NCBI GenBank assembly: GCA_023898585.1
Contig: CP060229.1
Span: forward strand, 790,587 to 854,586
DNA length: 64,000 nt
Direction of reading: 5' to 3'
From: Candidatus Nomurabacteria bacterium
GTDB lineage: Bacteria; Patescibacteriota; Minisyncoccia; Phycocordibacterales; UBA918
A program made the position numbers and the translations under genes. Positions within the stretch are counted from its first letter, which is position 1. The number at the start of each line of letters is the position of its first letter. This document shows, one piece after another, positions 1 through 64,000 of the stretch. The notes under the pieces were generated by a model that saw only the letters and a list, made by a program, of their open reading frames with translations, ran no database searches and had not been told where the DNA came from.

Positions 1-247
1 AATAAGGAGAGCCAAATAAAGTCCCACCATTACGTTCATAATGGACTGTCGTCCCTTGAAGATTGAAAACATCAAGAATAATCCGAAAACCCCTAAAAAA
101 TATGCGATTTCGTATATGAAATTTAATATGTATCCCCAGTCCATGGCTTCATTATAGTGCACGACATCCTTTAAAGTGTAAATTTCTCCACTTTTCGTGT
201 ATAGATGTTGATTGATACATTGGGGATGAGAAACACCGGATCTATTT

Positions 248-664
248 TCACATTTGTTCTATAGCATGTTTGGTCGCATCTTGTACGTGTTTAAACCTGT
301 CACCCATCAGTTTTACTCCCCCGAACCACCTGGTGACACATATAACACAATCACTGACTTCTTCCTTCTGCATGACACGAAGTATAACCATACCGGCACC
401 GACTTCCCCATCGTCTGACTTTGTCTCAAATATCGCCCCGTCTTTCGCTATTCTGGTGGCCCAAGTATTGTGATCTGCCTTGAGATACTTCTTATTCTCC
501 TTCAAACGTCGAAGAAATCGTTTGATGTCGTTTCTGTCTCGTACCAGGCCCAGGCTCACAGAATAGCGACTGCCTCGGTCTTCTATTATGTTTTCAAACA
601 GTACGAAATCCGTTCGGGGAATTTTCTTGTTTTCAAAGTCAAAGCGAGTGGCTTGTTGCGTCAT
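248..664 (-). CDS. YigZ/IMPACT family protein (UPF0029)
   Basis: 138 aa. The motifs GSRYSVSLGLV, KADHNTWATRI and VTRWFGGVKLMGDRFKHV match the IMPACT/YigZ N-terminal domain. Confidence 0.6.
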   Translation of the reverse strand: MTQQATRFDFENKKIPRTDFVLFENIIEDRGSRYSVSLGLVRDRNDIKRFLRRLKENKKYLKADHNTWATRIAKDGAIFETKSDDGEVGAGMVILRVMQKEEVSDCVICVTRWFGGVKLMGDRFKHVQDATKHAIEQM

Positions 665-722
665 GGATAAAAGGTGCTTTAATTAAATCTGGTTGCTTTC
701 AGTGTTCTTGGAGGAAAGTTAA

Positions 723-917
723 GTGAAAATGGAAATCGCCTTACCATTAAGTCTCATTTCGCTTTTACTCAGCGTTCTTCTTATCATGTTACTGTGGCGT
801 AGTAAGGGCTGGAAAATGCTCATAGTAATCATGATCGTTCCGGTAACAATAACAGGGTATTTTATCTTCGAGACGGTGTCTGAACTTTGGGTGCTAAGCA
901 GTTGGGAATGGAAGTAA
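723..917 (+). CDS. small hydrophobic membrane protein (hypothetical)
   Basis: 64 aa with two predicted TM helices. Nothing supports it beyond an ORF with start and stop. Confidence 0.2.
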   Translation: MKMEIALPLSLISLLLSVLLIMLLWRSKGWKMLIVIMIVPVTITGYFIFETVSELWVLSSWEWK

Positions 918-948
918 CGGTCTAGAAAAATAAATTTTTCTAGACCGT
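917..948. terminator. bidirectional rho-independent terminator hairpin
   Basis: ACGGTCTAGAAAAATAAATTTTTCTAGACCGT is a perfect palindromic stem with A/T flanks. It lies between the convergent small ORF and dnaJ. Confidence 0.5.
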
Positions 949-967
949 CCTTCGTAAGACATATGTT

Positions 968-2029
968 CTAAATACCCTCTTCTCTCAGTTCTTCTATCAA
1001 CTTTTGCGCTTTGCGTGAAAGTTTTTTTGGTGTCTCGATAGAAACCTTCACCATAAAGTCTCCACGTCCCCTGTCCATTGGAACCCCCTTGTCTTTAATA
1101 CGAATGAGTTCACCGTGCGTTATTCCAGATGGAATCTTGATACTAACCGGTCCGTCTAGGGTTTCTACTTTATAAGTAGCTCCGAGAAGTGCATCAGTGA
1201 GCTTGACTGGAAGCTTTGTGTTGAGAGTTGATCCCTCACGTCTGATTGTTTTATGCGGTTCGACATGAACTTTTATGTACATGTCTCCAGGTTGACCGCC
1301 GTGGGGTAAAGCTTCGCCTCTTCCGGTCATGCGGATTACTTCTCCGTTTTGTATTCCTGGAGGTACTTTAATGGTAATTTCTTCTTCTGTTCTCAACACA
1401 CCAACTCCAACGCAGTGCGGACATTTCTCTTTAGGTATTTGTCCTGTACCGTAACAAGCTGAACATTCACGGACCGTGGTAAAACTTCCCATAATGCTTT
1501 GTCGGTTTTCACGAATTTTTCCCTGACCTCCACAGGTGCTACAAGATTCAGTCGCTGTTCCTTTCTTTGCTCCTTTTCCGTTGCAATAAGAACAGGAATT
1601 ATTCTTTGTTACCAAGACTCTGCGTGTGACTCCAAAAATAGATTCTTCGAAATTCAAATTTATATCGATCGAGACATCGCGACCACGTTGTGTTTGTCGC
1701 TGTCCTCCTCCAAAACCGAAATTTTGAAAAATGTCGTTTAAGTCGAATTCAAAACCTTGTCCACCAAAACCACTGGCAAAATCATGAGCGTTGAAACCGC
1801 CAAACCCTCCACCTCCTTGTCCGCCGAAAGAGTGTCCGTATGTGTCGTACTCGGCTTTCTTTTTTTCATCTCCAAGAACAGCATAGGCTTCGGTTATTTC
1901 CTTGTACCTCTCCTCATCACCGGTTTTTTTGTCCGGATGATATTTGGCTGCCATTTGACGAAAAGCCTTCTTTACCTCTTCCTTGGAAGCTCCTTTTTGC
2001 AAACCCAGTGTTGCGTAATAATCTTTCAT
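968..2029 (-). CDS. dnaJ: molecular chaperone DnaJ
   Basis: J-domain (YYATLGL...HPDK), a G/F-rich linker and four CxxCxGxG zinc-finger repeats. It sits downstream of dnaK. Confidence 0.9.
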   Translation of the reverse strand: MKDYYATLGLQKGASKEEVKKAFRQMAAKYHPDKKTGDEERYKEITEAYAVLGDEKKKAEYDTYGHSFGGQGGGGFGGFNAHDFASGFGGQGFEFDLNDIFQNFGFGGGQRQTQRGRDVSIDINLNFEESIFGVTRRVLVTKNNSCSYCNGKGAKKGTATESCSTCGGQGKIRENRQSIMGSFTTVRECSACYGTGQIPKEKCPHCVGVGVLRTEEEITIKVPPGIQNGEVIRMTGRGEALPHGGQPGDMYIKVHVEPHKTIRREGSTLNTKLPVKLTDALLGATYKVETLDGPVSIKIPSGITHGELIRIKDKGVPMDRGRGDFMVKVSIETPKKLSRKAQKLIEELREEGI

Positions 2030-2089
2030 GTTGTGATTTTGATAAACATCATTGAGTAATGTTTTCTAAAAACTCAAAAATTTCATCAT

Positions 2090-4015
2090 TTAATTAGTGT
2101 CTTTTTTGTCTTTTGAGTCAGTTTCGTCCGCCTCGTGTACGGTTGGTTTTTCGTCGGCACTGTCCCATGACCCTTCACTTTCTTTCTCTTCAGCCTTCTT
2201 CCCAGCCTCTTCGGTTGCTTTTTGCATGATCTCGCCAATTTTTTGTAAAGAAACTGACAGCTCTTCAGTAGTTTTTTTCAAGCCATCTCTGTCTTCCTTG
2301 TTTTTAGCTTCATTTACCAACTTAATCTTTTCGTTGATCTCAGTTTTAGTGTCTTCAGGGACATCTTTTTCATGATCCCGCAGGGCTTTTTCGGCTGTGT
2401 ATACCATTTGCTCGGCGCTGTTTCTGGCTTCAATCAATTCCTTTTTCTTCTCGTCTTCACTGGCGTGTTCTTCGGCATCTTTTTTCATTCTCTCAATATC
2501 TTCTTCGGTAAGTCCCGAATTCGCCTCGATGCGAATTGATTGTTCCTTTCCGGTTGACTTGTCTTTTGCTGTTACGTTGAGCACACCGTTACTGTCAACA
2601 TCAAAAGTCACTTCGATCTGAGGTACTCCCCGTGGAGCCGGTGGAATTCCGTCGAGTACAAATTTACCAAGTGATTTATTGTCGTTCGCCATTGGACGTT
2701 CTCCTTGAACAACATGTATTTCCGTGGAAGTTTGATTGTCCGCTGCAGTCGAAAAGACCTGCTGTTTTTTTGTCGGGATGTGGGTATTTTTTTCTATAAG
2801 TTTTGTGTTTACGCTACCCATAGTCTCTATTCCTAGAGAAAGAGGGATAACGTCTACAAGGGTAATGTCTTGTACGTCACCTTGGAATATTCCGGCCTGA
2901 ATCGCTGCTCCGAGGGCTACCACTTCATCAGGATTTATAGTGCGGTTGGGTTCTTTTCCGAAGAGTGCTTTAACGGCGTTTTGTATGGCCGGCATTCTCG
3001 TTTGGCCACCAACAAGAATCACCTCGTCGATCTCGTCTTTCTTTAGGCCTGAAGCTTCGAGTGCTCGTTTGGTGATTTCAATGGATTTGTCTACATAATC
3101 GTGAGCAATTTCTTCGAGTTTGGCACGGGTTAGTTTGATATCCATGTGTAAAGGTCCGTCTGAGCCCTGCGAAATGAAAGGTATGTTGATGTTAGTTTCG
3201 TTGGTTGAAGAGAGCTCCAGCTTGGCTTTCTCGGCCGATTCGTCGAGTCTTTGTAGAGCAAGCTTGTCTTTGCCAAGATCAACACCGTTTGAGGCTTTGA
3301 ATTGGTCAATCAAGAAACGGACTATTCCTTGATCGATGTCACGTCCACCCATGTGAGCGTCCCCGTCCGTTGATTGTACTTCAACAACATCATCCCCTAC
3401 CTCAAGTACTGTGATGTCAAAAGTTCCTCCGCCAAAATCATAAACGACAATTTTCTCGTCTTTCTTTTTATTGAAACCGTAAGCTAATGCCGCTGCGGTA
3501 GGCTCGTTGATGATTCTCTTAACTTCCAGTCCGGCAATTTTACCCGCGTCTTGCGTAGCTTTTCGTTGTGAGTCATTGAAATAAGCCGGCACGGTAATGA
3601 CAGCTTCCGTAATTTTTTCTCCCAATTTAGCTTCGGCGTCTGCTTTCAGTTTAGCGAGAATCATGGCTGACACTTCTTCGGGGCGGTAGTCTTTTCCACC
3701 CATTACAACTACCGCACCTCCGTCACTTCCCTTTTTTATTTCGTAAGAAACTATAGATTTGTCTTTCTGAACAACTTCCTCATCGAAGTTGTGACCCATA
3801 AATCGTTTAATGCCGTAAATGGTGTTGGTAGGGTTAGTCACCGCCTGTCTCTTAGCAATTTGTCCAACTAAACGTTCGTTGGTTTTCGATATTGCTACGA
3901 TTGACGGCGTGGTCCTTGCTCCTTCAGAATTTTCAACAATAACCGGTTCACCGGCTTCTATGATAGCCATCGCTGAATTAGTTGTTCCAAGATCAATACC
4001 AAGTATTTTAGCCAT
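2090..4015 (-). CDS. dnaK: molecular chaperone DnaK (Hsp70)
   Basis: [26 protein letters not shown] and a full-length Hsp70 signature across 641 aa. Confidence 0.95.
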
Positions 4016-4036
4016 ATTATATTTTTCAGTTACTCA

Positions 4037-4642
4037 TTATTCATTAAATGTTCCGGTAATAACACGAGCCGGTCTTATTACTTCCGTGTCGGTCCCGTGT
4101 GTCATCTCGTACCCACTTTGTACGACAGATAGGATGACATCTTTCATTTTTTCATCCTCCACATTTTCAGTTCCTATTGCTTCGTGTCTGTGCGGATTAA
4201 AATGCTCCCCTTTCGGATTTATCGATTCCACCCCGTAAGATTCAAGTATTTTCAACAATTGGTTGTTAATACCTTCTATTCCTGTTCGCCAAACCTTGTC
4301 GGCCTTTTCCCAGACCTCAGTGTTACTCATTGCCATTTGGAAACTGTCGCAAAGTGGCAACATTTCCATAACGTGTTGCTTTCGGTAATAGGCTCTATCT
4401 CTGACTCTTTCTTCTTCCAGTCTTTTTCTGGCATTAAGGAAATCCGCCTTTGCCCGCTGTGAATCTTCAAGTATTTGTTTTTTTTCTTTTTCACAATGAG
4501 CCAGCTTGTCTCGCAGTTTCTTCAATTTGTCTCCGGTTTCCTCCTCGATGTCAATTATTTCGGAATCCTCCTTTTTCATTTGTTGTTCCTCGTCGGTGAC
4601 TTCTAAATCCACCTCATCGTTTTCTTTATCCATATTCACCAT
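4037..4642 (-). CDS. grpE: nucleotide exchange factor GrpE
   Basis: 201 aa with an acidic N-terminus, a coiled coil and a GrpE core (LPLCDSFQMA...WRTGIEGINNQLL), upstream of dnaK in the same operon. The true start is probably the internal Met (MDKEN). Confidence 0.8.
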   Translation of the reverse strand: MVNMDKENDEVDLEVTDEEQQMKKEDSEIIDIEEETGDKLKKLRDKLAHCEKEKKQILEDSQRAKADFLNARKRLEEERVRDRAYYRKQHVMEMLPLCDSFQMAMSNTEVWEKADKVWRTGIEGINNQLLKILESYGVESINPKGEHFNPHRHEAIGTENVEDEKMKDVILSVVQSGYEMTHGTDTEVIRPARVITGTFNE

Positions 4643-4726
4643 ACGAGTGCATTATAAATGGAAATATGAGCTATGTCAAAATTTTTCATTTGCATCTGCC
4701 GACACTTTCTGCTACTATCACTCGGC

Positions 4727-4966
4727 ATGAATATTATCCAATCAGTACTGCCCGTACTGCCTGTCATTCAGATAATTCTCTCCATTCTTCTCGTCGCTGC
4801 GATTCTTTTGCAACAACGTGGTTCCAGTCTGGGAGGAGCATTTGGAAGCGACAATTTCAGTTCAGCCTTTCATAAGCGTCGTGGAGCGGAGCTTTTCTTG
4901 TTTAAATTTTCAATCGGTATTGCAATTCTTTTTGTAATTTCAGCCTTCCTAAATATCCTCGCGTAA
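4727..4966 (+). CDS. secG: preprotein translocase subunit SecG (start adjusted to internal ATG)
   Basis: Two TM helices and the conserved ILLQQ(R)G-SSLGGAFG motif typical of SecG. About 79 aa from the ATG at 4727. Confidence 0.55.
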   Translation: MNIIQSVLPVLPVIQIILSILLVAAILLQQRGSSLGGAFGSDNFSSAFHKRRGAELFLFKFSIGIAILFVISAFLNILA

Positions 4967-5127
4967 CAAAAAAGTGGCTACCAAACTGTCGCTTGATTTA
5001 CTTTGCTCATTTTGTTGTGTGTCCTTAAGTCTTAAAGGCACGAATATATAAGTCCGAAGACTTAATAGCTGTAAAATAATTTTTAAATACAATCTACCTT
5101 ATTAATAAATGTTTTTGTACACAGAAT

Positions 5128-6885
5128 ATGGAATCTTCAACAGAATCTTCTCCTAGATTGATAGATCGTTTTATGGATCGAATAGAATCAGTGCCAGGAA
5201 GCGATAAGTTATTGCTCAGAGTTGCTTTCTTTGCCATTATCGGAACGGGTGTCTGGTTGATCCTGACAATAAATCAGCAATATACTGAAAACACACCCAC
5301 TAGAGGCGGTTCAATTGTTGAAGGTATCATCGGAACCCCCAGATTTATAAATCCTGCTCTCGCCTCAACCAGGGCTGATCAAGATGTGACCGCTTTAATC
5401 TACAATGGCCTCATGAAGATAGCTTCCGACGGCACGTTGGTTAATGATGTCGCTGAATCAGTGAATGTCTCTGAAGACGGTTTGACATACAACATCACTC
5501 TTAATAAAAATATTGAGTTTCATGACGGTACCCCACTAACAGCCAAGGACGTTGCTTTTACTATCAGATTGATTCAAAACCCCGATCTGAAAAGTCCGCT
5601 TAGAGGTAATTGGAATGATGTGGTGGTGGAAGAGTTGGGAGAATATGAATTAAACATCGTTTTGGATGAGGCGTATGCCCCGTTCATTGAGAATTTCACC
5701 CTTGGTATAATGCCGTCACACGCTTGGAGTGATTTACCGATAGAACAACTCCCTTTCAGCCAGTTAAATACCGAACCCATCGGATCCGGCCCTTTTTCAC
5801 TGACTTCAGCCAAGCGCGATACTTCCGGTTTGATAAATCACTACACGCTTTCCGCTTTCAGAAGAAACGATCTTAATTCCAAAATAGATACTTTAGAATT
5901 GGTCTTCTTTCAGAATGAAGAAAAGCTACTCTCAGCTTTGAGAAGTAAGGAAGTCGATTCAACCGCTTATGTCTCACCTTCTCGCATCAAAGAATTAACA
6001 GACGATGGTTTTCAGCTTGTCGAACAAGCGTTGCCGAGAAGCTTCGGCATCTTTCTGAATCAGAATCATTCAGTAGCTTTACGCGACAAAAAGGTGCGTG
6101 AGGCATTGACGACAGCTATAAATCGCGATGAACTGATAGCAAAATCGTTATTTGGATATGGTGTCCCCATTGCTGGACCTATCGCAATCGCGCAACCTGA
6201 TATAGAATCCGAGGACGACATAGAAGGTACGGTCACTCAAGTCTCCCGAGAAAAAGAACAAGAACAAGCAAAAGAGATTCTTCGTGGGGCCGGATGGAAG
6301 CTTAATGAGGTGGGTATTTGGCAAAAGGAAATCGATAAACAGCCGGTTACTCTCAGTATTGTTTTGAGAACGAGTAATTCCGACCTTTTTGTGTCTTTGG
6401 TTGATGTTATAGCCGAACAATGGAGAGAGATTGGTGTTGAAGTGGTGGTGGAACAATTTGAGCAAACAGGGTTGATTCAATCTGTCATCCGTCCTAGAGA
6501 TTTTCAAGCGTTACTTTTTGGGCTGGACATGAGTCGATCGTATGATTTGTACCCTTTTTGGCATTCTTCGCAACAAGATGATCCGGGTCTTAATATCGCT
6601 CAGTACGCCAACGTAAACGTTGACGATCTCTTGGAAACCGCTCGAATCGAGCAATCTGAATCTGTCAGACACGAAACACTAATAGAGGCTGGCGAAATCA
6701 TCGCCGAGGAAAGTCCCGCCATATTCCTTTTCCAACCAACACTTACCTACGTAGTCAGCAGTGATGTTACGGTCGTTGAGGTTAATAATCCGGGTCGACC
6801 ATCAGACAGGTTTAGCAATGTTTCAGAATGGCATACCGAAAGTGATTTTCTTTGGCCAATCTTTAGGGACGATGCTGTGCAATGA
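5128..6885 (+). CDS. ABC transporter substrate-binding protein, family 5 (peptide/nickel-type), membrane-anchored
   Basis: 585 aa with an N-terminal signal-anchor helix. The SBP_bac_5-like layout (GGSIVEGIIGTPRFINPALA..., a central cap region, DKKVREALTTAINRDE) was recognised by eye. Confidence 0.55.
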   Translation: MESSTESSPRLIDRFMDRIESVPGSDKLLLRVAFFAIIGTGVWLILTINQQYTENTPTRGGSIVEGIIGTPRFINPALASTRADQDVTALIYNGLMKIASDGTLVNDVAESVNVSEDGLTYNITLNKNIEFHDGTPLTAKDVAFTIRLIQNPDLKSPLRGNWNDVVVEELGEYELNIVLDEAYAPFIENFTLGIMPSHAWSDLPIEQLPFSQLNTEPIGSGPFSLTSAKRDTSGLINHYTLSAFRRNDLNSKIDTLELVFFQNEEKLLSALRSKEVDSTAYVSPSRIKELTDDGFQLVEQALPRSFGIFLNQNHSVALRDKKVREALTTAINRDELIAKSLFGYGVPIAGPIAIAQPDIESEDDIEGTVTQVSREKEQEQAKEILRGAGWKLNEVGIWQKEIDKQPVTLSIVLRTSNSDLFVSLVDVIAEQWREIGVEVVVEQFEQTGLIQSVIRPRDFQALLFGLDMSRSYDLYPFWHSSQQDDPGLNIAQYANVNVDDLLETARIEQSESVRHETLIEAGEIIAEESPAIFLFQPTLTYVVSSDVTVVEVNNPGRPSDRFSNVSEWHTESDFLWPIFRDDAVQ

Positions 6886-6928
6886 AACAACAACATATTT
6901 ATATTAAAAATTATTCAGATTTTACTTT

Positions 6929-8983
6929 ATGAACTCAACTGAAAATTCAAACAAGAATAGAAACTACTCGAACAAAGAAGGAAGCAATAGTCGTCACCGG
7001 CACGGCAGATATCCAAGACGGGTATCGACAACAAGCAGTAACACAACCAGTCAGGCTAGGTCAAACGCCACATATCGTCGTGGTCAGCCAACAGACCAAA
7101 CGGATGGTAAACCGAGAGCCGGTGTAACGGGTGGGAGAAGTCGTGGCTATCACAAAAATAGACTAAATCCGGGAACAAATCCAGCGCGAAAGAACGGGAG
7201 GAGCAGACGTAATAGTCAGTACCGCAGGCGTTCCAATACCGCTCCAGTCCTTACTCACAGACTCGATATCTCCGATAACAAATCACCGGTCATCCCGGAA
7301 GTTCTTGACGAAGATATCGTTCGGATTATTCCCGTTTCTGGAGTGGAAGAGATTGGTAGGAATATGAACATAATTGAGACTAAGGATGACATTATTGTTA
7401 TTGACGCTGGTTTTCAGTTTGTCAGCGAGGAAAGCAACGCACCGGGAATAAATTATATATTGCCCAACACGCAGTATTTAGAGGAAAGAAAAGACAAAAT
7501 TCGAGCCTTGGTTGTAACTCACGGTCACCTCGATCATATTGGAGGAATTCCGTTCATTATGGAAAGAATTGGCAATCCCCCCATTTATACTCAATATTTG
7601 ACGTCATTAATGATTTTGAAGCGACAAGAGGAATTCCCGCACATGGATCCTATCAATATGAACGTTATAAAAGAAGGAGAAAGTTTTACGGTGGGAAAAA
7701 CCAAAATTAAAACTTTCCCCGTCACTCATTCCATTCCTGATGCTATGGGTCTCGAGATCGAAACAAAACACGGCGACATTGTCGTAACCGGCGACATAAA
7801 ACTTATCCATGAAGACGGCGAGGTAGTGGTTGAAGAGAGGTCTTCCTGGGAAAAAGTCGGTGAAAACAAAAATTTAGCTCTTCTTTGTGATTCAACCAAT
7901 GCCGACAGACAAGGTTTTTCCGCTTCCGAAGGGTTGGTGTTCGATACTTTGGAAAGCATTATCAAGAACACAAAAGGACGTCTGATAATCGGTACTTTTG
8001 CGTCGCAATTCGACCGCTTAACGAATGTTATTAGGGTCTGTGAAGAGATGAACAAAAAGGTTGTGATGGAAGGTAGGAGTATAAAAACCAATATCGAAAT
8101 TGCAATTCAGGCCAAGTTAATGGAAGTTAAACCGACCACTTTTATCAACGCCGGTGATATTCCTGACTACCCTGCTGACAAAATAGTGATCCTTTCAACC
8201 GGAGCTCAGGGTGAGCAATTTGCTGCGCTTATGCGTATGGCCACCGATAAACACAAGTTTATCACTTTAACAGAGAGAGACACTATCGTACTTTCGTCGT
8301 CTGTTATTCCAGGAAATGAAATTGCTGTTCAAAAACTCAAGGACAATATTTACCGAAAGAATGTCAAAGTTATCAATTATCAAGGTTCTCACGTTCACTC
8401 ATCGGGACATGGTAATGCCGGTGAGCTAGTTTGGGTACATCAGGCGGTTAAACCTAAATTCCTCATCCCTGTCCATGGTCACCACTACCACCTTAAGAAT
8501 CACATGTGGGCTGCTGTTGAAAACGGTTTTCCTAGAGAAAATGTCGCTGTCCCTGACAATGGAACAATCATTGATATAAAAAATGGTGAAGAAATGAAAG
8601 TTCTCCCCATGAAAATTCCCACCGAACTCATGATGGTGGATGGTTTTACGGTCGGAACTAAGCAGGAGGTGGTACTAAGAGATCGACTCAGTCTCGCTGA
8701 GGACGGCATGTTTGTAATTATTGCCACCGTTAACAACAAGAACGGCAAACTAAGAAAATCTCCGGATATTATTTCCAGGGGTTTTGTCTACTTGCGAGAA
8801 AACCAACAACTATTGTCTGAGGCACGCGTTTTGATTAAGAAGACAGTGGAAAAACAGACAGAGCACATGCATCCATTGGATTTGGAATTAGTTAAAGATG
8901 AATTAGCGGATGTAGTGAGTGGATTCCTGCTCCAAAAAACACAAAAAAATCCGATGGTGATTCCCGTGTTGATTGGGATATAA
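6929..8983 (+). CDS. rnj: ribonuclease J (metallo-beta-lactamase/beta-CASP) with ~120-aa Arg/Ser-rich N-terminal extension
   Basis: VVTHGHLDHIGGIPF (the HxHxDH motif), a beta-CASP region and an RNase J C-terminal domain. Residues 1-120 are R/S/N-rich low complexity. Confidence 0.85.
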   Translation: MNSTENSNKNRNYSNKEGSNSRHRHGRYPRRVSTTSSNTTSQARSNATYRRGQPTDQTDGKPRAGVTGGRSRGYHKNRLNPGTNPARKNGRSRRNSQYRRRSNTAPVLTHRLDISDNKSPVIPEVLDEDIVRIIPVSGVEEIGRNMNIIETKDDIIVIDAGFQFVSEESNAPGINYILPNTQYLEERKDKIRALVVTHGHLDHIGGIPFIMERIGNPPIYTQYLTSLMILKRQEEFPHMDPINMNVIKEGESFTVGKTKIKTFPVTHSIPDAMGLEIETKHGDIVVTGDIKLIHEDGEVVVEERSSWEKVGENKNLALLCDSTNADRQGFSASEGLVFDTLESIIKNTKGRLIIGTFASQFDRLTNVIRVCEEMNKKVVMEGRSIKTNIEIAIQAKLMEVKPTTFINAGDIPDYPADKIVILSTGAQGEQFAALMRMATDKHKFITLTERDTIVLSSSVIPGNEIAVQKLKDNIYRKNVKVINYQGSHVHSSGHGNAGELVWVHQAVKPKFLIPVHGHHYHLKNHMWAAVENGFPRENVAVPDNGTIIDIKNGEEMKVLPMKIPTELMMVDGFTVGTKQEVVLRDRLSLAEDGMFVIIATVNNKNGKLRKSPDIISRGFVYLRENQQLLSEARVLIKKTVEKQTEHMHPLDLELVKDELADVVSGFLLQKTQKNPMVIPVLIGI

Positions 8984-9061
8984 GCCTGAACACCGCTTGC
9001 ATACACTTAACAGTTTCATCACTGCTCAAATATTTCTTCTTCTGATTATTGACAGTCTACC

Positions 9062-9538
9062 TTGAACATCGTATTGTTACGCGGTTCTTTTAGCTGTGGA
9101 TTAGGAGGTGGTACATTGATCAAATTACTTTTTATTGCTCCCTTCATCGCGACGTTTTACTCGATTTGGCCGGTTACGATCACCAAGACAGGAATGAGCG
9201 CTGTATGGGGCGGTTTTCTCGCGATGTTCGGAACCACTATCGTTATTCTCGGGTACGGGCTCACTAAAGGCAGTTTTATTACCGTGCCTACCAAAACGAG
9301 TATAGTTGTAATGCTGGTTGCTGGTGCAATTAACGGTGTGGGTATTATTCTGCACTCCAACATCATGACAGACCCATCTGTGAGAAAAGTCATTTTTCAG
9401 CCCTCATTGGCGGTGGGGATGGTGATTACTTCAGCGGTAGTTGCCTGGCTAATCCTTCGGGAACCTATCAATATCAAACAAGTGTTATGGTTCTTGGGTG
9501 CCATGGTATGCATTGTTATGGCAACGATTCAGAAGTGA
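9062..9538 (+). CDS. small multi-pass membrane protein, possibly single EamA/DMT-like domain
   Basis: 4-5 predicted TM helices. The weak EamA-like character is only my impression, and the true start is uncertain. Confidence 0.35.
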   Translation: MNIVLLRGSFSCGLGGGTLIKLLFIAPFIATFYSIWPVTITKTGMSAVWGGFLAMFGTTIVILGYGLTKGSFITVPTKTSIVVMLVAGAINGVGIILHSNIMTDPSVRKVIFQPSLAVGMVITSAVVAWLILREPINIKQVLWFLGAMVCIVMATIQK

Positions 9539-9574
9539 TCATACACTTAATCTTAGAAGTAAAGGGTCGAATCC

Positions 9575-9613
9575 GGTCACCAAGCGAAAGTCGCTTCGGT
9601 GACTTTTGCTTTT
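9575..9613 (+). terminator. rho-independent terminator
   Basis: GGTCACCAAGCGAAAGTCGCTTCGGTGAC forms a stem-loop that is followed by TTTTGCTTTT. Confidence 0.55.
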
Positions 9614-9690
9614 ATATCGAGAAAAAAATAACAAACCTAATTGTGAAAAACATAATTTCAATTTAATGAAATCATGTATACTGTTAAGTA

Positions 9691-11574
9691 ATGTCACGTT
9701 CTTCCACTACGCTAAAGCGAGAAGCTACTTTGAGCAAGACCGCTAAAAAAGTTAAGACGGTTAAGAAAGTCGCTAAAAAAGCCGTCCGAAAAAAGCCTGT
9801 AAAAAGTAAGAAAAATGAATCCATTAAGGCTATCAGTATCAAACAAATTGCCAGCCAAATCAAACCAACGGTCACTATAAAGCGCAATCCACTCGGTCAC
9901 CTTCTGATGGAAAAGATGTTTCGTGAGGCTGGCTTTCGCGGGGGTATATCCACCGATAAAAAACTTCTCGATGCCTACAGCACAGATGAAAGTATTTTTT
10001 CAGTCAGACCGCAAGTTGTGGTTCAGCCTAAAAATCGGGGAGATGTTGAAATAGCCACCAAGGTAATCGCCGAGCAAACCAAGCGCTTCACTTCCCTTTC
10101 GTTAACGCCAAGAGCAGCTGGAACCGGTTTGGGCGGTGGCTCGCTCACCGACTCGGTGGTCATAGATGTGTGTGCTCATCTCAACAAAATAGGAGAGGTG
10201 GTTGAAAAGAAAGGAAAAATAACTTTCACGTGCGAGCCCGGAGCGATGTGGCGTGATGTAGAAAAAAAATTAAAGAAGCATAATGCCTATCTCCCGCCTT
10301 ACCCTGCTTCAAAAGATATATGCAGTGTTGGAGGTTCGGTCGCGAACAACGCCGCCGGCCCCGATTCTCTTCGCTACGGACATTGTGCTGATTGGGTTGA
10401 ATCAATTGATGTTGTGCTTCATGATGGTCACACCTACACGATCAAACCTCTCACCCTTCGCGAGTACAAAATATTGATAAAGCAAGATCATGGACACTCT
10501 AGAATAGCGAAAGAAATTTTCGACTTGATAAGTAAAAATGAAAAAGAAATCAAGAAGAATAAACCAGAAACAGCAAAAAACACTGCCGGTTACCCACTTT
10601 GGAGCGTGATGCCGGAAGGGGTGGCTAAATTTAAAAAAGGTATTGGGACGTTTGATCTGACAAAATTGATCTCGGGAAGTCAAGGAACGATTGGAATCAT
10701 CACCAGTTTAACTATGCGTGCCGAGCCAATACCAAGTGATACCACTCTCATCGCTGTGTCAATTTTTGATCTCGAAAATGTTGCTGATAGCATTGTTAAA
10801 TTACTCAAATACAATCCATTAAACGTAGAAATATTCGACGCTCTCACCTTCGATCTCGCTCTTCGTAATCCCGGTTTTTTCAAAAATCGCATCAGTAAAT
10901 CAATTTACTATCGGGTAATGTTTTCACTATACACAACCTACCACGTACGGTTTCGGCGTAAGATTCCGGAATTTACGATACTGGTGACAGTAGACAAAGA
11001 AACTGCCAGTGAACACCAACCGGAAGTCATTGCAAAAGAAATAAGCGGGCAGAAGATTAAAGCACGAGTAGTAAAGAGTTCTATTGAATCTGAAATGTAC
11101 TGGCAAGTACGGCGTGGTAGTTATACTCTTTCAAAAATGCAAGATCCTACTAAGCGACCGGCTGCATTCCTTGAAGATATGGCGGTTCCGCCTGAAAACC
11201 TATCTAAGTTTTTTGTCCAAATTAAAAGACTGCTGAGAGAATTTAATGTGACAGCTGCCATTCATGGTCATGGAGGAAATGGTCATCTTCACTTCTATCC
11301 CCTTCTAGATTTTACCAACAAGACTACTCCTGTTCTGGTAGAAAAGATGGCGGATAAATTTTTTGAGACAGCTGTAAAGTTCAAGGGTAATATTTGTGGT
11401 GAGCACAATGACGGTATTATACGAACTCCTCACTTGAGCAAGATTTTCTCAAAGAAAATGCTAGACATCTTCAAACAAGCAGAGCATATATTTGATCCCG
11501 ATGACATTTTCAACCCCGGGAAAAAAGTAAATCCCCGTTTCGACATCAAGGAGACAATGCGGACTAATAATTAG
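9691..11574 (+). CDS. FAD-linked oxidase (GlcD/D-lactate dehydrogenase-like) with Lys-rich N-terminal tail
   Basis: FAD-binding PCMH-type region (VVVQPKNRGDVE...RAAGTGLGGGSL) plus an FAD-oxidase C-terminal domain. The first ~60 aa are K-rich and histone H1-like in composition. Confidence 0.75.
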   Translation: MSRSSTTLKREATLSKTAKKVKTVKKVAKKAVRKKPVKSKKNESIKAISIKQIASQIKPTVTIKRNPLGHLLMEKMFREAGFRGGISTDKKLLDAYSTDESIFSVRPQVVVQPKNRGDVEIATKVIAEQTKRFTSLSLTPRAAGTGLGGGSLTDSVVIDVCAHLNKIGEVVEKKGKITFTCEPGAMWRDVEKKLKKHNAYLPPYPASKDICSVGGSVANNAAGPDSLRYGHCADWVESIDVVLHDGHTYTIKPLTLREYKILIKQDHGHSRIAKEIFDLISKNEKEIKKNKPETAKNTAGYPLWSVMPEGVAKFKKGIGTFDLTKLISGSQGTIGIITSLTMRAEPIPSDTTLIAVSIFDLENVADSIVKLLKYNPLNVEIFDALTFDLALRNPGFFKNRISKSIYYRVMFSLYTTYHVRFRRKIPEFTILVTVDKETASEHQPEVIAKEISGQKIKARVVKSSIESEMYWQVRRGSYTLSKMQDPTKRPAAFLEDMAVPPENLSKFFVQIKRLLREFNVTAAIHGHGGNGHLHFYPLLDFTNKTTPVLVEKMADKFFETAVKFKGNICGEHNDGIIRTPHLSKIFSKKMLDIFKQAEHIFDPDDIFNPGKKVNPRFDIKETMRTNN

Positions 11575-11598
11575 TATCGCCACATAATAGAGAGGTAC

Positions 11599-11627
11599 AA
11601 GCGCGCCGTAAAGGCGTCGCTTTTGTA
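11599..11627 (+). terminator. putative terminator hairpin
   Basis: AGCGCGCC-GTAAA-GGCGTCGCT forms a stem-loop that is followed by TTTTGT. Confidence 0.35.
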
Positions 11628-11630
11628 ATT

Positions 11631-11790
11631 ATACCATCCCCAATTAACCATCCAACAAACAGGTCATAATTTCGGCTACAAAACGTAGCTTCGTCCTTGT
11701 CTTATCTCGATAAAACTCGGACTCCAGCTACATTTTTCGCTCTAAATTCTGCCCTGTTTTAATGTTGGAGCGCTAATTGGGGATGGTATT
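11631..11790. repeat. 160-bp element bounded by perfect 16-bp inverted repeat ATACCATCCCCAATTA (MITE-like or long structured hairpin)
   Basis: Exact 16/16 inverted match at 11631-11646 and 11775-11790. An internal small hairpin GCTACaaaacGTAGC is also present. Confidence 0.4.
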
Positions 11791-12109
11791 AATCGCCCCC
11801 GTCTCCACCTCCGTCACCGCTTGCACCAGCACTATCAAGCCAGTCAAAGCCTGTGTCGTCATCTTTTTCCTTTACTGATCGAACAGACATATCTTCATCT
11901 GCAGACCATGTCCCGCCGGAAGTTGGAGACTGCTCTTTTTTACTTTTCCTCCTAAAAAATCTAGAGATAATGTTCATGTTTATATATGACACAGGATATC
12001 ACATTTATAATTTTATCAGTCCACTAGACCCTTTCCACTGATACTTTTTTCTGTTATAAATAAAGCCGAATTTGAGATTTTGTATTCCATGAATTCATTT
12101 CGTTCATAT

Positions 12110-12181
12110 GGCCCTATCGTCTAACGGCTAGGACAGCAGGTTCTCATCCTGCAAATCGGGGTTCGATTCCCCGTAGGGTCA
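12110..12181 (+). tRNA. tRNA-Glu (anticodon CTC)
   Basis: The cloverleaf folds by hand: a 7-bp acceptor stem (GGCCCTA/TAGGGTC), a D arm, anticodon stem GCAGG/CCTGC with loop TTCTCAT, and T arm CGGGG-TTCGATT-CCCCG. No CCA is encoded. Confidence 0.8.
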
Positions 12182-13698
12182 CAAAACGAGACTTCGTCTC
12201 TAGATAACGAGCGCGGCGAAGCCGCGCGAGCAGAAGCCAGAGGAAACATAGCCCTACGCTCCGCCACCAAACCAAAGGGTGACGGGACGGAAAAGCGCGC
12301 GGATTTGTCACGAACCAATGGGTTCGTTCCAACTTTTTTGACGAATGAAGCAATTTCAGGGAAATTGCTGGATGAGGATAAAAAGGTGGCTTGTTTCGTA
12401 TCTAAAATCCACTCCCGCAGGGGTTCGACCCAATTATTTCCTTGGTGTGCAAAATCTTTCTTTTTCTCCTTCAAAGCAAGGGTGGCACGCATGATCTCGT
12501 CTTTTTTCTTGGTGTATATCTCTCGCGGTACGTCGCCATCAAGATATGCACCGACTAACTTATCCATGAGTGCCTCGCTGGCTTTGATACTATCGGAAAG
12601 ATTTTGGACACCACTTTGAGATGAGTGTTTTTCTTCTTGCTCCCACTCAGCAACCCTGGTGAGCATGTAATCGGTGTACGCATCGCAAAGCGAAATTGTT
12701 TGAAGCTGTTCCTTTAATTGGTCGGCGAGAACGTCCTCGCGCACGTATCCTTGGGAGCATGTTCCTTTCTTTTTAGTACAACGATAATATCTATACTTTC
12801 CTCCGCATTTGCCAGTAGCCCACTGTGCAGTAAACATGCTCCCACACTCTCCGCACGCAAAAATGCCCACAAACGGAAAGTCATGCTTGGCCTTCCGTTT
12901 GCGAGGACGTTCTCTTGCCGACAATACTTTTTGCACAGCTTCAAACAATTTCGGGGAAATAATTGGCGCAAAGCTTCCGTCAAACCATTCGTCATGATGA
13001 CAAACAAATCCGAGATAGGCGCGGTTCGTCAACATGCGTTTTATGGAAGCTTTGCCAAGTGGCGTTCCTTTGCCAGTCGTTACACCGTGAAGCGCCAGAA
13101 AGTCGGCGAGCGAAACCAATCCATGCTCACCTTTGGCGTATTCCTCAAATGCTTTCACAATAATCTTGCTATGCACTGGATGCGGTTCGATATTCCTCGT
13201 ACGCGGATTATTCACATAGCCAAAGGGAGCTTTGGTGAGCCACTCGCCTCGCCGAACTTTCTGGCGCATCCCTCGCTTCACATTCTGCGTTAGATTGTCT
13301 GAATAATATTTAGATTGACCGAACGCCACTTGCAACATAAAGAGCCCTTGCGGGGTGGGTTCAAACCAAAATGTTGGAAAGCGCAAAGACGCAATTTTCT
13401 CAGTATCAACTGCATACACAATACGACCACCATCTATACTATTGCGTGCCAGTCTATCGGGATGCCACGCTAAAATACCCACACCATCCAAAGAGTCAAT
13501 TTGCTCCATCATCTTACTAAATACTGGACGTCCGGGTGTCTTTGCACTTTTTGACTCTTGAAACTCCGCTAGGATTTCAAGATTTTCTTTACGCGCAAAC
13601 TCTCTCATTTCAAAAAGCTGCGATTCGATAGACATAACTTGCTTATCGTCATCTTCTGTCGATTTGCGAGCGTATAGAAAATATTTTGGTTTGAACAT
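12121..13698 (-). CDS. large serine recombinase (resolvase/invertase catalytic domain + recombinase domain + zinc ribbon)
   Basis: Start adjusted to MFKPKYFLYARKSTEDD...SIESQ (the catalytic Ser motif). A Cys cluster is present (CGECG...CTKKKGTC). The ORF C-terminus reads through IR1-L into the tRNA, so the true stop is uncertain. Confidence 0.8.
   Translation of the reverse strand: MFKPKYFLYARKSTEDDDKQVMSIESQLFEMREFARKENLEILAEFQESKSAKTPGRPVFSKMMEQIDSLDGVGILAWHPDRLARNSIDGGRIVYAVDTEKIASLRFPTFWFEPTPQGLFMLQVAFGQSKYYSDNLTQNVKRGMRQKVRRGEWLTKAPFGYVNNPRTRNIEPHPVHSKIIVKAFEEYAKGEHGLVSLADFLALHGVTTGKGTPLGKASIKRMLTNRAYLGFVCHHDEWFDGSFAPIISPKLFEAVQKVLSARERPRKRKAKHDFPFVGIFACGECGSMFTAQWATGKCGGKYRYYRCTKKKGTCSQGYVREDVLADQLKEQLQTISLCDAYTDYMLTRVAEWEQEEKHSSQSGVQNLSDSIKASEALMDKLVGAYLDGDVPREIYTKKKDEIMRATLALKEKKKDFAHQGNNWVEPLREWILDTKQATFLSSSSNFPEIASFVKKVGTNPLVRDKSARFSVPSPFGLVAERRAMFPLASARAASPRSLSRDEVSFCDPTGNRTPICRMRTCCPSR
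12179..12302. repeat. IR1-L: 124-bp GC-rich inverted repeat (left copy), starts inside the tRNA 3' end
   Basis: Its reverse complement equals 13732-13855 with a single mismatch. It contains the hairpin GCGCGGCGAAGCCGCGC. Confidence 0.9.
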
Positions 13699-13731
13699 AC
13701 AAATGATTTTAGACACGAAACAAGGACAAAA

Positions 13732-13855
13732 CCGCGTGCTTTTCCGTCCCGTCACCCTTTGGTTTGGTGGCGGAGCGTAGGGCTATGTTTCCTCTGGCTT
13801 CTGCTCGCGCGGCTTCGCCGCGCTCGTTATCTAGAGACGAAGTCTCGTTTTGTGA
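13732..13855. repeat. IR1-R: right copy of the 124-bp inverted repeat
   Basis: Reverse-complement match to 12179-12302 with one mismatch. Confidence 0.9.
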
Positions 13856-14074
13856 AGAAATACTAACCCTTGCGCGAACTTACTTTGAACAGAACTAGCA
13901 ACGCGCGGAGCGCGTGGTGGCTTTGTACTTCTGCGTACGCATTCGGGTGCGTGGTGATACGCCTCGGGGCGCGCTCGTACCTCGCACGCAGCAACCCTAA
14001 AAATTTCCTTACCTTTCTAAAAGCGGAAGGGGGTGCAGGGGGAAGCCGCCAAAAAGAAGAAAGGAAATTTTTGG
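13849..14074. repeat. IR2-L: 226-bp GC-rich inverted repeat (left copy), overlaps IR1-R by the 7-bp core TTTGTGA
   Basis: Its reverse complement equals 16999-17224. ORFs 13870..14178 and 16832..17203 share an identical 66-aa N-terminus because of this repeat. Confidence 0.9.
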
Positions 14075-14158
14075 GTGTTGCGAGTCAATGGCACACAGGT
14101 TCAGTTTACCACTATATCGGAAATATGAATATTGCTTTTCCAGATACATACTTCTATA

Positions 14159-14380
14159 ATGAAAAGGTTGCTTCATAGCAAAGAGTACAGAGATTTTACA
14201 GAGCGTCTTAAGACTGCTCGACTCGAATCTGGTCTCACGCAGGTACAAGTTGCTAAAAAACTCAAGCGCCCACAGTCTTACGTTTCTAATATTGAATCAG
14301 GGCAGCAAAGGGTTGACGTTGTGGAGTTACATAAATTTGCGAAGCTGTATAATAAGAATATTACTTGGTTTATAAACTAA
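14159..14380 (+). CDS. XRE-family helix-turn-helix transcriptional regulator
   Basis: ERLKTARLESGLTQVQVAKKL...SYVSNIESGQ is a classic HTH_3 pattern. Start adjusted to MKRLL. Confidence 0.6.
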   Translation: MKRLLHSKEYRDFTERLKTARLESGLTQVQVAKKLKRPQSYVSNIESGQQRVDVVELHKFAKLYNKNITWFIN

Positions 14381-14392
14381 AATTTTATAGGT

Positions 14393-16774
14393 ATGAAAAA
14401 CTTTAACTTTGGAATGGGGGGGGTAGCAGTAGTATTCTTAACATTTCTTTTCATACCAACAACTTTTGCATTTGCGGCTGATTATTATATGAGGGCAGAC
14501 GGGTCAGCAGCAAATAAAGCAGCGGCCACTTCATGTGATGATGCTTCAACAGCAATGAGTGTCACTACTCACAACTCAGAAACTTTCTCTGCTGGTGACA
14601 CTATCTACATTTGCGGTAATGGAGGGACTTTTACAACTGAGTTAATTAACCCTTCCTCAGGTACTTCTGGGTCACCCATTTCGTATATTGGAACTAGTAC
14701 TCCAACTTGGAGCATGACTTCACGAAATTGGTATACTAACGGTAAAGATCATCTAGTCATCGACGGTATTACGCTTAATAACACGTCATCAGGTTATTCG
14801 ATTCAGATGACAACAACGGATAACTCGACTTTGAGGAATATTACGTCTACTGCTCCGAGCGGTATTTACGTACAAACTTGTGTTGCGCCGGTTCTTGAAA
14901 ACATTACTTCAACAGCAAGTACATTCGACGGTATTCGAGTCGCTGGAACCAGCGCTACTATCACTAATCCCACGATTATTTCAGCAGGGAGGTACGGCAT
15001 TTATCTAGAATCTATAAACGGAGTGACCATCACAGGAGGATCAATTTCAGACACGACCTTTGAAGGCATCAGAGTTACCAATGCGAACGATTCAGTAGTC
15101 ACGATAGATGGAACGACTTTGGAAGACGTAGGGTTAAATGGAGGTGCAACAAGTGCGGGTATCTACTACAGTGGGGCAGGTGTCACTGGGGTTGATCTAA
15201 CGATAGATGACATAACAATAACTGGCGCTCTCGGCTTAGGAGGTATCTACCTTACTACAGCTCCATTTGAGACGAACAGAGCAAGTATCTCAAACGTAAC
15301 TATTACGGAATCTGCTCACGGGTTACGAGCCACCAGCACTAATAATATTGATATTTCCGACTCTACTTTTTCTAATAACACCTCTGATGGTATTTTCTTT
15401 GAAGGAACAAGTAGTGGAATGGTGATTTCTGACGTCACGGTTGGAGATAACGGTAGAGACGGTATTTCATTTGGTGATGGAGTAACAAATGGAACCGTTA
15501 AATACAGTGAGATATATGGGAATGGTCAGACAGATACTGTCTCAAACGGAGACGGCATAACTTCCCATACAGGTTCAACAGGATTCACTTTCCACAACAA
15601 TCTCATTTGGGGTAATAGAAACGCTGGTTTTGCTCTGGTTTCAGACTCAGCGGCAGATATCTATAACAACACTGTTTATTTCAACGGCGACTCGACAAGT
15701 GTCAATATGGGTGTTCGGGGAGGATTCTATAACTCAGGAACAGGTGGAGTTTTTGATGTAAGAAACAATATCTTCTTCGGCAATTATCCTTATGAAGTTC
15801 AAGTAGAACAGAACTCAGCCTACCTAGCGTCCACATTCGATTACAACCAATACTACCACGTCGGAAATAATACTGTTGAAGCGAACTTCGCGGACATAGA
15901 TGCAGGAGCGATAAGTTGGGCGACGTATAGTGCAAGTAACGAAAGCAACTCAAATTATGGAGATCCTCAATTATCAAGTCCCACCACAAGTTTCGCTTTA
16001 CTCTCTTCTTCCCCTGCAATCAACGGCGGTGTTGATGTCGGTCTAACAGATGATTATGTTAAAAATTTAATTATTGGATCCCCTGACATAGGAGCATACG
16101 AGTATCAATGGATAGAACCTACTTCTGCTTTTACATCATCGGCTTCTAATCTTGCTGTAATATTCACTGACACTTCAAGTGATTCTGATGGTTCCATAGC
16201 TTCATGGAGTTGGAATTTCGGGGACGGTAACACCTCTGCTTCTCAGAATCCATCTCATACATATACTACTGCTGGTTCCTACGATGCAGCTCTCACTGTT
16301 ACTGATAATCACGGGGCAACTGACACATCAACAAGTACAATCACTGTATCTGAGGGCTCAAGTTCAAGCGGCGGGTCTTCTGGAACTCGTACAAGTCGTC
16401 AAACTACTCAAGAACCTACCGAACGTGCGGCACTATTGGCTCGCATATCAGAACTACAAACACTTCTTAAAGAGCTTAAACTAAGACAAACGGGTGCAAG
16501 TTCATCGTGTACTTTTATCCGCAACCTTCAACTCCACAGTGTCGGAAGTGATGTTCTCTGTTTGCAACAGTACTTAAATAGCAATGGCTTCATAGTTTCA
16601 AGTACTGGTGCTGGATCAATAGGACTTGAGACTTCCTACTTTGGAAATGCAACCCTAACTGCCCTAATTCGCTTTCAGAACGCCCATGTAGCCGAAATTT
16701 TGACCCCTGTTGGACTTACAAGTGGAACTGGCTACTTTGGACCAAGCACACGAGCATACATAAACGCCAATTAA
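14393..16774 (+). CDS. secreted surface protein: signal peptide + right-handed parallel beta-helix repeats + PKD domain + C-terminal peptidoglycan-binding (PG_binding_1-like) domain
   Basis: The N-terminus has a hydrophobic core with AFA/AD cleavage. Repetitive ITxTxxxGIxV beta-helix rungs are present, a PKD signature (WSWNFGDGNTS...HTY..AGSYDAALTVTDNHG), and the C-terminus carries a PG-binding motif (LQQYLNSNGF...ALIRFQ). Confidence 0.7.
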   Translation: MKNFNFGMGGVAVVFLTFLFIPTTFAFAADYYMRADGSAANKAAATSCDDASTAMSVTTHNSETFSAGDTIYICGNGGTFTTELINPSSGTSGSPISYIGTSTPTWSMTSRNWYTNGKDHLVIDGITLNNTSSGYSIQMTTTDNSTLRNITSTAPSGIYVQTCVAPVLENITSTASTFDGIRVAGTSATITNPTIISAGRYGIYLESINGVTITGGSISDTTFEGIRVTNANDSVVTIDGTTLEDVGLNGGATSAGIYYSGAGVTGVDLTIDDITITGALGLGGIYLTTAPFETNRASISNVTITESAHGLRATSTNNIDISDSTFSNNTSDGIFFEGTSSGMVISDVTVGDNGRDGISFGDGVTNGTVKYSEIYGNGQTDTVSNGDGITSHTGSTGFTFHNNLIWGNRNAGFALVSDSAADIYNNTVYFNGDSTSVNMGVRGGFYNSGTGGVFDVRNNIFFGNYPYEVQVEQNSAYLASTFDYNQYYHVGNNTVEANFADIDAGAISWATYSASNESNSNYGDPQLSSPTTSFALLSSSPAINGGVDVGLTDDYVKNLIIGSPDIGAYEYQWIEPTSAFTSSASNLAVIFTDTSSDSDGSIASWSWNFGDGNTSASQNPSHTYTTAGSYDAALTVTDNHGATDTSTSTITVSEGSSSSGGSSGTRTSRQTTQEPTERAALLARISELQTLLKELKLRQTGASSSCTFIRNLQLHSVGSDVLCLQQYLNSNGFIVSSTGAGSIGLETSYFGNATLTALIRFQNAHVAEILTPVGLTSGTGYFGPSTRAYINAN

Positions 16775-16998
16775 AAATTGAGCGAACACCCACCTGCACC
16801 GAGCAGGCGGCGCGAGCGAATGCGAGTGTGCCTATGCGAGATATTGGTTGGGTTTGTGAGCGGTGGTTGATAGTACCCAGCATACTCCAACGCGCGAAGC
16901 GCCTCGGGCGTCACAAGACCGTAAAAAAGCGACATGAAAATCTCTCAAGTAGATGGAGATTTGAATGAGCTTTTTGAAAGGTCGTAGTGACGAGCAAA

Positions 16999-17224
16999 CC
17001 AAAAATTTCCTTTCTTCTTTTTGGCGGCTTCCCCCTGCACCCCCTTCCGCTTTTAGAAAGGTAAGGAAATTTTTAGGGTTGCTGCGTGCGAGGTACGAGC
17101 GCGCCCCGAGGCGTATCACCACGCACCCGAATGCGTACGCAGAAGTACAAAGCCACCACGCGCTCCGCGCGTTGCTAGTTCTGTTCAAAGTAAGTTCGCG
17201 CAAGGGTTAGTATTTCTTCACAAA
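16999..17224. repeat. IR2-R: right copy of the 226-bp inverted repeat
   Basis: Reverse complement of 13849-14074. It ends with the core TCACAAA at 17218-17224. Confidence 0.9.
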
Positions 17225-18887
17225 TAGCAGACATACGGTCGTCAAAGGCATCAAATCCCTTTTTGACCTTATATACCAACGTATCTTGAGCGATAAAAAG
17301 TTCTGAAAAAATAACTTTTACAATCCTCTCTTTTTCGTGTGGATTGGCAAAATCGTAAACAGGCACAACGTTTTTTAGGAGTTCTGAAAGTGTCACCACA
17401 TCTTTCATCAATTCACGCATCGCTACGTCAGACACTTCTTCATCTGTCTTGAGTTGCTTCAAGTCAGTTTCAAGTTTCTGTTCTTCATCCATAAACGTTT
17501 CAGGTGTATAGACACCGCTCTGTAGCAGAGACAGTCGATTAGAACGTAGGTATGCCATATTCTCACGTATCTTCTTCTTTTTACGCTCAACCACGTTGAG
17601 TGACTTGTGACGCTTTTCTTCGAGTAACGAAATGTCAGTACTAGCACGAGCTTCAAGCTGTGCAAGCTCATTGTCTGTGAAATACAAACTTTCTACTAGA
17701 CCTTTTATTTCACCAGCAAGGTAATCAAAGTTACAGTTTTTCATCGTGTTGGTACAACCTTTCAAACAACGAGCATTGAAATACAAAATACCTTTCTTGG
17801 TGTATGGCGTATAGACACGTTCACAATGGGCACAGCGAACGACACCACGCAAAGGATGGTCTAGTTTCTCTGTGTAGTGAACGCTCACTTTTTTCTTATT
17901 TAGGTTAGCTTGGACTTGATTGAAGACCTCATCACTTACCAAAGCTTCGTGACTGGTGCTTTCAATATATATTCCATCGGGACCTTTAGTGCGTCCAGTA
18001 TAAAACCTACTCGTCAAAATACGACTGATGTGATTTTCAGTTACGGGTCGAGATGTTTTCTCTATTACTTCAACTTCCTCACTATCATCAGCAAGTATTT
18101 CAGCTTTAGAACGACGTCTACGCATTGGGACCGTTGTAAAACCTTGTGCAACTGCGTGACGAGCAAGGTCAGCTAAACTCCAATCGCCAGTAGCATACAA
18201 CTCGAACATTTCTTTGATTATAGGAGCACGTACAGGGTCAAATGGTTTATGGTCGATATTACCCTCATTCAAATAACCAATCGGTGCTCGATAAGTACAC
18301 TTACCTTTCTGACGGCTATTCTTGGTACTCAACGTAACTTTCTCACTGGTTACTCGTGAGTGATGTTGCGAGAACATACTGTCGATATCCATATGCAACT
18401 CACCAGCACTACTTTTGTCGTAGTTAGCGTATACAAAACGAACATCAATACCATTACGCATCAGCTTACGAATGATAGTGTCATCTCCTTTATTTCGACT
18501 GATGCGGTCCCAACAAAGGCAGACGATACCTTTGAAGTATCCTCTGCTCAAGTGTTGGAGTAGTTGCTGAAACTTTGGTCGGTCAATACGATACTGGACC
18601 ATCCCGTTAGAGATATACAGCTCATCATCTTCTTTGAAACCAGAATGTTTTTCAGATACAACTCCGTTGGTACAAAAGCCAGTCAGGGTCACAGGTGCAA
18701 GCTTGATTTTGTTACGCTTTGCAAAATCTGTATTTTCTGTACGTTGGTATGAAATTGAGTTTTTCTGGTTATCTGCTTCGTCAGTACTTTTGCGATTATA
18801 AACCAGATAGCAGTCACGATATTTACCGTTTACTATATCTTTCAATATGTCTTTTTCTGACTGTATTTTACTCATTTTCATTTTCAT
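17175..18887 (-). CDS. large serine recombinase (second, divergent paralogue)
   Basis: YNRKSTDEADNQKNSISYQ catalytic motif, a recombinase domain and a zinc ribbon (CAHCERVYT...CLKGC). Its 3' end lies inside IR2-R. Confidence 0.8.
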   Translation of the reverse strand: MKMKMSKIQSEKDILKDIVNGKYRDCYLVYNRKSTDEADNQKNSISYQRTENTDFAKRNKIKLAPVTLTGFCTNGVVSEKHSGFKEDDELYISNGMVQYRIDRPKFQQLLQHLSRGYFKGIVCLCWDRISRNKGDDTIIRKLMRNGIDVRFVYANYDKSSAGELHMDIDSMFSQHHSRVTSEKVTLSTKNSRQKGKCTYRAPIGYLNEGNIDHKPFDPVRAPIIKEMFELYATGDWSLADLARHAVAQGFTTVPMRRRRSKAEILADDSEEVEVIEKTSRPVTENHISRILTSRFYTGRTKGPDGIYIESTSHEALVSDEVFNQVQANLNKKKVSVHYTEKLDHPLRGVVRCAHCERVYTPYTKKGILYFNARCLKGCTNTMKNCNFDYLAGEIKGLVESLYFTDNELAQLEARASTDISLLEEKRHKSLNVVERKKKKIRENMAYLRSNRLSLLQSGVYTPETFMDEEQKLETDLKQLKTDEEVSDVAMRELMKDVVTLSELLKNVVPVYDFANPHEKERIVKVIFSELFIAQDTLVYKVKKGFDAFDDRMSAICEEILTLARTYFEQN

Positions 18888-19044
18888 TTATCTTCACAAT
18901 CTTACCGTCTACCATAGCGTATCCTTCACACTTCATCCGTAGATAGATTGTTTTCAGCACACTACCAAGCTCTTCCATCGCATCAAGTGTGTCGTTAGAC
19001 AGAGTAGCGTCTAACTCCGATGATGAGGAATGTAGTACCTTCAT
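18888..19044 (-). CDS. 52-aa ORF translationally coupled between the Rep-like gene and recombinase 2 (possible directionality-factor-like protein)
   Basis: ATG overlaps the TAA of the upstream gene (TAATG), and its stop overlaps the recombinase start. Translation: MKVLHSSSSELDATLSNDTLDAMEELGSVLKTIYLRMKCEGYAMVDGKIVKINENENE. The function is a guess. Confidence 0.2.
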
Positions 19045-20231
19045 TATAACAAGAGGTTGTGCAAATACTGTCTAGTAATCAGTTCGTACGTTTCAAGCTG
19101 ACCATCAACAAACGCTACTCCATTTGAGTACGGTAGCTCTTTAGTTAGTTCTGAAGCTGACTGCATTTTCTTGTTCAGCCGTTCTGGGTGTTTTGGGTTC
19201 CAATGATTGAATATCAGACGCTTGAACTCTTTTGCTCCGTGGTCTCGAATGATACAAGTCAGACCGTACGCTATCAGAGCGTGGTTCATACTGTGTGCCC
19301 CACCGTTAGCTTTTGCATTCTCAACGATGTGTTGCAGTAGCTTGTAACTATCCGTTGGACCAATGAGAGCAAGTTGGTTTTCGGGTCGACCAACCAACTC
19401 ACGCCAAGATTGCAACAACACCTGCTTACTCAATTCTGGTGAGAACACATCACGAAACGTTATGTACGTTTTAGGTTTCTGACCAAGCGTAGCATTGATG
19501 ATACGCTCTACTGTTTGGGTCTTTTTGATGCGATATTCATAACGAAATATCTCTTTGTTGTGTAAACCGTACTCGTCAATGATGGTACGCTCATAATCCA
19601 TCTGACCTTTGTCCTTACGTTTATTCTTGGTTCGTACAGCATCGGTGACTTTGTCATAGAATACTCGTTCAACAACACCAGAATATAGATGTAGTATCTG
19701 ACCACCATTTTTTGTCTCTTTAGTAGTCACATCGACCGTTCGATTGATGTCTACCCGCTGTAGGTCAGCTAACACGTCTTGCAATAGAATGTGTTTTGGT
19801 AAAAATATGTTCTTACAAAAATGGACCGCTGACACACGAGCATCCATTAGGTTCTTCTTTTCAATCTGAATACCAGCTTGTGACAATGTGTGTTGCAGTA
19901 CTGCGATTGTTTTAGCAAAATCAGCATCGCACACCTCCTGCACGCTATTGCCGTACAGTAACTTTGGTACTGAAAATGTGATAATCATCACGTACTTGAC
20001 CTGTTTGTTTGGTTTATCGAGCGTTTCAAGCACATCCACTTGTGGGATGTATTTACCCTGTGGTGGGGCTTGTAAATGAAACCGACGTAGGTAGTTACGA
20101 ACTGGTGGTTGCTTTTGTTCATTTGGTGTCAGGTCCTTATATTCACGTTTATTTATTTCAGGCAAAAACAAATCGTGTTTTTGGATTTTGAACTTGTGAG
20201 GACCGTATAGTTTGAGAATAACTGTATCCAT
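19044..20231 (-). CDS. Rep_trans-like rolling-circle replication initiator (putative)
   Basis: 395 aa. The motif ERVFYDK resembles the catalytic-Tyr motif R-[IV]-Y-[ND]-K of pT181 RepC-type initiators, and is followed by RYEYRIKK (compare RVEIELKR). This was recognised from memory only. Confidence 0.45.
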   Translation of the reverse strand: MDTVILKLYGPHKFKIQKHDLFLPEINKREYKDLTPNEQKQPPVRNYLRRFHLQAPPQGKYIPQVDVLETLDKPNKQVKYVMIITFSVPKLLYGNSVQEVCDADFAKTIAVLQHTLSQAGIQIEKKNLMDARVSAVHFCKNIFLPKHILLQDVLADLQRVDINRTVDVTTKETKNGGQILHLYSGVVERVFYDKVTDAVRTKNKRKDKGQMDYERTIIDEYGLHNKEIFRYEYRIKKTQTVERIINATLGQKPKTYITFRDVFSPELSKQVLLQSWRELVGRPENQLALIGPTDSYKLLQHIVENAKANGGAHSMNHALIAYGLTCIIRDHGAKEFKRLIFNHWNPKHPERLNKKMQSASELTKELPYSNGVAFVDGQLETYELITRQYLHNLLL

Positions 20232-20280
20232 AGGTGTATTTGTTGTTGTAGGTGTTTTTCAAGGAAACCTCTGTGTCTGT

Positions 20281-20541
20281 CTAATCAGAGTAGAGTTTGC
20301 TCTTGAGGGCTTTCAAACTGTCAAAGTACGACCGAGCTTTGACACGGAGTTCATCTGCATAAAACTTATTGGCAGATTGCTCAATGCCTTTCTTGTATTC
20401 AAAAACAAATAAGGCACGGCGGTTGGTGCGGTCTAGTGTCTTGAGCTTGTATCCTGATGTCAAAAGTGACGCTGATACACCCAAGTCATAGGTGGTGAAG
20501 ACGTTAGATTGTTCTTCTGTAGTTTCTTTCTTCATATTCAT
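20281..20541 (-). CDS. hypothetical protein
   Basis: 86 aa, in an operon between the 630-aa and Rep-like genes. No recognisable motif. Confidence 0.4.
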   Translation of the reverse strand: MNMKKETTEEQSNVFTTYDLGVSASLLTSGYKLKTLDRTNRRALFVFEYKKGIEQSANKFYADELRVKARSYFDSLKALKSKLYSD

Positions 20542-20658
20542 TTGCTAGTTGCTAATCGAGACGAGGTGTCTCTTATAGGCATCTGGCAAAAAGTCACCCA
20601 AATACAAAAAGACCCGATACTGTCGGGTCAGGAGGGGTCTGGTTTTTTATTCGATTTG

Positions 20659-22551
20659 TTACCGTGCTAGGTCACTGAAGATGTCGTCAACTTCTTCCAA
20701 AAGTGGGTCTTGTAGAGTTTTTGTAGGTTGGTGGTTACTATCTTTATTGTAAAAAATATCCATTTTCAAGTCGTAGCCAGTTTGAGGTGTGTACTCTCTA
20801 AACGGGTCCGTGTCCAACGAAAAGTACGCCATCAGACGTTTAGATAGTCGGTGTTTATGTTGCTTGTAGTTATCGCTAGCATTACCATCACTAGCTTTCA
20901 TAGAACCGTTACTTTCAGCAAGTGCTTTCAAGAATGCCCACTGTAGATTTGGCGGTTGTCCATTCTTTCTATTGTCTGCAAAGCCCATATCAGCATAACC
21001 AGTGTTATGAACATTACCAGCAAGTCGTATTTCAACAGTTTCATCATCTAAAAATCTCATCGTGATATTTTCCCAACGAGTGCCAGCTGGGATAGTTTTA
21101 GGATACGTGGATTGTTTTTTTGCTTTCTTTTGTTCACTTTTAGTGTCCAGATTTTCGTGAATAAGATGAAGTTTTTGGATATTCTCCGTCGGCTCTGGCT
21201 CATCGGTAGCAGTTCGTTTGTTAGCAATCAGTGAGTTGACGGCTTCAAGTGCGATTTCATCATCAGTCATATCTGATGTTGCTTCAGCTTTGCTAATCAG
21301 TTTTGTGATATCACTATGGGCTTTATACAGACGAGGACGGATAGCTTCCCAACTCAACTCTGCACGCTCACCATCAAGGTCTGTGTGGACCAGTGACTTC
21401 CAGTAGTGTTCTGCTGAATAGAAATCATCAAACGGACGATAAAACTCAATCTTGTGCCGTTTGAGTGGTATTGCATTTATCAGTAACTGGATTTTGTCAG
21501 CTAGTTTTACATAAGCATCATTCAGTTCTGGGTCTGGTTTGGTAGTGTCTACACAGAACAGTTCGATGATATTCATATACGCCTGATGATACTCACGTAT
21601 TTTCATCAATCGACCTTTATTCTTGATGATAACTGGGTCATCCTCTTTCAAGCTATCAACTAAACTCTGGATGATTTCCGCTTCTGTCTGCTTTGGTTTG
21701 ATTGGTCGATTGATTTCTTTGGGTATTGGTTCGATGGTGTATTTACCGTCAGTTTCTATCAATGTCAGCTTGTCATACGCTAAAAATCGGTCGATTTTCT
21801 CTTTGAACGTATCAAGGTTTTCTAGGTACGGCTCGTAGTTGATAGGTTGCAATAGAGCCGAGAGGATAGTTTCAATATGTTTATCTGCATTGATGTCTTT
21901 TTGTCGCATTGTCTGCAAAACGTCATTGAAATCAAAGAATGTGTAGTCCTGACTTCTGTCCAGATAATCCTGTACCACTGAAAGAGGATAAATATATTTT
22001 ATCTCCTTGAGGATTGGTTCAACTATCCGTATGACTTCAAAACGCTGTAGTGGTACTTCTCCTGCAATCAAGCTGATTGCTTTGGAGCTGATTGAGCACT
22101 TGTATACGTCTGGCAAATCATCAGCTTTTGGTGGGTCAAATACCCCTACTTCATTTTTTGGTACGGGACTACCTTTTGATACTTTTGCTGGTTTCGGTGC
22201 TTCAGCTTCACTCATTGGGACCAGCTTGGCAGTTTTTTCGGTGTGCTGGATTTCAATATCGTCGTACGACAGTATTTCATTTAGCCGTTGAATAAACGCA
22301 ATACGGCGTTCTGGGTCAGGAAAAGAGAGCGGATGACAAAACTCCGCTATTGCTTCTGGGATGTCATTTTCTTTATTCTCAAACTTGGAAAAGGCATCAA
22401 GAGTAATACGCCACTTGGCATACAAACTCTCGTCAGTTTCTACACCAATATCCTTGAAAACGGTCGTGATTTCGTTAGTGGTGAAGTATTCTCCAATGGT
22501 GCGAGCTATCTGCTCTTTGACACGGCTACTGATTTTCATATTCATTCTCAT
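20659..22551 (-). CDS. hypothetical protein, 630 aa (mobile-element/defence-island cargo)
   Basis: Long ORF of ordinary composition and no recognisable catalytic motif. First gene of the minus-strand operon that ends at recombinase 2. Confidence 0.5.
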   Translation of the reverse strand: MRMNMKISSRVKEQIARTIGEYFTTNEITTVFKDIGVETDESLYAKWRITLDAFSKFENKENDIPEAIAEFCHPLSFPDPERRIAFIQRLNEILSYDDIEIQHTEKTAKLVPMSEAEAPKPAKVSKGSPVPKNEVGVFDPPKADDLPDVYKCSISSKAISLIAGEVPLQRFEVIRIVEPILKEIKYIYPLSVVQDYLDRSQDYTFFDFNDVLQTMRQKDINADKHIETILSALLQPINYEPYLENLDTFKEKIDRFLAYDKLTLIETDGKYTIEPIPKEINRPIKPKQTEAEIIQSLVDSLKEDDPVIIKNKGRLMKIREYHQAYMNIIELFCVDTTKPDPELNDAYVKLADKIQLLINAIPLKRHKIEFYRPFDDFYSAEHYWKSLVHTDLDGERAELSWEAIRPRLYKAHSDITKLISKAEATSDMTDDEIALEAVNSLIANKRTATDEPEPTENIQKLHLIHENLDTKSEQKKAKKQSTYPKTIPAGTRWENITMRFLDDETVEIRLAGNVHNTGYADMGFADNRKNGQPPNLQWAFLKALAESNGSMKASDGNASDNYKQHKHRLSKRLMAYFSLDTDPFREYTPQTGYDLKMDIFYNKDSNHQPTKTLQDPLLEEVDDIFSDLAR

Positions 22552-22605
22552 TGCACAACGTCAACATTGAGCAGACAAAACTGTTGTGTATAATGATGTT
22601 ACCAA

Positions 22606-22824
22606 ATGTTAGGTAAAATACCAATGAGCGAAAACCCTAAAAAAGACGTAAATATGCCTGAACTGCTCACTCTTTCAGAAGCGTGTGAGCTATTGAAAGT
22701 GCATCCCAATACATTACGTCAGTGGGACAAAAAAGGTGTGTTACCTGCCATTAGGATTGGCACAAAGCGAATACGTAGGTATCGCAAAGAAGACATCATC
22801 AAGATGTTGGATGAAAAAATATGA
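22606..22824 (+). CDS. excisionase-family/MerR-like helix-turn-helix DNA-binding protein
   Basis: LLTLSEACELLKVHPNTLRQWDKKGVLPAIRIG...RRYRKEDI matches the HTH_17/excisionase pattern. It is divergent from the 630-aa operon and upstream of the Type III mod gene. Confidence 0.55.
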   Translation: MLGKIPMSENPKKDVNMPELLTLSEACELLKVHPNTLRQWDKKGVLPAIRIGTKRIRRYRKEDIIKMLDEKI

Positions 22825-23034
22825 TAGATATCTAACACTACAATCCGCCTAACCTCACAATGTGAGCACGGCATAAAATACCCGACCAAGATAGTAACCT
22901 CCTCATCAGGTTGTTGCACTCTTGGTCGGGTCGTAGCTCGAAAGGGCTACGGGCAGTTGGAAACAGCTGTCGCAGTCAACTCTGGTGAGGAGTTTTCTGT
23001 TTTATAAATCCATTCATAAAATCCCGACCAAGGT

Positions 23035-24870
23035 ATGAATACAAAAACCAAGAAAGCCACCAATGGTGGTGATAAAGCCCCAACCCAAAAACTTTCTGCA
23101 ACGAAAGGTCGAGCAATGCTTGAGTGGTATGGCAAGCGTGCTCCCAAAAGTATTGACTGGTTTCCAGCTCAAGAAAAAGAAGTGTACGGCAATCTCAAAG
23201 CCAAGGATTGGAACAAGCTATTTTGGGGTGACAACAAACAAGTACTCTCGCACTTACTCAAGGAGTATCGTGGCAAAGTTGATTTGATATACATTGACCC
23301 ACCGTTTGATAGCAAGGCGGATTACGTCAAAAAAGTGAAGCTGAACGGTCAAAAACTGCAAGGTGTGGACCAAAATGTGCTCGAAGAAATGCAGTACACC
23401 GATATGTGGGAGAAAGATGAGTACCTACAGTTTATGTACGAACGGCTCATCATTATGCGTGAACTGATGTCTGAAACGGGGTCTATTTACTTACATTGTG
23501 ACTGGCATAAAAACTCGCACTTACGCTTGATTATGGATGAAGTATTTGGAGAAGATAACTTGGTCAGAGAAGTTATATGGAACAGAGGGAATGCCTCTGG
23601 AGGTAAAGCTGGTGCAAGAAACTGGATACATACACACGACACGATACTTTTTTACGCAAAAAATAAAGAAACATCTACTTTCAACAAACAATACGACGAG
23701 TATTCTGAAGAATACATCAACGAACGCTTTACTCACACTGATGAGAAAGGTAGATATCGTTTGCAAGGTTCAGATAACAGAAAACAATATCTATCCGAGT
23801 CGAAAGGTAAAGCAGTTACTTCTGTGTGGGACCTGCCAGATATCAACGTAATGGCACTTGAGCGAACTGATTACCCCACACAAAAACCCCAAACAATACT
23901 TGAGATGATAATCAAAGCATCTTCAAACGAGGGTGATTTAGTGATGGATTGCTTTGTTGGGTCTGGGAGCACCATTGCTGTTGCTGAAAAGCTAGGTAGA
24001 CGCTGGATTGGTTGTGATATCAACAAAGGAGCTATCATTACTTCAACCGAGCGACTGCAAAAGATTGTTTCTGAAAAAGGTGATAAAACTGGCTTCAAGG
24101 TCTATAACGTCAATCACTACGATGTGTTCAATAACGATATCCAAGCCAAGCAACTACTCATTGAGACATACAAGATAGATGAACTCTCACGAGGTGATTT
24201 TGACGGTACGCTCGGGGTTGATTTCGTAAAAATCATTTCACCCAATCGAGTGTTTTCAAAGTTGGACGCTCAACACGTCATTGACGCTATCAAGAAAAGC
24301 AAAACACTCTTTACTGCCAAAACTACTAGCAAGCAAAAAGAAAGTGTCTTTGAAAACAAGGTGATTGTGATTTGTAGTGGAACCGAGTTAGATGTGCGTG
24401 ACTTTATCAAGCAAGAGAACAAAACAGGTGTCGATATCGAGGTGCGTGATATCCAATCAGATAAACGTGAGTTGGACTTCAAGAAGCCAACTGAAGCATC
24501 TATCTCATATGTTCTCAAAGGCAAGAAACTGAACGTAGAGGTGAAAGATTACTACTCACCGCTCTTGATGAAGCGATTAGAGCTAGAGAACGAGGGTCGG
24601 CTTTCAAAGAAAGAGCGTGTAAACGTATTTGATTTCCGCCAAGCGATTGAGCACGTTGTGATAGATATCAACTACGGCGAGGGTCAAAAGAAGAATGACG
24701 ATATTGCGTTCAACGCAGAAGCGTTCTTACATAAAGACAAAAAGAATGACCTTGTGTCAGTCACCCACGAGCACACCTACGAGAAGAAAGGAACATACAC
24801 GATAGCAGTCAAGATTGTGGATGTATTGGGTGAAGAATACTTTGAAACTAGAGAAATAACCGTGAAGTAA
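23035..24870 (+). CDS. mod: Type III restriction-modification methyltransferase (Mod), beta-class N6A/N4C MTase
   Basis: Motif IV DLIYIDPPFDSK precedes motif I (DCFVGSGST), which is beta-class motif order. Its 611-aa size is typical of Mod, and it is directly followed by a res-like helicase-nuclease. Confidence 0.8.
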   Translation: MNTKTKKATNGGDKAPTQKLSATKGRAMLEWYGKRAPKSIDWFPAQEKEVYGNLKAKDWNKLFWGDNKQVLSHLLKEYRGKVDLIYIDPPFDSKADYVKKVKLNGQKLQGVDQNVLEEMQYTDMWEKDEYLQFMYERLIIMRELMSETGSIYLHCDWHKNSHLRLIMDEVFGEDNLVREVIWNRGNASGGKAGARNWIHTHDTILFYAKNKETSTFNKQYDEYSEEYINERFTHTDEKGRYRLQGSDNRKQYLSESKGKAVTSVWDLPDINVMALERTDYPTQKPQTILEMIIKASSNEGDLVMDCFVGSGSTIAVAEKLGRRWIGCDINKGAIITSTERLQKIVSEKGDKTGFKVYNVNHYDVFNNDIQAKQLLIETYKIDELSRGDFDGTLGVDFVKIISPNRVFSKLDAQHVIDAIKKSKTLFTAKTTSKQKESVFENKVIVICSGTELDVRDFIKQENKTGVDIEVRDIQSDKRELDFKKPTEASISYVLKGKKLNVEVKDYYSPLLMKRLELENEGRLSKKERVNVFDFRQAIEHVVIDINYGEGQKKNDDIAFNAEAFLHKDKKNDLVSVTHEHTYEKKGTYTIAVKIVDVLGEEYFETREITVK

Positions 24871-24871
24871 T

Positions 24872-27481
24872 ATGCAGTTATTCGTTCAAGCCCTACAAAG
24901 TCGAGTGACCAGCTGGAAAGAAGCTGGTTATGCAGGCATCTACCCTGAAACTAGAAACATTCTCGCTCACATCAAGAGCAACAACTTTTTGCACGAACCA
25001 CAGCGTGAAGCCCTTGAAACATACATTTATCTCAAAGAAGTACTCGATAATCGTTCGGTCCCACAGATAGTCGCCGAGTACGCTGATAGTGACACTGACT
25101 TTTTGAAAGTCCTTGGTTTTGAGCAAGGCGTGATTGAGCTGTGGAGCGACCTATCGCCAGAGAAACGAACCGAGCGGATACAAAAGCAACTAGCTGGACT
25201 TGGCTTTGCTGAATATGGTTATGCTAACTTTGTACTCGCTCTCACAATGGGTTCTGGTAAAACCATTTTGATGGGCACGCTGATGATGTATGAGTTTATT
25301 GTGTCGTTCAATCACCCTGACGACACCCGCTTTGCCAAGAACGTGTTGGTGTTTGGACCAGCTGATACGGGTATCGTTGAGGTGCTCAAGGAAATAAAGA
25401 CCTTTGATTACAGCACGGTGATACCACGAGAATATGAAGATATCTTACTCAACATCAAATACTGGTACTTGGAGAAGCCAGAAACGCCACTCAACCCACT
25501 TGGCAACTACAACGTGATAGTGAGTAACTCATCCAAAATCATCTTGCGTAACTGGAGTGACGTAAACAAAGGTAATCGGCTCTTTGAACTACGCAAAGAA
25601 ACAGCCAACAAACGCCTGACAGCAATCCAGCAACTAGAAAATCTAGCGGTCTTTGTTGATGAAGCCCACCACTCTTATGGTGAAGATGTGTCAAAGAAGC
25701 TGAACCAATCTCGTAAAACCATTCACCACCTTGCTGAAAACACTAACGTAGTGACGGTCGCCAACCTCACTGGTACACCGTATGTGAAGAACGTGATGTT
25801 GCCAGATACGGTATACACGTTCAGCTTGCAACACGGTATTGAGAAAGGCATCTTGAAACAAGTTACGGTCAGTAATCACGGTAGTAGCAACGAGGTCCAA
25901 TCAGAGGACTTTGTGAACTCGGTCGTAGATATGTTCTGGAAAGAATATGGCGATACTCGGATTGCCGAAAAACTGCCCAAGATTGCGTTTTATACGACAG
26001 ATATAACAATGCTCGAACAGCTAGAAGAAAACCTCGACAAAGCCCTCCAGCGGCTTCATATACCCCTCTCAAAGAAGATTGTCTGGCACTCAACGTACAC
26101 AGGTGAGAAAAAGAAAGACGCTGACTATGAGTTCAATCGCCTAGATACGCCAGAAAGTGAAAAACAGTTCATTTTGCTGGTAAATAAAGGGACCGAGGGC
26201 TGGAACTGTAAGTCATTGGTAGCGGTTGCGTTGTACAAGAACTCAACCAGTAATAACTTCGTACTACAGGCATCGTGTCGCTGTTTACGGCGTATTGGTG
26301 ACAATAGCGTGAAAGCACGAGTATTCTTGTCAGATGAGAACTACAAAGTGCTCAATCGAGAGCTAGAAAACAACTTCAATACTGATATCTCGCAACTGAC
26401 TGGCAAAGTACAAAATGAAGTACAGGTTGATTTGGTGGTTGAGAAAAGACGTACGGTAGAGATAAATCGTAAGTTAGTTGAAATACTCTCATCAAGCAAT
26501 ATAAAGCCGAGCAATATAAAGATTGACCTCAAAAAGACCCCACCCAAGAAAACCATACCGTTGATACAAGAACGAGAGATTAGCTTGAGTGATGATGGTA
26601 AAGCGGTGTACCGTGACCCTATTTCTGTGCAGTCAGCTGATACTGAAACGCAAGAACGTTCATTTGGGTATTACGACATTGTTGCGTTGCTACAACAAAA
26701 AACACACTTGTCGTTCACTGCTATAAATGAGATTTTTGAAGCCAACAAGATAACCCGTGACGCACTGGTAAAAGCAGTTGAAAAGAACTACTTGGTGGTC
26801 CACGGTATCGTCAATCAAATACTCGAACAAGCTATCAGCTACGAACAAAAAGAAACCATCAAGACCGAACTGCTTGAGCTAACCAAAGCGTTTCCGTTCA
26901 AAATCAATGTCAAACGAGAGTTGCACGAAACTGATACTGAAGCGTTTGCACGTAGTTTACTGATTTATCGTGAACAAGAAGAAGCAAATGGTCACAAATC
27001 GCAGTTTGGTTTTCACGTCAATCCGTACAACTTTGACAGCACTGACGAGTTAGAGATATTCAAATATCTACGGCAAGGACTACGAGACAATGAAGCCGTG
27101 TCAGACGTTTATTTCACTGGCGGTATCACCAATGAAAAGCATAATGAGTTTTTCTTTGAATACTGGAACCCAGCTGAAGAACGAGTATCAAAGTACTTTC
27201 CAGATTTCTTGGTTGAGACAACCAGCGGTCGCTACTTGGTCCTTGAGGTGAAAGATGACCGTGCTGAAACTAAACTGGCATATGAGAACGACAAGAAACG
27301 CTATCGCAAAGGCAGTATTACAAAGGACCAACTTTCAAGCATTGTCTATGCAAAAGAAGTGGGATTTGATGAGTTCAAAGCCCTCAACAAGAACTTTGAG
27401 TACCACATCGTATTCAACGGTACTGTCGCATCTAATCAGCAAGAAGTACTCGAAAAGATTGTGAAAAATAAGCGTGGTTAG
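24872..27481 (+). CDS. res: Type III restriction endonuclease Res subunit (SF2 helicase + C-terminal PD-(D/E)xK)
   Basis: Walker A (TMGSGKT), DEAH box (VFVDEAHH), a helicase motif VI region and a C-terminal nuclease motif PDFLVE...LVLEVKD. Its start is 2 nt after the mod stop. Confidence 0.8.
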   Translation: MQLFVQALQSRVTSWKEAGYAGIYPETRNILAHIKSNNFLHEPQREALETYIYLKEVLDNRSVPQIVAEYADSDTDFLKVLGFEQGVIELWSDLSPEKRTERIQKQLAGLGFAEYGYANFVLALTMGSGKTILMGTLMMYEFIVSFNHPDDTRFAKNVLVFGPADTGIVEVLKEIKTFDYSTVIPREYEDILLNIKYWYLEKPETPLNPLGNYNVIVSNSSKIILRNWSDVNKGNRLFELRKETANKRLTAIQQLENLAVFVDEAHHSYGEDVSKKLNQSRKTIHHLAENTNVVTVANLTGTPYVKNVMLPDTVYTFSLQHGIEKGILKQVTVSNHGSSNEVQSEDFVNSVVDMFWKEYGDTRIAEKLPKIAFYTTDITMLEQLEENLDKALQRLHIPLSKKIVWHSTYTGEKKKDADYEFNRLDTPESEKQFILLVNKGTEGWNCKSLVAVALYKNSTSNNFVLQASCRCLRRIGDNSVKARVFLSDENYKVLNRELENNFNTDISQLTGKVQNEVQVDLVVEKRRTVEINRKLVEILSSSNIKPSNIKIDLKKTPPKKTIPLIQEREISLSDDGKAVYRDPISVQSADTETQERSFGYYDIVALLQQKTHLSFTAINEIFEANKITRDALVKAVEKNYLVVHGIVNQILEQAISYEQKETIKTELLELTKAFPFKINVKRELHETDTEAFARSLLIYREQEEANGHKSQFGFHVNPYNFDSTDELEIFKYLRQGLRDNEAVSDVYFTGGITNEKHNEFFFEYWNPAEERVSKYFPDFLVETTSGRYLVLEVKDDRAETKLAYENDKKRYRKGSITKDQLSSIVYAKEVGFDEFKALNKNFEYHIVFNGTVASNQQEVLEKIVKNKRG

Positions 27482-28518
27482 TTAGTCATCAAAAACCAAT
27501 ACAAGTTCTTCAAATCTTCACTTACTTTGTATTCACTTGCGTGAGACAAAGCACCCAGATACGAGTTCAAAGATTGCTCTGCTGTCTCACTGTTCGATTT
27601 GCTCTCTCTAACTTTCCTCATCAGACCTTTATACACTCGTCGTCTTGTCTTGGTTCGCAATCGCTTGTAGTGCGGTAAAACAACATAGCCAAGATAATCT
27701 GCACCGTTATGAAGTTTGTGAACAGAAACTTTATTTGGGTGCAAAGATAGCTTTAGATGTTCACCAAGAAAGTCAGATACTGGCTTCAATAGGTCAATAA
27801 GATACTGCTCATTATCAGCAACCACCACAAAGTCATCAGTGTAGCGTGCATAGTGTTTTGCTTTCACAGTGTGCTTCATAAACTGGTCAAACTCGTTCAT
27901 ATAGATATTGGCAAACAGTTGCGAGGTGAGATTGCCGATTGGTATGCCTTTTCGCTCAAACAGATTGGAAGTTCCAGCTGAAAAACTACCGATGATTTCT
28001 TCTAACAAACTCACTACTTCAACATCATCAATCACTCTATTCAAAATACCAATCAAAACACTATGGTCTACACTGTCAAAAAATCGTCTAATATCGCACT
28101 TCAGCACAAAGCACGGTTTGGTGTAGTTTTTACTCACTTTTCTTGTTGCTTTTTCAAGCCAAAGCACTCCTTTGTGCGTGCCTTTGTTCACTCGACAAGA
28201 AAAAGACGTTGCAATAAACAATGGGTCGAACAAAGGATACAGCTTGTTGTATATGGCGTGATGCAACACTCGGTCACGTACCGTTGCTTTATGAATATGT
28301 CGGCGTTTTGGGTCAGTGATGTAAAACCCTTTGTACGTACCGTGCCGATATGACTTATTTTTCAAATCCCTATGCAGTGCAAAGATATTTTGTTCAAGCT
28401 CCCACTCAAAACGCAAGACGTCTTTCTTCTTGGTTTTGCCACGACGAAATACTTTCCACGCCAAAAAGAGGTTTTTGGTGTCGGTTATTTCTGTATATAA
28501 GTTAGTAAATGTTTTCAT
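27478..28518 (-). CDS. diversity-generating retroelement (DGR) reverse transcriptase
   Basis: RT motifs are present, including YTDDFVV (YxDD) and the DGR-specific IGNLTSQLFANIY (I/LGxxxSQ), which replaces the QGxxxSP of group II RTs. It is 347-356 aa with no maturase domain. Start adjusted to MKTFTNLY. Confidence 0.85.
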   Translation of the reverse strand: MKTFTNLYTEITDTKNLFLAWKVFRRGKTKKKDVLRFEWELEQNIFALHRDLKNKSYRHGTYKGFYITDPKRRHIHKATVRDRVLHHAIYNKLYPLFDPLFIATSFSCRVNKGTHKGVLWLEKATRKVSKNYTKPCFVLKCDIRRFFDSVDHSVLIGILNRVIDDVEVVSLLEEIIGSFSAGTSNLFERKGIPIGNLTSQLFANIYMNEFDQFMKHTVKAKHYARYTDDFVVVADNEQYLIDLLKPVSDFLGEHLKLSLHPNKVSVHKLHNGADYLGYVVLPHYKRLRTKTRRRVYKGLMRKVRESKSNSETAEQSLNSYLGALSHASEYKVSEDLKNLYWFLMTN

Positions 28519-28519
28519 T

Positions 28520-28867
28520 ATGGATGAGTTTGATATACCAATTTTCAAGAAAAGCTATGACCTGTATCGTCAATTGCACGAGCTACGAATAAAAGTTTCC
28601 AAACAAGATAGACATACACTCTGGCAAAAACTAGAGAACAGCACGCTTGAAGTAATTGAGGGTATTTTACGAGCCAGCTCAATGACTAAAGATGAGAAGT
28701 TGCCAGTACTGCAAGAAGTTAGTCATAATCTCAACGTTACTCGTATATTCATTCGTCTGGCTAAAGATACGAAAGTTATTGACATAGCTAAATACGAGCA
28801 TTTTCAGAGCCAAGTCGATGAAATTGGCAGAATGCTTGGCGGTTGGATAAAACAGGTAAAAAGCTGA
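28520..28867 (+). CDS. avd: DGR accessory variability determinant (Avd), four-helix-bundle protein
   Basis: About 115 aa. The C-terminus IGRMLGGWIKQVKS closely resembles Bordetella phage bAvd (VGRILGSWIARVNRK). Its start is 1 nt from the RT start, on the opposite strand. Confidence 0.7.
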   Translation: MDEFDIPIFKKSYDLYRQLHELRIKVSKQDRHTLWQKLENSTLEVIEGILRASSMTKDEKLPVLQEVSHNLNVTRIFIRLAKDTKVIDIAKYEHFQSQVDEIGRMLGGWIKQVKS

Positions 28868-28869
28868 AC

Positions 28870-28898
28870 AAAACGCTCCTTGATTGGGAGCGTTTTGT
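28870..28898 (+). terminator. rho-independent terminator after avd
   Basis: AAAACGCTCC-TTGATTG-GGAGCGTTTT forms a stem-loop that is followed by a T-run. Confidence 0.45.
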
Positions 28899-28912
28899 AA
28901 TAAAGATTTGAT

Positions 28913-29023
28913 TTCCGAGAAGACGAAACACCGATGTTGTCGTTACGGTTGTCATCCCAGTAGTTGTTGACATTCAGACCGTCAGCATCGAAGTTGCCGA
29001 CGATGACACGGTTGCCGTCCGCA
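28913..29023 (-). ncRNA. DGR template repeat (TR), 111 bp
   Basis: 111-bp repeat of VR (29413-29523) with 10 mismatches. Every mismatch falls where the TR sense (minus) strand has A. Confidence 0.85.
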
Positions 29024-29387
29024 GAATATGTCTGTTTCCGTCCGTACCACCAGAACTTGAGTATGGTCCTTATTGGCAATAAGACATCTTCTCGTTCCTG
29101 TATTTTATATAAGAGCACATAGCAAGTATCACTGTGACCTCCTGTAGAAACAGACAAGAAATATAATCCTTATCTTGAATTGCTCACTACGTATATCAAG
29201 TAGACATACGCACTCTGGCACCGCTTCAAGTAGAAACACTTGTGAGATGCAACCGTAATCACACCTACACGAACAAGTGGTCAGATAATAGCATAAAAAG
29301 AAGGACCCCAAGCGTGAGCAAGGGGTCCAAGGTTTCCTAAATCGAGCGAGGGCTTCGCCCAAGATAAGGGTCAAAAACGCAAGAACA

Positions 29388-30191
29388 TCAAGCGTTCAAG
29401 GCATCAAGGTTCTTCCGAGAAGACGAAACACCGAGGCTGTCGTCACGGTAGCCATCCCAGTAGACGCTGACATTCAGACCGCCAGCATCGAAGTTGCCGA
29501 CGATGACACGGCTGCCGTCCGCATCGACAGATGAAGTGCGAACATAGACACCTTTCAGTAGATACACGCCACGCACCTTGTAATAGGCGGTGACAGCGTA
29601 GCTGACTTCGGGAGCGTTCGGGACGTGCTCGACATCCGTAAGCAAAGCTTTTTGCTTATCCCACGTCTTCTTGCGAGAATTGAGGTACGGTTCCTTGCGA
29701 ACCATCAGCCATTGGCAAGCGGAGACCACATCCTCACGAGAGAACGTGTGCTGACTTTCGGCGTACCAGCCCTCCGACTTGGAGTAAAACAGCTGGTTGT
29801 CGAGGTCACGAACCTGAAGCAGGTTGTGGTCGGTCGGCGGTGTCGCCAACAGCATATAGCCGTTTGTGCGAAGCCACTGCAAGGTCTTTTCGTCGGGCAG
29901 GGTGTCAGCGAAAGCTGTTATCTGCTCGTCAGAGTAGTGGAACCCATAGGCGTTTGCAACATCTTCAGGCGAAATGAAATCATCGCCGAGAATGAGCATT
30001 GCCAAGGCAAATCCCTTGGGTGTCTCGTCACCCCGTGCGATAGCGACCGCACGGACCATCCGTGCTTTGTTTTCAATAAGTTCTTGGAGCAGGTCAGGCG
30101 TTCCGCCTTGGCGACCAAACTCGGCAATGAACTCATTGGTTTGACCGAGCGAAAAATCACTCGTTTTGCTGTGAGCTACACGATTTGTCAT
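29388..30191 (-). CDS. DGR target (variable) protein; C-terminal C-type-lectin/FGE-like variable region
   Basis: 267 aa. The C-terminal 40 aa are encoded by the VR (…VDADGSRVIVGNFDAGGLNVSVYWDGYRDDSLGVSSSRK). The VR sits at the 3' end of the gene, which is the canonical arrangement. Confidence 0.8.
   Translation of the reverse strand: MTNRVAHSKTSDFSLGQTNEFIAEFGRQGGTPDLLQELIENKARMVRAVAIARGDETPKGFALAMLILGDDFISPEDVANAYGFHYSDEQITAFADTLPDEKTLQWLRTNGYMLLATPPTDHNLLQVRDLDNQLFYSKSEGWYAESQHTFSREDVVSACQWLMVRKEPYLNSRKKTWDKQKALLTDVEHVPNAPEVSYAVTAYYKVRGVYLLKGVYVRTSSVDADGSRVIVGNFDAGGLNVSVYWDGYRDDSLGVSSSRKNLDALNA
29413..29523 (-). repeat. DGR variable repeat (VR), 111 bp, inside the 3' end of the target gene
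   Basis: 101/111 identical to the TR. All 10 differences correspond to TR adenines (A to C, G or T). Confidence 0.85.
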
Positions 30192-30370
30192 CGCAATACT
30201 CTCCTATGTAGTTGGTGTTATGTCCGTTCAGAATGAGACGAACATTTTATATACCAGTATTGATATGCAAAATGTTCGTTTCATTGAACCTTGAATATAG
30301 AAAGAACGAGGTCTGAACTATAACATATTTTAGATAAAAAGCAAGGTTAGACCCTCTTTATGTTGTAGCT

Positions 30371-30661
30371 ATGACTAAAAACTGTAAAATACTCTCAATG
30401 CTTACTGAACGAGAAAAGATGTTTGGCGAACTGCCAAAAGGTGCATATTTGTACTGTATTCACTGTGAACGTGCCTACCCAAAAGATAAGTATCGAGTGA
30501 TGTCTGATATTGATTTTGGATTGATGCAGATGTGTCCGTATGAAGATTGTGATGGTGATGCGGTAATGGATGCGTGGGAATGGACCCGTATTTGCTCTGA
30601 ACACACTGATTACCCAGATGTACCAGAAGAAAACAAGGTGTACCCAATGTACAAACAATAA
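30371..30661 (+). CDS. small Cys-rich (zinc-ribbon-like) protein
   Basis: 96 aa with CxxC...C..C..C clusters (CIHCERAY, CPYEDCDGD, ICSEH). Its stop is 2 nt before the HEPN-like gene. Confidence 0.4.
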   Translation: MTKNCKILSMLTEREKMFGELPKGAYLYCIHCERAYPKDKYRVMSDIDFGLMQMCPYEDCDGDAVMDAWEWTRICSEHTDYPDVPEENKVYPMYKQ

Positions 30662-30663
30662 CT

Positions 30664-31542
30664 ATGGCAAATCTATCTCTAATCAAAAACTGGCACGAAA
30701 AAGCGAAAGAAGACTACTTTTCACGCTTTGTGTTTGAGTATATGGCATTTGAAGCGTTCTTGAAGAAATATAAGTATACTGAAGACGATATATGCAATTT
30801 AGCCAATAACACTAGAGAGCGTTCGTACATACAGGCGTTCAAGAATGATGTGAGTTACGCTACCCAGTGGTCAGAACTCGTTACGTCAAACCAGCGACTG
30901 CAAGAAACTGTAAACGAATTGATTACTTTTTTGAATAACGAACCACTGGCAACATCTAGTAACTGGTGGAGCTGTATGGCATATGAACACGGTCTGTGTG
31001 CCACTCAAGGCATTCGTGGTGTTCTCGTCACGAATACTGATTTTATAAATGTGGTTGAGTTCTGGTATCAAGTACGAAACAACCTATTTCACGCTGGTAA
31101 AGACCCAGACAGCAAGCGTGATGAAAAGCTGGTTGCGTTCGCATACAACACATTGTCTGTATTTATGGGAGAAGTTCTAATTGTCGAAATGGAGCAACGA
31201 ACTATGGTCCCGTCATCTTGGGAAGATTTTGAGCATCGCTTTTTTTCTGGTCAAGCTGAAGCACAAGTAAAAACAAATAACGGAACTGGTTGTGCAAACG
31301 TATATGAGTTACTTTTTATAGACGATGACGCATTGCCAGTACTTTTTGAGGGCACGCTAATAGACCGTAAATATCTTGTCGATAAAGTGGTGTTTCACCT
31401 TATCAATCTCTATGGTGATGATGATTTATTCAAGGAAGAATGGGACCGTGTGGTGAGTTATGCAACAACACCCGAACAGCGAGATATCATCCGACAGTAC
31501 TTCAAGCCACGAGATTACTTTCCGATAGATGACGAGCAATAA
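30664..31542 (+). CDS. HEPN-motif protein (Abi-like predicted RNase)
   Basis: 292 aa. WYQVRNNLFHAGK contains the Rx4-6H HEPN catalytic motif. It forms an operon with the Cys-rich ORF. Confidence 0.5.
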   Translation: MANLSLIKNWHEKAKEDYFSRFVFEYMAFEAFLKKYKYTEDDICNLANNTRERSYIQAFKNDVSYATQWSELVTSNQRLQETVNELITFLNNEPLATSSNWWSCMAYEHGLCATQGIRGVLVTNTDFINVVEFWYQVRNNLFHAGKDPDSKRDEKLVAFAYNTLSVFMGEVLIVEMEQRTMVPSSWEDFEHRFFSGQAEAQVKTNNGTGCANVYELLFIDDDALPVLFEGTLIDRKYLVDKVVFHLINLYGDDDLFKEEWDRVVSYATTPEQRDIIRQYFKPRDYFPIDDEQ

Positions 31543-31681
31543 GCAGACTAACCAATCAATTCTTGCAGTTCCATAACGTTTGATTTGATGTATTCTCTGC
31601 TATTATAGAGTTCTGAAAGCCAAGCTAATGGGTCACCAATTAGAGAGTCAGTTCGAGCACTCGAGAAGGCTCGAATCTGAC

Positions 31682-31720
31682 AAACAAAAACAGTCTCAGA
31701 TTGAGACTGTTTTTGTTTGC
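31682..31720. terminator. bidirectional terminator hairpin
   Basis: AAACAAAAACAGTCTCA-GAT-TGAGACTGTTTTTGTTT is a 17-bp perfect stem with U-runs on both sides. Confidence 0.55.
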
Positions 31721-31772
31721 TTGAAAATAAACTTTGAATAGATATGTCACATTAGTACAATGTAAAGTAAAT

Positions 31773-33287
31773 ATGCAAAATGTGAGACTTACCAAAACCG
31801 ATTTTCTTATAGCAAAAGACTGCAACAAGAATGCATGGTTAAAGCTGCATAAACCAGATATATACAAAGCAAAGCCACTGACTGATTTTGACAAAAACAT
31901 TATTGAAACTGGCAATGAGATTGACGAGCTGGCACGGCAGCTTTTTCCTGATGGTGCATTAGTTGAGAATCGTGATGACATAGAGCTAACCAAAAAACTG
32001 ATTTCAGAACACACATCAGTTATTTATCAGCCAGTATTTTCTACAAATGAATATATGGCGGTAGCCGACATCATCGTTTGGAATGATACACAAAATGCAT
32101 ACGACTTATATGAAGTTAAGTCCTCAACAGCTGGTTCTGATGGTGAAGGACGGAGAACAAATGAATATGTTATTGACCTAGCTTTTCAAAAGAAAGTTAT
32201 CGAGATGCTAGGTGTACCTGTGAACTCATACAACCTTGTCCGCTTAAACAAAGAGTACGTACGAGGAGCAGAGCTATCAATTCCAGACTTATTTACAATT
32301 GAAGACCTGTCAGAAGAAGTAGATAAAGTGATGGCAGATATTGCATCACAAATGGCTGGAGTACGTGAGTATTTACTAAAGGAAGACGAACCAGCTGGTT
32401 ACTGTGACTGTATCTATAAAACTAAAGGAAACCATTGCACCACATCATGGTATTCACTACATGAATTGCCAGAATATTCGGTCCACCGTATTTCACGTAT
32501 CCACAAGACAAAGCTCAGTGCTTTTGTTGAAAGTGAGACTCTAGATATTCAAGCATTATCGTATGAACAAATTGAGACACTTTCTGATATCCAACAAAAA
32601 CAAGTGAACGTTGCCCAAAGTGGCAAGGTTGAGTTTGATGAGGAAGAGATTACTAAGTTCCTAGACCAATTAGAATACCCATTAGCATTTATTGATTACG
32701 AAACATATCCGTCTGCAATTCCACGTTTCCTTGGATATAAGCCATATCAACAAATACCATTTCAATTTTCACTTCATGTTATCGAAAAACCAGGGGGTGA
32801 AATGGTCCATACTGACTTTTTACATACTGACAACACAAACCCTGATGAATCTTTCTTAGAGGCGCTACAGGTTAATTTACCAGCGTCTGGGAGCATTTTG
32901 GTATGGAATCAAAGATTTGAAAAAGGTATTAATCAGCAACTAGCAGAACGCAATCCAGCATATAGCCAGTTTGTAGAGAATGTGAACGGCAGAGTAATTG
33001 ACCTCATAGAGCCATTCGATGGAAACAAAGCAGCATATTGGCACCCTGACTTTATGGGCAAGTCTTCGATTAAGTACGTTCTACCGGCACTAGTTCCTGA
33101 TATGAGTTACAAAGAACTTTTGGTGCAAGACGGGGGGATGGCCGCCGATACATGGAATCGCATTGTTACAGGACAATTTTCTGAAGAAGAAGCACAAAAA
33201 CACATAAACGGACTGCGCGAATACTGCAGTTTGGATACTTTGGCTATGGTGAAGATCTGGGAAGTTTTGGTACAAACAGTTAGCTAA
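31773..33287 (+). CDS. DUF2779-like protein: N-terminal Cas4/RecB-like PD-(D/E)xK nuclease with Cys cluster + C-terminal RNase-H-like (DEDD-type) domain
   Basis: VADIIVWND...YDLYEVKSS matches the (D...E.K) nuclease signature. A Cys cluster YCDCIYKTKGNHC is present, and the C-terminus has AFIDYETYPSAIP...PFQFSLHV. The domain naming is from memory. Confidence 0.55.
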   Translation: MQNVRLTKTDFLIAKDCNKNAWLKLHKPDIYKAKPLTDFDKNIIETGNEIDELARQLFPDGALVENRDDIELTKKLISEHTSVIYQPVFSTNEYMAVADIIVWNDTQNAYDLYEVKSSTAGSDGEGRRTNEYVIDLAFQKKVIEMLGVPVNSYNLVRLNKEYVRGAELSIPDLFTIEDLSEEVDKVMADIASQMAGVREYLLKEDEPAGYCDCIYKTKGNHCTTSWYSLHELPEYSVHRISRIHKTKLSAFVESETLDIQALSYEQIETLSDIQQKQVNVAQSGKVEFDEEEITKFLDQLEYPLAFIDYETYPSAIPRFLGYKPYQQIPFQFSLHVIEKPGGEMVHTDFLHTDNTNPDESFLEALQVNLPASGSILVWNQRFEKGINQQLAERNPAYSQFVENVNGRVIDLIEPFDGNKAAYWHPDFMGKSSIKYVLPALVPDMSYKELLVQDGGMAADTWNRIVTGQFSEEEAQKHINGLREYCSLDTLAMVKIWEVLVQTVS

Positions 33288-36200
33288 CTGTATCTAAATA
33301 GGTCACTAACTTGTTTATCTCTTGTGTGTGATTGTGCCACCATTTGGTTGACCAGATTCTATAAACATCAAATCCCAAATTCTCTAACTCCCGTTGTCTA
33401 AACATATCATATGAATAGGCTTCGTTAGATGAATGATATGTTTTCCCGTCACACTCAATAACAATTTTCCTGTCACCAATCTCAACCAAAAAATCAACTC
33501 GGAAACCACCAATTCTTTTTTGAGGTGTAACAAATTTTTCATCAATTCTCTCTATCAAGCATTCAAACACCTCTTGTTCAAATGGTGATTCGATGAGACC
33601 TTCTTTTGAATTCCTTGTTCTTGGCTGGTCATGCGAGTGTCTAAGTAAATCTTCTTTTATACTGTCTGCATCTTCAAGGTTAGATTCAGAAATTGCTTTT
33701 GCATACGAAAGATAAGCATAGAGTATGGCACGTCTGTTATTGCCATATTGGTCGAGAAGTTCCGAATAGCTTGAGTACTTATTTTGCGGTATTGATGTAC
33801 AGATATAAACTTTATCGCGTGCTCTGGTTATGAGTACGTTCAATAGTTTATATGCCTTTTCCACCAACAAAGGCCCGAATCGTTCATAAAATTTTCCATT
33901 CTGGTCATTGCCGTATGTTGTAGAAATGATAACAACATCCATTTCGTCACCTTGTATATTTTCTAGATTTTTGATGAACAGACCATTGTCTGATTCTTTT
34001 ATCTTTTCAATCTTAGTAGCAAATGAGCTATCTTTGATCATCTCCTCATTTATCCTATCTGAAATACTATCCCTCTGTGAAATATTGAATGTAGCAATAC
34101 CAACTGATGGGAATGTGCCGTCAGGATTAGATGTAATTTCTTCTCGCAAAATTCTAACAACTTCATCAATTTCTCTATAGTTTACTTTTCCTTGGCGAGA
34201 TTCAGCTTTTTCAAAAACCCCATTTACTTCAATGAACTTAATCGGCGTATATGCAAATCTCTCAGGGAAAGGTACGAGGTTGCCACCATAAAAAGCTACG
34301 TTTGAAAAATCAATCAGTGCTGGATGTTGTGAACGGTAGTGAAAGTCTAGGTACGACTGGCTTGAGTATCCAAGTGTTTCAGCATAATCCAGCAATGATT
34401 CACTGCGTGCACGCTCACTCTCTTGCAACTCTTCGTCAGTATAATCCTCACTATCCTTAACGTCTCCCTCTCTTTGGAAATAATTTGATGGTGGCATTTG
34501 GTGTTTATCTCCCGCAATCACTTTGTATTTACCACGCACAAATGATGTAAATGTGTCCTCTGTACGTAATTGACTTGCTTCGTCAAAAATCACCACATCA
34601 AAAAGACCCAACTCAAGTGGAAGCATAGAGTCAGCAGCCAAAGGGTTTGTGAGAATTACCGGAAAGATTGATGTGAACTGTTCAAAGTCTTCATGGATTA
34701 TTTTCCGTAGAGAGTTTGTTCTGCTATGAGTATTATTTTTTCTAAGGTTGTAGAGGATTCTAAAGTTGGTGCCGACATTTCTCCTGATATCTTGAGCCCA
34801 CTGATACTGAAGTATTTTGACTTGTTCACGCTTAAGTTCATTATAAACTTCAAGCAAACGCTCTAGTTCGCTGTTGTCTGTATTAAATCCATCTGAGTTT
34901 GATTCTAGTTTTTGTAGCAAGTAATAATATCTCCAGGCTCGTACTGCTGATAGCCATAAGCTAGTATCAACTTGGGATTTTATTATCCCAGAGATGACCT
35001 CTTTATATTCAGTTTTAAGTGCTTTATAGAAATATCCCCACTCATGCACTGATTGGTATAGTCCAAACTCATTTTTCATCAATGCTATCTTGTCTGAGAT
35101 AGCTTTAACATATTCCTTGTATTCTTCGATACTGTCTACCTCAATAAAATCAAGGGGTTCATCCGCTATAAATTTTTGCAGTTCTCTGTTTAGTTTTTTC
35201 TCTACTTTGAGTATTTTCTTATGTGAAGAAATGAGCTTTTTTGACAAAGCGAGGTCATTTTTTAGTGTGTCAATATTTTCCTTAAGTTGCTGTCCCGATT
35301 CAGAAAGAACAGTCTCTATAGAAGTTTCGATAGGTTCATACCCTATAAGGAGTTTGCTGCACAATGGAATCAAAGCTCTAAGCTCCTTCTTTCTTTTAGT
35401 GGATGATCTCGAGCTGCGAAACAGACCTATTGTTTTGTCTGAAAAATCTAGAGCCAAACTATCTGTTCCATTCTCTTCAAGTAGTAAGGTGAGTTTTTCT
35501 TCCACGCCCTCAAGAGCATTTTTCATCTCATCACAAATCTTTAGTGAAGCTTTTGTGTCATTACCATCTACGATGGTTTCCAGGCGATCCACTGGTTCAA
35601 AATTAGCACCCCTGTCGGTATTGACACTGGTTACGAGCCTGTAGCCAAATTCCTCCATGGATCGTAAATATTCAAGGTCCTTACTAACTACCTCAATCAT
35701 CCTTTTGAGCTCCGGTTTAATCTCTGATGGTTTTATGTCATCCAAAGAAAGAGTGTCTTCAAAGAGACTTGGCTTATCTACAATCAATTCTACTGACTGT
35801 AACGATTTTAAGAAGCCACTGACAATTGGAGCAGATGCGTTACACCTATCCAATAAGACTGCTGTTCTGTTCTTCACTTCATTTAGAGCATCTAAATCAA
35901 AGATATTCTCGCCTGAAACAGCGATATTATCATTATCTAAATCGTCAATTTCTACACTTAGTTCATCAACTAAAATATCAGTGTCGTTTAGAGATTCGAG
36001 TAACTCATCAGAGGCTTGACGAGAAAATGGTTTATCATAAATCTTTTTATCCAAAGATAAAAACGCACTGCTATTACCACCTTGCAACTTTACATACGCA
36101 TGCGATGCGTCCTTAATGACAGTCTCAAATTCAATATATTCCTCATCTGCCAGAACAAATTTCTTTGGAAAATTGTTCTTGATTCCATCCCATGAGACCT

Positions 36201-37554
36201 CATTTGATGCATGCAGGAATTCTCCAATGCTATCTTTCCATGAGACCTCATCAATCTGCGCATTTCTCTCATTAGTGTGTTTTCTATTGAAGGAGTCACG
36301 TAGCCTGCAAAACTCCTGAAATTTATTTTCGTAGTTTTTCTTCTCACCGTGTAAAAGGCCTGTTCCGTAATCCTGGGTGTTTTCGACCACACTTCTCGCT
36401 TTTTTTACAATGGTAGTTCTATCCTTGCTCACATCATCAATAAGAGCACACATGTTATCTAGCTTCAGCTTGGAGAGATTTCTATGAATCACTTGAAGTG
36501 CTGTTCGTTTTTCACACACAACGAGACACTTACCGCCATTTTCTAGCACGTTCGTAATTATCGCCGTTAACGCCTGACTTTTTCCGGTTCCAGGAGGGCC
36601 CTGAATTAGCTTTACTTCATTATCAGTCAGAGTATTTATAATCTCTTCCTTACTCGGGTCAGTAGCTACCGAGCTAACTGTTGAAGTTTGAAACTTATCC
36701 AACACTAACTTTTGGTCTTGAAAGGCTGGCAGCTCCTTGAGCATCTTTTCTGCCTGTCTAATAACTGATTCTTTCTGGGAGGTAAAAATACCAAAAACAC
36801 CTGACCACTGGATCCATGCTTCGTCTGTGGCCAAGCCATCTAGTTTATTACCGGTTGGACACTTTTCAACCCTCAGACCTTTTATGTCTATTGATGATGA
36901 CTGGGTATTAATCTGAGAAAGAATTTTTTCACAAATTTCAAACAACTCTGATTCATCAACCACATTGTCGTCCAAGTATTCTGCGTCCAATGCATCTATA
37001 GATATCTGTGAATCCCTAAGGACATGAGACCGTAAAAGTTGGTTTATATGAGCACACCTTTCGGGGTTTTTCTTAACAGTCCAATGACTTTGTTTACGGT
37101 TAGATTTTTCAATATCTAAATTCCATATCAAAAGTGGAGCTTTTACTACTTTTTCAGGATCTGTCTGGTCACGTCTTATTAAAAGTGGGTAGCCAAAACC
37201 AAAATTTCTTATTCCCGATTCAAGGTATTGGTCCTCGTCATCTATCGAAATGTTGTTTAGTTTTCTTGCAATAAAATCAAGTTTCTCCTTTTGTTTTTCT
37301 TCTATTTCCGTAAAATTAATACCCTCGAAGTTTATAGCAAACTCGAATGACTCCTCGTTAAGCAGCTTATCTAAAAATTCTTTACTGAGCCCATCTCTTA
37401 TTTCATCAAGTTCTGCAAGGTCTAAACGTGACCTCGCTCTACCTGGAATTGCATTCAAGTGAATACCCCTCCGGTTACCAACTTTGAGTTTATCTAGAAG
37501 AGACTTAATAAATACCTCTTCAATCTTGACTTGTGAAATATTTTCCTCTTCCAT
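33280..37554 (-). CDS. 1424-aa DUF4011-like / SF1 (Upf1-like) helicase / C-terminal Vsr-DUF559 endonuclease protein (Hhe-like defence candidate)
   Basis: Walker A (LIQGPPGTGKSQAL), AAA_11/AAA_12-type helicase motifs (VIFDEASQ; a Q-motif and the motif VI region), and a C-terminal DUF559/Vsr PD-(D/E)xK domain (GGFRVDFLVE...IVIECDGKTYH). Confidence 0.7.
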   Translation of the reverse strand: MEEENISQVKIEEVFIKSLLDKLKVGNRRGIHLNAIPGRARSRLDLAELDEIRDGLSKEFLDKLLNEESFEFAINFEGINFTEIEEKQKEKLDFIARKLNNISIDDEDQYLESGIRNFGFGYPLLIRRDQTDPEKVVKAPLLIWNLDIEKSNRKQSHWTVKKNPERCAHINQLLRSHVLRDSQISIDALDAEYLDDNVVDESELFEICEKILSQINTQSSSIDIKGLRVEKCPTGNKLDGLATDEAWIQWSGVFGIFTSQKESVIRQAEKMLKELPAFQDQKLVLDKFQTSTVSSVATDPSKEEIINTLTDNEVKLIQGPPGTGKSQALTAIITNVLENGGKCLVVCEKRTALQVIHRNLSKLKLDNMCALIDDVSKDRTTIVKKARSVVENTQDYGTGLLHGEKKNYENKFQEFCRLRDSFNRKHTNERNAQIDEVSWKDSIGEFLHASNEVSWDGIKNNFPKKFVLADEEYIEFETVIKDASHAYVKLQGGNSSAFLSLDKKIYDKPFSRQASDELLESLNDTDILVDELSVEIDDLDNDNIAVSGENIFDLDALNEVKNRTAVLLDRCNASAPIVSGFLKSLQSVELIVDKPSLFEDTLSLDDIKPSEIKPELKRMIEVVSKDLEYLRSMEEFGYRLVTSVNTDRGANFEPVDRLETIVDGNDTKASLKICDEMKNALEGVEEKLTLLLEENGTDSLALDFSDKTIGLFRSSRSSTKRKKELRALIPLCSKLLIGYEPIETSIETVLSESGQQLKENIDTLKNDLALSKKLISSHKKILKVEKKLNRELQKFIADEPLDFIEVDSIEEYKEYVKAISDKIALMKNEFGLYQSVHEWGYFYKALKTEYKEVISGIIKSQVDTSLWLSAVRAWRYYYLLQKLESNSDGFNTDNSELERLLEVYNELKREQVKILQYQWAQDIRRNVGTNFRILYNLRKNNTHSRTNSLRKIIHEDFEQFTSIFPVILTNPLAADSMLPLELGLFDVVIFDEASQLRTEDTFTSFVRGKYKVIAGDKHQMPPSNYFQREGDVKDSEDYTDEELQESERARSESLLDYAETLGYSSQSYLDFHYRSQHPALIDFSNVAFYGGNLVPFPERFAYTPIKFIEVNGVFEKAESRQGKVNYREIDEVVRILREEITSNPDGTFPSVGIATFNISQRDSISDRINEEMIKDSSFATKIEKIKESDNGLFIKNLENIQGDEMDVVIISTTYGNDQNGKFYERFGPLLVEKAYKLLNVLITRARDKVYICTSIPQNKYSSYSELLDQYGNNRRAILYAYLSYAKAISESNLEDADSIKEDLLRHSHDQPRTRNSKEGLIESPFEQEVFECLIERIDEKFVTPQKRIGGFRVDFLVEIGDRKIVIECDGKTYHSSNEAYSYDMFRQRELENLGFDVYRIWSTKWWHNHTQEINKLVTYLDTVS

Positions 37555-37658
37555 AATAAGAAAGATATCATAATATGTTGAAAATATAAGTCTTTTTGAG
37601 TGTCTAACACCAGGAGGGAAAGTTTCTAATTTAAAGGGACAGCTGATAGAATAATTTT

Positions 37659-38405
37659 ATGTCAAAGATAAAACTCCTTTTATATGGTTCAATAACCCTA
37701 GTCTGTTTCTTGGTTGGAGGTCCACTTTTGGCCTTGCTGGCAATTTTAGTTATGGTGTACCTTCATAAAAAACGAGATGATAGTTCAAACAAAGTTGTCG
37801 CCTCTGCTGTAGGTCAAGAAATACCCACATCATCGACAAATGAAGTACCCAGTCCTATTCCAACAGATAATCGTTTTGATGCAAAATCTGACTTTAAGAG
37901 TTTGTTGACTATCTACAAAACTTTGCCTAAAGAGGACGAGGTTGATGTGAAGAAGCTTTTAACTAAAGTTAATCCAGATGCCACTGAACACAAATGTCCT
38001 TATTGTGGTACGGAACACGATTTCTCAGCTGTACGAGCGAGGAAGTGTCCGGTCTGCGGAGAGAAGATGGTTGTTAGACAGAGAAAATGGGGTCAGCCAC
38101 CATTTCTTGGCCTCCCCACAGAACGCAGTGTCTGCTCAAGTCCGTATTTTTCAACTGTTCTTAACATCCATGCCTCTGAACCATATGGTACACCTTTTGA
38201 TTCAGAACGTTCAAGAGTCACTTCCTCTTCATTAGTCTGTGGGGTGTTAAGGAGTGTAAGGTACTCTCTTGGTTCCTCTATAGGCCATGGTGACAATAGT
38301 TTCTTTTGTTGTACTGTCCCCCTCTCTCTTCTCCAGACACTTGACCATTGCCAGTCTTCTGCGTGTCGCACCAGGCTTGCCTTAAGTGCATTTCGTTCCA
38401 CGTAG
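37659..38405 (+). CDS. membrane-anchored zinc-ribbon protein (3' part of ORF probably spurious read-through)
   Basis: N-terminal TM helix, then a double CxxC zinc ribbon (CPYCGTEHD...CPVCGEKM). The last ~100 codons overlap the RAYT gene on the opposite strand, so the true gene probably ends near 38.1 kb. Confidence 0.3.
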   Translation: MSKIKLLLYGSITLVCFLVGGPLLALLAILVMVYLHKKRDDSSNKVVASAVGQEIPTSSTNEVPSPIPTDNRFDAKSDFKSLLTIYKTLPKEDEVDVKKLLTKVNPDATEHKCPYCGTEHDFSAVRARKCPVCGEKMVVRQRKWGQPPFLGLPTERSVCSSPYFSTVLNIHASEPYGTPFDSERSRVTSSSLVCGVLRSVRYSLGSSIGHGDNSFFCCTVPLSLLQTLDHCQSSACRTRLALSAFRST

Positions 38406-38767
38406 CGTATGAGGGTGAGTAGGTGTGTATCTTGCTGACATAAGAATGATTTATACCTGCCTTGATAGAGGTGACCTTGCCCTACAGTACCCTTTGCGAC
38501 ATGCCACTTGCGTGTATGTGCATTACTCAACCACCCCATAAATTGTGAAAGCACAGCATCATCTTGTGGAAAGAGTACGAGATGCCAGTGGTTTGGCATG
38601 AGGCAGTATGCAAGAAGTCGCATGTCATACTCCGCCACACCTTCGGTAAGGAGTTGCTCAAACAGCTTATAGTCGTTTGCATCATCAAAAATCTCCGCTC
38701 GCGCGTTTGCACGATTTAACACATGATACACGTGTCCTCCAACATCAACTCGCGGTGCGCGGGGCAT
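38093..38767 (-). CDS. REP-associated tyrosine transposase (RAYT / IS200-like Y1 HUH transposase)
   Basis: HUH motif MPNHWHLVL and catalytic Tyr motif YQGRYKS. Size is about 224 aa. Confidence 0.8.
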   Translation of the reverse strand: MPRAPRVDVGGHVYHVLNRANARAEIFDDANDYKLFEQLLTEGVAEYDMRLLAYCLMPNHWHLVLFPQDDAVLSQFMGWLSNAHTRKWHVAKGTVGQGHLYQGRYKSFLCQQDTHLLTLIRYVERNALKASLVRHAEDWQWSSVWRRERGTVQQKKLLSPWPIEEPREYLTLLNTPQTNEEEVTLERSESKGVPYGSEAWMLRTVEKYGLEQTLRSVGRPRNGG

Positions 38768-38933
38768 ATGTAGATTGTATCATAAATGGTGGCTGACCCC
38801 ATTTTCTTGACCCCATTTTTCATTTTTGCTTCCCGAAGAAATTATTGGTATTTTAATTGATACACAACGAGTGTCAAATTTATCAACAGGTATGTTGATT
38901 TTATGTACACAATAAAGTATACTGATAATACTT

Positions 38934-39608
38934 ATGAGCACACAATACGCAGAGCTATTGCGTGGTATTCGTGTCGAAAAGGGCTTCTCGCAGTCAGAAT
39001 TAGCTGAGAAGCTCAGTCTTTCACGTGCCTCTTACATAGCGGTTGAACAAGGTAAACGTGAACTAACACTTAGTGAATGTGAGAAGCTTTCACAAGTTTT
39101 GGGTGTACCTATTAACGATATTGAGAGAGGAGAGATTCCTAACTACGAGAAGTATAAGCAGATGATTTTGCTGTACTTACGAATGAATAAATTCCTTACT
39201 AAAACAAAGCTTGCCAAGCTTCTCTACTTTGCTGATTTTGCTTGGTACTACAACCATCTCAAAAGCATGAGTGGGATGGAATACAGAAAAATTCAATACG
39301 GACCTGTCGCTGACACCTACTTTAGACTCATTGATGAGATGAGTGATGCTGGGGAGATAAATATCAAGCTTACAGAAGAGGGTGCGATGCACATTTCCGA
39401 AACAAAAGCAGGTAAAAAGTATGTAGTTGATCAGATCAGTAAAGAAGAGTCCGCGCTTATGAAGAAAATTAACAATAAATGGAAAGGCAAACGAACTGCT
39501 GAAATTGTTTCTTTTACGCACAAGCAAATGCCGTACATGTTTGCCGATGATAATGAAATAGTTTCATATGAAGTCTTTGGGCAAGAAAACCCCGATGAAA
39601 TTTACTGA
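38934..39608 (+). CDS. HTH(XRE)-Panacea(DUF4065) fusion protein, antitoxin-like
   Basis: N-terminal HTH (GFSQSELAEKLSLSRASYIAVEQG). The central region LAKLLYFADFAWYYNHLKSMSGMEYRKIQYGPV resembles the Panacea/SocA-like domain. Confidence 0.6.
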   Translation: MSTQYAELLRGIRVEKGFSQSELAEKLSLSRASYIAVEQGKRELTLSECEKLSQVLGVPINDIERGEIPNYEKYKQMILLYLRMNKFLTKTKLAKLLYFADFAWYYNHLKSMSGMEYRKIQYGPVADTYFRLIDEMSDAGEINIKLTEEGAMHISETKAGKKYVVDQISKEESALMKKINNKWKGKRTAEIVSFTHKQMPYMFADDNEIVSYEVFGQENPDEIY

Positions 39609-39613
39609 TTCGT

Positions 39614-40006
39614 ATGAAATATCAAGTAGTTTTCAAACCATTCACCGAAAGACACCACATCAAGTCATTCGCTAAAAAATATCAAGGTGCATGGGGTAAA
39701 ACACTAAAGGCTTTAACGATTGAGTTTACTTTTGTTCAACTCTTGTTTGAAAAAACCATCGCTGAGATTATTTGTGTCTCGCCAGATAATGATATAAAAA
39801 TTTGTAAAACAGAGTTTAAAATCCTTGGAACACAAGTGTCTCGTCACGACTCCGGGTGTCGTTGCGTTATAGCTATTCACGAGAGTAAGAAACTCGTGAA
39901 TGTGTTGTTGGTTTACAATAAGGGAGATGTTGACGGGAAAAACGAGACAGCATGGTGGACTAATCTTGTGAAAGATACTTATCCAGAATATCGGGATATT
40001 CTTTAG
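39614..40006 (+). CDS. hypothetical protein, candidate toxin partner of the Panacea-domain protein
   Basis: 130 aa, starting 6 nt after the Panacea gene stop. No recognisable family; the toxin role is inferred only from context. Confidence 0.35.
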   Translation: MKYQVVFKPFTERHHIKSFAKKYQGAWGKTLKALTIEFTFVQLLFEKTIAEIICVSPDNDIKICKTEFKILGTQVSRHDSGCRCVIAIHESKKLVNVLLVYNKGDVDGKNETAWWTNLVKDTYPEYRDIL

Positions 40007-40103
40007 GTGTTCAAACACTCACCAACACCGAGCAGACACGCGAATGGTTGTGAGAGACAGGGGAAACCGACGAAACCGGGACAGACGAAACTGGGGACGG
40101 AAT

Positions 40104-40141
40104 CGTGACTGTCACCGTTTTCCGTGACTGTCACCGTTTTC
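40104..40141. repeat. REP-like tandem repeat 2 x 19 bp (CGTGACTGTCACCGTTTTC), palindromic core GTGACTGTCAC
   Basis: Exact tandem duplication. Related copies occur at 41675-41698 (reverse complement) and 42403-42473. Confidence 0.7.
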
Positions 40142-40172
40142 CTCGGCTTACTCCCTACCTTGATTCACACGC

Positions 40173-41708
40173 TCAAAAATTTTTCAACAGACGTTTCTGT
40201 AGCTCTATCACTTGTTTCAGTATTTCAATAATTCGTAACAAGATGCCTGTTCTTGAATCAGGGTCGATATTTGCGAGTACTGGTCCCACTATTGATTCTT
40301 CTCTTGGAATAGTTTTAATACGAGTTCCCCCACCACTTCCTGAAGATTGAGAAACCGCTTCTTGTGGCTCATCGCCAGCGCTGAAAGTAGTGGCATGATT
40401 AGCTAGAAAAACGCACTGTCCAGAGGTGACTAAACAGGTTGTTTCAAGATCCCAAGTTGACGAACCTTCTTGCTGAGAGTACACGTTAAGTGTCTGTCCG
40501 TTGTAAGTAGTGCTGACAGGTATGGTAAGTGTCGCATTCTGTGTAAAAGAAAGATTGAGGTTGGTAAGTCCAACCGAGATCGCTCCGGCAATATCTCCGA
40601 CATAAGCACTTTGGAGAGCCGAAGTAACGTTGTTGATAGTAAAATTCAGCAAGTCCATTGCCCCAGCATCAGATCTTGTTAATACGGTACCGCTTGGGAA
40701 AGTGATTGAGGCACCACCAGCCACAACTGAATATGGAACATTAAAGGTAACTGCTGTTGTGTTGTTCGGGTTACCACCGGTTACTGTGATTTGTCCCCCG
40801 TCGATATCTAGCTCAATATCCGCCCCGGTTGAGCCATAACAATCTCCGCTGGTGGTAAAAGTGGCCAGCGAAGATGTACCGACCTGGGAGTAGTTAGATT
40901 CAGTGGATTCTAATTGATAGTGATATGTGGTACAGGTGTCGAGTCCGGTAAGAGTTATGTTGTGTGAGGTGGTACCAACACCGGTTGCTTTGATGCCAAG
41001 CGAATCGGTAGTACCGTAGTTAACAATTGAAGTTCCTGAAAGATTGGTAGACCATGTAATCGTGGCAGTGGAAGTGCCGGTCGAAGTAGCGACTGAACTG
41101 AACTGCGGAGCACCGGCGACACCACGCCAGACGGTTGTGTTATCGGATACATAAAGTACCAATCCGTCGTCTGAGCCGGCGATAAAGTCACAAGAGCAAC
41201 CACTCATATCAGTCTCCACAGTCCAGGTTGCTCCGGTAGTGGTTGATGTTAGTACTCCGTCGTAGTAGTCAGAAACAGCAACTCTTTCTCCATTGAATGA
41301 AACTGTCATGTACGAAAACTCGACACCAGAAACTGTCGATGTGCTCCAATTAGCACCACTATCAACCGATACGTGCATTGTGTCCCACATATCATTTAAG
41401 AATAGTTTCGACCCATCAGCAGAAGAAACGATGTCCCACCAAACATAGTCGTAGTATCTTTCTGTCCATGTAGTGCCGTAATCAGTTGAGGTGTAAACAA
41501 AACCAAAATCAAAATCGATAACAGCAATTTTTGATCCGTCGGCAGAAACTGTCACTGCGATCCATTCTGCTGTGGTGGTGGGTTGTGTTTCAGTCCAGGT
41601 GGCGCCCGAATTAGTAGAAACATAAACATGACCTCCTCCGCCAGTTGTCTGAACTGCTGTTACCAGCACGCGGTAAACCGGGACAGTCACGGTTTTTTCC
41701 CAATTCAT
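40173..41708 (-). CDS. BNR/Asp-box repeat protein with fibronectin type III domain (surface/secreted)
   Basis: Four SxDxGxTW Asp-box motifs (STNSGATWTE, STDYGTTWTE, SVDSGANWS, TTTGATWTV) and an FN3-like block (ITWSTNLSGTSIVNYGTT...TTYHYQLEST). The annotated N-terminus overlaps a REP-like repeat, so the start is uncertain. Confidence 0.55.
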   Translation of the reverse strand: MNWEKTVTVPVYRVLVTAVQTTGGGGHVYVSTNSGATWTETQPTTTAEWIAVTVSADGSKIAVIDFDFGFVYTSTDYGTTWTERYYDYVWWDIVSSADGSKLFLNDMWDTMHVSVDSGANWSTSTVSGVEFSYMTVSFNGERVAVSDYYDGVLTSTTTGATWTVETDMSGCSCDFIAGSDDGLVLYVSDNTTVWRGVAGAPQFSSVATSTGTSTATITWSTNLSGTSIVNYGTTDSLGIKATGVGTTSHNITLTGLDTCTTYHYQLESTESNYSQVGTSSLATFTTSGDCYGSTGADIELDIDGGQITVTGGNPNNTTAVTFNVPYSVVAGGASITFPSGTVLTRSDAGAMDLLNFTINNVTSALQSAYVGDIAGAISVGLTNLNLSFTQNATLTIPVSTTYNGQTLNVYSQQEGSSTWDLETTCLVTSGQCVFLANHATTFSAGDEPQEAVSQSSGSGGGTRIKTIPREESIVGPVLANIDPDSRTGILLRIIEILKQVIELQKRLLKNF

Positions 41709-41713
41709 ATGTT

Positions 41714-42379
41714 CTAATACTTTGTCTTTGGCCTCTCTCCACTGCGTAAGGTGGTTTCCAAACTATACTCCTTGACCATGGCGTCCACCCACCTATCTCT
41801 ACCGTAAGGAGCTCCTTTGTTCACCGAGTTACGAATAGCATACAAGGAGTCTTCTCGTTCGGAAGCATTGATCCACTCAAAGTATCTTTCAGGTAGGGGC
41901 ACTGGTGACTCGCTCAGTAGCTTTGTATCAGCCCGTTTTCGCAACTGCGCACTTCCCCACTGCCATTCCTCACAAGTCTTAACCAGCTTAGCTCTGACAG
42001 GGTTTCTTTCCACATACTTAAGTAGAGTTAGAAAGTAGTCATCTTTATCAACCATAAATGATTTATATCTGCCTTGATAGAGAGGACCGTGGCCGATGGT
42101 CTTTGTTCTAGAGTGCACTCGTCTTGTATGAGAGTTTGTGAGTCGATGCATGAAAGCACCAAGGTCACCGTCAATTCTGGGATGAAGAATCAAGTGCCAA
42201 TGATTTGGCATTATCGTGTACCCTAGAACACGCATGTCCGTGATCTCTTTAGCTTCAAGTAGTAGGTCTGTGAAGAGTTGATAGTCACTACGTTCACTGA
42301 AGATCTGCAGACGACCGGTTGCACGATTGATGACGTGATAAATATTGTTCGCTACATCGACCCTAGCTAGACGTGGCAT
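41714..42379 (-). CDS. REP-associated tyrosine transposase (RAYT), second paralogue
   Basis: HUH motif MPNHWHLIL and Tyr motif YQGRYKS. It is co-linear with the first RAYT. Confidence 0.8.
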   Translation of the reverse strand: MPRLARVDVANNIYHVINRATGRLQIFSERSDYQLFTDLLLEAKEITDMRVLGYTIMPNHWHLILHPRIDGDLGAFMHRLTNSHTRRVHSRTKTIGHGPLYQGRYKSFMVDKDDYFLTLLKYVERNPVRAKLVKTCEEWQWGSAQLRKRADTKLLSESPVPLPERYFEWINASEREDSLYAIRNSVNKGAPYGRDRWVDAMVKEYSLETTLRSGERPKTKY

Positions 42380-42402
42380 GGCAATATTATACCACAGAGA
42401 TC

Positions 42403-42473
42403 AGGGATAAACCGTGACTGTCCCCGTTTCTGCGTTTCTTTCCAGGGATAAACCGTGACTGTCCCCGTTTCTT
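42403..42473. repeat. REP-like direct repeats 2 x 30 bp (CAGGGATAAACCGTGACTGTCCCCGTTTCT)
   Basis: Two exact copies separated by 11 bp, upstream of RAYT-2. The second copy provides the premature stop of the IS3 orfB remnant. Confidence 0.7.
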
Positions 42474-43063
42474 CACGGACAACCGGGATGACTCATACTG
42501 ATCAAGGTGTCACGTGCATGTACCAAAGTGGTGTAGTCAACGGAATTATACTCACTCCCTTGGTCAGAGTGAATAATCCGTGGTGGTGGGTGGTCATGGA
42601 TGGCGTTCAGGAGGGCATTCATAACCAACTGGGTACTATGGTTAGTTAAGACTGACCAACCGACAATCTCTCGGTTCCAGAGATCAAGGATGGTGGCTAA
42701 ATAGACCCATCGATTTTCATACTTAACGATGTGGGTGAAATCACTAACCCAGATGTCTCCTAAACCTCGGGGTGACTCAGTGAGAAGAAGATTGGGAAAA
42801 ACGCTGTATTTAGGTCGTTTTGGGTACTTCTTGGTGTGACGACGGTAGGGTTTGAGGCCAAACAGTTTCATTACTCGTAATACCCGTTTCTTGTTAATAC
42901 CAAGGTGTATAGCCAAACGTTTGTGACCATAACTCGGGTGGTCTCTGAGAGCCGATTCGATCAATTGTTTAGTCTGCCAGTCTTTCTCTGGTTGTCTTGG
43001 TTCATAGTACAAACTACGCCGACTGACCCCTAAGGACCTGGCCAGAACAGTTTTGTTTGACAT
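42473..43063 (-). pseudogene. IS3-family transposase OrfB, C-terminally truncated
   Basis: 196 aa against about 280 expected. It ends right after the second catalytic D (HSDQGSEY), and the stop lies inside a REP-like repeat. Confidence 0.6.
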
Positions 43064-43326
43064 CTTTAACCCCTTTTTTCTTGAGTACTCAACCTCAGTG
43101 TTACTTCACCCACCAGTTGTTTAAGTTGTTCGTTCTCACGCTTTAAACGGTTGTGTTCCAGCAGACTAACTGATCCTCTAGCCTTGTTACCAAGCCAATC
43201 ATAAATCGCTCGGTCACTGACAGCATATAGTCCAGCCGCTTCTTTAACACTGATGCCTTCGTGTTTAATCTTGTTAACTATTTCTTCTTTGATCTCAGCG
43301 GAGATCTTTTGGTTTTTCTTAGTCAT
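42473..43326 (-). mobile_element. IS3-family insertion sequence remnant (orfA + truncated orfB)
   Basis: orfA 43066-43326 is an HTH protein (MTKKNQKISAEIKEEIV...) and orfB 42473-43063 is a DDE transposase fragment (…WVSDFTHI…HSDQGSEY) lacking the C-terminal catalytic E. This is the typical IS3 orfA/orfB frameshift arrangement. Confidence 0.7.
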
Positions 43327-43592
43327 AATTTCTCTTTAACTAAAGTGATAATACCTTAGAAAGAGTGTGCAATGAATGGGGTACCTTTCATAGGATAAAT
43401 AAAGGTTTTTTACCAGTTCGAGAAATTTTTCAAAACGCGTGACTCTCGCCTCTTTAGTTGTGCCTTGGCCGGTGACGTTATCCCACTTTTTTCTAGAGAC
43501 CTTATGGGAAACATAAATATCAAGCCCATAATATCAAGGTAACAACTTAATATAAATTTGTTGTGACATGACAAATTATTGCCAATCTAGCT

Positions 43593-43624
43593 CCAAACAA
43601 AAAGCCCGGATGAAATATCGGGCT
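43593..43624 (-). terminator. rho-independent terminator
   Basis: AGCCCGGATGAAATATCGGGCT forms a hairpin. A T-run follows on the minus strand (reverse complement of CAAACAAAAA). Confidence 0.5.
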
Positions 43625-43662
43625 AAGTCTGTGGAACTGTTTTTTTTTGAATGAACCAATGA

Positions 43663-44127
43663 TTAAAAATCAAGTGTGTCACTTCCTCGTGCTTTCATCA
43701 TCAGAACATAGTAAAAGGCTCTGTGGATACCGACTTTACTCTCGGTTGCTTCTGACATTACTTCGAGAAGTTCTTCGGGAGTATAATTGTCCACTGTCTT
43801 CTGCATCGTCGCAATGGTGTTTTTGTTTGATGGACCGCCTTCATATCCATCGAGTAACTTTTCGATCTTTTTTGACCAGTTCCAAAGTTCGTCTTCAAGC
43901 GTGACGCAGTCAGGGCCTATGCCGAAAACATTGTCATCCACAAACTCAATACCACTTAGATCAACATCCCAGAAGTACTCACCAACATCTAAACTACTGG
44001 CGCTAACATAATCTGGAGATCCCTCTATCGAGTCCTTAGAGTTCTCATTCTCCCTATCTGAAGAATCAGATTTTTTACCTCTTGATCCAAACTTTAATAC
44101 ATTGTTACCCTTTACCATGAACAACAT
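43663..44127 (-). CDS. hypothetical protein
   Basis: 154 aa, acidic, no recognisable motif. Confidence 0.35.
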   Translation of the reverse strand: MLFMVKGNNVLKFGSRGKKSDSSDRENENSKDSIEGSPDYVSASSLDVGEYFWDVDLSGIEFVDDNVFGIGPDCVTLEDELWNWSKKIEKLLDGYEGGPSNKNTIATMQKTVDNYTPEELLEVMSEATESKVGIHRAFYYVLMMKARGSDTLDF

Positions 44128-44211
44128 CCTCCCTCAAATTAAACTGCACACAAATATACTACAAATTACGACTATTGTCCAATCGGAATCGGTCGAAGGG
44201 TGATCGAAAAT

Positions 44212-45174
44212 TTAAAAATGCGCATTTTCCACAAGGTGTTGTATTAGGTCGGGAAAATCGAGGCCGATGGCGCGGGAAGCCTTCGGGAAGTTTGAATTGT
44301 CGGTGAAGGCGGGGAGTGTGTTTATTTCCAGAAAATACACTTCCCCGTTTCTGATGATGAAATCGCTTCGGGAATAGTGTCGACAGCCAATAGCTTTATG
44401 AACGGTTTCAGATATTTCAGCCAATCTGGCTTTCTCGTGATAGGAAAATCGGCCGGGACAGATTTGGTCAGAGAGGGCGTTTTGCTTATTTTCATTAGAG
44501 TAAAAAACATCTGACTTAGGAGGGACAATTTCAACCGCCGGCAAAATGTACAAATCTTCATTTCTGAAATTACTAACCACACCAACAGTTGCTTCCCTAC
44601 CGCGGATAAATTCCTCCACCATAACTTGTTTGTATTGCTGGAGAAGTTCTTTAAGGGAATTAAATAAAATTTCATCATTCCGCACATAACTTGCTCCGAT
44701 TGACGACCCACCAGCGACTGGTTTAATAAACAGTTCGCTCCCCAATTCTGCCAATATTGACGGAATTTCATTTTCTATACTGTCTTCTTCCCCACGCTTA
44801 ACCAAGCGATATTGCGGAGTTTTTACACCGTGTGATTTGATAATTCTTTTAGTAAGGTCTTTGTTGAATGCGATAGCGGATGGTAATGCCCGACTACCGG
44901 TAAAAGGTATTTCTTCATTTTCCAAAATCTTTTGCACTTTGCCGTCTTCTCCGTACTGTCCATGGAGAGCAACGAAAACAGTGTCTACTGCCTTGAGGGC
45001 ATCACCCGGTGATTTTACAAAACCGCCATCAAGCCACTCCCCTTTCTTTGTGACTACAATATCTTTGCAGGTATAATCGCGTTGTTTGAGAGCATTTAAA
45101 ACAACATTGCCTGTCTCCATTGAGGTTTCATATTGTTCACTCGGACCACCTCTTAAAACTGCGACTCTTTTCAT
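44212..45174 (-). CDS. ddl: D-alanine--D-alanine ligase
   Basis: 320 aa with the ATP-grasp architecture (MKRVAVLRGGPSEQYETS...VALHGQYGEDGKVQ). Confidence 0.85.
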   Translation of the reverse strand: MKRVAVLRGGPSEQYETSMETGNVVLNALKQRDYTCKDIVVTKKGEWLDGGFVKSPGDALKAVDTVFVALHGQYGEDGKVQKILENEEIPFTGSRALPSAIAFNKDLTKRIIKSHGVKTPQYRLVKRGEEDSIENEIPSILAELGSELFIKPVAGGSSIGASYVRNDEILFNSLKELLQQYKQVMVEEFIRGREATVGVVSNFRNEDLYILPAVEIVPPKSDVFYSNENKQNALSDQICPGRFSYHEKARLAEISETVHKAIGCRHYSRSDFIIRNGEVYFLEINTLPAFTDNSNFPKASRAIGLDFPDLIQHLVENAHF

Positions 45175-45204
45175 GATTGTTCAAGTATAACACTTCCAAG
45201 TGAC

Positions 45205-46125
45205 TTAACTATTGTTGGGTTTAATATCGGTAACATTATCTCCATAAACACCCTTTAGTAAATCAAGGTCTTTACCGGTTGAAATCAACAAACTGTTGTT
45301 GTATTCAATCATTTGCGACAACATAGTATAAGCTTTGTCGCGACCAATCTTTTCCCCATATAAAGTTTTAAAAGCCTCAAAATCTTTGATAAAACAGTGC
45401 CCTCCGGCTCCTCGGTGTTTATTGTTTTTAGATTCGACATGTCCACTGTTGTGAGCTGGCGTGGTGTGGCTTTCGCCAATTCTGGGGTCATGAACCATGG
45501 CTTCCCTGACAGTTTCCCAATTTCCTCCCTCAGTTACAACCAAATCATAAAATATATTCATCATAAGGACTTTCGAGTAGAGAAAACAATTGCCCACGTA
45601 CTTGACCATTTCCGCTTCAGGCGCGGACATAATAGTCTCGTACTTGGCCTTAGGTAAAATTTTCATTACCTCGCTCGCTCGCTCTTGATATTCTTCTTTA
45701 TTCTCGGGAATACCTATTATGTTTCTGTCCGGGTACGACGCGTCGTAAGCGGCGGTTGCTTCTCGTAAAAACTCCGGGCTGTGAAGTATAAATAATTCCG
45801 GAAATTGCTTTTGTAACTCGTTTGTGGTCCCCGGTAGAATGGTTGATTTTATAACCACTGTCGAACCGGTGCTTACCACACCAAGAGCTTCAGTTACTGG
45901 TTTAAAGTCAAAACCTTTTTCTGTGGTCGGGGTGGGAACAGCGACGAAAACTATCCGGCATGTTTTAATCTCTTCCTTATTACCAACATATTCTTTTTCC
46001 AGTGAATAGCGAACTACAGTGTATGATCGGCTTTCAAAATCGTCAGCGTAGTGCTTGCCTATCCAACCTTGTCCGATAAAACCGATTTTTAAATTTTCTG
46101 ATTGCATATTAATTTTCAAACGCAT
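45205..46125 (-). CDS. UDP-glucose/GDP-mannose dehydrogenase family protein (short form)
   Basis: N-terminal Rossmann fold GFIGQGWIGKHYA plus central and C-terminal dehydrogenase-like regions. At 306 aa it is shorter than the canonical enzyme. Confidence 0.55.
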   Translation of the reverse strand: MRLKINMQSENLKIGFIGQGWIGKHYADDFESRSYTVVRYSLEKEYVGNKEEIKTCRIVFVAVPTPTTEKGFDFKPVTEALGVVSTGSTVVIKSTILPGTTNELQKQFPELFILHSPEFLREATAAYDASYPDRNIIGIPENKEEYQERASEVMKILPKAKYETIMSAPEAEMVKYVGNCFLYSKVLMMNIFYDLVVTEGGNWETVREAMVHDPRIGESHTTPAHNSGHVESKNNKHRGAGGHCFIKDFEAFKTLYGEKIGRDKAYTMLSQMIEYNNSLLISTGKDLDLLKGVYGDNVTDIKPNNS

Positions 46126-46140
46126 TGTACAGCATAAAAG

Positions 46141-47376
46141 TTATACCAGGCTACTTTTCCTTTGTTTTTTACGGTGAAAATTGATTGCAAAACGGTGTGA
46201 CTCCGAATTGGCAAACAAGATGGAGTTTTTGTGTACTTCTAATAGCTTTTTCTGTCCGATGAGACGGATTGGTTGGTGGCGGTCGTCTTTGACGACCGCC
46301 ACCACCGGAATCACCAATTTGTGTGATTTCAAGACACGCTCTGCGACATTCTTCTGAATAGTCCCTCCATCTACCGCTATGATCTGCGGTAGGGGCCATT
46401 CCGTGTGTTTGAGGCGACGGGTGAGTACCTCTTGGAGCGCGCCCGCGTCATTGGCCTTGTCAAAATGAGAAATTTTAAATTTCCGGTACTCGCTTTTACT
46501 TACTTCCCCGCCTTCTATGACAGTCATCACCCCAACCATGTTATTACCATTCAGGTGAGCAATATCATACGCCTCGATCCTGATTCTGTTTTCGTCCCTG
46601 TAGATCCTGGACTCATCTTTAATCAGGGCGATATCTTGAATGTGATTTAAGGCAAAGATTCTCCGTTTTATCAAACCAGCCTCTTCAAACTTTTCCTTTT
46701 TTGCCAAAGACATCATTTCATTTTCCAATTCTTTAATTACTTTCTGCTTTTTACCTTGAAAAAAAAGTTTAATATGTCGAATTGTCCGGCTATATTCATT
46801 TTTGGACTGCGGTTTTGGGTAGATACCGATTTGACGGTTGAAATCGATTCTGCCTTTGGCCAGTCCGCTTTTTTCTTTCCCGACCGGTAAATTTGTATCG
46901 TAGAATTGAAAGAGCCTGCGGACCGTTTTCAAGGCCTCGCGTAAAAGTTGTCCGCTAGTGAACGGTCCAAACTCATACTTTACGTCACTTGTAGAATACT
47001 TTTCTGTAACGTCTTTGCCTCTCACAACCAACACTCTAGGAAACTCTTCGTTGGTGATTATGAGATGGTTATAACTTTTATCGTCTTTACTTAGAGTATT
47101 GTAGCGCGGTTTATGCGTACGGATCAGATTTGCTTCCAGAATTAAAGCTTCAAGCACACTATCGGTTTTTGTGAATTGAATTGATTTCGTCTCCAGAACC
47201 ATTTTTTCAATCAACTTTGATCGCTTTTCATCTATGTCACTGGTGAAATAGCTTTTTACTCGATCTTGCAGTGAAGTTGCTTTACCTATGTACAAAATCT
47301 CCTTTTTAGCGCCAAGAAAAAAGTACACACCCGGGGAATCCGGAAGTTTCATCCCTTTAACAACTTCTTTTTTCAT
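46141..47376 (-). CDS. uvrC: excinuclease ABC subunit C (short form lacking C-terminal HhH)
   Basis: N-terminal GIY-YIG (LPDSPGVYFFLGAKKEILYIGKATSL) and a central UvrC endonuclease-V-like region (YDIAHLNGNNMVGVMTV). Confidence 0.7.
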   Translation of the reverse strand: MKKEVVKGMKLPDSPGVYFFLGAKKEILYIGKATSLQDRVKSYFTSDIDEKRSKLIEKMVLETKSIQFTKTDSVLEALILEANLIRTHKPRYNTLSKDDKSYNHLIITNEEFPRVLVVRGKDVTEKYSTSDVKYEFGPFTSGQLLREALKTVRRLFQFYDTNLPVGKEKSGLAKGRIDFNRQIGIYPKPQSKNEYSRTIRHIKLFFQGKKQKVIKELENEMMSLAKKEKFEEAGLIKRRIFALNHIQDIALIKDESRIYRDENRIRIEAYDIAHLNGNNMVGVMTVIEGGEVSKSEYRKFKISHFDKANDAGALQEVLTRRLKHTEWPLPQIIAVDGGTIQKNVAERVLKSHKLVIPVVAVVKDDRHQPIRLIGQKKLLEVHKNSILFANSESHRFAINFHRKKQRKSSLV

Positions 47377-47404
47377 GTTCTAACTATAGCAAAACTTAAA
47401 GACA

Positions 47405-47680
47405 GTGCATAACCGTGAGAGCAATCGTCACAAAGAGATTGTACAATTAAAATCAGGAAGCACATTTAATCAATCTCTAGCAAATAATCAGGGGGTCAAA
47501 ATGCCTCACCTTCAAGAGCAATGTTCCTACTGCGGTCAGATGATAGTATGTGGTGAACAAGATTACGTAATTCTGGTTGATAAAAGGGGATCGTTTCATC
47601 ACCTTCATGCCGGCAACTGTCAAAAACAAGCAGAGACGGACGGTGACAGATCGTTCTTGGAAGAAACACTGGCCGCCTAA
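47405..47680 (+). CDS. hypothetical small Cys/His-containing protein
   Basis: 91 aa with a CSYCGQ...C...HHLHAGNC cluster. Weak call. Confidence 0.2.
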   Translation: MHNRESNRHKEIVQLKSGSTFNQSLANNQGVKMPHLQEQCSYCGQMIVCGEQDYVILVDKRGSFHHLHAGNCQKQAETDGDRSFLEETLAA

Positions 47681-47737
47681 GCAGGGTCGACATAGATTCA
47701 AATTGTAGCTGTCATTGTGTTGACAGCTACTTTACAT

Positions 47738-50377
47738 TTAAAGATACTTTTGCAAATACTGACCGGTATGAGATTTAGGATTTTTAGCCACTTCCTCAGG
47801 CGTGCCTTTAGCAACTATTTGCCCGCCGTTCGTGCCTCCTTCAGGACCAATGTCGATAATAAAATCTGAACACTTTATGATATCCAGGTTGTGCTCGATC
47901 ACCATTACTGTATTGCCTCTATCGACCAATTGTTGTAGGATCTCGATCAACTTTTTAATATCTTCGTAATGTAGACCGATTGTAGGTTCATCAAGTAAAT
48001 AAATAGTTTTTTGCGTGTGTGGTCGGTACAATTCAGATGCTATTTTTACCCGCTGTGCTTCTCCACCGGACAAAGTGGTGGCGCTCTGACCAAGTTCCAA
48101 GTAACCGAGACCAACATCGAGTAAAGATCGCAAGCGTTCTTCTATAGCCGGGATGTCTTGATAGAAAGCGTAGGCTTCCTCGACGGTCATGTGTAGAACT
48201 TGAAAGATATTTTTTGATTTGTACGTTACTTCCAGTGTCTCTTTTGTGAATCGAGTCCCGTCGCAGACGTCACAGGTTACAAAGACAGTTGGTAAGAAAT
48301 GCATCTCGACGGCAATTACACCGTTTCCTTGACAAGCCTCACAGCGCCCGCCTTTGACATTAAAGCTAAACCGGCCTGGCTTCCATCCTCTGGCACGAGC
48401 TTCGCTGGTTGTGGCAAATAAGTCTCGGATATGCGTAAACGCCCCGGTATACGTGGCGGGGTTGGAACGCGGAGTTCTGCCGATTGGGGATTGATCGATC
48501 AGTATCGAACGACCCAAGTACTCGGTACCGGTGATTGATGAGCAGTTGAATGTTTTGGCACTTCTGCTTCTTTTTTCCAGTCTGGCTTTCAGATTGCGGT
48601 CTAGTATTTCGTACATAAAGGTAGATTTGCCTGAGCCGGATACTCCAGTTACACAAATCAGACGTCCAAGCGGGATATCAACATTAAGGTTTTTAATATT
48701 GAAAGCTTTACCGCCTTTTATTTTGATAGCTCCTTTTTCTCCTGTTCTTCGCTTAGGAACTGCAATTGTTTTGTCTCCACGCAAGTAGTCAAGCGTAACG
48801 GAACCGGATGTATTAGTAGGTGCTGAGAGTAGTTTTTCCATATAGTCAGAGACAATTACTTCACCACCATGGACGCCCGCTCCCGGACCGATATCTACCA
48901 GGTAATCAGAGGCACGAATGGTATCTTCGTCATGTTCAACGACAATAATCGTGTTTCCAAGGTCTCGTAATTCGCACAAGGTTTGTATAAGTTTATCGTT
49001 GTCTCTTTGGTGTAATCCGATAGTAGGTTCGTCAAGAACATACAACGCTCCAACTAGACCCGAACCGAGCTGTGAAGCCAGCCTAATTCTTTGCGCTTCT
49101 CCTCCGGAGAGAGTGTTTGCTCGTCTATCGAGGGTGAGGTATTCAATACCGACATCCATCATAAAGTCTAGACGTTCGATTACTTCACGAAGCGCCGGCC
49201 AAGCTATATCCTGTTCTTTTTTTGTCAGCTTTAAACCGGATATAAAATCGACCGCTTGTTTTACCGTGAGGGCCGTGAAATCGACAATATTTAACCCTAA
49301 ATTATTCTTGTTGCCACCAAGGTATACTCGTAATGCTTCTTTACGCAATCTTGCCCCTTTACACTTCGGACATTCGTCATTTTGGAAGATACCGACCACA
49401 CCAAGACCGTTACATTCCGGACAAGCTCCATATGGTGAATTAAAAGAGAAAAGCCTTGGTTCAACTTCCGGAAATGAAGATCCGTCAATCGGGCAGGTAA
49501 ACTTTGCTGAAAGCGTTCTTTCGCTACCGTCTGGGCTTTCTATCTTTACCATACCGTTTGCTTCGGCTAGAGCCAGCTCTACCGCTTCAGAAAGACGCTC
49601 CCTTGAGCCTTTGGGGTCGTTGGTAAACTCGCTGACATAAATTTCGTCTATCAGTACGTCGATATCGTGACGTTTGGTTTTTGTCAGTACTATCTTTTCT
49701 CGCAGTTGTTTTATCTGCCCGTCTATTTTTACCGTTTCGTAACCTTTGCTCAATAAATCATAAAGCATTTGGTAATATTCACCCTTTCTACCCACTATGA
49801 CGGGAGCAAATATTGTGACCCGTCCCTTTGAAACTTCTATCCCAAGAACTTTTTCCGATTGTTCTCTGGTAGCCACTTTCACTTCTTTATCCTCGATTGA
49901 TTTCAAGACGATACCGAGAATCTCATCTTGTGAAAGTTTTTGTATCGGGACATCTACGTCAAGACAATAAGGTTGTCCGATCCGGGCGTAAACTATACGC
50001 AGATAGTCATAAATTTCTGTAATTGTCGCCACAGTCGATCGTGGGTTACGGGAAGCAGATTTTTGGTCTATGGAAATAGCTGGAGAAAGTCCAGAAATCT
50101 CATCGACATCCGGTTTTTGCATTTTATTAAGAAATTGTCGGGCATAGGGAGAAAGTGACTCGACATACCTTCGCTGTCCTTCAGCAAAAATCGTATCAAA
50201 AGCCAAAGATGACTTTCCTGACCCCGATGGGCCGGTAATGGCAATCATTTTTCCTCGTGGCATTTCCACGTTTATATTTTTAAGGTTATGGGTTCTGGCC
50301 CCACGCACAACAATTTTTTCGGAAGTGTCTCCCAGCTTTTTTTCTTGTTTATTTTTTGCTTTAGTGGTTTTATCCAT
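47738..50377 (-). CDS. uvrA: excinuclease ABC subunit A
   Basis: Two ABC ATPase modules ([13 protein letters not shown]; [10 protein letters not shown]) with zinc-finger insertions. Start adjusted to MDKTTKAK. Confidence 0.9.
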
Positions 50378-50502
50378 GTGTAGAAAGTGTGGCTTTAGGG
50401 AGCTATGTTTGTTTCTGGCAAATTTGGTTAATAACAAACACAATCCACTCCTAGTGTGCTAAAAGGTTATGCCATTATACTTATATAAGTTCTACAAGCA
50501 AA

Positions 50503-51843
50503 TTAGGTTCTGAATTGTATCACGACGTGGGTCCCGACACCTTTTATTGATTCGACACCTATTTTTCCGTCCAATAAAGTTACCAGCTGTTTAGTAATCC
50601 ACATTCCGAGACCGGTTCCGATAACTGAACTTTGGTCCACTCCGCCCACTCGGGTGAAAGGAGCGAATAGCTTTTGCTGATCTTCCGCGCTGATTCCTGT
50701 ACCGGTGTCTTTAACTTTTAAAATTATTTCGCCCGGTGTGTCTTCACATTCAACCACTACTTCTCCAGAATTCGTATACTTGATCGAATTGCTAATTATG
50801 TTGGTAAGAACTTGAGTCATTCTTGCACCATCGGTGGAGATCATAACCGGTTTCTTGTTGGTCACGTAGGTAAGCGACAAGTTTTTTTCTTCAGCCATAA
50901 TTTTGAGATCGCTTGTCACAGAGGTAAGAACGTCTCGTAAATCTATTTCGCTTTTTTCTATTTTCAACTTTCCAGACTGCAATCGAGCCACCTCCAAGAA
51001 ATCGTTTACCAGAACGACGAGCCGTGAAGCGGAATTGCTTATATTACTGGCGAAGCGTACCTCCTCGGGACTTAATGTTTTTGATTCCTGGAGAAAACTC
51101 GAATACCCTTTAATTGCAGTTAGTGGTGATCTGAACTCATGTGCTATCATGTTGGAGAACAAATCTCTTTCCTCTAACTGCTTCTCAAGAATGCTGTGGT
51201 TTTTCTGCCAATTAGTTTGTTTATAGAGCCAGTATGCCAGCGCAATAAGAAAAACGAAGATCCACGTTAGGCCGAAGTAAGACTTTTGTATTCTGCTTGT
51301 CAGAGTTTTGTCTTGGATTGAAAAATCATGCAGGGTAAAAATGTACATAAAATCGTTACCAACCTTCACTCTTGAATAGATGTGCCAGGTTCTGTTGTTG
51401 TCGACGATGTAATTCAAAATTAAAAAATCGTTATTTTCGCTGAAAGCAAGATTGTACAGTAATGAGGTGGTTGCGAGATATGTTCCACTTTCCTCTTTTT
51501 TATTACCGGTAATGATTTTATAACCGGTCTCGTCTCTGTTGATGATTCTGACTGATTTAACATCAGGGTTAGAGTTGCTCGAAAGCAAATCAGTGGTCAT
51601 TGCATCTAATTGCTCAATTGTGAAGTGGTTTTTTAAGGCTGACGAATAAGCAAAATGCATGTTATTAACACGCTTTTTCTCAATTGTTTCAATGTTGTTT
51701 GAGGCAGTAATTAAAAAACCTTGCGTGACCCACAAAAAAAGTAGGGGAAAGGCAAAAACCAACACACCCACCAAAAGAATTCCGGAGTTCAGTCTCATTA
51801 CCATAAGACCGTTTTCCAACACTTTTAGTACTTTTTTTATCAT
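50503..51843 (-). CDS. sensor histidine kinase (two TM helices, HisKA + HATPase_c)
   Basis: H-box HEFRSPLTAIKGY. The C-terminus has N, G1 and G2 boxes (ISNSIKYT, VKDTGTGI, GTGLGM). Confidence 0.8.
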   Translation of the reverse strand: MIKKVLKVLENGLMVMRLNSGILLVGVLVFAFPLLFLWVTQGFLITASNNIETIEKKRVNNMHFAYSSALKNHFTIEQLDAMTTDLLSSNSNPDVKSVRIINRDETGYKIITGNKKEESGTYLATTSLLYNLAFSENNDFLILNYIVDNNRTWHIYSRVKVGNDFMYIFTLHDFSIQDKTLTSRIQKSYFGLTWIFVFLIALAYWLYKQTNWQKNHSILEKQLEERDLFSNMIAHEFRSPLTAIKGYSSFLQESKTLSPEEVRFASNISNSASRLVVLVNDFLEVARLQSGKLKIEKSEIDLRDVLTSVTSDLKIMAEEKNLSLTYVTNKKPVMISTDGARMTQVLTNIISNSIKYTNSGEVVVECEDTPGEIILKVKDTGTGISAEDQQKLFAPFTRVGGVDQSSVIGTGLGMWITKQLVTLLDGKIGVESIKGVGTHVVIQFRT

Positions 51844-54497
51844 GACGTTTCAATACTGTTTTTGCCAGAGGTGTTGGAAGAATCAGACTCAGCAGGTTTA
51901 CTACTGCCAGTCTCATCTTCGCTGGCTACAATTTTTTCTTCCCTTGGTCTGAATCTAATACCAAGCATTAGAAGAATTAGGCCAAGTGAAAGTATACCCA
52001 AGCCAATTACTATATTGTTAGATTTTTGTATAACAACTTCTTCATGTTCACTGGTGGTTATGTTTTCACTCACCGCGTCTGAAGTGCTAAAAGCTTGAGC
52101 GGTTTTAATAAATGAAAAAGGATTACTTTGCGCTACAATCTCCCCGGCATTGTCTGTCATTGCCACGTATACGTCATGGCTCCCGTCCTCAAGCTCTTTG
52201 TCGTAAGTATAGACAAACATTCCATCAGCATCAGTTTTTATAGTTACTACAGTTGGAGCGCTGAAGATGTACAGGGTGACGAAACTGTTCGGAAGTCCCC
52301 TTCCTCTAATTTCAGCTTTCACTTGCGAGTTCGGTTGTTCGGCGTCTAACGTTTCAACACGTATCACTTCTTCCACTACTAAGACATCTTCTCGAACTAA
52401 GCCAACCGATTTTTTAGGAGACTCAAAGTGTATCGATGTTTCTGGTGTTGCGTCCAAAGGATTGTATCCGCGAATAATTTCTACCCCATCGGTAAAGCCG
52501 TCATTATCTGTATCTATCGCGTTAGGATCGGTTTTGTAGAGATTGATTTCATCAAAATCAGAAATCCCGTCCTTATCTGTATCAATTGCGGTCTGTCCCT
52601 CACTTCTGTCTTTCCTGATTTGCTCAAATGTGTCTATTTTTACTTGCAACTCTTTGATCCTCTCTTCAAGTTCTTTGTTAATATCGTCGGAAATTTCTCG
52701 TGTCCGGGGGTCTTTTAGTGTGTCGTCAACCAAGCTTTGTTTTTTCTTACTGATTGCCTTTTTTGCATTATCAATCAAAATCTCGTCACCGGACTGTTTG
52801 GCAACAGCATAGCGTTTAAGGAGGTCATTCACTTCGTCAGTGTTTTTTCGCAAGAGTTGATCGACTTCTCTTTCCGCTTCGATTTCGGGATTGAATTGTT
52901 GCTTGAATTCCTCATTCTCAATTGTCGGTAAGGAGCGATCTTTCAAGGTGATGAGATTGAAGGTTTCAGGTTTAGGCTCGTTTTGATTTTCGGCCGTTGT
53001 TTTAGGTGTTGCCACTTCATTTTTCACTGTCAATATGATCGACTTTGACTCAACTTCTTCACCATTTGTATTTCTTGCTTTAGCAAAAAATTCATATTTA
53101 CCATTTGGCAGATTTAGCGTATTGACCACAAACTGCCACTTCTCAAGGCGTTTGACAGCTGAGGTTACAAACTTAACATCGAGTGATTGCGTCGGTCTAG
53201 CATACAGATTTACCCTTGAATATTCTTTGGGTGTGGTGATGTCGATTAATTCAACGCCGGAAAATATATTATCGCCTTGTTGTTTAATCAAAAACAAAAC
53301 ATCTTCTTTTGCTCCGACTGTACTACCGGTATTTGTGTCAGTTTCTACATCCAAATCTGTTTTTGGAGTTGTGGTGTTATCATTTTCTTCAGGCTCATTG
53401 TCGTCATCAGCAGTATCAGATTCTTTCATTCCGATATTGAAGGAGCTGGTGTTGAAAACTTGTACCCCACTACCATTTAACGGTTCAACCGAAATAGCTA
53501 CTCTGTATTTTGCACCATATTGTAGTTTGTCAGTTTGTACTTTTATTTCTTGTTTCCCATCCGACAGGGTATTGACCACCAAAGCTGAAAATTCATTATT
53601 GCTGTTGCTTATGTTGATTAATCTGGCACTCACTTGTCTAGCGTTTTCTGTCTTAAACAAAATGTCAAAGGGTTGTTCGGTGTACCGAGGAGGGGTCTTT
53701 ATGAAAACCAACTTCGGTTCGGGAATGCTTACAGGCTCAGCTACGGGAACGAATTCACCGACATGAAACTCGGGTGTGTCAAAAAATGCCAAACCGCTTT
53801 GGCTTTGACTTAATGGTGTCAGTTTTATTACCAGTCGATAATAACCTGTCTCAAGATCGTTAGTCGGTATGATAACTTTATGTTCCTTGTTGGATAGAGA
53901 ATGTACATTAAGTGGGATTCTGTCGTCGGAACCTGGATTTCTTAATTCGGCCTCAATACCGCTGTAATTCTCAGCAAAAAACTTAACATAAAATGGCTCG
54001 GTTATTTGACTGGGGATAGTATTAGCAAAATCTAACGTTGGATTTGGAATAGTTCCTGGGTTGTCGCCACTCCCTAAGTCGGAAGAAGAGACTGAACTGC
54101 TCATGGAGGTTAGGACAGCTGGATTAATCGTTTCACTTACGGCCAAGGCTGTGCCAACAAGAAGGAAACAAAGCCCGGTAGCGTAAGCCACCCGATACAC
54201 AGAATCACGGATTAAAGAATCCAACTCGCCTCTTAATACAGCTGATTTCTCGACGGATCGTTTACTCATATTGTTGGGTATAGAGACTTGTTCTCTATAT
54301 TGCGATTGCGCTTTTTCTTTTTCATCCTTCGTGACCCTCGACGTAACTTTTTTGAATGTTTTTGATTGTCGCTTCTTTGCTACTACTTTTTTGACATCGG
54401 ATTTACTATTTGTTTTTTTATCTGAACTACTCTTGGAAGACACACTTTTCCCAACCTTTTTCTTAACAGCAGTCTTTTTTGTAATTTTTACAGTCAT
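51840..54497 (-). CDS. large membrane-anchored surface protein with Lys-rich N-terminus, thrombospondin-type-3-like Ca-binding repeats and C-terminal TM anchor
   Basis: 885 aa. DTDKDGISDFDE and DTDNDGFTDGVE motifs are DxDxDG calcium-binding loops. There is an N-terminal signal-anchor and a C-terminal hydrophobic helix. Confidence 0.5.
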   Translation of the reverse strand: MTVKITKKTAVKKKVGKSVSSKSSSDKKTNSKSDVKKVVAKKRQSKTFKKVTSRVTKDEKEKAQSQYREQVSIPNNMSKRSVEKSAVLRGELDSLIRDSVYRVAYATGLCFLLVGTALAVSETINPAVLTSMSSSVSSSDLGSGDNPGTIPNPTLDFANTIPSQITEPFYVKFFAENYSGIEAELRNPGSDDRIPLNVHSLSNKEHKVIIPTNDLETGYYRLVIKLTPLSQSQSGLAFFDTPEFHVGEFVPVAEPVSIPEPKLVFIKTPPRYTEQPFDILFKTENARQVSARLINISNSNNEFSALVVNTLSDGKQEIKVQTDKLQYGAKYRVAISVEPLNGSGVQVFNTSSFNIGMKESDTADDDNEPEENDNTTTPKTDLDVETDTNTGSTVGAKEDVLFLIKQQGDNIFSGVELIDITTPKEYSRVNLYARPTQSLDVKFVTSAVKRLEKWQFVVNTLNLPNGKYEFFAKARNTNGEEVESKSIILTVKNEVATPKTTAENQNEPKPETFNLITLKDRSLPTIENEEFKQQFNPEIEAEREVDQLLRKNTDEVNDLLKRYAVAKQSGDEILIDNAKKAISKKKQSLVDDTLKDPRTREISDDINKELEERIKELQVKIDTFEQIRKDRSEGQTAIDTDKDGISDFDEINLYKTDPNAIDTDNDGFTDGVEIIRGYNPLDATPETSIHFESPKKSVGLVREDVLVVEEVIRVETLDAEQPNSQVKAEIRGRGLPNSFVTLYIFSAPTVVTIKTDADGMFVYTYDKELEDGSHDVYVAMTDNAGEIVAQSNPFSFIKTAQAFSTSDAVSENITTSEHEEVVIQKSNNIVIGLGILSLGLILLMLGIRFRPREEKIVASEDETGSSKPAESDSSNTSGKNSIETS

Positions 54498-54530
54498 AAT
54501 TGTAAGATTGTTACAGTGAGATTTTTTACA

Positions 54531-55337
54531 TTATTTCGCCATTGATTCGATGGTTTCTATCAGTTCGGAAAGATCAGTCATGGCCTTGACATAAAAACAG
54601 TTAGCGCCTAATTCCCTGGCTCTCCTCCGCTCATCATGCCCGTCCTTGTTTGAAAACACAATTACAGGTATTTCTTTCAGATCGTTTTCTTTTTTGAGGT
54701 CGGACAGAATATCAAGACCATTGCGACCGGGAAGCATCAAGTCAAGTATGATGACATTCGGTTTAAATTGTTTCATCATATGCACCGCATCCTTTCCGTC
54801 GTTACTGAATTCAAACGGAAAGGATGATTTACTTAATCTGATGGAAAGCAGGTTCCTCAACAACGGATCGTCTTCTATTACAAAAACTCTGATCCCGGTC
54901 GATTTAACCGAAGCGACCATGGGTGTAATGTCTATGTCTGAACTTGACTTAAGATCATTTCCTTCACCGAATATGGTTTTGATTTTTAATATTACGGAAT
55001 CCACATCTTCCCCGGGCGTTAGATAATCGGCGGCGCCAAGCGAAAGGGCTTGATGTATCTTGTCGTTTTCATCGTTTACTAAAATAAAAATCGGCATCAC
55101 CTTGGTTAACTCGGTGTTTTTAAGCACGTTAAGCATGTCTTCACACACTTTTCCTTCGTCCAGATAATTGAGTAGTATCAAGTCTATCTCCAGATCTTCC
55201 ACCACTTCAGGAGTAACTCTGTCACACGTGAAGGAATGAATGATTACACCATACCCATGAAGGGCTTTTTTTAGATTAATAATCTCTGAATTTTCATCCC
55301 CGACGATTAAAATATTTTTTTTAGTTAGTACTGACAT
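54531..55337 (-). CDS. response regulator with tandem receiver (REC) domains, no output domain
   Basis: Two CheY-like modules (ILIVGDE...DLILLNY; VFVIEDDPLLRNLL...IILDLMLPGRNG). Confidence 0.7.
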   Translation of the reverse strand: MSVLTKKNILIVGDENSEIINLKKALHGYGVIIHSFTCDRVTPEVVEDLEIDLILLNYLDEGKVCEDMLNVLKNTELTKVMPIFILVNDENDKIHQALSLGAADYLTPGEDVDSVILKIKTIFGEGNDLKSSSDIDITPMVASVKSTGIRVFVIEDDPLLRNLLSIRLSKSSFPFEFSNDGKDAVHMMKQFKPNVIILDLMLPGRNGLDILSDLKKENDLKEIPVIVFSNKDGHDERRRARELGANCFYVKAMTDLSELIETIESMAK

Positions 55338-55454
55338 ACTTAAAGTTTAACACTTTCGATGTACGTCAACTTCAGTAGTTCACAGATGAGCAAAAACATG
55401 TTCAAAAACTCTTGAAAATATTGATTACAGTTTTTGGGAGTTTTTAACCTAGTC

Positions 55455-57473
55455 CTAACCAAGACTTGTAAAATACTTTATTTCATCTCTCAGTATTGCT
55501 GCCGTTTCAAAATCTAAAATCGCCACCGCTTCTTCCATTTGACGCTTTTTTTCTTTTATGGTTTTTTTGGGATTCTTTCTATACAGCTCCATATCTACTT
55601 TCAGTAAAGTGTCTACTGTCTCGCGGTGTTCTGAGCGCATTTGATCAGCGATCGATCTGATTTCTTTAACTATCGATTTTGGAGTTATGCCGTGCTTTTT
55701 GTTGTAGGCAAGTTGTTTATTTCTGCGTTTCGTTGTCTCTTCTATGGCGTATTGCAAAGCGTCTGTAGTTTGGTCGGCGTATAGAATAACTCTACCTTTG
55801 ACGTTACGCGCGGCCCTTCCTATCGTTTGAATGAGGGCTGTTTCACTACGAAGAAAACCGGTTTTATCAGCATCGAGAATAGCTACCAATTCTACTTCCG
55901 GCAGGTCAAGTCCTTCACGGAGTAGATTAACACCGACCAGACAATCAAATTCACCCTTTCTGAAATTATTCAATATTTCAATTCTTTCGATAGTGTCCAC
56001 GTCACTATGAATGTACTTTGTTTTAATACTCTTCTCGTCCAGGAATTCCGCCAAATCTTCAGCCATCCGTTTTGTTAAGGTAGTCACCAATACCCTTGCT
56101 CCACCAGTGATTACTTTCTCCGCTTCTTTGATAAAATCCTTAATCTGACCGCTGTAATTCGCATCTTCGATAATGGGCCGTACTTCTATCTCGGGATCAA
56201 TCAAACCGGTTGGACGAATTACTTGTTCGATTGCTTTTTGCCCACTCTCTTTAAGTTTGGAGAGTTCGTACTTTCCCGGTGTGGCAGTGGTGTAGACTCG
56301 TTGTCCCAGCCTCTCGTCAATTTCTTTGTACATAAGTGGTCGATTATCGACCGCGGAAGGCAATCTGAAGCCAAACTCGACCAAATTATCCTTACGTGAT
56401 CGGTCACCGGCATACATGCCGTTAAGTTGTGGAACTGTCACATGCGATTCGTCAATTATTGTTAAAAAGTCAGGCGAACCGTCTTTTTTGTGTGGAAAGT
56501 AAGAAAGTAGAGTATAAGGAGCTTCGCCGGGTTGGCGTCGATCAAAATGTCGTGAATAATTTTCTATGCCATTACAATATCCCACCTCTTTTATCAAAGC
56601 CAAGTCTTGCATTGTCCTTCTCTTGAGTCTTTCCGATTCAAGTAATTTACCTTCCTTCTTAAATTTTTTTAGCTGTGCTTTGAGTTCATCCTGGATATCT
56701 TTTACCGCCAAAAGCCTCTCTTCTTCAGGGGTGACAAAGTGTTTGGCAGGAAACAGGAAAAAGACATCAAGTTCGGCAACAATTTCTCTAGTAATCTCAT
56801 CAATTTTTATAATATTGGATATTCTGCCACCCTGAAAGTTTAAGCGATAAACCGCTCGCTCGTTGGTGGGCATTATCTCTATCGTGTTCCCGACCGCCCT
56901 GAATGTCGCCGGTTTAAGATCGGCGTTAGTTCTTTCAAACTGAATATCGACCAGTATACGCACCATTTCGGTTCTTGTTGTACTGTCACCTACTCTCACT
57001 TCTAAAAGTTTTTTTCGGTATTGTTCCGGTGAGCCCAATCCGTAAATACATGAGACCGAAGCCACGATAATGACGTCTTCTCTGGTAAGAAGAGCTTGAG
57101 TGCTTGCGTGTCGAAGTCGGTCAATTTCCTCATTGATTTGTGCTTCTTTTTCTATATAAGTGTCACTAGAAGACATATAAGCCTCAGGTTGATAGTAATC
57201 GTAGTAAGAGACGAAATAGTGGACGGCATTGTTAGGAAAAAAATCCCGGTACTCTTGAGCAAGCTGAGCAGCTAAGGTTTTGTTGTGGGCGATGACAAGT
57301 GTCGGCTTCTGAATCTGCTGAATGACGTTAGCTATCGTAAAAGTTTTACCTGAACCGGTTACGCCTAAAAGAGTCTGGTGTTTTTGACCAGCTCTAATTC
57401 CTTCGACCAAAGCCTTTATCGCTTTTGGCTGATCTCCGGCCGGAGTTTTGTCTGTCGATATTGCAAAATTCAC
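55455..57473 (-). CDS. uvrB: excinuclease ABC subunit B
   Basis: 672 aa. Helicase motifs are present (GVTGSGKTFT; DESH), plus a beta-hairpin region and a C-terminal UvrB/UvrC interaction motif. Confidence 0.9.
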   Translation of the reverse strand: MNFAISTDKTPAGDQPKAIKALVEGIRAGQKHQTLLGVTGSGKTFTIANVIQQIQKPTLVIAHNKTLAAQLAQEYRDFFPNNAVHYFVSYYDYYQPEAYMSSSDTYIEKEAQINEEIDRLRHASTQALLTREDVIIVASVSCIYGLGSPEQYRKKLLEVRVGDSTTRTEMVRILVDIQFERTNADLKPATFRAVGNTIEIMPTNERAVYRLNFQGGRISNIIKIDEITREIVAELDVFFLFPAKHFVTPEEERLLAVKDIQDELKAQLKKFKKEGKLLESERLKRRTMQDLALIKEVGYCNGIENYSRHFDRRQPGEAPYTLLSYFPHKKDGSPDFLTIIDESHVTVPQLNGMYAGDRSRKDNLVEFGFRLPSAVDNRPLMYKEIDERLGQRVYTTATPGKYELSKLKESGQKAIEQVIRPTGLIDPEIEVRPIIEDANYSGQIKDFIKEAEKVITGGARVLVTTLTKRMAEDLAEFLDEKSIKTKYIHSDVDTIERIEILNNFRKGEFDCLVGVNLLREGLDLPEVELVAILDADKTGFLRSETALIQTIGRAARNVKGRVILYADQTTDALQYAIEETTKRRNKQLAYNKKHGITPKSIVKEIRSIADQMRSEHRETVDTLLKVDMELYRKNPKKTIKEKKRQMEEAVAILDFETAAILRDEIKYFTSLG

Positions 57474-57502
57474 GCTTGTTACTATACATTAAATATTACT
57501 AA

Positions 57503-57540
57503 AAGACATTTTAAAGGGCCACCTAAACTTGGGTGGCCCT
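57503..57540 (-). terminator. terminator hairpin downstream of HD-domain gene
   Basis: AGGGCCACC-TAAACTT-GGGTGGCCCT forms a strong GC stem that overlaps the stop codon. Confidence 0.4.
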
Positions 57541-58222
57541 ACTTCAGAACAGTTTTTGAATAACTATCCAGCTTTATTCTCGCTCTTTCGACAGTTTGTA
57601 GCAAGGTGTCGTAGTTGATGCTGTTTTTCTTAGCAATCGGTATATATACCGAAACCGTCTCTGAAATTTTCTTCTCTTGAAATTCTCGACTGTGATGCTC
57701 GATCCACATATCATCGAGATTATCGTGTCGATCACACATTTTAATCGAAAAGTATCTACGTGGAGCGAGCCACAGTTTCAAATAAAAAAAGTGATCGCGT
57801 GCCCTTTTGTTTCCAAAGAATAATTTCTTTGACGGTTTGGTGAGCCACCAAATACCGAATGCTACGTCAAAGCCGAAAATGATCCATACTTTAATAAGGT
57901 AACCTTTACAGCGGAAGTCCTCAAACAAATCATGCATCAGAGCGATCAGAAACAAATTGAAATCGATCTCGTTACGCTTGTGCATGGAAACAATTTTGTG
58001 GATAGCCACCCGTCGCAAATGCTCCACGTAAGCATCATTCGTGTCACGAACTTTACCAGCGAAAATTTTTGTAACATACGCCTCACACATTTTACCGATT
58101 TCGAACTCGATGCTTTCTTCCGGTACTATACTGGAAAGAGCTTTCAGCACGTCTGCTTCGGTCGGATGGCGAGGTACGTTTTTGTGGTCAAGGAACTCAT
58201 TAACTAAACTCAGCTTATCCAC
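57539..58222 (-). CDS. HD-domain phosphohydrolase (RelA/SpoT-like (p)ppGpp hydrolase fold)
   Basis: HLRRVA...LIALMHDLFED (His...HD) and a later CDRHDNL motif. Confidence 0.55.
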   Translation of the reverse strand: MDKLSLVNEFLDHKNVPRHPTEADVLKALSSIVPEESIEFEIGKMCEAYVTKIFAGKVRDTNDAYVEHLRRVAIHKIVSMHKRNEIDFNLFLIALMHDLFEDFRCKGYLIKVWIIFGFDVAFGIWWLTKPSKKLFFGNKRARDHFFYLKLWLAPRRYFSIKMCDRHDNLDDMWIEHHSREFQEKKISETVSVYIPIAKKNSINYDTLLQTVERARIKLDSYSKTVLK

Positions 58223-58266
58223 TCACGGCCTCCCGTTTTATGTTGCTGTTTAAAGTAAATCCATGA

Positions 58267-59481
58267 TTACACAGCAGAACTGTTTGTCAACATTTTTTCT
58301 CTCAAACGCTTGGTGTAGTTGACGATAAAATGCAAATTGTGTAGCGAGGCCAGCTGTGGACCGAGCATTTCTCTCGAACGGAATAAATGTGCCAAATATG
58401 CCTTGGTGTAGTTTTGGCAGACATAACAATCGCAAGATTCGTCCGGTTTGGAAAAATCGCGCTGGTATTGATTGTTCAATAAGTTTGTGCGCTTGTGACC
58501 GTCGTTGGTGCGTTCGTAAATAGTTCCTGTGCGACCGATGCGGGTTGGCGCAACGCAGTCGAAGGTGTCGCAACCAAGCGCTACTCCTTCGGAGATATCT
58601 TCCGGTTCCCCGATACCGAGTAAATGTCGCGGTTTGTCATTCGGCAATTCTTCATTTACTACTCTCAACGCTTCTCCTAAATCCTTTTTACTGAATGAAC
58701 CGCCGATACCAAAACCGTCGAAATCCATAGCTGACAAGACTTTAGCACTTTCCTTTCTCAGGTCTAGAAAACGACCACCTTGAACTACCCCATATATGCC
58801 TTGCTTTTTCAGCGCCTGGTAATTTTGTTTATGGGCCAGAATGCTACGCTTTGCCCAACGGTGTGTGCGACCCATGGCTTCTTTCTGATAATCATAATCA
58901 GCGGATGAACCGGTGCATTCATCAAAAGCAATGATTATGTCAGCTCCTATACTGTGCTGGATATCAATTGAGCGTTCAGCTGTGAACCTATGCATTGAAC
59001 CATCGATGTGTGAAGTAAAAGTCACCCCTTCCTCATCGATAACACACAGCTTACCGTGTTCCTCAGCCATCTTCTTTGAGTAAACATTCAACCCTGACTG
59101 CTCAGTCCTTTCTTCTATGTCGCCCTGTGAAAACTTCGTCACTCCTTTTCCAAAAGCTACACCCAACGAAAAAACCTGGAATCCCCCGCTGTCTGTCATT
59201 ACCGGCAAGTTCCAGTTGCTGAACTTATGTATACCACCAGCTTCCTTTATTACGTCAGCCCCCGGTTGAAGAAAAAGGTGATAGGTATTTGCTAAGGCGA
59301 CTTGGTTACCAACATATTCACGCATGTCTTCCGGTCTGACTCCCTTAACTGTCCCTTTTGTGCCAACTACTACAAACGCCGGTGTCTCAATGTCACCGTG
59401 TGGAGTGTGAATAACACCGGCTCGTGCCAAAGAGCCCGGTTTCTGCTTGATAATCTCAAAAGTGATGGGAGGTTTTGACAT
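58267..59481 (-). CDS. tgt: queuine tRNA-ribosyltransferase
   Basis: TIM-barrel Tgt signature plus a C-terminal zinc site (CDCYVCQNY...H). Start adjusted to MSKPPITFEI. Confidence 0.85.
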   Translation of the reverse strand: MSKPPITFEIIKQKPGSLARAGVIHTPHGDIETPAFVVVGTKGTVKGVRPEDMREYVGNQVALANTYHLFLQPGADVIKEAGGIHKFSNWNLPVMTDSGGFQVFSLGVAFGKGVTKFSQGDIEERTEQSGLNVYSKKMAEEHGKLCVIDEEGVTFTSHIDGSMHRFTAERSIDIQHSIGADIIIAFDECTGSSADYDYQKEAMGRTHRWAKRSILAHKQNYQALKKQGIYGVVQGGRFLDLRKESAKVLSAMDFDGFGIGGSFSKKDLGEALRVVNEELPNDKPRHLLGIGEPEDISEGVALGCDTFDCVAPTRIGRTGTIYERTNDGHKRTNLLNNQYQRDFSKPDESCDCYVCQNYTKAYLAHLFRSREMLGPQLASLHNLHFIVNYTKRLREKMLTNSSAV

Positions 59482-59550
59482 ACAAATAAATCGCCATTTA
59501 CAACAAAGCCAACCCCTCATTCATTCAGATGAAGAGGATTTAATGTTGAA

Positions 59551-60093
59551 TTACTTTATAGCTAAGAGTTCAATGGAAAAGACAAGTGTGGCTCCGCCTG
59601 GTATCGGGCCTACTCCATTGTCCCCGTATGCCATATCGGAAGGAATAATGAGAATTCTTTGACCTCCCACCTTCATCCCGACGAGACCTTTGTCCCAACC
59701 CTCGATCACCATACCTTTACCAACGATGAATTCAAAAGGGTCCCCTCTCTTTTTTGAATTATCGAATTCTTGCCCGTTTTGGAGAGTTCCAACATAATGA
59801 ACCGATACCGTGTCTCCTTTCTTCACCTCGTCTCCCACGCCCAATTTAACATCGTCTATCACCATACTATTTATGTTTCCTCTATCATCACTGGCTTGTA
59901 AGTAAGCGTCCACTCTAGCTCTTTCAGTATTCTCTGATTGTTCCACAATCACCACGCCCGGTGCTTGGCTACTTATGACGTTACCGGCTTGGTTGCCTCC
60001 TGAAAAAGAAGACTGGACCTGCACCAGATAAATAGCAACCGCCATCAAAAGCACACTTATACCAGCACCAAATAATTCAAATTTATTAAACAT
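59551..60093 (-). CDS. FKBP-type peptidyl-prolyl cis-trans isomerase, membrane-anchored
   Basis: N-terminal TM helix and an FKBP domain (GDTVSVHYVGTL.NG.EFD...GWDKGLVGMKVGG). Confidence 0.8.
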   Translation of the reverse strand: MFNKFELFGAGISVLLMAVAIYLVQVQSSFSGGNQAGNVISSQAPGVVIVEQSENTERARVDAYLQASDDRGNINSMVIDDVKLGVGDEVKKGDTVSVHYVGTLQNGQEFDNSKKRGDPFEFIVGKGMVIEGWDKGLVGMKVGGQRILIIPSDMAYGDNGVGPIPGGATLVFSIELLAIK

Positions 60094-60108
60094 ATCTTTT
60101 AAGTATTA

Positions 60109-61248
60109 CTAGTCCATCATAGCTATTTTTGATGAAGTTGCAACAAGAATGTTCAAAGGAATGACCCCAGCTTTAATATAATCTTGCAATTTAGGATCGC
60201 TTTTTAGAGCTAAGGCAGAAAGAAATTCGCTGTGTTTTTTCTCCTTCATGTAGGTCGGTTGTGACAAATTATCCAAACTGGTAACAGGGACCAGCGAAAT
60301 CACTGCTTGATCCAGAAAATCCAAATTTAGCAAAAGACCGGTTTGCACCTCTTCGGAGAAGTACTGATCAAATATGTAGTTACCCAACGAATAAAATATC
60401 AAGGTGTTTTTATAGTAACCGACTTCTTGAACCACGTGGGGATGGTGGCCAATGATCATATCCGCTCCGGCGTCTATAAACAACCTCGCTAATTCCTTTT
60501 GTGAATTGTTACTCACTGACGCATACTCATCTCCCCAGTGGATGTAGACAATTTGAAAATCACTTTGCCGTGAGGCTGATTTTAAGACACTTTTAATTTC
60601 GGACACAGTTGGTTCACTGTTGAGAGCGGAAACAGCGATGATGGCTACCTTTGATTCTTGTAAAGAAATATAGGAAATGGATTCCGAACTAATTTTTCGC
60701 GGATGACCCAAAGTTAAAATACCGTTAGTATTTAAGGCAATTCTTGTGTTCTCGAACCCCTCTTTCTTGTTGTCGAAACTGTGATTATTAGCCAAGGAGA
60801 AATGCGTAAAACCTGCTCTGACTGCTGGTGTTAACATTGATTTATCAACCGAAAAGTTCATAGCAAGCGGTTTGGTGGGGATATGAACTTCGGGGACTGA
60901 GGCTTCAAAGTTGCCAAACACGTAGGGTTTTTGAGAAAAATCTTTAAAACTCAAGCCACTGAAGGGATAATCCAAATCCTTGTTCTTCATTAAAGATTCA
61001 ATGTTTCTAGCGAGAAGTACATCACCGGTGAAGACTACGGAAGTATGCAACTCGTTCGGTATTGAAGTAAGGTCTACTGGCAAGGGTCTCGCAATTTTGT
61101 TGCTTTCAGATGTGAAGATGGGCTTTATTTCATCAATAAAACCGAAACTTGTTTCGTGAAAAGAAAAATTATAACCGTCCAAGTTGAGTAGAAGAAAAAC
61201 CAGTAGACATGTCCCTAGACCCAGAATTAATTTTTGAACTACAGCCAT
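60109..61248 (-). CDS. CapA-family (poly-gamma-glutamate synthesis-type) metallophosphoesterase
   Basis: VVFTGDVLLARNIE and FTHFSLANNHSFD are metallophosphatase motifs characteristic of PGA_cap. Confidence 0.7.
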   Translation of the reverse strand: MAVVQKLILGLGTCLLVFLLLNLDGYNFSFHETSFGFIDEIKPIFTSESNKIARPLPVDLTSIPNELHTSVVFTGDVLLARNIESLMKNKDLDYPFSGLSFKDFSQKPYVFGNFEASVPEVHIPTKPLAMNFSVDKSMLTPAVRAGFTHFSLANNHSFDNKKEGFENTRIALNTNGILTLGHPRKISSESISYISLQESKVAIIAVSALNSEPTVSEIKSVLKSASRQSDFQIVYIHWGDEYASVSNNSQKELARLFIDAGADMIIGHHPHVVQEVGYYKNTLIFYSLGNYIFDQYFSEEVQTGLLLNLDFLDQAVISLVPVTSLDNLSQPTYMKEKKHSEFLSALALKSDPKLQDYIKAGVIPLNILVATSSKIAMMD

Positions 61249-61664
61249 TTTATCGGAAACCCAACTACGGGATGAAAAATTCCCATCTGATTAAGGTACA
61301 TGTAAAACAAAATTCCCGAAGTGGCAACTACAACCGATAACAACCAAATTATAAATTGGTAAACTAAAGGCAACTCTCGACTTTGGGAGCGTAGAGCGAT
61401 AGTTTCATCAATGTCTGCGTCTATACCAAGTAATTTGGATATTTCCTCGGAATTCAATGCTTCGTTTGAACGAAAAACTTTATGTAAGCCTTCCACACGA
61501 GTTTTCCTTGTCTTAATATCCTCGCGCAAAACCATAATGGCCGTATCAGCTTCATCTTTGCTATATCGGGCACTGAGAAGAACAGAGCGAATAATTTCGT
61601 TTGACGAGCCGGGAGCCACCCCGTTTACTTTCAAAATGGTTTCTATGTGTTCGCGATTAATCAT
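61239..61664 (-). CDS. hypothetical protein with C-terminal TM helix
   Basis: 141 aa, overlapping neighbours by 10 nt and 4 nt in the same operon. Confidence 0.35.
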   Translation of the reverse strand: MINREHIETILKVNGVAPGSSNEIIRSVLLSARYSKDEADTAIMVLREDIKTRKTRVEGLHKVFRSNEALNSEEISKLLGIDADIDETIALRSQSRELPLVYQFIIWLLSVVVATSGILFYMYLNQMGIFHPVVGFPIKWL

Positions 61665-62710
61665 GATTCATCAGTTCGGACTATCGGTTTCTCGTTAATT
61701 ATATACTGGTTGTACATCTCAAGTAAGACTATGAAGAGGGTTACTACCACTGGACCGACGATAAATCCGATCGGGCCGAAAAGAGAAATACCACCGAGAA
61801 CGGAAATAAGGATTATGAACGGATGTAACTTGTTGCCTCGGCTTATGAGATAGGGTCCGATCAGGTTATCAACCAGTCCGACCAGTAACATCGACCAAGT
61901 TAAAAGCCCGATGGCGTTAAATAAGTCGCCGGTGAAAAAGTGATAGATTATTGCCGGTGCTGTTACTATTGTGGTGCCGATACCCGGTATTAAAGCACCG
62001 ACCGCGGCGATTGAACCGTACAGAATCGCTCTGTTTACATCAAAGATGGTAAAACCGATTGCGACTAAGGTACCTTGTATCAACGCGACCAAGAGTGTGC
62101 CGGTCGCTACCGATCGTACCGCTCTTGCCATACGGCCGAGAATGATCGCATCTTCCTTGTCCGGTAAAGGACTCGCTTTCACTACCAGTTTAAGCATCTC
62201 TTTTCCGTCTCTGAAGAAGTAAAAACAACCAATTAGTGAAATAAAGAAAATAAAAATAGTTGATACTGTACCGGCGAAAATCGCTCCTAGATTACCGGTT
62301 AACCACTCGGCACTGCGCTTTATTTGGTCGGCCAGATTGATTTCAAAACCCGGGACATATTGTTGAATTTTTGCTTCTAAGACTGTCAGGTTGGGTTGGA
62401 TTGAAAGCCCTCCAGTATCAAGATCTTGATAAAAATTTACTATTTCTTTAACAACCAAAGAGGATATTAAAATTAGCGGTATGACAATTACTGTCAAAAC
62501 AATCATGGTGGTAACAAAAGCAGCGATTGACTTGTTTTCTTTAGGAACAAGTTTTCTGATTTTTTCATAAAGAGGGTTGCAAATAGTCACGATAATAATC
62601 GACAGCGCGAGGGTGCTGATGAAGGGTGAAATAATTTGCCAGACCATATATCCGGCAAAAACTAAAAGTCCAAAGAAGAAAGCGTATTCGACAATTCTGC
62701 TTAATTTCAT
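61661..62710 (-). CDS. AI-2E family transporter (PerM-like)
   Basis: 349 aa with about 8 TM helices and an AI-2E-like topology, including a conserved central cytoplasmic loop. Confidence 0.7.
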   Translation of the reverse strand: MKLSRIVEYAFFFGLLVFAGYMVWQIISPFISTLALSIIIVTICNPLYEKIRKLVPKENKSIAAFVTTMIVLTVIVIPLILISSLVVKEIVNFYQDLDTGGLSIQPNLTVLEAKIQQYVPGFEINLADQIKRSAEWLTGNLGAIFAGTVSTIFIFFISLIGCFYFFRDGKEMLKLVVKASPLPDKEDAIILGRMARAVRSVATGTLLVALIQGTLVAIGFTIFDVNRAILYGSIAAVGALIPGIGTTIVTAPAIIYHFFTGDLFNAIGLLTWSMLLVGLVDNLIGPYLISRGNKLHPFIILISVLGGISLFGPIGFIVGPVVVTLFIVLLEMYNQYIINEKPIVRTDES

Positions 62711-63043
62711 GCTGATTATTATACAGTATTAATTTGTAATACTAAAAAGCCTGCGTGTGTGCAGGCTTTCACTTTTTAAATTTTTTCTTTGAGCTGTGTT
62801 TGAGACACAAGAGCCGCTGTTTCCACTACCTTTAGTGTTTCTCTGGCAGCATTATCTAGTGCCTCGAAGGCGGAGCCAAAGAACTTTGACAGTCCCCAAA
62901 GAACTATCAGTAACCCTATCGCGTTTCTCATATTTTTATGTTGCAAACCTAGGCTTCGACTCGAACGAAGCTCCAAATAATATGGAAGGGTTGCGATAGA
63001 GGAACTTCTCCACTTTCTATAACATACAACAAATATGATAAGT

Positions 63044-63082
63044 TGTAAAACCTGTCGGGTGGGTGCGAGGCACCCACCCGAC
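63044..63082 (-). terminator. rho-independent terminator
   Basis: GTCGGGTGGGTG-CGAGG-CACCCACCCGAC is a 12-bp stem followed by TTTT on the minus strand. Confidence 0.5.
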
Positions 63083-63123
63083 AACAAAGTGAGTCTTGCA
63101 CTTTTGGTTTAACAGGGTTACAT

Positions 63124-63309
63124 TCATAATTCTTTCTTTATTGTGGATCGTCGAAGAGCAATAGTTTCGGTGATTTCTTGCAATAAATTTTGAGCTTGTT
63201 TCAGCATTTCATAAAACTTTTCAGGTGATGGATTTTTTCCACCGGCGTACACCCCGGCAACTTTGATGTTGCCTACGACTCCCTCAATTTGTCTTTTTGC
63301 ATCTAGCAA
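63124..63309 (-). CDS. hypothetical small protein
   Basis: 61 aa, between terminators. No recognisable motif. Confidence 0.3.
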   Translation of the reverse strand: MLDAKRQIEGVVGNIKVAGVYAGGKNPSPEKFYEMLKQAQNLLQEITETIALRRSTIKKEL

Positions 63310-63410
63310 ATACTTGATCGTCTCGTCTTCCGTTTTATTGCCTCACTGGTAGCTTACCTTAATTAATTATGCACAAGTGGGAGTCGAATTCAATGCAGTC
63401 GAGCAGTTAT

Positions 63411-63436
63411 AACAAAAAGCCACAGCGTGGCTTTTT
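63411..63436 (-). terminator. rho-independent terminator of the rplM-rpsI operon
   Basis: AAAAGCCAC-AGC-GTGGCTTTT forms a hairpin immediately downstream of the rpsI stop. Confidence 0.55.
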
Positions 63437-63467
63437 GTTTAAGAATGTATGTCCAAAAAAGTAAATA

Positions 63468-63878
63468 CTATCTTTTTGACCAAGCTGCTTGTTTGCGAGC
63501 TTTTCTGAGACCGAACTTCTTACGTTCAACTGACCGTGGATCGCGTTTGAGGAATCCACTTATTTTGAGAGGACTACGACGTGAAGACTTTTCTTTAACG
63601 AGTGCTCTTGCGATTCCTAGTCGAATAGCCTCCGCTTGGGCTGAAATTCCACCTCCAATTACTTTAACAGTAATGGTGTAATCTTCAATACCGGCATTTT
63701 CTGTCTTTAATACAGATTGGACGTTGCTCTGCTGTGATTCATTACCGAAAAATTCGTTCAGTGCCTTTCCGTTAATGGTTATCTCGGTGTTCGTCGCCGG
63801 CGTAAGTCGTACGCGAGCGGTCGCTGTCTTACGACGGCCGATTCCTTCCACAAAAGTTGTTTTCTTTGTTGCTGACAT
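63468..63878 (-). CDS. rpsI: 30S ribosomal protein S9
   Basis: GRRKTATARVRL...GGGISAQAEAIRLGIARAL...LKRDPRSVERKKFG. Confidence 0.9.
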   Translation of the reverse strand: MSATKKTTFVEGIGRRKTATARVRLTPATNTEITINGKALNEFFGNESQQSNVQSVLKTENAGIEDYTITVKVIGGGISAQAEAIRLGIARALVKEKSSRRSPLKISGFLKRDPRSVERKKFGLRKARKQAAWSKR

Positions 63879-63883
63879 AGTGA

Positions 63884-64000
63884 TTACTCAATAATTATTA
63901 GCTGTTTTAAAAGACGACTCTTGTGTTTATTACTAGGCAACATACCAGCGATCGTTTTTCTCACAACTTCAGCATATCCAAGTCGCTCACCTAAGTGCTC
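63884..64000 (-). CDS. rplM: 50S ribosomal protein L13 (partial, 3' end only; continues beyond window)
   Basis: The C-terminal peptide …GYAEVVRKTIAGMLPSNKHKSRLLKQL matches L13, and it lies 5 nt upstream of rpsI. Confidence 0.7.
   Translation of the reverse strand, partial: EHLGERLGYAEVVRKTIAGMLPSNKHKSRLLKQLIIIE

Follow-up and report, generated by a model that had tools for sequence, protein, structure and literature searches.

The locus lies in a 64-kb window (the whole stretch of DNA that we analysed) from a Candidatus Nomurabacteria bacterium, and comprises a tRNA gene, two large serine recombinase genes (LSR1 and LSR2), two pairs of long inverted repeats (IR1, with arms a and a', and IR2, with arms b and b') and a heptamer found at each repeat boundary. 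We call the stretch bounded by IR1 segment A and the stretch bounded by IR2 segment B. The features are as follows:

12110-12182, plus strand: tRNA-Glu(CTC), found by ARAGORN and Rfam, the chromosomal target (half-site T), its last 3-4 nt within core 1
12121-13698, minus strand: LSR1, a large serine recombinase, identified from Pfam, translation, family alignment and homologues
12179-12185, plus strand: core 1, TCACAAA, attL-like junction of T and a, where near-identical recombinase tails diverge exactly
12179-12309: IR1-L (arm a), whose minus strand encodes the variable LSR1 linker (...KSARFS...SLSRDEVSFC)
13725-13855: IR1-R (arm a'), which repeats arm a in inverse orientation, upstream of the start codon of LSR1
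13849-13855, plus strand: core 2, TTTGTGA, internal and inverted, an intact attP-like junction of a' and b, common to IR1-R and IR2-L
13849-14074: IR2-L (arm b), in which 13854-13898 (plus strand) encodes the conserved native tail, in frame with arm a'
14159-14380, plus strand: cargo gene 1, an XRE-type HTH protein of 73 aa (Pfam)
14393-16774, plus strand: cargo gene 2, a 793-aa Beta_helix/NosD/PKD/PG_binding protein (Pfam)
16999-17224: IR2-R (arm b'), which supplies the last 16 LSR2 codons
17175-18887, minus strand: LSR2, 570 aa (Resolvase and Recombinase domains), its last 16 codons in IR2-R; flank c
17218-17224, plus strand: core 3, TCACAAA, attR-like junction of b' and c, in direct orientation relative to core 1

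Pfam confirms the two large serine recombinases reported in a preliminary description of this DNA. PF00239 matches LSR1 with an E-value of 1e-21 and LSR2 with 3e-14, PF07508 matches both, and PF13408 matches LSR1; no zinc ribbon was detected by Pfam in LSR2. Read from the ATG at 13698 to the stop at 12121, LSR1 has 525 aa and carries Resolvase, Recombinase and Zn_ribbon_recom domains, with R11, K12 and S13 invariant across 27 homologues. Its conserved body ends at K465 (12310-13698) and is intact in all of the 80 LSR1-related loci that we fetched as a family comparison set. The closest solved structure is that of SPbeta SprA, and in the AlphaFold model of the homologue P0044 long helices (residues 339-418) follow the zinc ribbon in the coiled-coil position, at modest confidence, while the linker (466-495) is predicted to be disordered and the C-terminal stretch helical. 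LSR1 and LSR2 share 22% protein identity.

Apart from IR1 and IR2, the window has no long inverted repeats. The preliminary description gave IR1 as 124 bp plus the 7-bp core with one mismatch; the repeat stands, and it measures 131 nt with the heptamer included, with two mismatches (12297 and 12303) rather than one. IR2 is indeed a perfect repeat of 226 nt (100% identical arms). An extra 20-nt repeat (13705-13724 and 12390-12409) is a copy of the WILDTKQA coding sequence. The heptamer was likewise correctly described as recurring in alternating orientation at three boundaries (12179, 13849 and 17218), the first of them inside the 3' end of tRNA-Glu(CTC), which overlaps core 1. It occurs 8 and 13 times on the two strands of the window, a frequency at which a single match would be ordinary, although its presence at all three repeat boundaries is not; we read it as the recombination core of a mobile element. 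The arms are richer in G+C (58% and 52%) than the window (42%), as had been proposed, but the genome is only moderately AT-rich, and the strong hairpins ascribed to the repeats were not borne out, as the arms have no advantage in folding over shuffled sequence (z from -0.2 to -1.5).

The last 63 codons of LSR1 run through IR1-L and then antisense into the tRNA gene, which in this orientation gives the tail DPTGNRTPICRMRTCCPSR*. The reading frame of the recombinase has the crossover core within its 3' end, and because the frame crosses the core, the residues that follow the core Cys codon depend on the DNA joined there, be it antisense tRNA or the arm-b tail. The same crossing is found in LSR1, in LSR2 and in both of their families. 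Within single 90%-identity clusters, identical linkers are followed from the core Cys codon on by different tails, among them several tRNA-antisense tails, the b tail and others. The native tail in arm b (13854-13898, plus strand) reads EEILTLARTYFEQN*; at least 42 of 61 related loci keep its motif, [DE]x[IL][ILV]xFARTxFE and then a stop, although their DNA differs, and the tail ends 12 of the 120 homologues listed. This conservation marks it as real coding sequence.

On the far side of core 3 lies a second island, E2, with the following features:

17225-31633: island E2, about 14.4 kb, with LSR2, a DUF5659 protein, a LOOT RNA, type III restriction-modification genes and a diversity-generating retroelement
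31548-31634, minus strand: remnant of an LSR2-type native tail (w-type), DPLAWLSELYNSREYIKSNVMELQELIG*, which marks the right end of E2
31630-31719, plus strand: putative native tRNA-Glu 3' end GGGTCACCA, with encoded CCA, and trailer, read from the sequence

Tails of the DPLAWLSELYNSREYIKSNVMELQELIG type are found in about 25 of 120 LSR2 homologues, and a terminator-like hairpin lies in the tRNA trailer (31680-31719); GGGTCACCA would be the native end of tRNA-Glu. Most LSR2 homologues end in antisense tRNA, and one of them (P0234, 94% identity) reads straight into the tRNA without the intervening 5-kb element. None of the 80 LSR1-related loci holds a counterpart of LSR2, and the earlier pairing of this gene with segment B has to be given up. 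LSR2 is the recombinase of the older neighbouring 14.4-kb island E2, outside the invertible module, and the 5-kb element seems to have inserted into the tRNA-proximal junction of E2, with which it stands in tandem at tRNA-Glu. An empty tRNA-Glu site was looked for, and none was recovered for this genome.

A search of related genomes, as suggested at the outset, returned at least 580 LSR1 relatives among species genomes, a large Patescibacteria family, and the layout recurs in the 80 fetched loci. There the recombinase gene nearly always lies between arms of about 115-140 bp, one of which reaches into the 3' end of a tRNA or tmRNA gene in antisense orientation while the other adjoins a second, longer repeat pair that encloses variable cargo. 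IR1 pairs of at least 100 nt number 70 in these loci; IR1 together with a second adjoining pair was matched in 19 cases, where the upstream sequence permitted finding it, and in 19 loci besides the present one the two repeat pairs overlap by 3-13 bp, as at core 2 here. Arm lengths range across the family from 115 to 434 bp, and arms of the same genome have median identities of 99.1% and 99.7%, compared with about 60% between genomes. They are confined to the surroundings of the recombinase and its cargo, which is not what a multi-copy repeat family unrelated to recombinases, considered earlier as a refutation, would look like. An antisense tRNA or tmRNA adjoins the same arm in 59 of 78 related IR1 pairs (tRNA Glu, Ser, Ala, Arg, Gly, Leu, Lys and Ile, and tmRNA), and the family inserts at the last bases of these genes. 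Similarity between related elements stops at the core, and recombinases with over 90% identity have different tRNA sequences, or other partners, joined to them. This is a large island family of Patescibacteria, driven by one conserved large serine recombinase. We found no description of the double-inverted-repeat layout, in agreement with the first impression that it is not a recognised element; the family is undescribed so far, and the LSR1 element is one member of it.

In all loci the core of the internal site is intact and the motifs that flank it are conserved. Between recombinase and cargo every element carries its own attachment region a second time, intact and inverted (a'-core'-b), and as a consequence recombinase and cargo each lie between long, nearly identical inverted repeats. 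Joining the ends of the island (b'-core-a) yields exactly the internal a'-core'-b unit. The repeats correspond to the halves of the attachment region, of which the element has two copies: one that integration has split, and an inverted one in the middle that is still whole. Direct core copies at both ends, the first within a tRNA gene, are a hallmark of integrative islands, and other loci follow the same logic. The stretch 12179-17224, laid out as tRNA / core-a-(LSR1)-a'-core'-b-(cargo)-b'-core / flank, is probably an integrated small mobile island of about 5 kb at a tRNA 3' end, with a spare inverted attachment region.

We consider it extremely unlikely that the repeats and flips arose as artefacts of metagenome assembly, or that we are dealing with a transposon bounded by long terminal inverted repeats. 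Many family contigs do end at the arms, and short-read assemblers can mis-join across repeats, but the same layout occurs in about 70 independent assemblies from different assemblers, one contig with a 130-nt arm (L088) is a k141 contig, 141 being longer than the arm, and the tail is conserved at the level of the reading frame beyond what an artefact could produce. The independent NCBI assembly MAG GCA_020428745.1 also reproduces both IR2 arms, with distinguishing markers, and breaks at or near IR1-R, its contigs corresponding to window positions 5434-13571 and 13851-21377. A transposable module with terminal inverted repeats, as first entertained, agrees poorly with the lack of a flanking target-site duplication and with specific insertion at tRNA and tmRNA 3' ends; the two cores in direct orientation (12179 and 17218) are as expected from conservative site-specific recombination, not from transposition.

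The exact match between the joined ends and the internal unit would also suit a layout that serves a free circle, in which two inverted attachment copies flip the halves and amplify copy number, the chromosomal form being a leftover of integration. The yeast 2-micron plasmid is such a case, with Flp/FRT in 599-bp inverted repeats, two flipping halves and the recombinase encoded in one of them; its recombinase is of the tyrosine type, and inversion serves copy amplification of a free eukaryotic plasmid. The element shares with it two long identical inverted repeats, each with a recombination site, and a recombinase in one half, but it is chromosomal and one of its repeat copies is split by integration. 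We consider a free-circle function very unlikely, given that no replication gene was recognised in the cargos of the family (which sometimes consist of a single metabolic gene), no circular contig or form of the element was found, nearly all copies are chromosomal and at tRNA genes, and no relatives were found among viral contigs. We return to the integrated island.

Segments A and B both occur in both orientations among near-identical sequences, the comparison being between samples and not inside one read set, and the invertible segments first proposed do flip in nature. For segment A, the contigs L088 and L089 are 99.99% identical over a 9,972-bp flank that takes in tRNA-Glu, then carry the 1,679-bp LSR segment in opposite directions and are colinear again on its far side. 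Segment B of this very element is inverted in L093 relative to the window and to the MAG, with LSR2 joined via the arm to the XRE end of the cargo; L093 is a short-read scaffold across a 226-bp repeat, and could be a mis-join. In a related element, L107 is flipped relative to L106, L108 and L110.

A segment B known in both orientations might suggest a phase-variation switch, its flips connecting or disconnecting a surface-protein operon and an outside promoter. The cargo lends this some colour: the XRE regulator and the 793-aa beta-helix/PKD/PG-binding protein of the preliminary description are both confirmed by Pfam (the exact 73-aa XRE-type protein is present on 5 contigs), and the larger protein has a hydrophobic N-terminus, looks secreted and is encoded with a poly-G run (14408-14415) of 8 or 9 G depending on the assembly. 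Other members, however, carry completely different and unrelated accessory genes, including restriction-modification systems, CBASS-type genes, transporters and oxidases, often with their own regulator; no promoter outside the segment was found; and the conserved parts are recombinase, arms and tail, not cargo. Surface-protein phase variation is thus not supported as the general purpose of the family, and we hold such a switch to be very unlikely. The comparison with shufflons, in which a tyrosine recombinase (Rci) acts on several short repeats and shuffles the 3' ends of one gene, fails as well, since LSR1 is a serine recombinase, the segments number just two, and the cargo genes have no alternative 3' ends.

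Which part of an arm exchanged can be read from sequence markers. In L093 the CG marker moved along with the cargo, to the LSR2 side, which places the exchange in the outer 109 bp, core included. None of the six arm markers in L107 has left the LSR2 side, which implies a crossover in the inner, identical 133 bp, or later conversion, and not an exchange at the core. The L107 pattern would be expected if the recombinase only integrated and excised while host RecA-type homologous recombination between the arms made the flips, as a by-product or as a selected reconnection of the tail. Arms of 115-434 bp, 99-100% identical within a genome against about 60% between genomes, also fit conversion or homologous exchange, and a crossover at the core has no need of long identical arms. 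The L093 exchange, the retention of the internal core and its flanking motifs in all loci, and the break of element similarity at the core tell against this explanation, which we regard as somewhat doubtful though worth serious consideration.

In the mechanism that we favour, cores 1, 2 and 3 would all be sites for LSR1, cores 1 and 3 recombining for excision and integration, and core 2 with either neighbour for inversion; LSR1 would be the enzyme that catalyses the inversions. Flipping of segment A would toggle the recombinase between two states: the commoner, seen in this window, with LSR1 antisense to the tRNA and a tRNA-derived tail, and the rarer, with LSR1 co-directional with the tRNA and the native tail. 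The spare inverted attachment region, together with the segment A flip, would allow the integrated element to rebuild the full-length gene, and this rebuilding may act as a switch on the form or activity of the recombinase and hence on the stability of the island. Homologous recombination by the host, acting across the long arms, may make the flips or help in them, and is probably what keeps the arms identical. Several points count against this explanation. Arms of 115-430 bp are far above what a serine recombinase needs as a site, and near-identity such as theirs points to homologous recombination or gene conversion; recombination of attP-like with attL- or attR-like sites is non-canonical for large serine recombinases; the L107 exchange lies away from the core unless conversion followed; L093 may be a mis-join; neither a circular form nor an empty tRNA-Glu site was found; and no promoter that would give orientation an effect was detected.

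Composite SCC elements form tandem arrays at one site, resembling the tandem elements seen here. With islands and phages of large serine recombinases (SCCmec Ccr, Tn4451 TnpX, phiC31, Bxb1, A118, SPbeta SprA) the element shares catalytic, recombinase and zinc-ribbon domains with helices in the coiled-coil position, as well as site-specific insertion at the 3' end of a conserved gene and accessory cargo. It differs from them in targeting tRNA and tmRNA 3' ends, in its internal inverted attachment copy, in a recombinase frame that crosses the core and in the lack of an evident directionality factor in cargos that may be as small as one gene. Mycobacteriophage BPs-type immunity and the Tn4451 joint promoter are cases where placement of the site lets integration or excision change the C-terminus or expression of an element protein; here the recombinase itself is affected, and inversion adds a third state. 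The Hin, Gin, Cin and Pin switches likewise have a serine recombinase gene inside, or next to, an invertible segment with inverted repeats at its ends; theirs are small recombinases, a C-terminal HTH, 26-bp sites, a Fis-bound enhancer and no coupling to integration. The present system has instead a large recombinase of 460+ aa, arms of 115-430 bp, three sites and two adjacent invertible segments in a mobile island. Assignment as a Hin-type invertase system was considered and rejected (the LSR1 body has about 465 aa and contains recombinase and zinc-ribbon domains, and the arms measure 131 and 226 nt). PinQ is an example of a serine-recombinase inversion switch (PMC12529663). Serine integrases are 'not known for targeting tRNA genes', with a usage of 4.9% against 44.5% for tyrosine integrases (PMC7192596). 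SSV-type 'suicidal' tyrosine integrases have the attachment site within their own gene, target tRNA genes and have their product altered by integration, and such suicidal recombinases are stated to be exclusive to archaea (PMC8371274). The likeness to SSV-type integrases extends to the attachment site inside the integrase frame, the tRNA target and the product changed on integration, but here the recombinase is of the serine type and bacterial, only the last ~15 residues are exchanged and the gene is not split into inactive halves, and the spare inverted site allows a full-length frame by inversion while integrated.

It is possible, and we propose it tentatively, that the tail written by the DNA joined at the core sets the activity or direction of the recombinase with no separate directionality factor, and that the spare inverted region resurrects a self-truncated integrase. 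If this is true, an integrated 'suicidal' serine integrase would regain its full-length form by flipping its own gene, and the cargo would be left between inverted sites, exchangeable as a cassette but not lost. Such a control logic would be new for serine integrases, and would give the self-disrupting integrases of archaea their first counterpart in bacteria.

The 64-kb window holds only two pairs of long inverted repeats, and both belong to a 5-kb element at a tRNA-Glu gene, in which the large serine recombinase LSR1 (segment A) lies between arms a and a' of the first pair, and the cargo (segment B) between arms b and b' of the second. The coordinates of these repeats, and of a tail remnant farther right in the window, are the following:

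12179-12309 and 13725-13855: first pair (IR1), 131 nt, with 2 mismatches close to the inner end
13849-14074 and 16999-17224: second pair (IR2), 226 nt, perfect
31548-31634, minus strand: remnant of an LSR2-type recombinase tail, of the DPxAWLSEL... type

The two pairs overlap in the heptamer TTTGTGA (13849-13855), whose complement, TCACAAA, starts the left IR1 arm at 12179 and ends the right IR2 arm at 17224; the tRNA-Glu(CTC) gene ends at 12181/12182, with its final bases inside the first of these core heptamers. Every component listed in a preliminary description of the region (repeats, heptamers, tRNA-Glu, both recombinases and cargo proteins) is present. According to Pfam, LSR1 and its neighbour LSR2 are both large serine recombinases, with 22% mutual identity, and the cargo comprises an XRE-type HTH protein and a 793-aa Beta_helix/PKD/PG_binding protein. 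The repeats are indeed GC-rich, at 58% and 52% compared with 42% for the window; the strong hairpins attributed to them are unsupported, since the arms fold no better than shuffled sequence. No Rfam-type RNA family was found in the arms, the whole window holding only the tRNA and a LOOT RNA, and RNAalifold on 16 copies of arm a, in an alignment that was too shifted, returned 3 pairs only. By eye, GC hairpins in arm a appear to recur. Promoter and terminator scans gave fewer matches than in shuffled sequence, their sole feature being a GAGAC-GAA-GTCTC hairpin with a T-run just inside each outer end of IR1. There is an extra 20-nt inverted repeat (12390-12409 / 13705-13724), through which the 5' and 3' parts of the LSR1 mRNA could pair. 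The sequence directly upstream of the LSR1 start codon is complementary to that coding for the conserved motif WILDTKQA, which lies 80 nt inside the left IR1 arm; the upstream arm thus looks as if part of the 3' end of the LSR1 gene had been copied in inverted orientation. Between the FAD-oxidase gene and the tRNA lies a further inverted repeat (27 nt, 89% match, 105-nt spacer, 11631-11789). Four Logan contigs stop inside its spacer, three of them, each of another run, at 11675 and one at 11683.

The recombinase frame crosses the core. Arm a, translated in the direction of its outer end, gives ...SLSRDEVSFC; past the core Cys codon, the frame of LSR1 in the window enters antisense tRNA, giving DPTGNRTPICRMRTCCPSR and a stop, and at the internal junction the identical frame passes from arm a' into arm b as EEILTLARTYFEQN and a stop, exactly the C-terminus that arm b' gives to LSR2 (the b tail). 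Written around the core, with T for the tRNA half-site and c for the far flank, the three sites are T/a, b'/a (inverted) and b'/c, a pattern that would be expected if a circle b'-core-a had recombined with a target T-core-c and the element had a second, inverted b'-core-a. Within single 90%-identity clusters of homologues the linkers are identical and the tails differ from the core Cys codon on, being of several tRNA-antisense types, the b tail or others (the b tail in P0179, P0183, P0184 and P0189, as against P0024 and P0178). Related loci can show 92-97% identity in the recombinase and arm a, against 28-67% on the b side. Tails are swapped at the core, which is the crossover point, and both kinds of partner occur. 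A structure model for one homologue with a b tail, modest in quality (mean pLDDT 65), predicts disorder in the stretch that comes from arm a and a helix in the last 20 residues.

This layout is common to a large family. LSR1 has thousands of homologues, of which the best 120 are 67-88% identical and, in the few cases with a named source, from Patescibacteria; conservation is very high through K465 and falls in the part encoded by arm a. Neither LSR1 nor the surface protein is on record by exact look-up. A scan with one genome per species confirmed at least 580 relatives, and 80 loci were fetched. In self-comparisons of these 80, an IR1-type pair of at least 100 nt was found in 70 cases, and a second pair abutting it (153-433 nt, 3-13 bp overlap) in 19 cases where the upstream sequence sufficed. 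Many contigs stop at the upstream arm, indicating that assemblies break there. Median identity between arms within a genome is 99.1% for IR1 and 99.7% for IR2, and about 60% between genomes; homologous recombination or gene conversion would best explain such long identical arms. The tRNA-side arm overlaps the antisense 3' end of a tRNA or tmRNA gene in 59 of 78 IR1 pairs (Glu 24, Ser 15, Ala 5, Arg 3, Gly 3, Leu 3, tmRNA 3, and one each of Lys, Ile and an unusual call). Outside the other arm the flank is conserved, GCGCAAAGGTTAnTA..., and despite DNA differences between loci its translation is [DE]x[IL][ILV]xFARTxFE plus a stop in 42 or more of 61 loci, a minimum because variants such as LAR, present in the window itself, escaped the search pattern. 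We considered elements without the second repeat pair as a separate class and rejected this, as their distal flank retains the b motif and the partner arm probably lies beyond the fetched sequence.

Two other arrangements were seen among the fetched loci. In L051 (9800-9850), arm b was lost a few bases past the core, and the distal flank, ...ccgcagattaga, has in common with its relatives L041 and L046 only the first few core-adjacent bases of b; it looks like a decayed element with a truncated b. Modules of recombinase plus cargo also occur in tandem arrays, three in L034 (900-14400) and two in L024 (7500-17883). Those of L034 are set apart by identical 177-180-bp spacers, each starting with a 15-nt copy of the 3' part of tRNA-Ser and containing a terminator-like hairpin.

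The preliminary description had proposed inversion, and rightly so, since segments A and B were both found flipped among near-identical sequences. For segment A, contigs L088 and L089, from two samples, have 9,972 bp of chromosome in common at 99.99% identity, including tRNA-Glu(CTC) and the proximal arm; there follows, in reverse, a 1,679-bp segment including the arms (98.7% identity), after which colinearity resumes on the b side. The L088 recombinase has the direction of the tRNA and a b tail, that of L089 faces the tRNA. The arm in L088, a k141 contig, has 130 nt, so that words of 141 can span it. For segment B, an independent public assembly, the MAG GCA_020428745.1, matches the window at 99.9-100%, has both IR2 arms, told apart by a TA/CG difference, and breaks at or near the right IR1 arm. 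Scaffold L093 links the 3' end of LSR2 through an arm to the XRE end of the cargo, opposite to the window and the MAG, although as a short-read scaffold across a 226-bp repeat it could be a mis-join. The arm in L093 has the CG marker, which in the MAG is on the XRE-side arm, so that the arm moved with the cargo and the exchange fell in the outer 109 bp, core included. In a related tandem (LSR2 type 75% and LSR1 type 80% identical), a cargo of SMODS/S_4TM genes, a DpnII restriction-modification system and an HTH protein has one orientation in L106, L108 and L110 and the opposite one in L107; six arm markers kept on the LSR2 side in L107 point to exchange in the inner 133 bp, or to later conversion. 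From these comparisons we take the flips to be real. We did not find a circular form; L095 and L096, with b-tailed recombinases, start inside or just past the arm, their left partner unseen. Nor was an empty tRNA-Glu site found by way of the DUF2779 neighbour, all longer contigs carrying the LSR2 island E2; three contigs begin 12-37 nt left of the core and do not match what a branch with an empty site would show.

The role first given to LSR2 did not hold. As a partner of segment B it was rejected, the 80 related loci having no counterpart except for weak similarity to LSR1-type genes, and LSR2 belongs to an older island. In its family (59-94% identity) the frame likewise crosses the core. Most homologues have an antisense-tRNA end, P0234 (94% identity) ends in AIC and then DPTENRTPISWMRTMCPSR, four members, including the window's LSR2, have the b tail, and the ending DPxAWLSEL..., probably native to the family, is seen in about 25. 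The same tail occurs on a few LSR1-type proteins (P0177, P0187, P0199 and P0204), which suggests that the two families use each other's junctions. LSR2 relatives are also found beyond Patescibacteria (P0249 on a 5.3-Mb contig; P0346, NCBI-named Candidatus Sedimenticola).

Beyond the tail remnant in the window, the plus strand has GGGTCACCAATTAG and a terminator-like hairpin, which we read as the native end of tRNA-Glu with CCA and trailer. Accordingly, 17225-31633 is an older LSR2 island, E2, which contains type III restriction-modification genes, a retroelement and the LOOT RNA. Judged from these junctions, the 5-kb element is a later, tandem insertion into the tRNA-side junction of E2, and 12183-31633 is entirely inserted DNA.

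Within E2, the LOOT RNA (RF03000, 80.9 bits, 22846-22971) lies directly upstream of the type III methylase gene. The retroelement is diversity-generating (27478-30191), with a bAvd-like gene, a reverse transcriptase (27478-28548, minus strand) and two 111-nt repeats (28913-29023 and 29413-29523), whose 10 differences are all T-to-other on the plus strand and hence A-to-N in coding orientation; a 267-aa ORF (29388-30191) has the variable copy at its 3' end. Elsewhere in the window, a 30-nt repeat family has four copies (40093-42472), two of them identical and 41 nt apart, near genes annotated in related contigs as Y1 (IS200/IS605-type) transposases and beside a SocA-Panacea/HTH gene (38-43 kb).

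The cargo is diverse. Where both IR2 arms were present (18 loci), they enclose 1.1-7.7 kb with unrelated accessory genes, among them:

ABC transporter, GrpB, PG-binding protein
FAD/ALO oxidases, aromatic amino-acid lyase
type I and type II restriction-modification systems
ThiF/DUF6791, SocA-Panacea, PLD and GDPD proteins
LexA-methylase fusion, cytochrome d1 protein

The roles proposed earlier for the repeats and for the surface protein are judged wrong. In the signal-peptide region of the latter, a poly-G run (14408-14415) has 8 G in the window and 9 G in the MAG, whose copy of the gene is frameshifted and annotated with 355 aa; either slipped-strand phase variation or an error in sequencing could account for the difference. 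A phage or plasmid origin was rejected, the only likeness to deposited phages being the tRNA. The exact arm sequences are absent from viral contigs and no LSR1-type relatives were found in these, so the elements look like small islands rather than prophages.

As a mechanism, we propose that LSR1 acts on the three cores: recombination between the outer two would lead to excision, and between the middle core and either neighbour to inversion. Homologous recombination or gene conversion may also carry out the flips. Inversion of segment A would toggle LSR1 between a state antisense to the tRNA, with a tRNA-derived tail, and one co-directional with it, with its native tail, the former being the common state and the one present in the window. 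The tRNA-facing state strongly predominates; among the 120 listed homologues, 12 (about 10%) have b tails, and most of the others by far end in antisense-tRNA sequence. Such predominance is in keeping with a stable state of low activity and an active one that is rarer.

The closest solved relative of LSR1 is SPbeta SprA, and the 5-kb element functions as serine-integrase islands do, SCC elements among them, and is a variant of these with built-in inversion. It differs in three respects: its family targets tRNA and tmRNA ends, its core lies within the recombinase frame, and its spare inverted attachment region creates two invertible segments. The first contradicts the statement that tRNA genes are not among the known targets of serine integrases (PMC7192596), and the second the statement that an attachment site inside the element's own recombinase gene is exclusive to archaeal tyrosine 'suicidal' integrases (PMC8371274). 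The spare inverted region also recalls Hin-type switches and the 2-micron plasmid, though the element is not of the Hin type and is probably not of the 2-micron type either. The observation stands, the layout is widespread and, within the reach of our full-text literature search, it is undescribed; three sites, two flips and a recombinase C-terminus rewritten by recombination form a new arrangement for serine integrases.

In practice, these elements break short-read Patescibacteria assemblies at tRNA genes and cause recombinase genes to be called as chimeras that end in tRNA-antisense sequence. Should the tail govern activity or direction, it would be a factor-free switch, of interest to those who use serine integrases in genome engineering. 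The family is very large, with at least 580 relatives in species-representative genomes and thousands of proteins, and it carries defence, surface and metabolic genes in Patescibacteria, whose genomes are tiny and whose mobile DNA is poorly known.

Follow-up and report, generated by a model that had tools for sequence, protein, structure and literature searches.

Genes and repeats of the locus

A complete diversity-generating retroelement (DGR) lies at positions 27478–30191 of the window, the whole 64-kb stretch of DNA that was analysed. It comprises a target gene with its variable repeat (VR), a template repeat (TR), an avd gene and a DGR-type reverse transcriptase (RT). The target gene (29388..30191; 267 amino acids), the TR (28913..29023) and the RT gene (28518..27478; 346 amino acids) are on the minus strand, and avd (28520–28867; 115 amino acids) is on the plus strand, opposite to the other three. 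The RT, avd and target reading frames are all intact in the window. The coordinates give the core order TR-(avd)-RT with avd in reverse orientation, which is that of architecture B3. The initial annotation described the opposite-strand avd and the 1-nt gap between its start codon and that of the RT as unusual. [quoted passage not shown] (2018; PMC5758913). With the two starts 1 nt apart, the promoters of RT and avd must lie within each other's coding sequence; neither promoter was identified.

The RT start at ATG 28518 is backed by alignment A3 and by the gene calls in related loci L001–L006. The protein matches Pfam RVT_1 (E = 2.6e-23) and contains both of the motifs initially reported for it, IGNLTSQ at residues 194–200 (27939–27919) and YTDD at residues 226–229 (27843–27832). 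DGR RTs have (I/L/V)GxxxSQ at the position where group II and retron RTs have QGxxxSP. The closest match in the PDB is 8ub7_A, a 328-residue reverse transcriptase (E = 5.8e-43) that we take to be the Bordetella phage bRT. The alignment sets GIPIGNLTSQLFAN against GIPIGSLTSQLFAN, with GIPIG(N/S)LTSQLFAN common to both. Group II and retron RTs appear in the same search at approximately 1e-19 (group II RTs at ~1e-19 to 5e-19), which leaves the group II RTs 24 orders of magnitude behind 8ub7_A. The identification of the neighbouring protein as Avd-like is upheld by profile searches: it passes the NCBIfam equivalog model NF033474 (DivGenRetAVD; 83.3 bits against a cut-off of 80) and matches Pfam bAvd (PF22296; E = 6e-19).

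The target protein, which corresponds to hypothetical protein KC865_00615 of Candidatus Kaiserbacteria, consists of an N-terminal helical region and a C-type-lectin-like domain with the VR in its C-terminal part. Its structure model has a C-type-lectin-like fold; modelling of the C-terminus on C-type lectin/FGE folds was a check proposed in the initial annotation. The target has neither a signal peptide nor a transmembrane segment, and no Pfam domain was recognised in it. The VR (29413..29523, minus strand; 111 nt, target codons ~223–260) lies at the 3' end of the gene as first described, but it does not form the last 37 codons, since the reading frame (30191..29388) continues past the VR end at 29413 by seven codons (NLDALNA) and a stop.

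The TR and VR, direct repeats of 111 nt, lie 500 nt apart with 91% identity. Read in the VR frame, the TR gives ADGNRVIVGNFDADGLNVNNYWDDNRNDNIGVSSSR and is rich in AAC codons; of its adenines, 11 are the first and 16 the second base of a codon, and none is a third base. Realignment of the repeats reproduced the ten mismatches reported initially, every one at a TR adenine on the sense (minus) strand (seven A>G, two A>T and one A>C). With 27 adenines among the 111 TR bases, the hypergeometric probability of finding all ten mismatches on adenine is 1.6e-7. The same bias is seen across 65 related loci, where 944 of 1014 TR/VR mismatches are at adenines. Beyond the last adenine mismatch, at 29435, the 22-nt 3' end of the VR (TCGGTGTTTCGTCTTCTCGGAA; 29413..29434, minus strand) is identical to TR positions 28913–28934 and is a candidate IMH/IMH* core. 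Neither a second VR nor a target paralogue was found within the 64-kb window.

RNA and DNA elements flanking the repeats

The ~250 nt directly 5' of the TR (29028..29275, minus strand) are a structured non-coding RNA domain that is supported by covariation. It has at least six helices, among them a long-range closing helix that joins 29157–29146 with ~29039–29028 and ends a few nucleotides before the TR, and it contains a conserved AUAAAAUACAGG at 29108–29097. In alignment A4 (47 loci), 41 of the 51 pairs have compensatory changes. Paired cells amount to 96.1%, compared with 40–48% in slid controls, and the covariation score of 0.734 (0.11–0.16 in slid controls) was reached by none of 500 shuffles. 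Rfam returned sub-threshold matches to RT-16 (RF03019; 23.3 bits, gathering threshold 50) and RT-14 (RF02921; 20.0 bits, gathering threshold 48.1), and neither the window nor any of the 54 related loci scanned reached these thresholds. Both matches have the expected orientation and adjoin the TR on its 5' side. With RT-16 the domain has in common the closing helix, the AUAAAAUACAG box and GGUG, and with RT-14 the GCCAGA...hairpin...AAGGAUU part, whereas here both motif-like parts lie within one larger RNA. The common boxes and closing helix suggest only distant homology to RT-16 and RT-14. Some of the RT RNA motifs have been proposed to belong to DGRs (Weinberg et al., 2017; PMC5737381).

Upstream of this domain is an extended −10-like element, TGCTATTAT (29285..29293, minus strand), which is probably the promoter of the TR RNA. 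A TAnnnT hexamer, mostly with TG before it, lies 5–16 nt ahead of helix 1 in 38 of 38 loci. A generic sigma-70 scan found four promoter-like sites, compared with 4.9 expected by chance, and did not flag the TGCTATTAT element. On the other side of the TR, ahead of the stop codon of the convergent avd gene, a terminator scan located the hairpin AAAACGCTCC-N7-GGAGCGTTTT (28870..28896, both strands), with an A run on its 5' side and a T run on its 3' side. All 56 loci examined have a strong hairpin in this position, with differing, covarying stem sequences. We consider it to be a candidate bidirectional terminator and a candidate Avd-binding stem-loop; of 278 DGRs, 207 have an Avd-binding stem-loop immediately after the TR (Handa et al., 2024). 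If termination at this hairpin is efficient, the RT would need a start site of its own.

The VR is followed by an array of five CTTGA-type units with a period of 8–9 nt (29371..29408, minus strand). Three units are exact CTTGA, followed by CTTGC and TTTGA, and the stop codon of the target gene falls within the third unit. No such array follows the TR, and within the window exact CTTGA-N3-CTTGA matches are confined to the one after the VR. Clade-wide, CTTGA occurs 2.68 times per 80 nt after the VR versus 0.09 times after the TR and 0.14 times in the background, with a dominant spacing of 8 nt, and of the 71 exact CTTGA-N3-CTTGA matches found in 579 kb, 56 are no more than 90 nt from a VR, on its 3' side. 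The array is also found 3' of the VRs in five distant viral (phage-type) DGRs. The number of units varies: this locus has five, DGRs of the Pseudomonadota-phage type have three, and other CPR subclades have as many as about eight. No description of the array was found. Nor are the head-to-head start codons, the RNA 5' of the TR or the array described in the accessible CPR-DGR literature, a body that does not include the work of Paul and coworkers from 2017, which reportedly deals with CPR/Patescibacteria DGRs.

Two hairpins follow the array. The GC-rich one (29344..29360, minus strand) is present only after the VR and contains GGGCGAAGCCC with a d(GCGAAGC) core, a sequence that forms a stable mini-hairpin. 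The same GGGCGAAGCCC occurs in related loci L007, L008, L010 and L022–L025, and the DNA fold of 29293–29412 has a z-score of −3.9. By analogy, this is a candidate DGR recipient-site hairpin or cruciform. The second, GGACCCC...GGGGTCC followed by a T run (29293..29328, minus strand), resembles an intrinsic terminator at the end of the target transcript and has equivalents in related loci.

Recent activity and alternative explanations

An identical RT is present in nine contigs from several samples. One locus from an independent metagenome (L102; SRR6747717) has 17 VR differences from the window, all 17 at TR-adenine positions. Its spacer is identical and its TR is identical over 82 nt, and outside the VR there is one substitution in the ~1.27 kb compared. 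Three further loci (L002, L003 and L005) differ from the window at 29438, a TR-adenine site within the VR, and for the protein P0001, 13 of 14 differences affect residues encoded with a TR adenine in their codon, of which there are 18. The prediction that VR variation would be confined to TR-adenine positions is borne out in assembled contigs. L102 carries 17 such changes against a single substitution elsewhere, a pattern that requires a homing event after the divergence of the two populations, and from the VR variants in assembled contigs we infer that the element has been active recently.

The adenine specificity bears on two other accounts of the locus. In one, the RT would derive from a group II intron, a retron or a defence-associated RT, and the 111-nt repeat would have arisen when the 3' end of a gene was duplicated by chance or by recombination. 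Among the NCBIfam RT models, that of the group II intron RT/maturase does score best (148.9 bits), with Drt and retron models next, and the same search returned no DGR RT match. However, these scores are far below the cut-offs (300 for the group II model, TIGR04416; 235 for the retron RT model, which scored 65 bits), the PDB search places the presumed bRT far above group II RTs, a bona fide Avd adjoins the RT and the mismatches are adenine-only, a pattern that by itself refutes a chance duplication or other non-DGR origin. A group II intron was rejected on its low model score and on the Rfam scan, in which group II RNA was found neither at gathering nor at E ≤ 5; a retron was likewise rejected, with no retron RNA in that scan and an adjacent gene that is avd. 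We therefore give this account virtually no weight. The other account, that of a decayed or domesticated DGR relic, would have recognisable parts, no further mutagenic homing and adenine-specific differences that are fossils. There are signs of decay among relatives, with in-frame stops or frameshifts in the RTs of L010, L013 and L020 and many non-adenine mismatches in L013, L024 and L059, and most contigs with the identical RT also have an identical or nearly identical VR. In the window, in contrast, the RT, avd and target are intact and ten of ten mismatches are adenine-specific without non-adenine drift. This, together with the concentration of the L102 changes at TR adenines, makes a relic very unlikely.

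The third account concerns the host of the element rather than its nature: a phage or mobile-element DGR might diversify a receptor-binding (tail) protein, as opposed to both the DGR and its target being cellular. DGRs were first discovered in phages, and the CTTGA array is common to phage DGRs. The neighbourhood is also island-like, with a Type III-like restriction–modification pair abutting the RT, a DUF2779 protein and a 1424-residue helicase on the other side of the locus, and a serine recombinase gene (17175–18887) and a tRNA-Glu gene (12110) nearby. Nevertheless, no phage structural genes are seen, the window contains housekeeping genes (RNase J, UvrA, UvrB and a solute-binding protein) and it belongs to a 995-kb Kaiserbacteria chromosome that is on record as a single contig. 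The target is small and without tail-fibre domains; its homologues occur in many CPR genomes in differing contexts. The CPR clade of DGRs is, in addition, almost entirely cellular (Roux et al., 2021; PMC8144416). A phage-borne element is thus as improbable as a relic. We are highly confident that the locus is a chromosomal Patescibacteria (CPR) DGR of architecture B3, with target/VR, TR, inverted avd and RT, which would operate in the manner set out below.

Proposed mechanism and comparison with known DGRs

In the proposed mechanism, a non-coding RNA of ~415 nt would be transcribed from the minus strand. Its putative boundaries are a start just past the target terminator and an end at the hairpin/terminator, and between them it would run through the structured 5' domain, the TR and a short linker. 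RT and Avd, made from their abutting divergent genes, would assemble on the TR RNA and reverse-transcribe the TR, presumably primed in cis by analogy with BPP-1, with random bases placed opposite adenines. The cDNA would then replace the VR at the 3' end of the target gene, recoding up to 18 residues on the face of the C-type-lectin-like domain that would bind the presumed biological ligand. The recipient VR would be told from the donor TR by its 3' flank, namely the five CTTGA-type 8-nt repeats and the GC hairpin. For the 5' RNA domain, the CTTGA array and the hairpin 3' of the TR, the roles given here are putative.

The element resembles the prototype BPP-1 DGR (mtd-avd-TR-brt) in having a DGR-type RT with (I/L/V)GxxxSQ and an Avd, a TR/VR pair with A-to-N changes, a VR that ends the gene of a CLec-fold protein on its 3' side, an invariant, putatively IMH-like 3' end of the repeat, whose sequence is not that of the BPP-1 IMH, and a GC hairpin downstream of the VR. 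It differs in several respects. In BPP-1 the TR is followed by a 140-nt spacer (Rfam RT-10), whereas here only ~45 nt with one hairpin follow and the large structured RNA domain is 5' of the TR. The VR is flanked in BPP-1 by (GC)14 and a 21-bp IMH and here by CTTGA repeats, the hairpin loop is GRNA in BPP-1 and GAA or AGCCC here, and the host is a phage in BPP-1 but cellular here. The target-site hairpins of Guo et al. (2011; PMC3240598) are likewise GC-rich inverted repeats shortly after the VR and absent after the TR; they lie 4–34 bp from the VR, compared with 53 nt here, and that work does not mention an array of 8-nt period such as the CTTGA repeats that fill this gap in the present locus.

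Two further readings are tentative, and we regard them as possible but on balance doubtful. In one, the CTTGA array is an undescribed recipient-site determinant; in the other, the RNA scaffold of B3-type DGRs has moved 5' of the TR. The array may be the functional IMH of these lineages, and the RT–Avd particle could recognise it as single-stranded DNA or RNA, for example with one repeat per subunit of the Avd pentamer. The 3' RNA scaffold of BPP-1 may have shifted, in B3-type DGRs, to the 250-nt domain 5' of the TR, with the closing helix as the cDNA stop. How the target site is recognised and the cDNA integrated is the least understood part of DGR function and limits the application of DGRs to in vivo mutagenesis; a recipient signal that is short, portable and common to distant lineages would therefore be worth testing. 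Either reading, if true, would provide a handle on how the cDNA finds and replaces the VR, an unsolved step.

As a DGR, the element adds little, since thousands have been catalogued and CPR genomes are known to be DGR-rich. Its value lies in being an unusually clean natural example, with a single contig, intact parts and a VR that is rewritten only at template adenines across independent samples, and in the comparison over ~80 relatives, which exposes compact and testable cis elements (the 5' RNA, the post-TR hairpin, and the CTTGA array and GC hairpin that mark the VR). DGR clade 2 is restricted to Patescibacteria and has targets without recognisable domains (Roux et al., 2021; PMC8144416). 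The element may belong to it, as indirectly suggested by its Candidatus Kaiserbacteria source and by the target homologues, whose 15 genome loci all come from Patescibacteria MAGs. The present element agrees with the CPR DGRs (B3; clade 2) in gene order and orientation, host phylum, cellular setting and adenine-specific mutagenesis, as well as in a target devoid of a Pfam domain, signal peptide and transmembrane segment, and nothing essential is different. It is a genuine, well supported but ordinary DGR in which the tip of a lectin-fold protein is rewritten. In the source genome, the proteins of the element are annotated only as hypothetical.

Adenine-specific variation between TR and VR

The window contains a real, complete and recently active diversity-generating retroelement (DGR), with intact parts, adenine-specific mutagenesis, natural turnover of its variable repeat, structured RNA and conservation across its clade. 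Its template repeat (TR; 28913-29023, minus strand), recomputed from the window sequence, and its variable repeat (VR; 29413-29523, minus strand) are 111-nt direct repeats that lie 500 nt apart. As the initial annotation had reported, the two differ only at TR adenines: read on the minus strand, the target's sense strand, this holds for 10 of 10 mismatches (seven A>G, two A>T and one A>C). With 27 adenines among the 111 TR bases, the probability that all ten would fall on A is 1.6e-7. Read in the VR frame, TR is ADGNRVIVGNFDADGLNVNNYWDDNRNDNIGVSSSR, and all 27 of its adenines occupy codon position 1 or 2, with none in position 3. The placement of VR in the last 37 codons of the target was incorrect, since the target ORF (30191..29388, minus strand; 267 residues) extends seven codons past it. 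A search of the 64-kb window found no second VR, target paralogue or further reverse transcriptase (RT). The 1-kb bin that holds the target gene and VR (29001-30000) has a G+C content of 50%, compared with approximately 41% in its neighbours and 39-41% in RT and avd, and TR and VR themselves reach 52%; this could reflect either constraint from the AAC/GC-rich design of the repeats or a foreign origin.

Variation of VR was also observed among natural relatives. An identical RT is present on nine contigs from several samples, and in the related loci L002, L003 and L005 the sole VR difference is at position 29438, which corresponds to a TR adenine. A variant of the target protein from the same 90% cluster (P0001) has 14 amino-acid differences, 13 of which are among the 18 residues with a TR adenine in their codon. 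The DNA encoding this variant (L102, from sample SRR6747717) aligns without gaps to window positions 30209 to 28942. Only one substitution lies outside VR, compared with 17 within it, and 17 of these 17 fall on TR adenines. L102 matches the window exactly in the spacer and in the 82 nt of TR that it contains. The expectation that population variation in VR would be confined to TR-adenine positions was thereby borne out, on assembled contigs rather than on reads.

The protein components were assessed individually. The RT (28518..27478, minus strand; 346 residues) matches Pfam RVT_1. When all PDB sequences were searched, its top match was a 328-residue reverse transcriptase (8ub7_A; E 5.8e-43), which we take to be the Bordetella phage bRT, and the RT motif GIPIGNLTSQLFAN aligns with GIPIGSLTSQLFAN of that protein; group II intron and retron RTs rank behind it in the same search (E of about 1e-19). 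NCBIfam returned no DGR RT model for this protein, and its matches to group II, Drt and retron models all fall far under their cut-offs. The presence of Avd, also proposed initially, is confirmed: the 115-residue protein (28520-28867, plus strand) scores 83.3 bits with the NCBI equivalog model of DGR Avd, above the cut-off of 80, and also matches Pfam bAvd. As a single query it gave no PDB sequence match.

The target has no match in Pfam, in NCBIfam or, searched as a profile, among PDB sequences. Comparison of a target model with DGR variable proteins gave TvpA (7.2), Mtd (6.7) and TaqVP (5.7), and the agreement from Foldseek is only weak. The target corresponds to MCA9355039.1/USN92064.1 from Candidatus Kaiserbacteria bacterium, on a 994,774-bp contig. 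Among its 255 homologues, those with a named source are from Patescibacteria (Kaiserbacteria, Nomurabacteria and Spechtbacteria), and their alignment has a conserved body and a hypervariable VR segment.

Head-to-head layout of RT and avd

The start codons of RT (ATG at 28518) and avd (ATG at 28520, other strand) are 1 nt apart, in agreement with the initial annotation, which regarded the back-to-back starts and the placement of avd on the opposite strand as unusual. The layout itself stands, but it is typical of the lineage. The target alignment, used to scan species-representative genomes, gave 15 loci, all in Patescibacteria, and those with an RT in the vicinity have an inverted avd that abuts the RT. 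A metagenome scan with the RT alignment gave at least 521 relatives, from which 80 loci were kept. When the genome loci, these 80 metagenome loci and the window are pooled, 83 loci have enough upstream DNA, and 82 of them have avd inverted and head to head with RT, at extrapolated start-to-start gaps of -2 to 28 nt. TR/VR pairs were identified in 65 related loci, where 944 of 1014 mismatches are at TR adenines.

This arrangement was defined as 'B3: TR-(avd)-RT' by Wu et al. (2018; PMC5758913) and accounts for 90% of their set from the CPR (Patescibacteria), while Roux et al. (2021; PMC8144416) described a cellular DGR clade that is restricted to Patescibacteria and has targets without recognisable domains. 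Given the clade-wide inversion of avd and the published B3 class, the window element is a typical member. The aspects initially regarded as unusual are already published, and the modest added interest of the element lies in the cis elements revealed by comparative analysis. The mechanism with the best support is standard DGR mutagenic homing, here in the B3 layout; within it we infer the transcript ends, the priming and the roles of the RNA domain 5' of TR, the hairpin 3' of TR and the CTTGA repeats that follow VR.

Divergent starts 1 nt apart imply that both mRNAs either begin within the coding sequence of the partner gene or are leaderless, and RT and avd would be expressed from promoters inside each other's coding sequence. 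No Shine-Dalgarno-like purine run is found within 15 nt of either ATG (28490-28550), unlike the target, which has AGGAG 8 nt upstream of its start. The RT-sense sequence TTGAAAATTGGTATATC at the RT/avd junction is strongly conserved. It also encodes the conserved N-terminus of Avd (DIPIFKK) in AT-rich codons, so that a promoter is inseparable from the coding constraint. A generic sigma-70 scan of 27300-30500 gave four promoter-like sites compared with 4.9 in shuffled sequences, and thus no excess, and the sole terminator caught in a scan of the same region was the hairpin between TR and avd. Upstream of the target start (30191), the 180 nt that separate it from a divergent 96-residue ORF (30371) contain an inverted repeat (30232-30285) with 25-nt arms that are 84% complementary and a 4-nt spacer. 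The only promoter-like match near the target (30271..30244, minus strand) falls within this repeat, which may be an operator or regulatory hairpin of the target promoter.

RNA structure around TR and repeats after VR

Between TR and the convergent avd stop lies a hairpin (28896-28870) with an A run on one side and a T run on the other. Strong hairpins flanked in this way are found between TR and the avd stop in every locus, with stem sequences that vary by locus. The hairpin looks like a bidirectional terminator, and its position is that in which Handa et al. (2024) placed Avd-binding stem-loops, just downstream of TR in 207 of 278 DGRs.

On the other side of TR, the approximately 250 nt from the target's terminator to TR form an RNA domain that is alignable over 47 loci and contains at least six helices. 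Compensatory changes are present in 41 of the 51 consensus pairs of this alignment. Paired cells amount to 96.1%, compared with 40-48% with slid partners; double-changed cells number 620, compared with about 80; and the covariation score of 0.734, against 0.11-0.16, was reached by none of 500 shuffles. A few nucleotides before TR, a three-way junction is closed by long-range pairing of 29157-29146 with about 29039-29028; by analogy with the 'cPRT stop' duplex of BPP-1, this helix may end cDNA synthesis. The predicted pairing of the domain with the 3' end of TR (4 bp) was too weak to count. In 38 of 38 loci, helix 1 is preceded at 5-16 nt by an extended -10-like element (TGnTAnnnT), which suggests that the TR RNA is probably a transcription unit of its own, of about 415 nt. 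No Rfam family reached its gathering threshold over the TR-flanking RNA of the window and 54 related loci, with only faint matches to RT-16, RT-14 and RT-7. RT-16 and RT-14 have the closing helix, a AUAAAAUACAG box and a GCCAGA hairpin in common with the domain, and such RT motifs have been proposed to belong to DGRs (Weinberg et al., 2017; PMC5737381).

Located 3' of VR, and not of TR, is an array of five CTTGA units with a period of 8-9 nt (29408-29371), followed by GGGCGAAGCCC (29360-29350) and then by a terminator hairpin. The third unit in the window includes the target stop codon; in relatives the array is situated beyond the stop codon and is therefore a nucleic-acid element rather than a peptide. 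The clade-wide frequency of exact CTTGA per 80 nt is 2.68 after VR, compared with 0.09 after TR and 0.14 in the background, and the most frequent spacing is 8 nt. Exact CTTGA-N3-CTTGA has 71 matches in 579 kb, 56 of them in the first 90 nt 3' of identified VRs and the remainder mostly at the 3' ends of additional target paralogues; the window has two matches only, both after VR. Guide-like pairing of UCAAG motifs in the noncoding RNA with the array gave 5-nt matches only and was dropped.

A scan of IMG/VR for three CTTGA units gave 120 matches, mainly chance or coding tandem repeats, and among them five DGRs (L141, L151, L180, L187 and L212). These are same-strand, phage-type elements, four of the five with two VRs; their RTs share only 30-33% identity with that of the window, and TR adenines account for 104 of their 105 TR/VR mismatches. 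CTTGA-N3-CTTGA-N3-CTTGA occurs 3-9 nt after each VR and never after TR, followed by ACCCTTTA and then by a GC hairpin (CCGGCGC-GYAG-GCGCCGG). In the phage collection, the only matches to their RT genes were records of Pseudomonas, Burkholderia and Shewanella phages, at 67-70% nucleotide identity. The cultured relatives Magia and LPPA56, both phages, have only one or two degenerate units; the array is thus widespread without being universal. Guo et al. (2011; PMC3240598) described the GC hairpin, and no repeats. A full-text search, which did not cover Paul et al. (2017), returned no paper linking CTTGA with DGRs; that publication, the main one on CPR DGRs, could already describe the RNA domain or the repeats.

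Related loci and genomic surroundings

Some related RT genes, those of L010 (6490-7194), L013 (6555-7579) and L020 (6563-7628), contain an in-frame stop codon or frameshift, and numerous non-adenine TR/VR mismatches are present in L013, L024 and L059; these loci look like decaying copies inside the same clade. Target homologues with VR-like 3' ends and no RT within 5 kb are found in L009, L011, L012, L015-L019 and L021. The CTTGA array is kept in L009, L011, L012, L016 and L019, and L012 and L019 also retain the first part of the conserved 5' RNA domain. These loci could represent either remote targets or what is left of elements after loss of the RT.

The window holds the housekeeping genes for RNase J, UvrA and UvrB, and the DGR is therefore chromosomal. 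Convergent with RT is a Type III-like restriction-modification pair (23035-27481, plus strand), comprising an N6/N4 methyltransferase (611 residues) and a ResIII/BPTD_3080-like enzyme (869 residues), with the stops of Res (27481) and RT (27478) overlapping by 4 nt. The pair is conserved beside the DGR in L001-L006. A DUF2779 protein and a large helicase are encoded past the target, and a tRNA-Glu(CTC) gene (12110-12182, plus strand) and a large serine recombinase with Resolvase and Recombinase domains (17175-18887, minus strand) lie 9-15 kb from the DGR. Together, the tRNA gene, the recombinase, the restriction-modification pair and the helicases suggest that the DGR is located in a genomic island.

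A LOOT RNA (Rfam RF03000, 80.9 bits; 22846-22971, plus strand) lies shortly before the methyltransferase gene and 4.5 kb from RT. LOOT RNAs lie within a few kilobases of the DGR in five of the 54 related loci scanned (L029:5572-5694, L040:5930-6047, L066:1218-1338, L028:1306-1430 and L070:1213-1329); that in L028 is on the strand of the target, about 185 nt downstream of VR. This could be a true association, or it could simply reflect how common LOOT is in CPR genomes. A perfect inverted repeat between a 292-residue ORF and the DUF2779 gene (31681-31719; 18-nt arms CAAACAAAAACAGTCTCA and TGAGACTGTTTTTGTTTG with a 3-nt loop) is probably a bidirectional terminator.

Follow-up and report, generated by a model that had tools for sequence, protein, structure and literature searches.

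The analysed stretch of DNA (hereafter the window, 64 kb of a Candidatus Nomurabacteria genome) contains two adjacent genes that raise a twofold question: do a Panacea-domain regulator and the small protein encoded behind it form a toxin-antitoxin pair, and is that small protein a new toxin domain? The first gene, here called panA, is antitoxin-like. The second, panT, encodes a 130-aa product with no matches in Pfam, NCBIfam, PADLOC or PHROGs, in agreement with an earlier sequence-only reading of this locus, which had described it as a partner of no known family. That reading had also placed panT close behind panA, and indeed its ATG begins 6 nt past the last base of the panA stop codon, with a gap of 5 nt (TTCGT) between the TGA and this ATG. 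The coordinates of the pair and of the features around it are given in Table 1.

Table 1. Positions in the 64-kb window of the panA-panT pair, its upstream region and the neighbouring transposase genes and repeats
Feature	Position	Strand	Description
RAYT-like Y1 (HUH) transposase gene 1	38093..38767	-	Y1_Tnp 1.5e-15; NCBIfam REP_Tyr_transpos 69.6 bits
Perfect 24-nt inverted repeat around RAYT-like gene 1	38082-38105 / 38784-38807		
Promoter/putative operator	38871..38923	+	Promoter scan, palindrome search, 70 homologous loci
GTGTCAA	38871-38877	+	Promoter region of panA
Perfect palindrome ATCAACA-N4-TGTTGAT	38882-38899	+	Overlaps -35
-35 TTGATT	38895-38900	+	Promoter scan
GTACACA	38905-38911	+	Promoter region of panA
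-10 TATACT	38918-38923	+	Promoter scan
panA	38934..39608	+	224 aa; antitoxin-like; XRE HTH + Panacea/DUF4065
HTH_3 domain of panA	38961-39119		aa 10-62
SocA_Panacea domain of panA	39210-39536		aa 93-201
panT	39614..40006	+	130 aa; divergent RelE/ParE-superfamily (HigB-2-like) toxin candidate
Two tandem 19-nt REP-like units (CGTGACTGTCACCGTTTTC)	40104..40141	+	Just 3' of panT
RAYT-like Y1 transposase gene 2	41714..42379	-	Y1_Tnp; NCBIfam REP_Tyr_transpos 69.1 bits
Inverted REP-like repeats around RAYT-like gene 2	41675-41719 / 42385-42429		Second copy 42443-42472

The panA product joins an HTH domain (Pfam HTH_3, E 1.1e-12) to a Panacea domain (PF13274, E 5.1e-15), the latter scoring 56.8 bits against a Pfam gathering score of 25.7 bits and covering positions 1-112 of the 113 in the profile. 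The fusion of HTH and DUF4065 proposed from the sequence alone was thus recovered by profile search, with the DUF4065 assignment above the gathering score. The HTH is closest to those of restriction-modification (R-M) controller proteins, HipB and PezA. The C-terminal tail, which ends in ...QENPDEIY, is as well conserved as the two domains, and its residues Q217, E218 and P220 are invariant in an alignment of 35 orthologues. A 'linear' mode of neutralisation has been described for other PanAs (PMC10440598), and by analogy this tail is a candidate neutralising element. The single-sequence structure model of panA was poor (pLDDT 54).

Among 5.8 billion proteins searched, panT homologues make up more than 120 clusters at 90% identity, which are 49-92% identical, all about 130 aa in length and all without a Pfam domain; those with informative names all come from Parcubacteria or Patescibacteria MAGs. 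With a profile the family grew to at least 511 clusters at the 90% level, and when 1.84 billion representatives were searched exhaustively by HMM, 210 clusters at 50% identity emerged. One genome per GTDB species was then scanned with an alignment of close panT homologues (A1), which placed the family in at least 149 species-level genomes. Of the 80 loci retained, the great majority bear Patescibacteria labels (Paceibacterota, Parcubacteria, Nomurabacteria, Kaiserbacteria, 'Saccharibacteria' and others), and no relatives of panT were found on IMG/VR viral contigs. As judged from these searches, panT is a real, conserved gene.

The pairing of the two genes was compared in 90 loci, comprising 10 exact or near look-ups and the 80 species genomes. 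In 89 of them an HTH-Panacea homologue lies directly upstream of the panT homologue on the same strand, and such a partner is still present in a toxin branch that is 26-30% identical to panT. The spacing is -1 to 15 nt in all paired loci except one (L004), in which the gap is 99 nt and the PanA match is truncated. The neighbourhoods of the homologous pairs differ completely between loci, and include a translesion polymerase and an aquaporin, a MazG-like/SLFN-helicase/HNH cluster, an RNase H with a phosphodiesterase, and a type ISP R-M enzyme. The tight, operon-like pairing behind the earlier toxin-antitoxin interpretation is therefore borne out by a unit that is kept together in varied contexts. 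Furthermore, the pairwise identities of panA and panT correlate across 73 loci (Mantel r 0.67, a value reached by 0 of 999 permutations), and thus the two genes have been inherited together. The comparison indicates that panA-panT is a fixed, conserved two-gene module.

In the single locus without PanA (L068), all that is left of the antitoxin gene is its final ~14 codons (...LITQEDPDYVY), and the toxin has two substitutions, W27R and W115R, where the close family shows no variation. This would fit decay of the toxin after loss of its antidote; the fit is a weak one, because a few further members of the family likewise have arginine at these positions, and the case is a single one.

Upstream of panA, a promoter with a 17-nt spacer between the -35 and -10 elements is overlapped by the palindrome listed in Table 1. 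The panA ATG lies 10 nt past the -10 (6-10 nt across the homologous loci), and therefore the leader is very short or absent and the panA-panT transcript is probably essentially leaderless. The same non-coding architecture was observed in 70 distinct loci with PanA identity down to 45%, for which the consensus is ATGTCAA..TTAt.aACA....ATGTTTGa.TTtTttACAta..t.taTATACT..a..TATG; agreement exceeds 90% in the -10 and in the ATGT and ACA cores. Nested dyads, with the -35 region at their centre, are made up by the ATGT/ACA(T) cores, and we infer that the HTH protein represses its own synthesis from an operator that overlaps the promoter. Downstream of panT, the scan picked up no terminator-like site.

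The nature of the toxin candidate was approached through its predicted structure, the check to which the earlier reading had pointed for the 130-aa protein, and here the prediction was confident: the AlphaFold2 model (47 homologues) has a pLDDT of 90.1 and a pTM of 0.85. Its elements (E4-7, H9-22, H26-39, a short helix, E50-55, E61-68, E82-89, E94-102 and H111-122) follow a beta-alpha-alpha-(alpha)-beta4-alpha topology, which is that of the RelE/ParE (BECR) fold, in which an N-terminal strand and two helices are followed by an antiparallel sheet of 3-5 strands and a closing C-terminal helix. The best Foldseek match in the PDB is the archaeal aRelE (1wmi_A, E 3e-4, probability 1.0, target-normalised TM = 0.73), followed by Vibrio cholerae HigB-2, Thermus thermophilus RelE and Mycobacterium tuberculosis RelE2 and RelE1, with PfiT, HP0892, YoeB and Escherichia coli HigB further down; RelE/HigB/YoeB/ParE toxins account for 26 of the top 31 PDB matches. 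Foldseek against the viral library BFVD gave nothing informative for panT.

At the sequence level the relationship is much fainter. No solved structure was matched by phmmer with the panT product, and a profile of close homologues only likewise found nothing among PDB sequences. A profile of 79 diverse members of the family (A2), run against 177,635 PDB sequences, had HigB-2 as its sole coherent match (E 0.019), and in hhalign the same profile aligned with the HigB-2 family alignment at 76% probability (E 2.3e-5, 60 columns), compared with 0.2% for an unrelated control alignment; against E. coli RelE alone the probability was 1.8%, which is not significant. HigB-2 itself matches PF06296. Curated RelE/ParE models (PF06296, PF05016, PF06769, PF05015 and related ones) did not match panT at cut-off, and in single-sequence Pfam scans only one of the 79 diverse members touches PF06296 (E 0.014), the rest being noise. 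The sequence link between panT and HigB-2 therefore appears weak but specific, spanning only ~60 residues. The protein falls within the RelE/ParE superfamily as a very divergent member, with HigB-2 (PF06296) as its nearest match, and its fold is not new. The suggestion that panT might be a new toxin domain was consequently dropped, on the strength of the fold, the HigB-2 profile match and the HigB-2-like catalytic residues described below.

The active site of HigB-2 is RelE-like, and alanine substitution of its R51, R64, Y82 and K84 cuts activity 170- to 3000-fold (Hadzi et al. 2017, PMC5416850). The hhalign alignment places panT R83, Y101 and K103 on HigB-2 R64, Y82 and K84, and K69 on R51 (the active-site residues of RelE used for comparison were K52, K54, R61, R81 and Y87). 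Among the 79 diverse members, R83, K103 and K65 are each present in 78 and Y101 in 77, the remaining two having F; E111 does not vary at all, and S76 and a basic side chain (K/R/H) at position 78 come close to that. Of the four HigB-2 active-site residues defined by experiment, three thus correspond to near-invariant residues of panT. The fourth position is ambiguous and may be K65 and/or K69: K69 is variable across the wider family, and therefore K65 is the likelier conserved basic residue of that strand, although the alignment reaches K65 only across a gap. Separately, panT has an extended 69-81 loop, a helix with invariant E111/T112/W115 and a helix with conserved K17/K21, all of which are absent from RelE and HigB-2.

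We therefore favour, with a probability of about 0.72, the interpretation that panA-panT is a type II PanAT module whose toxin is a divergent, HigB-2-like RelE/ParE protein and most likely a ribosome-dependent mRNA endonuclease. According to this model, an mRNA with little or no leader would be produced, and panT would be translated by coupling across the short gap (-1 to 15 nt). The toxin would cleave mRNA in a ribosome-dependent manner and so arrest translation, using a RelE-type basic/aromatic site composed of K65 and/or K69 on the central strand together with R83, Y101 and K103. The panA protein would neutralise it by direct binding, through the Panacea domain and/or the conserved C-terminal tail, and a dimer of its XRE HTH would repress the operon at the dyad-symmetric sites overlapping the -35 and the spacer.

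Such a module would have close precedents. Kurata et al. (2022, PNAS, PMC8832971) showed that Panacea antitoxins are paired with dozens of toxin clusters, that 343 PanAs carry HTH N-terminal domains and that the tested PanA proteins act by direct complex formation; binding and neutralisation of many unrelated toxins by PanAs has been established experimentally (PMC8832971, PMC10440598). In Dataset S1 of PMC8832971, the entries for cluster T14 (pT15) describe a toxin without a CDD hit for which HHpred gives HigB-2 (99.7%), RelE, YoeB and ParE. The T14 entries pair this toxin with an HTH-PanA in Candidatus Saccharimonas aalborgensis, a TM7 genome, Cryosericum, Flexibacter and several Pedobacter, list further members in methanogens, and are all marked 'notest'; T28 is listed as another RelE/ParE-like partner cluster. 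The dataset was built from RefSeq genomes, and among the matches listed in it no Parcubacteria or Patescibacteria are named as such. The family studied here resembles T14, as far as these entries describe it, in its antitoxin-then-toxin order, the N-terminal HTH on PanA, the HigB-2-like toxin and the presence of members in Patescibacteria, but differs from the Saccharibacteria rows in its gap (5 nt here, -11 there). A combination of HTH-PanA with a HigB-2/RelE-like toxin had thus already been catalogued, and our family may be T14 itself or a sister of it. A distant 140-aa branch of the panT family overlaps panA by 11 nt if an in-frame TTG start is used; this equals the offset given for the Saccharibacteria T14 rows and is the only hint that the family may be T14 itself. 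In the literature, no paper on an HTH-Panacea/RelE-like module in Patescibacteria was found among the best-ranked matches, and Panacea goes unmentioned in a 2025 review of RelE/ParE defence toxins.

Comparison with the classical systems shows where panA-panT departs from them. Like V. cholerae HigB-2 (5JA8, 8A0X), panT has the RelE/ParE fold including the C-terminal helix and an antitoxin with an HTH; however, the two toxins are only ~12-13% identical, panT is not matched by PF06296, and it exceeds HigB-2 by 20 residues; its N-terminal helices are extended, as is the loop (69-81) that lies between the central strands. In addition, higBA is a toxin-first operon whereas panA-panT is antitoxin-first, and HigA-2 neutralises through a disordered N-terminal segment and lacks a Panacea domain. 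The fold is also shared with RelBE and aRelE-aRelB (1WMI), and the antitoxin-first order is likewise found there, in an operon that the antitoxin autoregulates. Cleavage of mRNA in the ribosomal A site, as by RelE, is presumed for panT. Sequence similarity between panT and E. coli RelE could not be detected, and panA, with its HTH-Panacea architecture, is unrelated to RelB, which is either of the ribbon-helix-helix type or a disordered wrap-around protein.

The surroundings of the pair bear on its possible role. The sequence-only reading had placed it between two RAYT genes. Both flanking genes do encode Y1_Tnp proteins, with the HUH motifs NHWHLVL and NHWHLIL and YVERN motifs; they are 46% identical to each other, and each lies between inverted copies of a small hairpin-forming repeat of its own. 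The REP-associated tyrosine transposase model (REP_Tyr_transpos) is the best NCBIfam match of both, but their scores are below its cut-off of 80 bits, so that the label 'RAYT' is reasonable without reaching the strict NCBIfam standard, and we refer to them as RAYT-like. The CGTGACTGTCACCGTTTTC units behind panT and the repeats around RAYT-like gene 2 are of one family, and this type of repeat occurs in 5 copies in the 64-kb window against 0.13 expected; counted within the window only, the repeat of RAYT-like gene 1 has 2 copies and that of gene 2 has 5. A role of panA-panT as RAYT cargo was considered and rejected, since homologous pairs elsewhere have no RAYT neighbours. The RAYT-like genes are local to this genome and lie outside the module.

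The region from 23 to 43 kb of the window encodes a type III methyltransferase and a ResIII helicase, then a reverse transcriptase (with PADLOC retron and RT/DRT matches), a DUF2779 protein, a 1424-aa ProA/PDC-S37/Hhe-like helicase-nuclease, the RAYT-like genes and an IS3 element, and reads as a defence/mobile island. Because the module sits in this defence island, a biological role in phage defence or island stabilisation is plausible. An island defined by composition was rejected, as the GC content of panA-panT (38-41%) matches that of the surrounding genome; values of 45-47% were found only in the RAYT-like genes and a segment of a 511-aa gene.

With this setting in mind, it is possible, though we would not expect it, that panA-panT is primarily an abortive-infection or phage-defence sensor-effector, in which Panacea senses a phage cue and releases or activates a RelE-like effector. 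The run of defence-type and mobile genes around the pair points in this direction, as do the homologous loci beside the MazG-like/SLFN-helicase/HNH cluster and the type ISP R-M enzyme. A sensory role has been proposed for Panacea (Ernits et al. 2023), and the fused toxin-antitoxin CapRel is activated without dissociation of its antitoxin element; its direct activation by a phage capsid protein has been reported (Zhang et al. 2022, Nature). Nevertheless, other homologous loci are flanked by housekeeping genes and no copy was found on the IMG/VR viral contigs; moreover, a toxin-antitoxin mechanism would still be compatible with such a function, so that only the biological role would change. An unlikely version holds that the whole family is a phage-sensing module whose Panacea domain detects an infection cue and whose effector has a target or specificity unlike canonical A-site mRNA cleavage; if true, it would offer a tractable entry into the immunity of the candidate phyla radiation, ultra-small episymbiotic bacteria.

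Two further alternatives concern the mechanism itself. Gyrase poisons also occur among RelE/ParE-fold proteins, and panT could be a ParE-like gyrase poison or use the fold for some other activity than that of an RNase: its Foldseek matches include PfiT (ParE-type) and a Mesorhizobium ParE-type complex, and ParE-domain partners are listed in the Panacea dataset as well (PMC8832971). We regard this as improbable, as the best structural and sequence matches are RNases (aRelE, HigB-2, RelE, RelE2, YoeB) and the catalytic Arg, Tyr and Lys of RelE and HigB-2 are near-invariant in the panT family, a residue pattern that would favour a RelE-type RNase over a ParE-type gyrase poison. It is more doubtful still that the pair is not a toxin-antitoxin system at all, with panT serving as a non-toxic cofactor or co-repressor of the HTH regulator, or panA as a protease adaptor of the SocAB type. 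The Panacea domain (PF13274) was first described in SocA, the antitoxin of SocAB (type VI TA, Caulobacter), and panA has a faint match to the SocA equivalog (NF047745, E 0.0063); yet the score of 16.2 bits is far below the cut-off of 190. SocA is a ClpXP adaptor and not an HTH binder-inhibitor, and SocB is a DnaN-binding toxin unrelated to RelE, whereas the tested PanA proteins work through direct complex formation. A non-toxic role would also have to accommodate the toxin fold and conserved catalytic residues of panT, and the sole PanA-less locus, in which the toxin is mutated at conserved positions. The type II module with a HigB-2-like endonuclease thus remains our preferred explanation.

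Neither a new toxin domain nor a new mechanism is revealed by panA-panT. Instead, our analyses provide a defined, testable function for a family that is named only 'hypothetical' in every source, and expose a gap in the Pfam coverage of the RelE/ParE clan. K65, R83, Y101 and K103 are concrete catalytic candidates for experiments, for which the conserved operator/promoter is likewise offered. Patescibacteria have genomes of roughly 1 Mb, and their toxin-antitoxin and defence biology is little known; across these bacteria, a Panacea scaffold and a RelE-type toxin travel as a fixed unit.

The region upstream of the panA-panT pair (panA, an HTH-Panacea antitoxin-like gene; panT, its 130-aa RelE/HigB-2-like toxin candidate) carries a row of defence-type genes spanning window positions 23035-37554. 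The 1424-aa helicase-nuclease at the end of this row was matched by PDC-S37 (3.5e-132), ProA (1.4e-126) and Hhe (5e-93), each under the NCBIfam cut-off. At the other end of the row, the Rfam model of the LOOT RNA motif is matched over its whole length directly upstream of the type III methyltransferase gene; with 80.9 bits, this hit exceeds the model's gathering score (46.4). The 3' part of the 248-aa ORF overlaps an opposite-strand RAYT-like (Y1 transposase) gene, and the ORF is absent from the gene callers' predictions on identical metagenome contigs; it is therefore probably over-extended or spurious.

Features in the window and, for L091 and L092 (other toxin-family loci), in each locus's own coordinates
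Feature	Position	Strand	Remarks
LOOT RNA motif (RF03000)	22846-22971	+	
Type III methyltransferase	23035-24870		PADLOC MTase_III 3e-70
ResIII helicase	24872-27481		
Reverse transcriptase	27478-28548	-	PADLOC RT 1.8e-50; DRT/UG matches
Two unknown genes			listed between reverse transcriptase and DUF2779 gene
DUF2779 protein	31734-33287		
1424-aa SF1 helicase	33280-37554		DUF559/MTES_1575 nuclease end
248-aa ORF	37659-38405	+	weak zinc-ribbon matches
REP-like units	38082-38105 / 38784-38807; 40104-40141; 41675-41719; 42385-42472		
Thr/Ser-rich 511-aa protein	40173-41708	-	
L091 distant-branch toxin	3001-3423		
L092 distant-branch toxin	3001-3426		

The RAYT-like genes on either side of the pair are accompanied by REP-like units of ~20 nt that form small hairpins and fall into two families, AAATGGTGGCTGACCCCATTT and AAACCGTGACTGTCCCCGTTT, present in 2 and 5 copies in the 64-kb window, versus ~0.1 expected. 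Each family encloses one RAYT-like gene with units in inverted orientation, and additional tandem copies of the second place REP-like repeats on both sides of the 511-aa gene. This gene has a G + C content of ~46%, above that of neighbouring sequence, and contains internal repeats of ~245 nt (direct repeat families D3-D5), while its product shows a BNR-like motif and a weak match to the purple-acid-phosphatase N-terminal (fibronectin-like) domain.

Beyond the window, the HTH-Panacea partner is retained even in a distant branch of 140-aa toxins with 26-30% identity. If the toxin of L091 started at an in-frame TTG (3016), an 11-nt overlap would be created, the same offset as is listed for Saccharibacteria members of T14, a PanA-paired toxin cluster, in the dataset of Kurata et al. 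(PMC8832971). Among the 90 toxin-homologue loci, an intact antitoxin is missing only at L068 (2814-3387), where the last ~14 codons of panA persist as a remnant; the adjoining toxin, in which two otherwise conserved residues are replaced (W27R and W115R), may be a decaying orphan.

At the start of the operon, in the window (38871-38936) and in 70 related loci, the panA ATG lies 6-10 nt past a strongly conserved -10 element, TATACT, and no Shine-Dalgarno sequence was found at the panA start in this same set. Judged from these sequences, the short distance and the missing Shine-Dalgarno sequence together suggest that transcripts of the operon would be leaderless across Patescibacteria.
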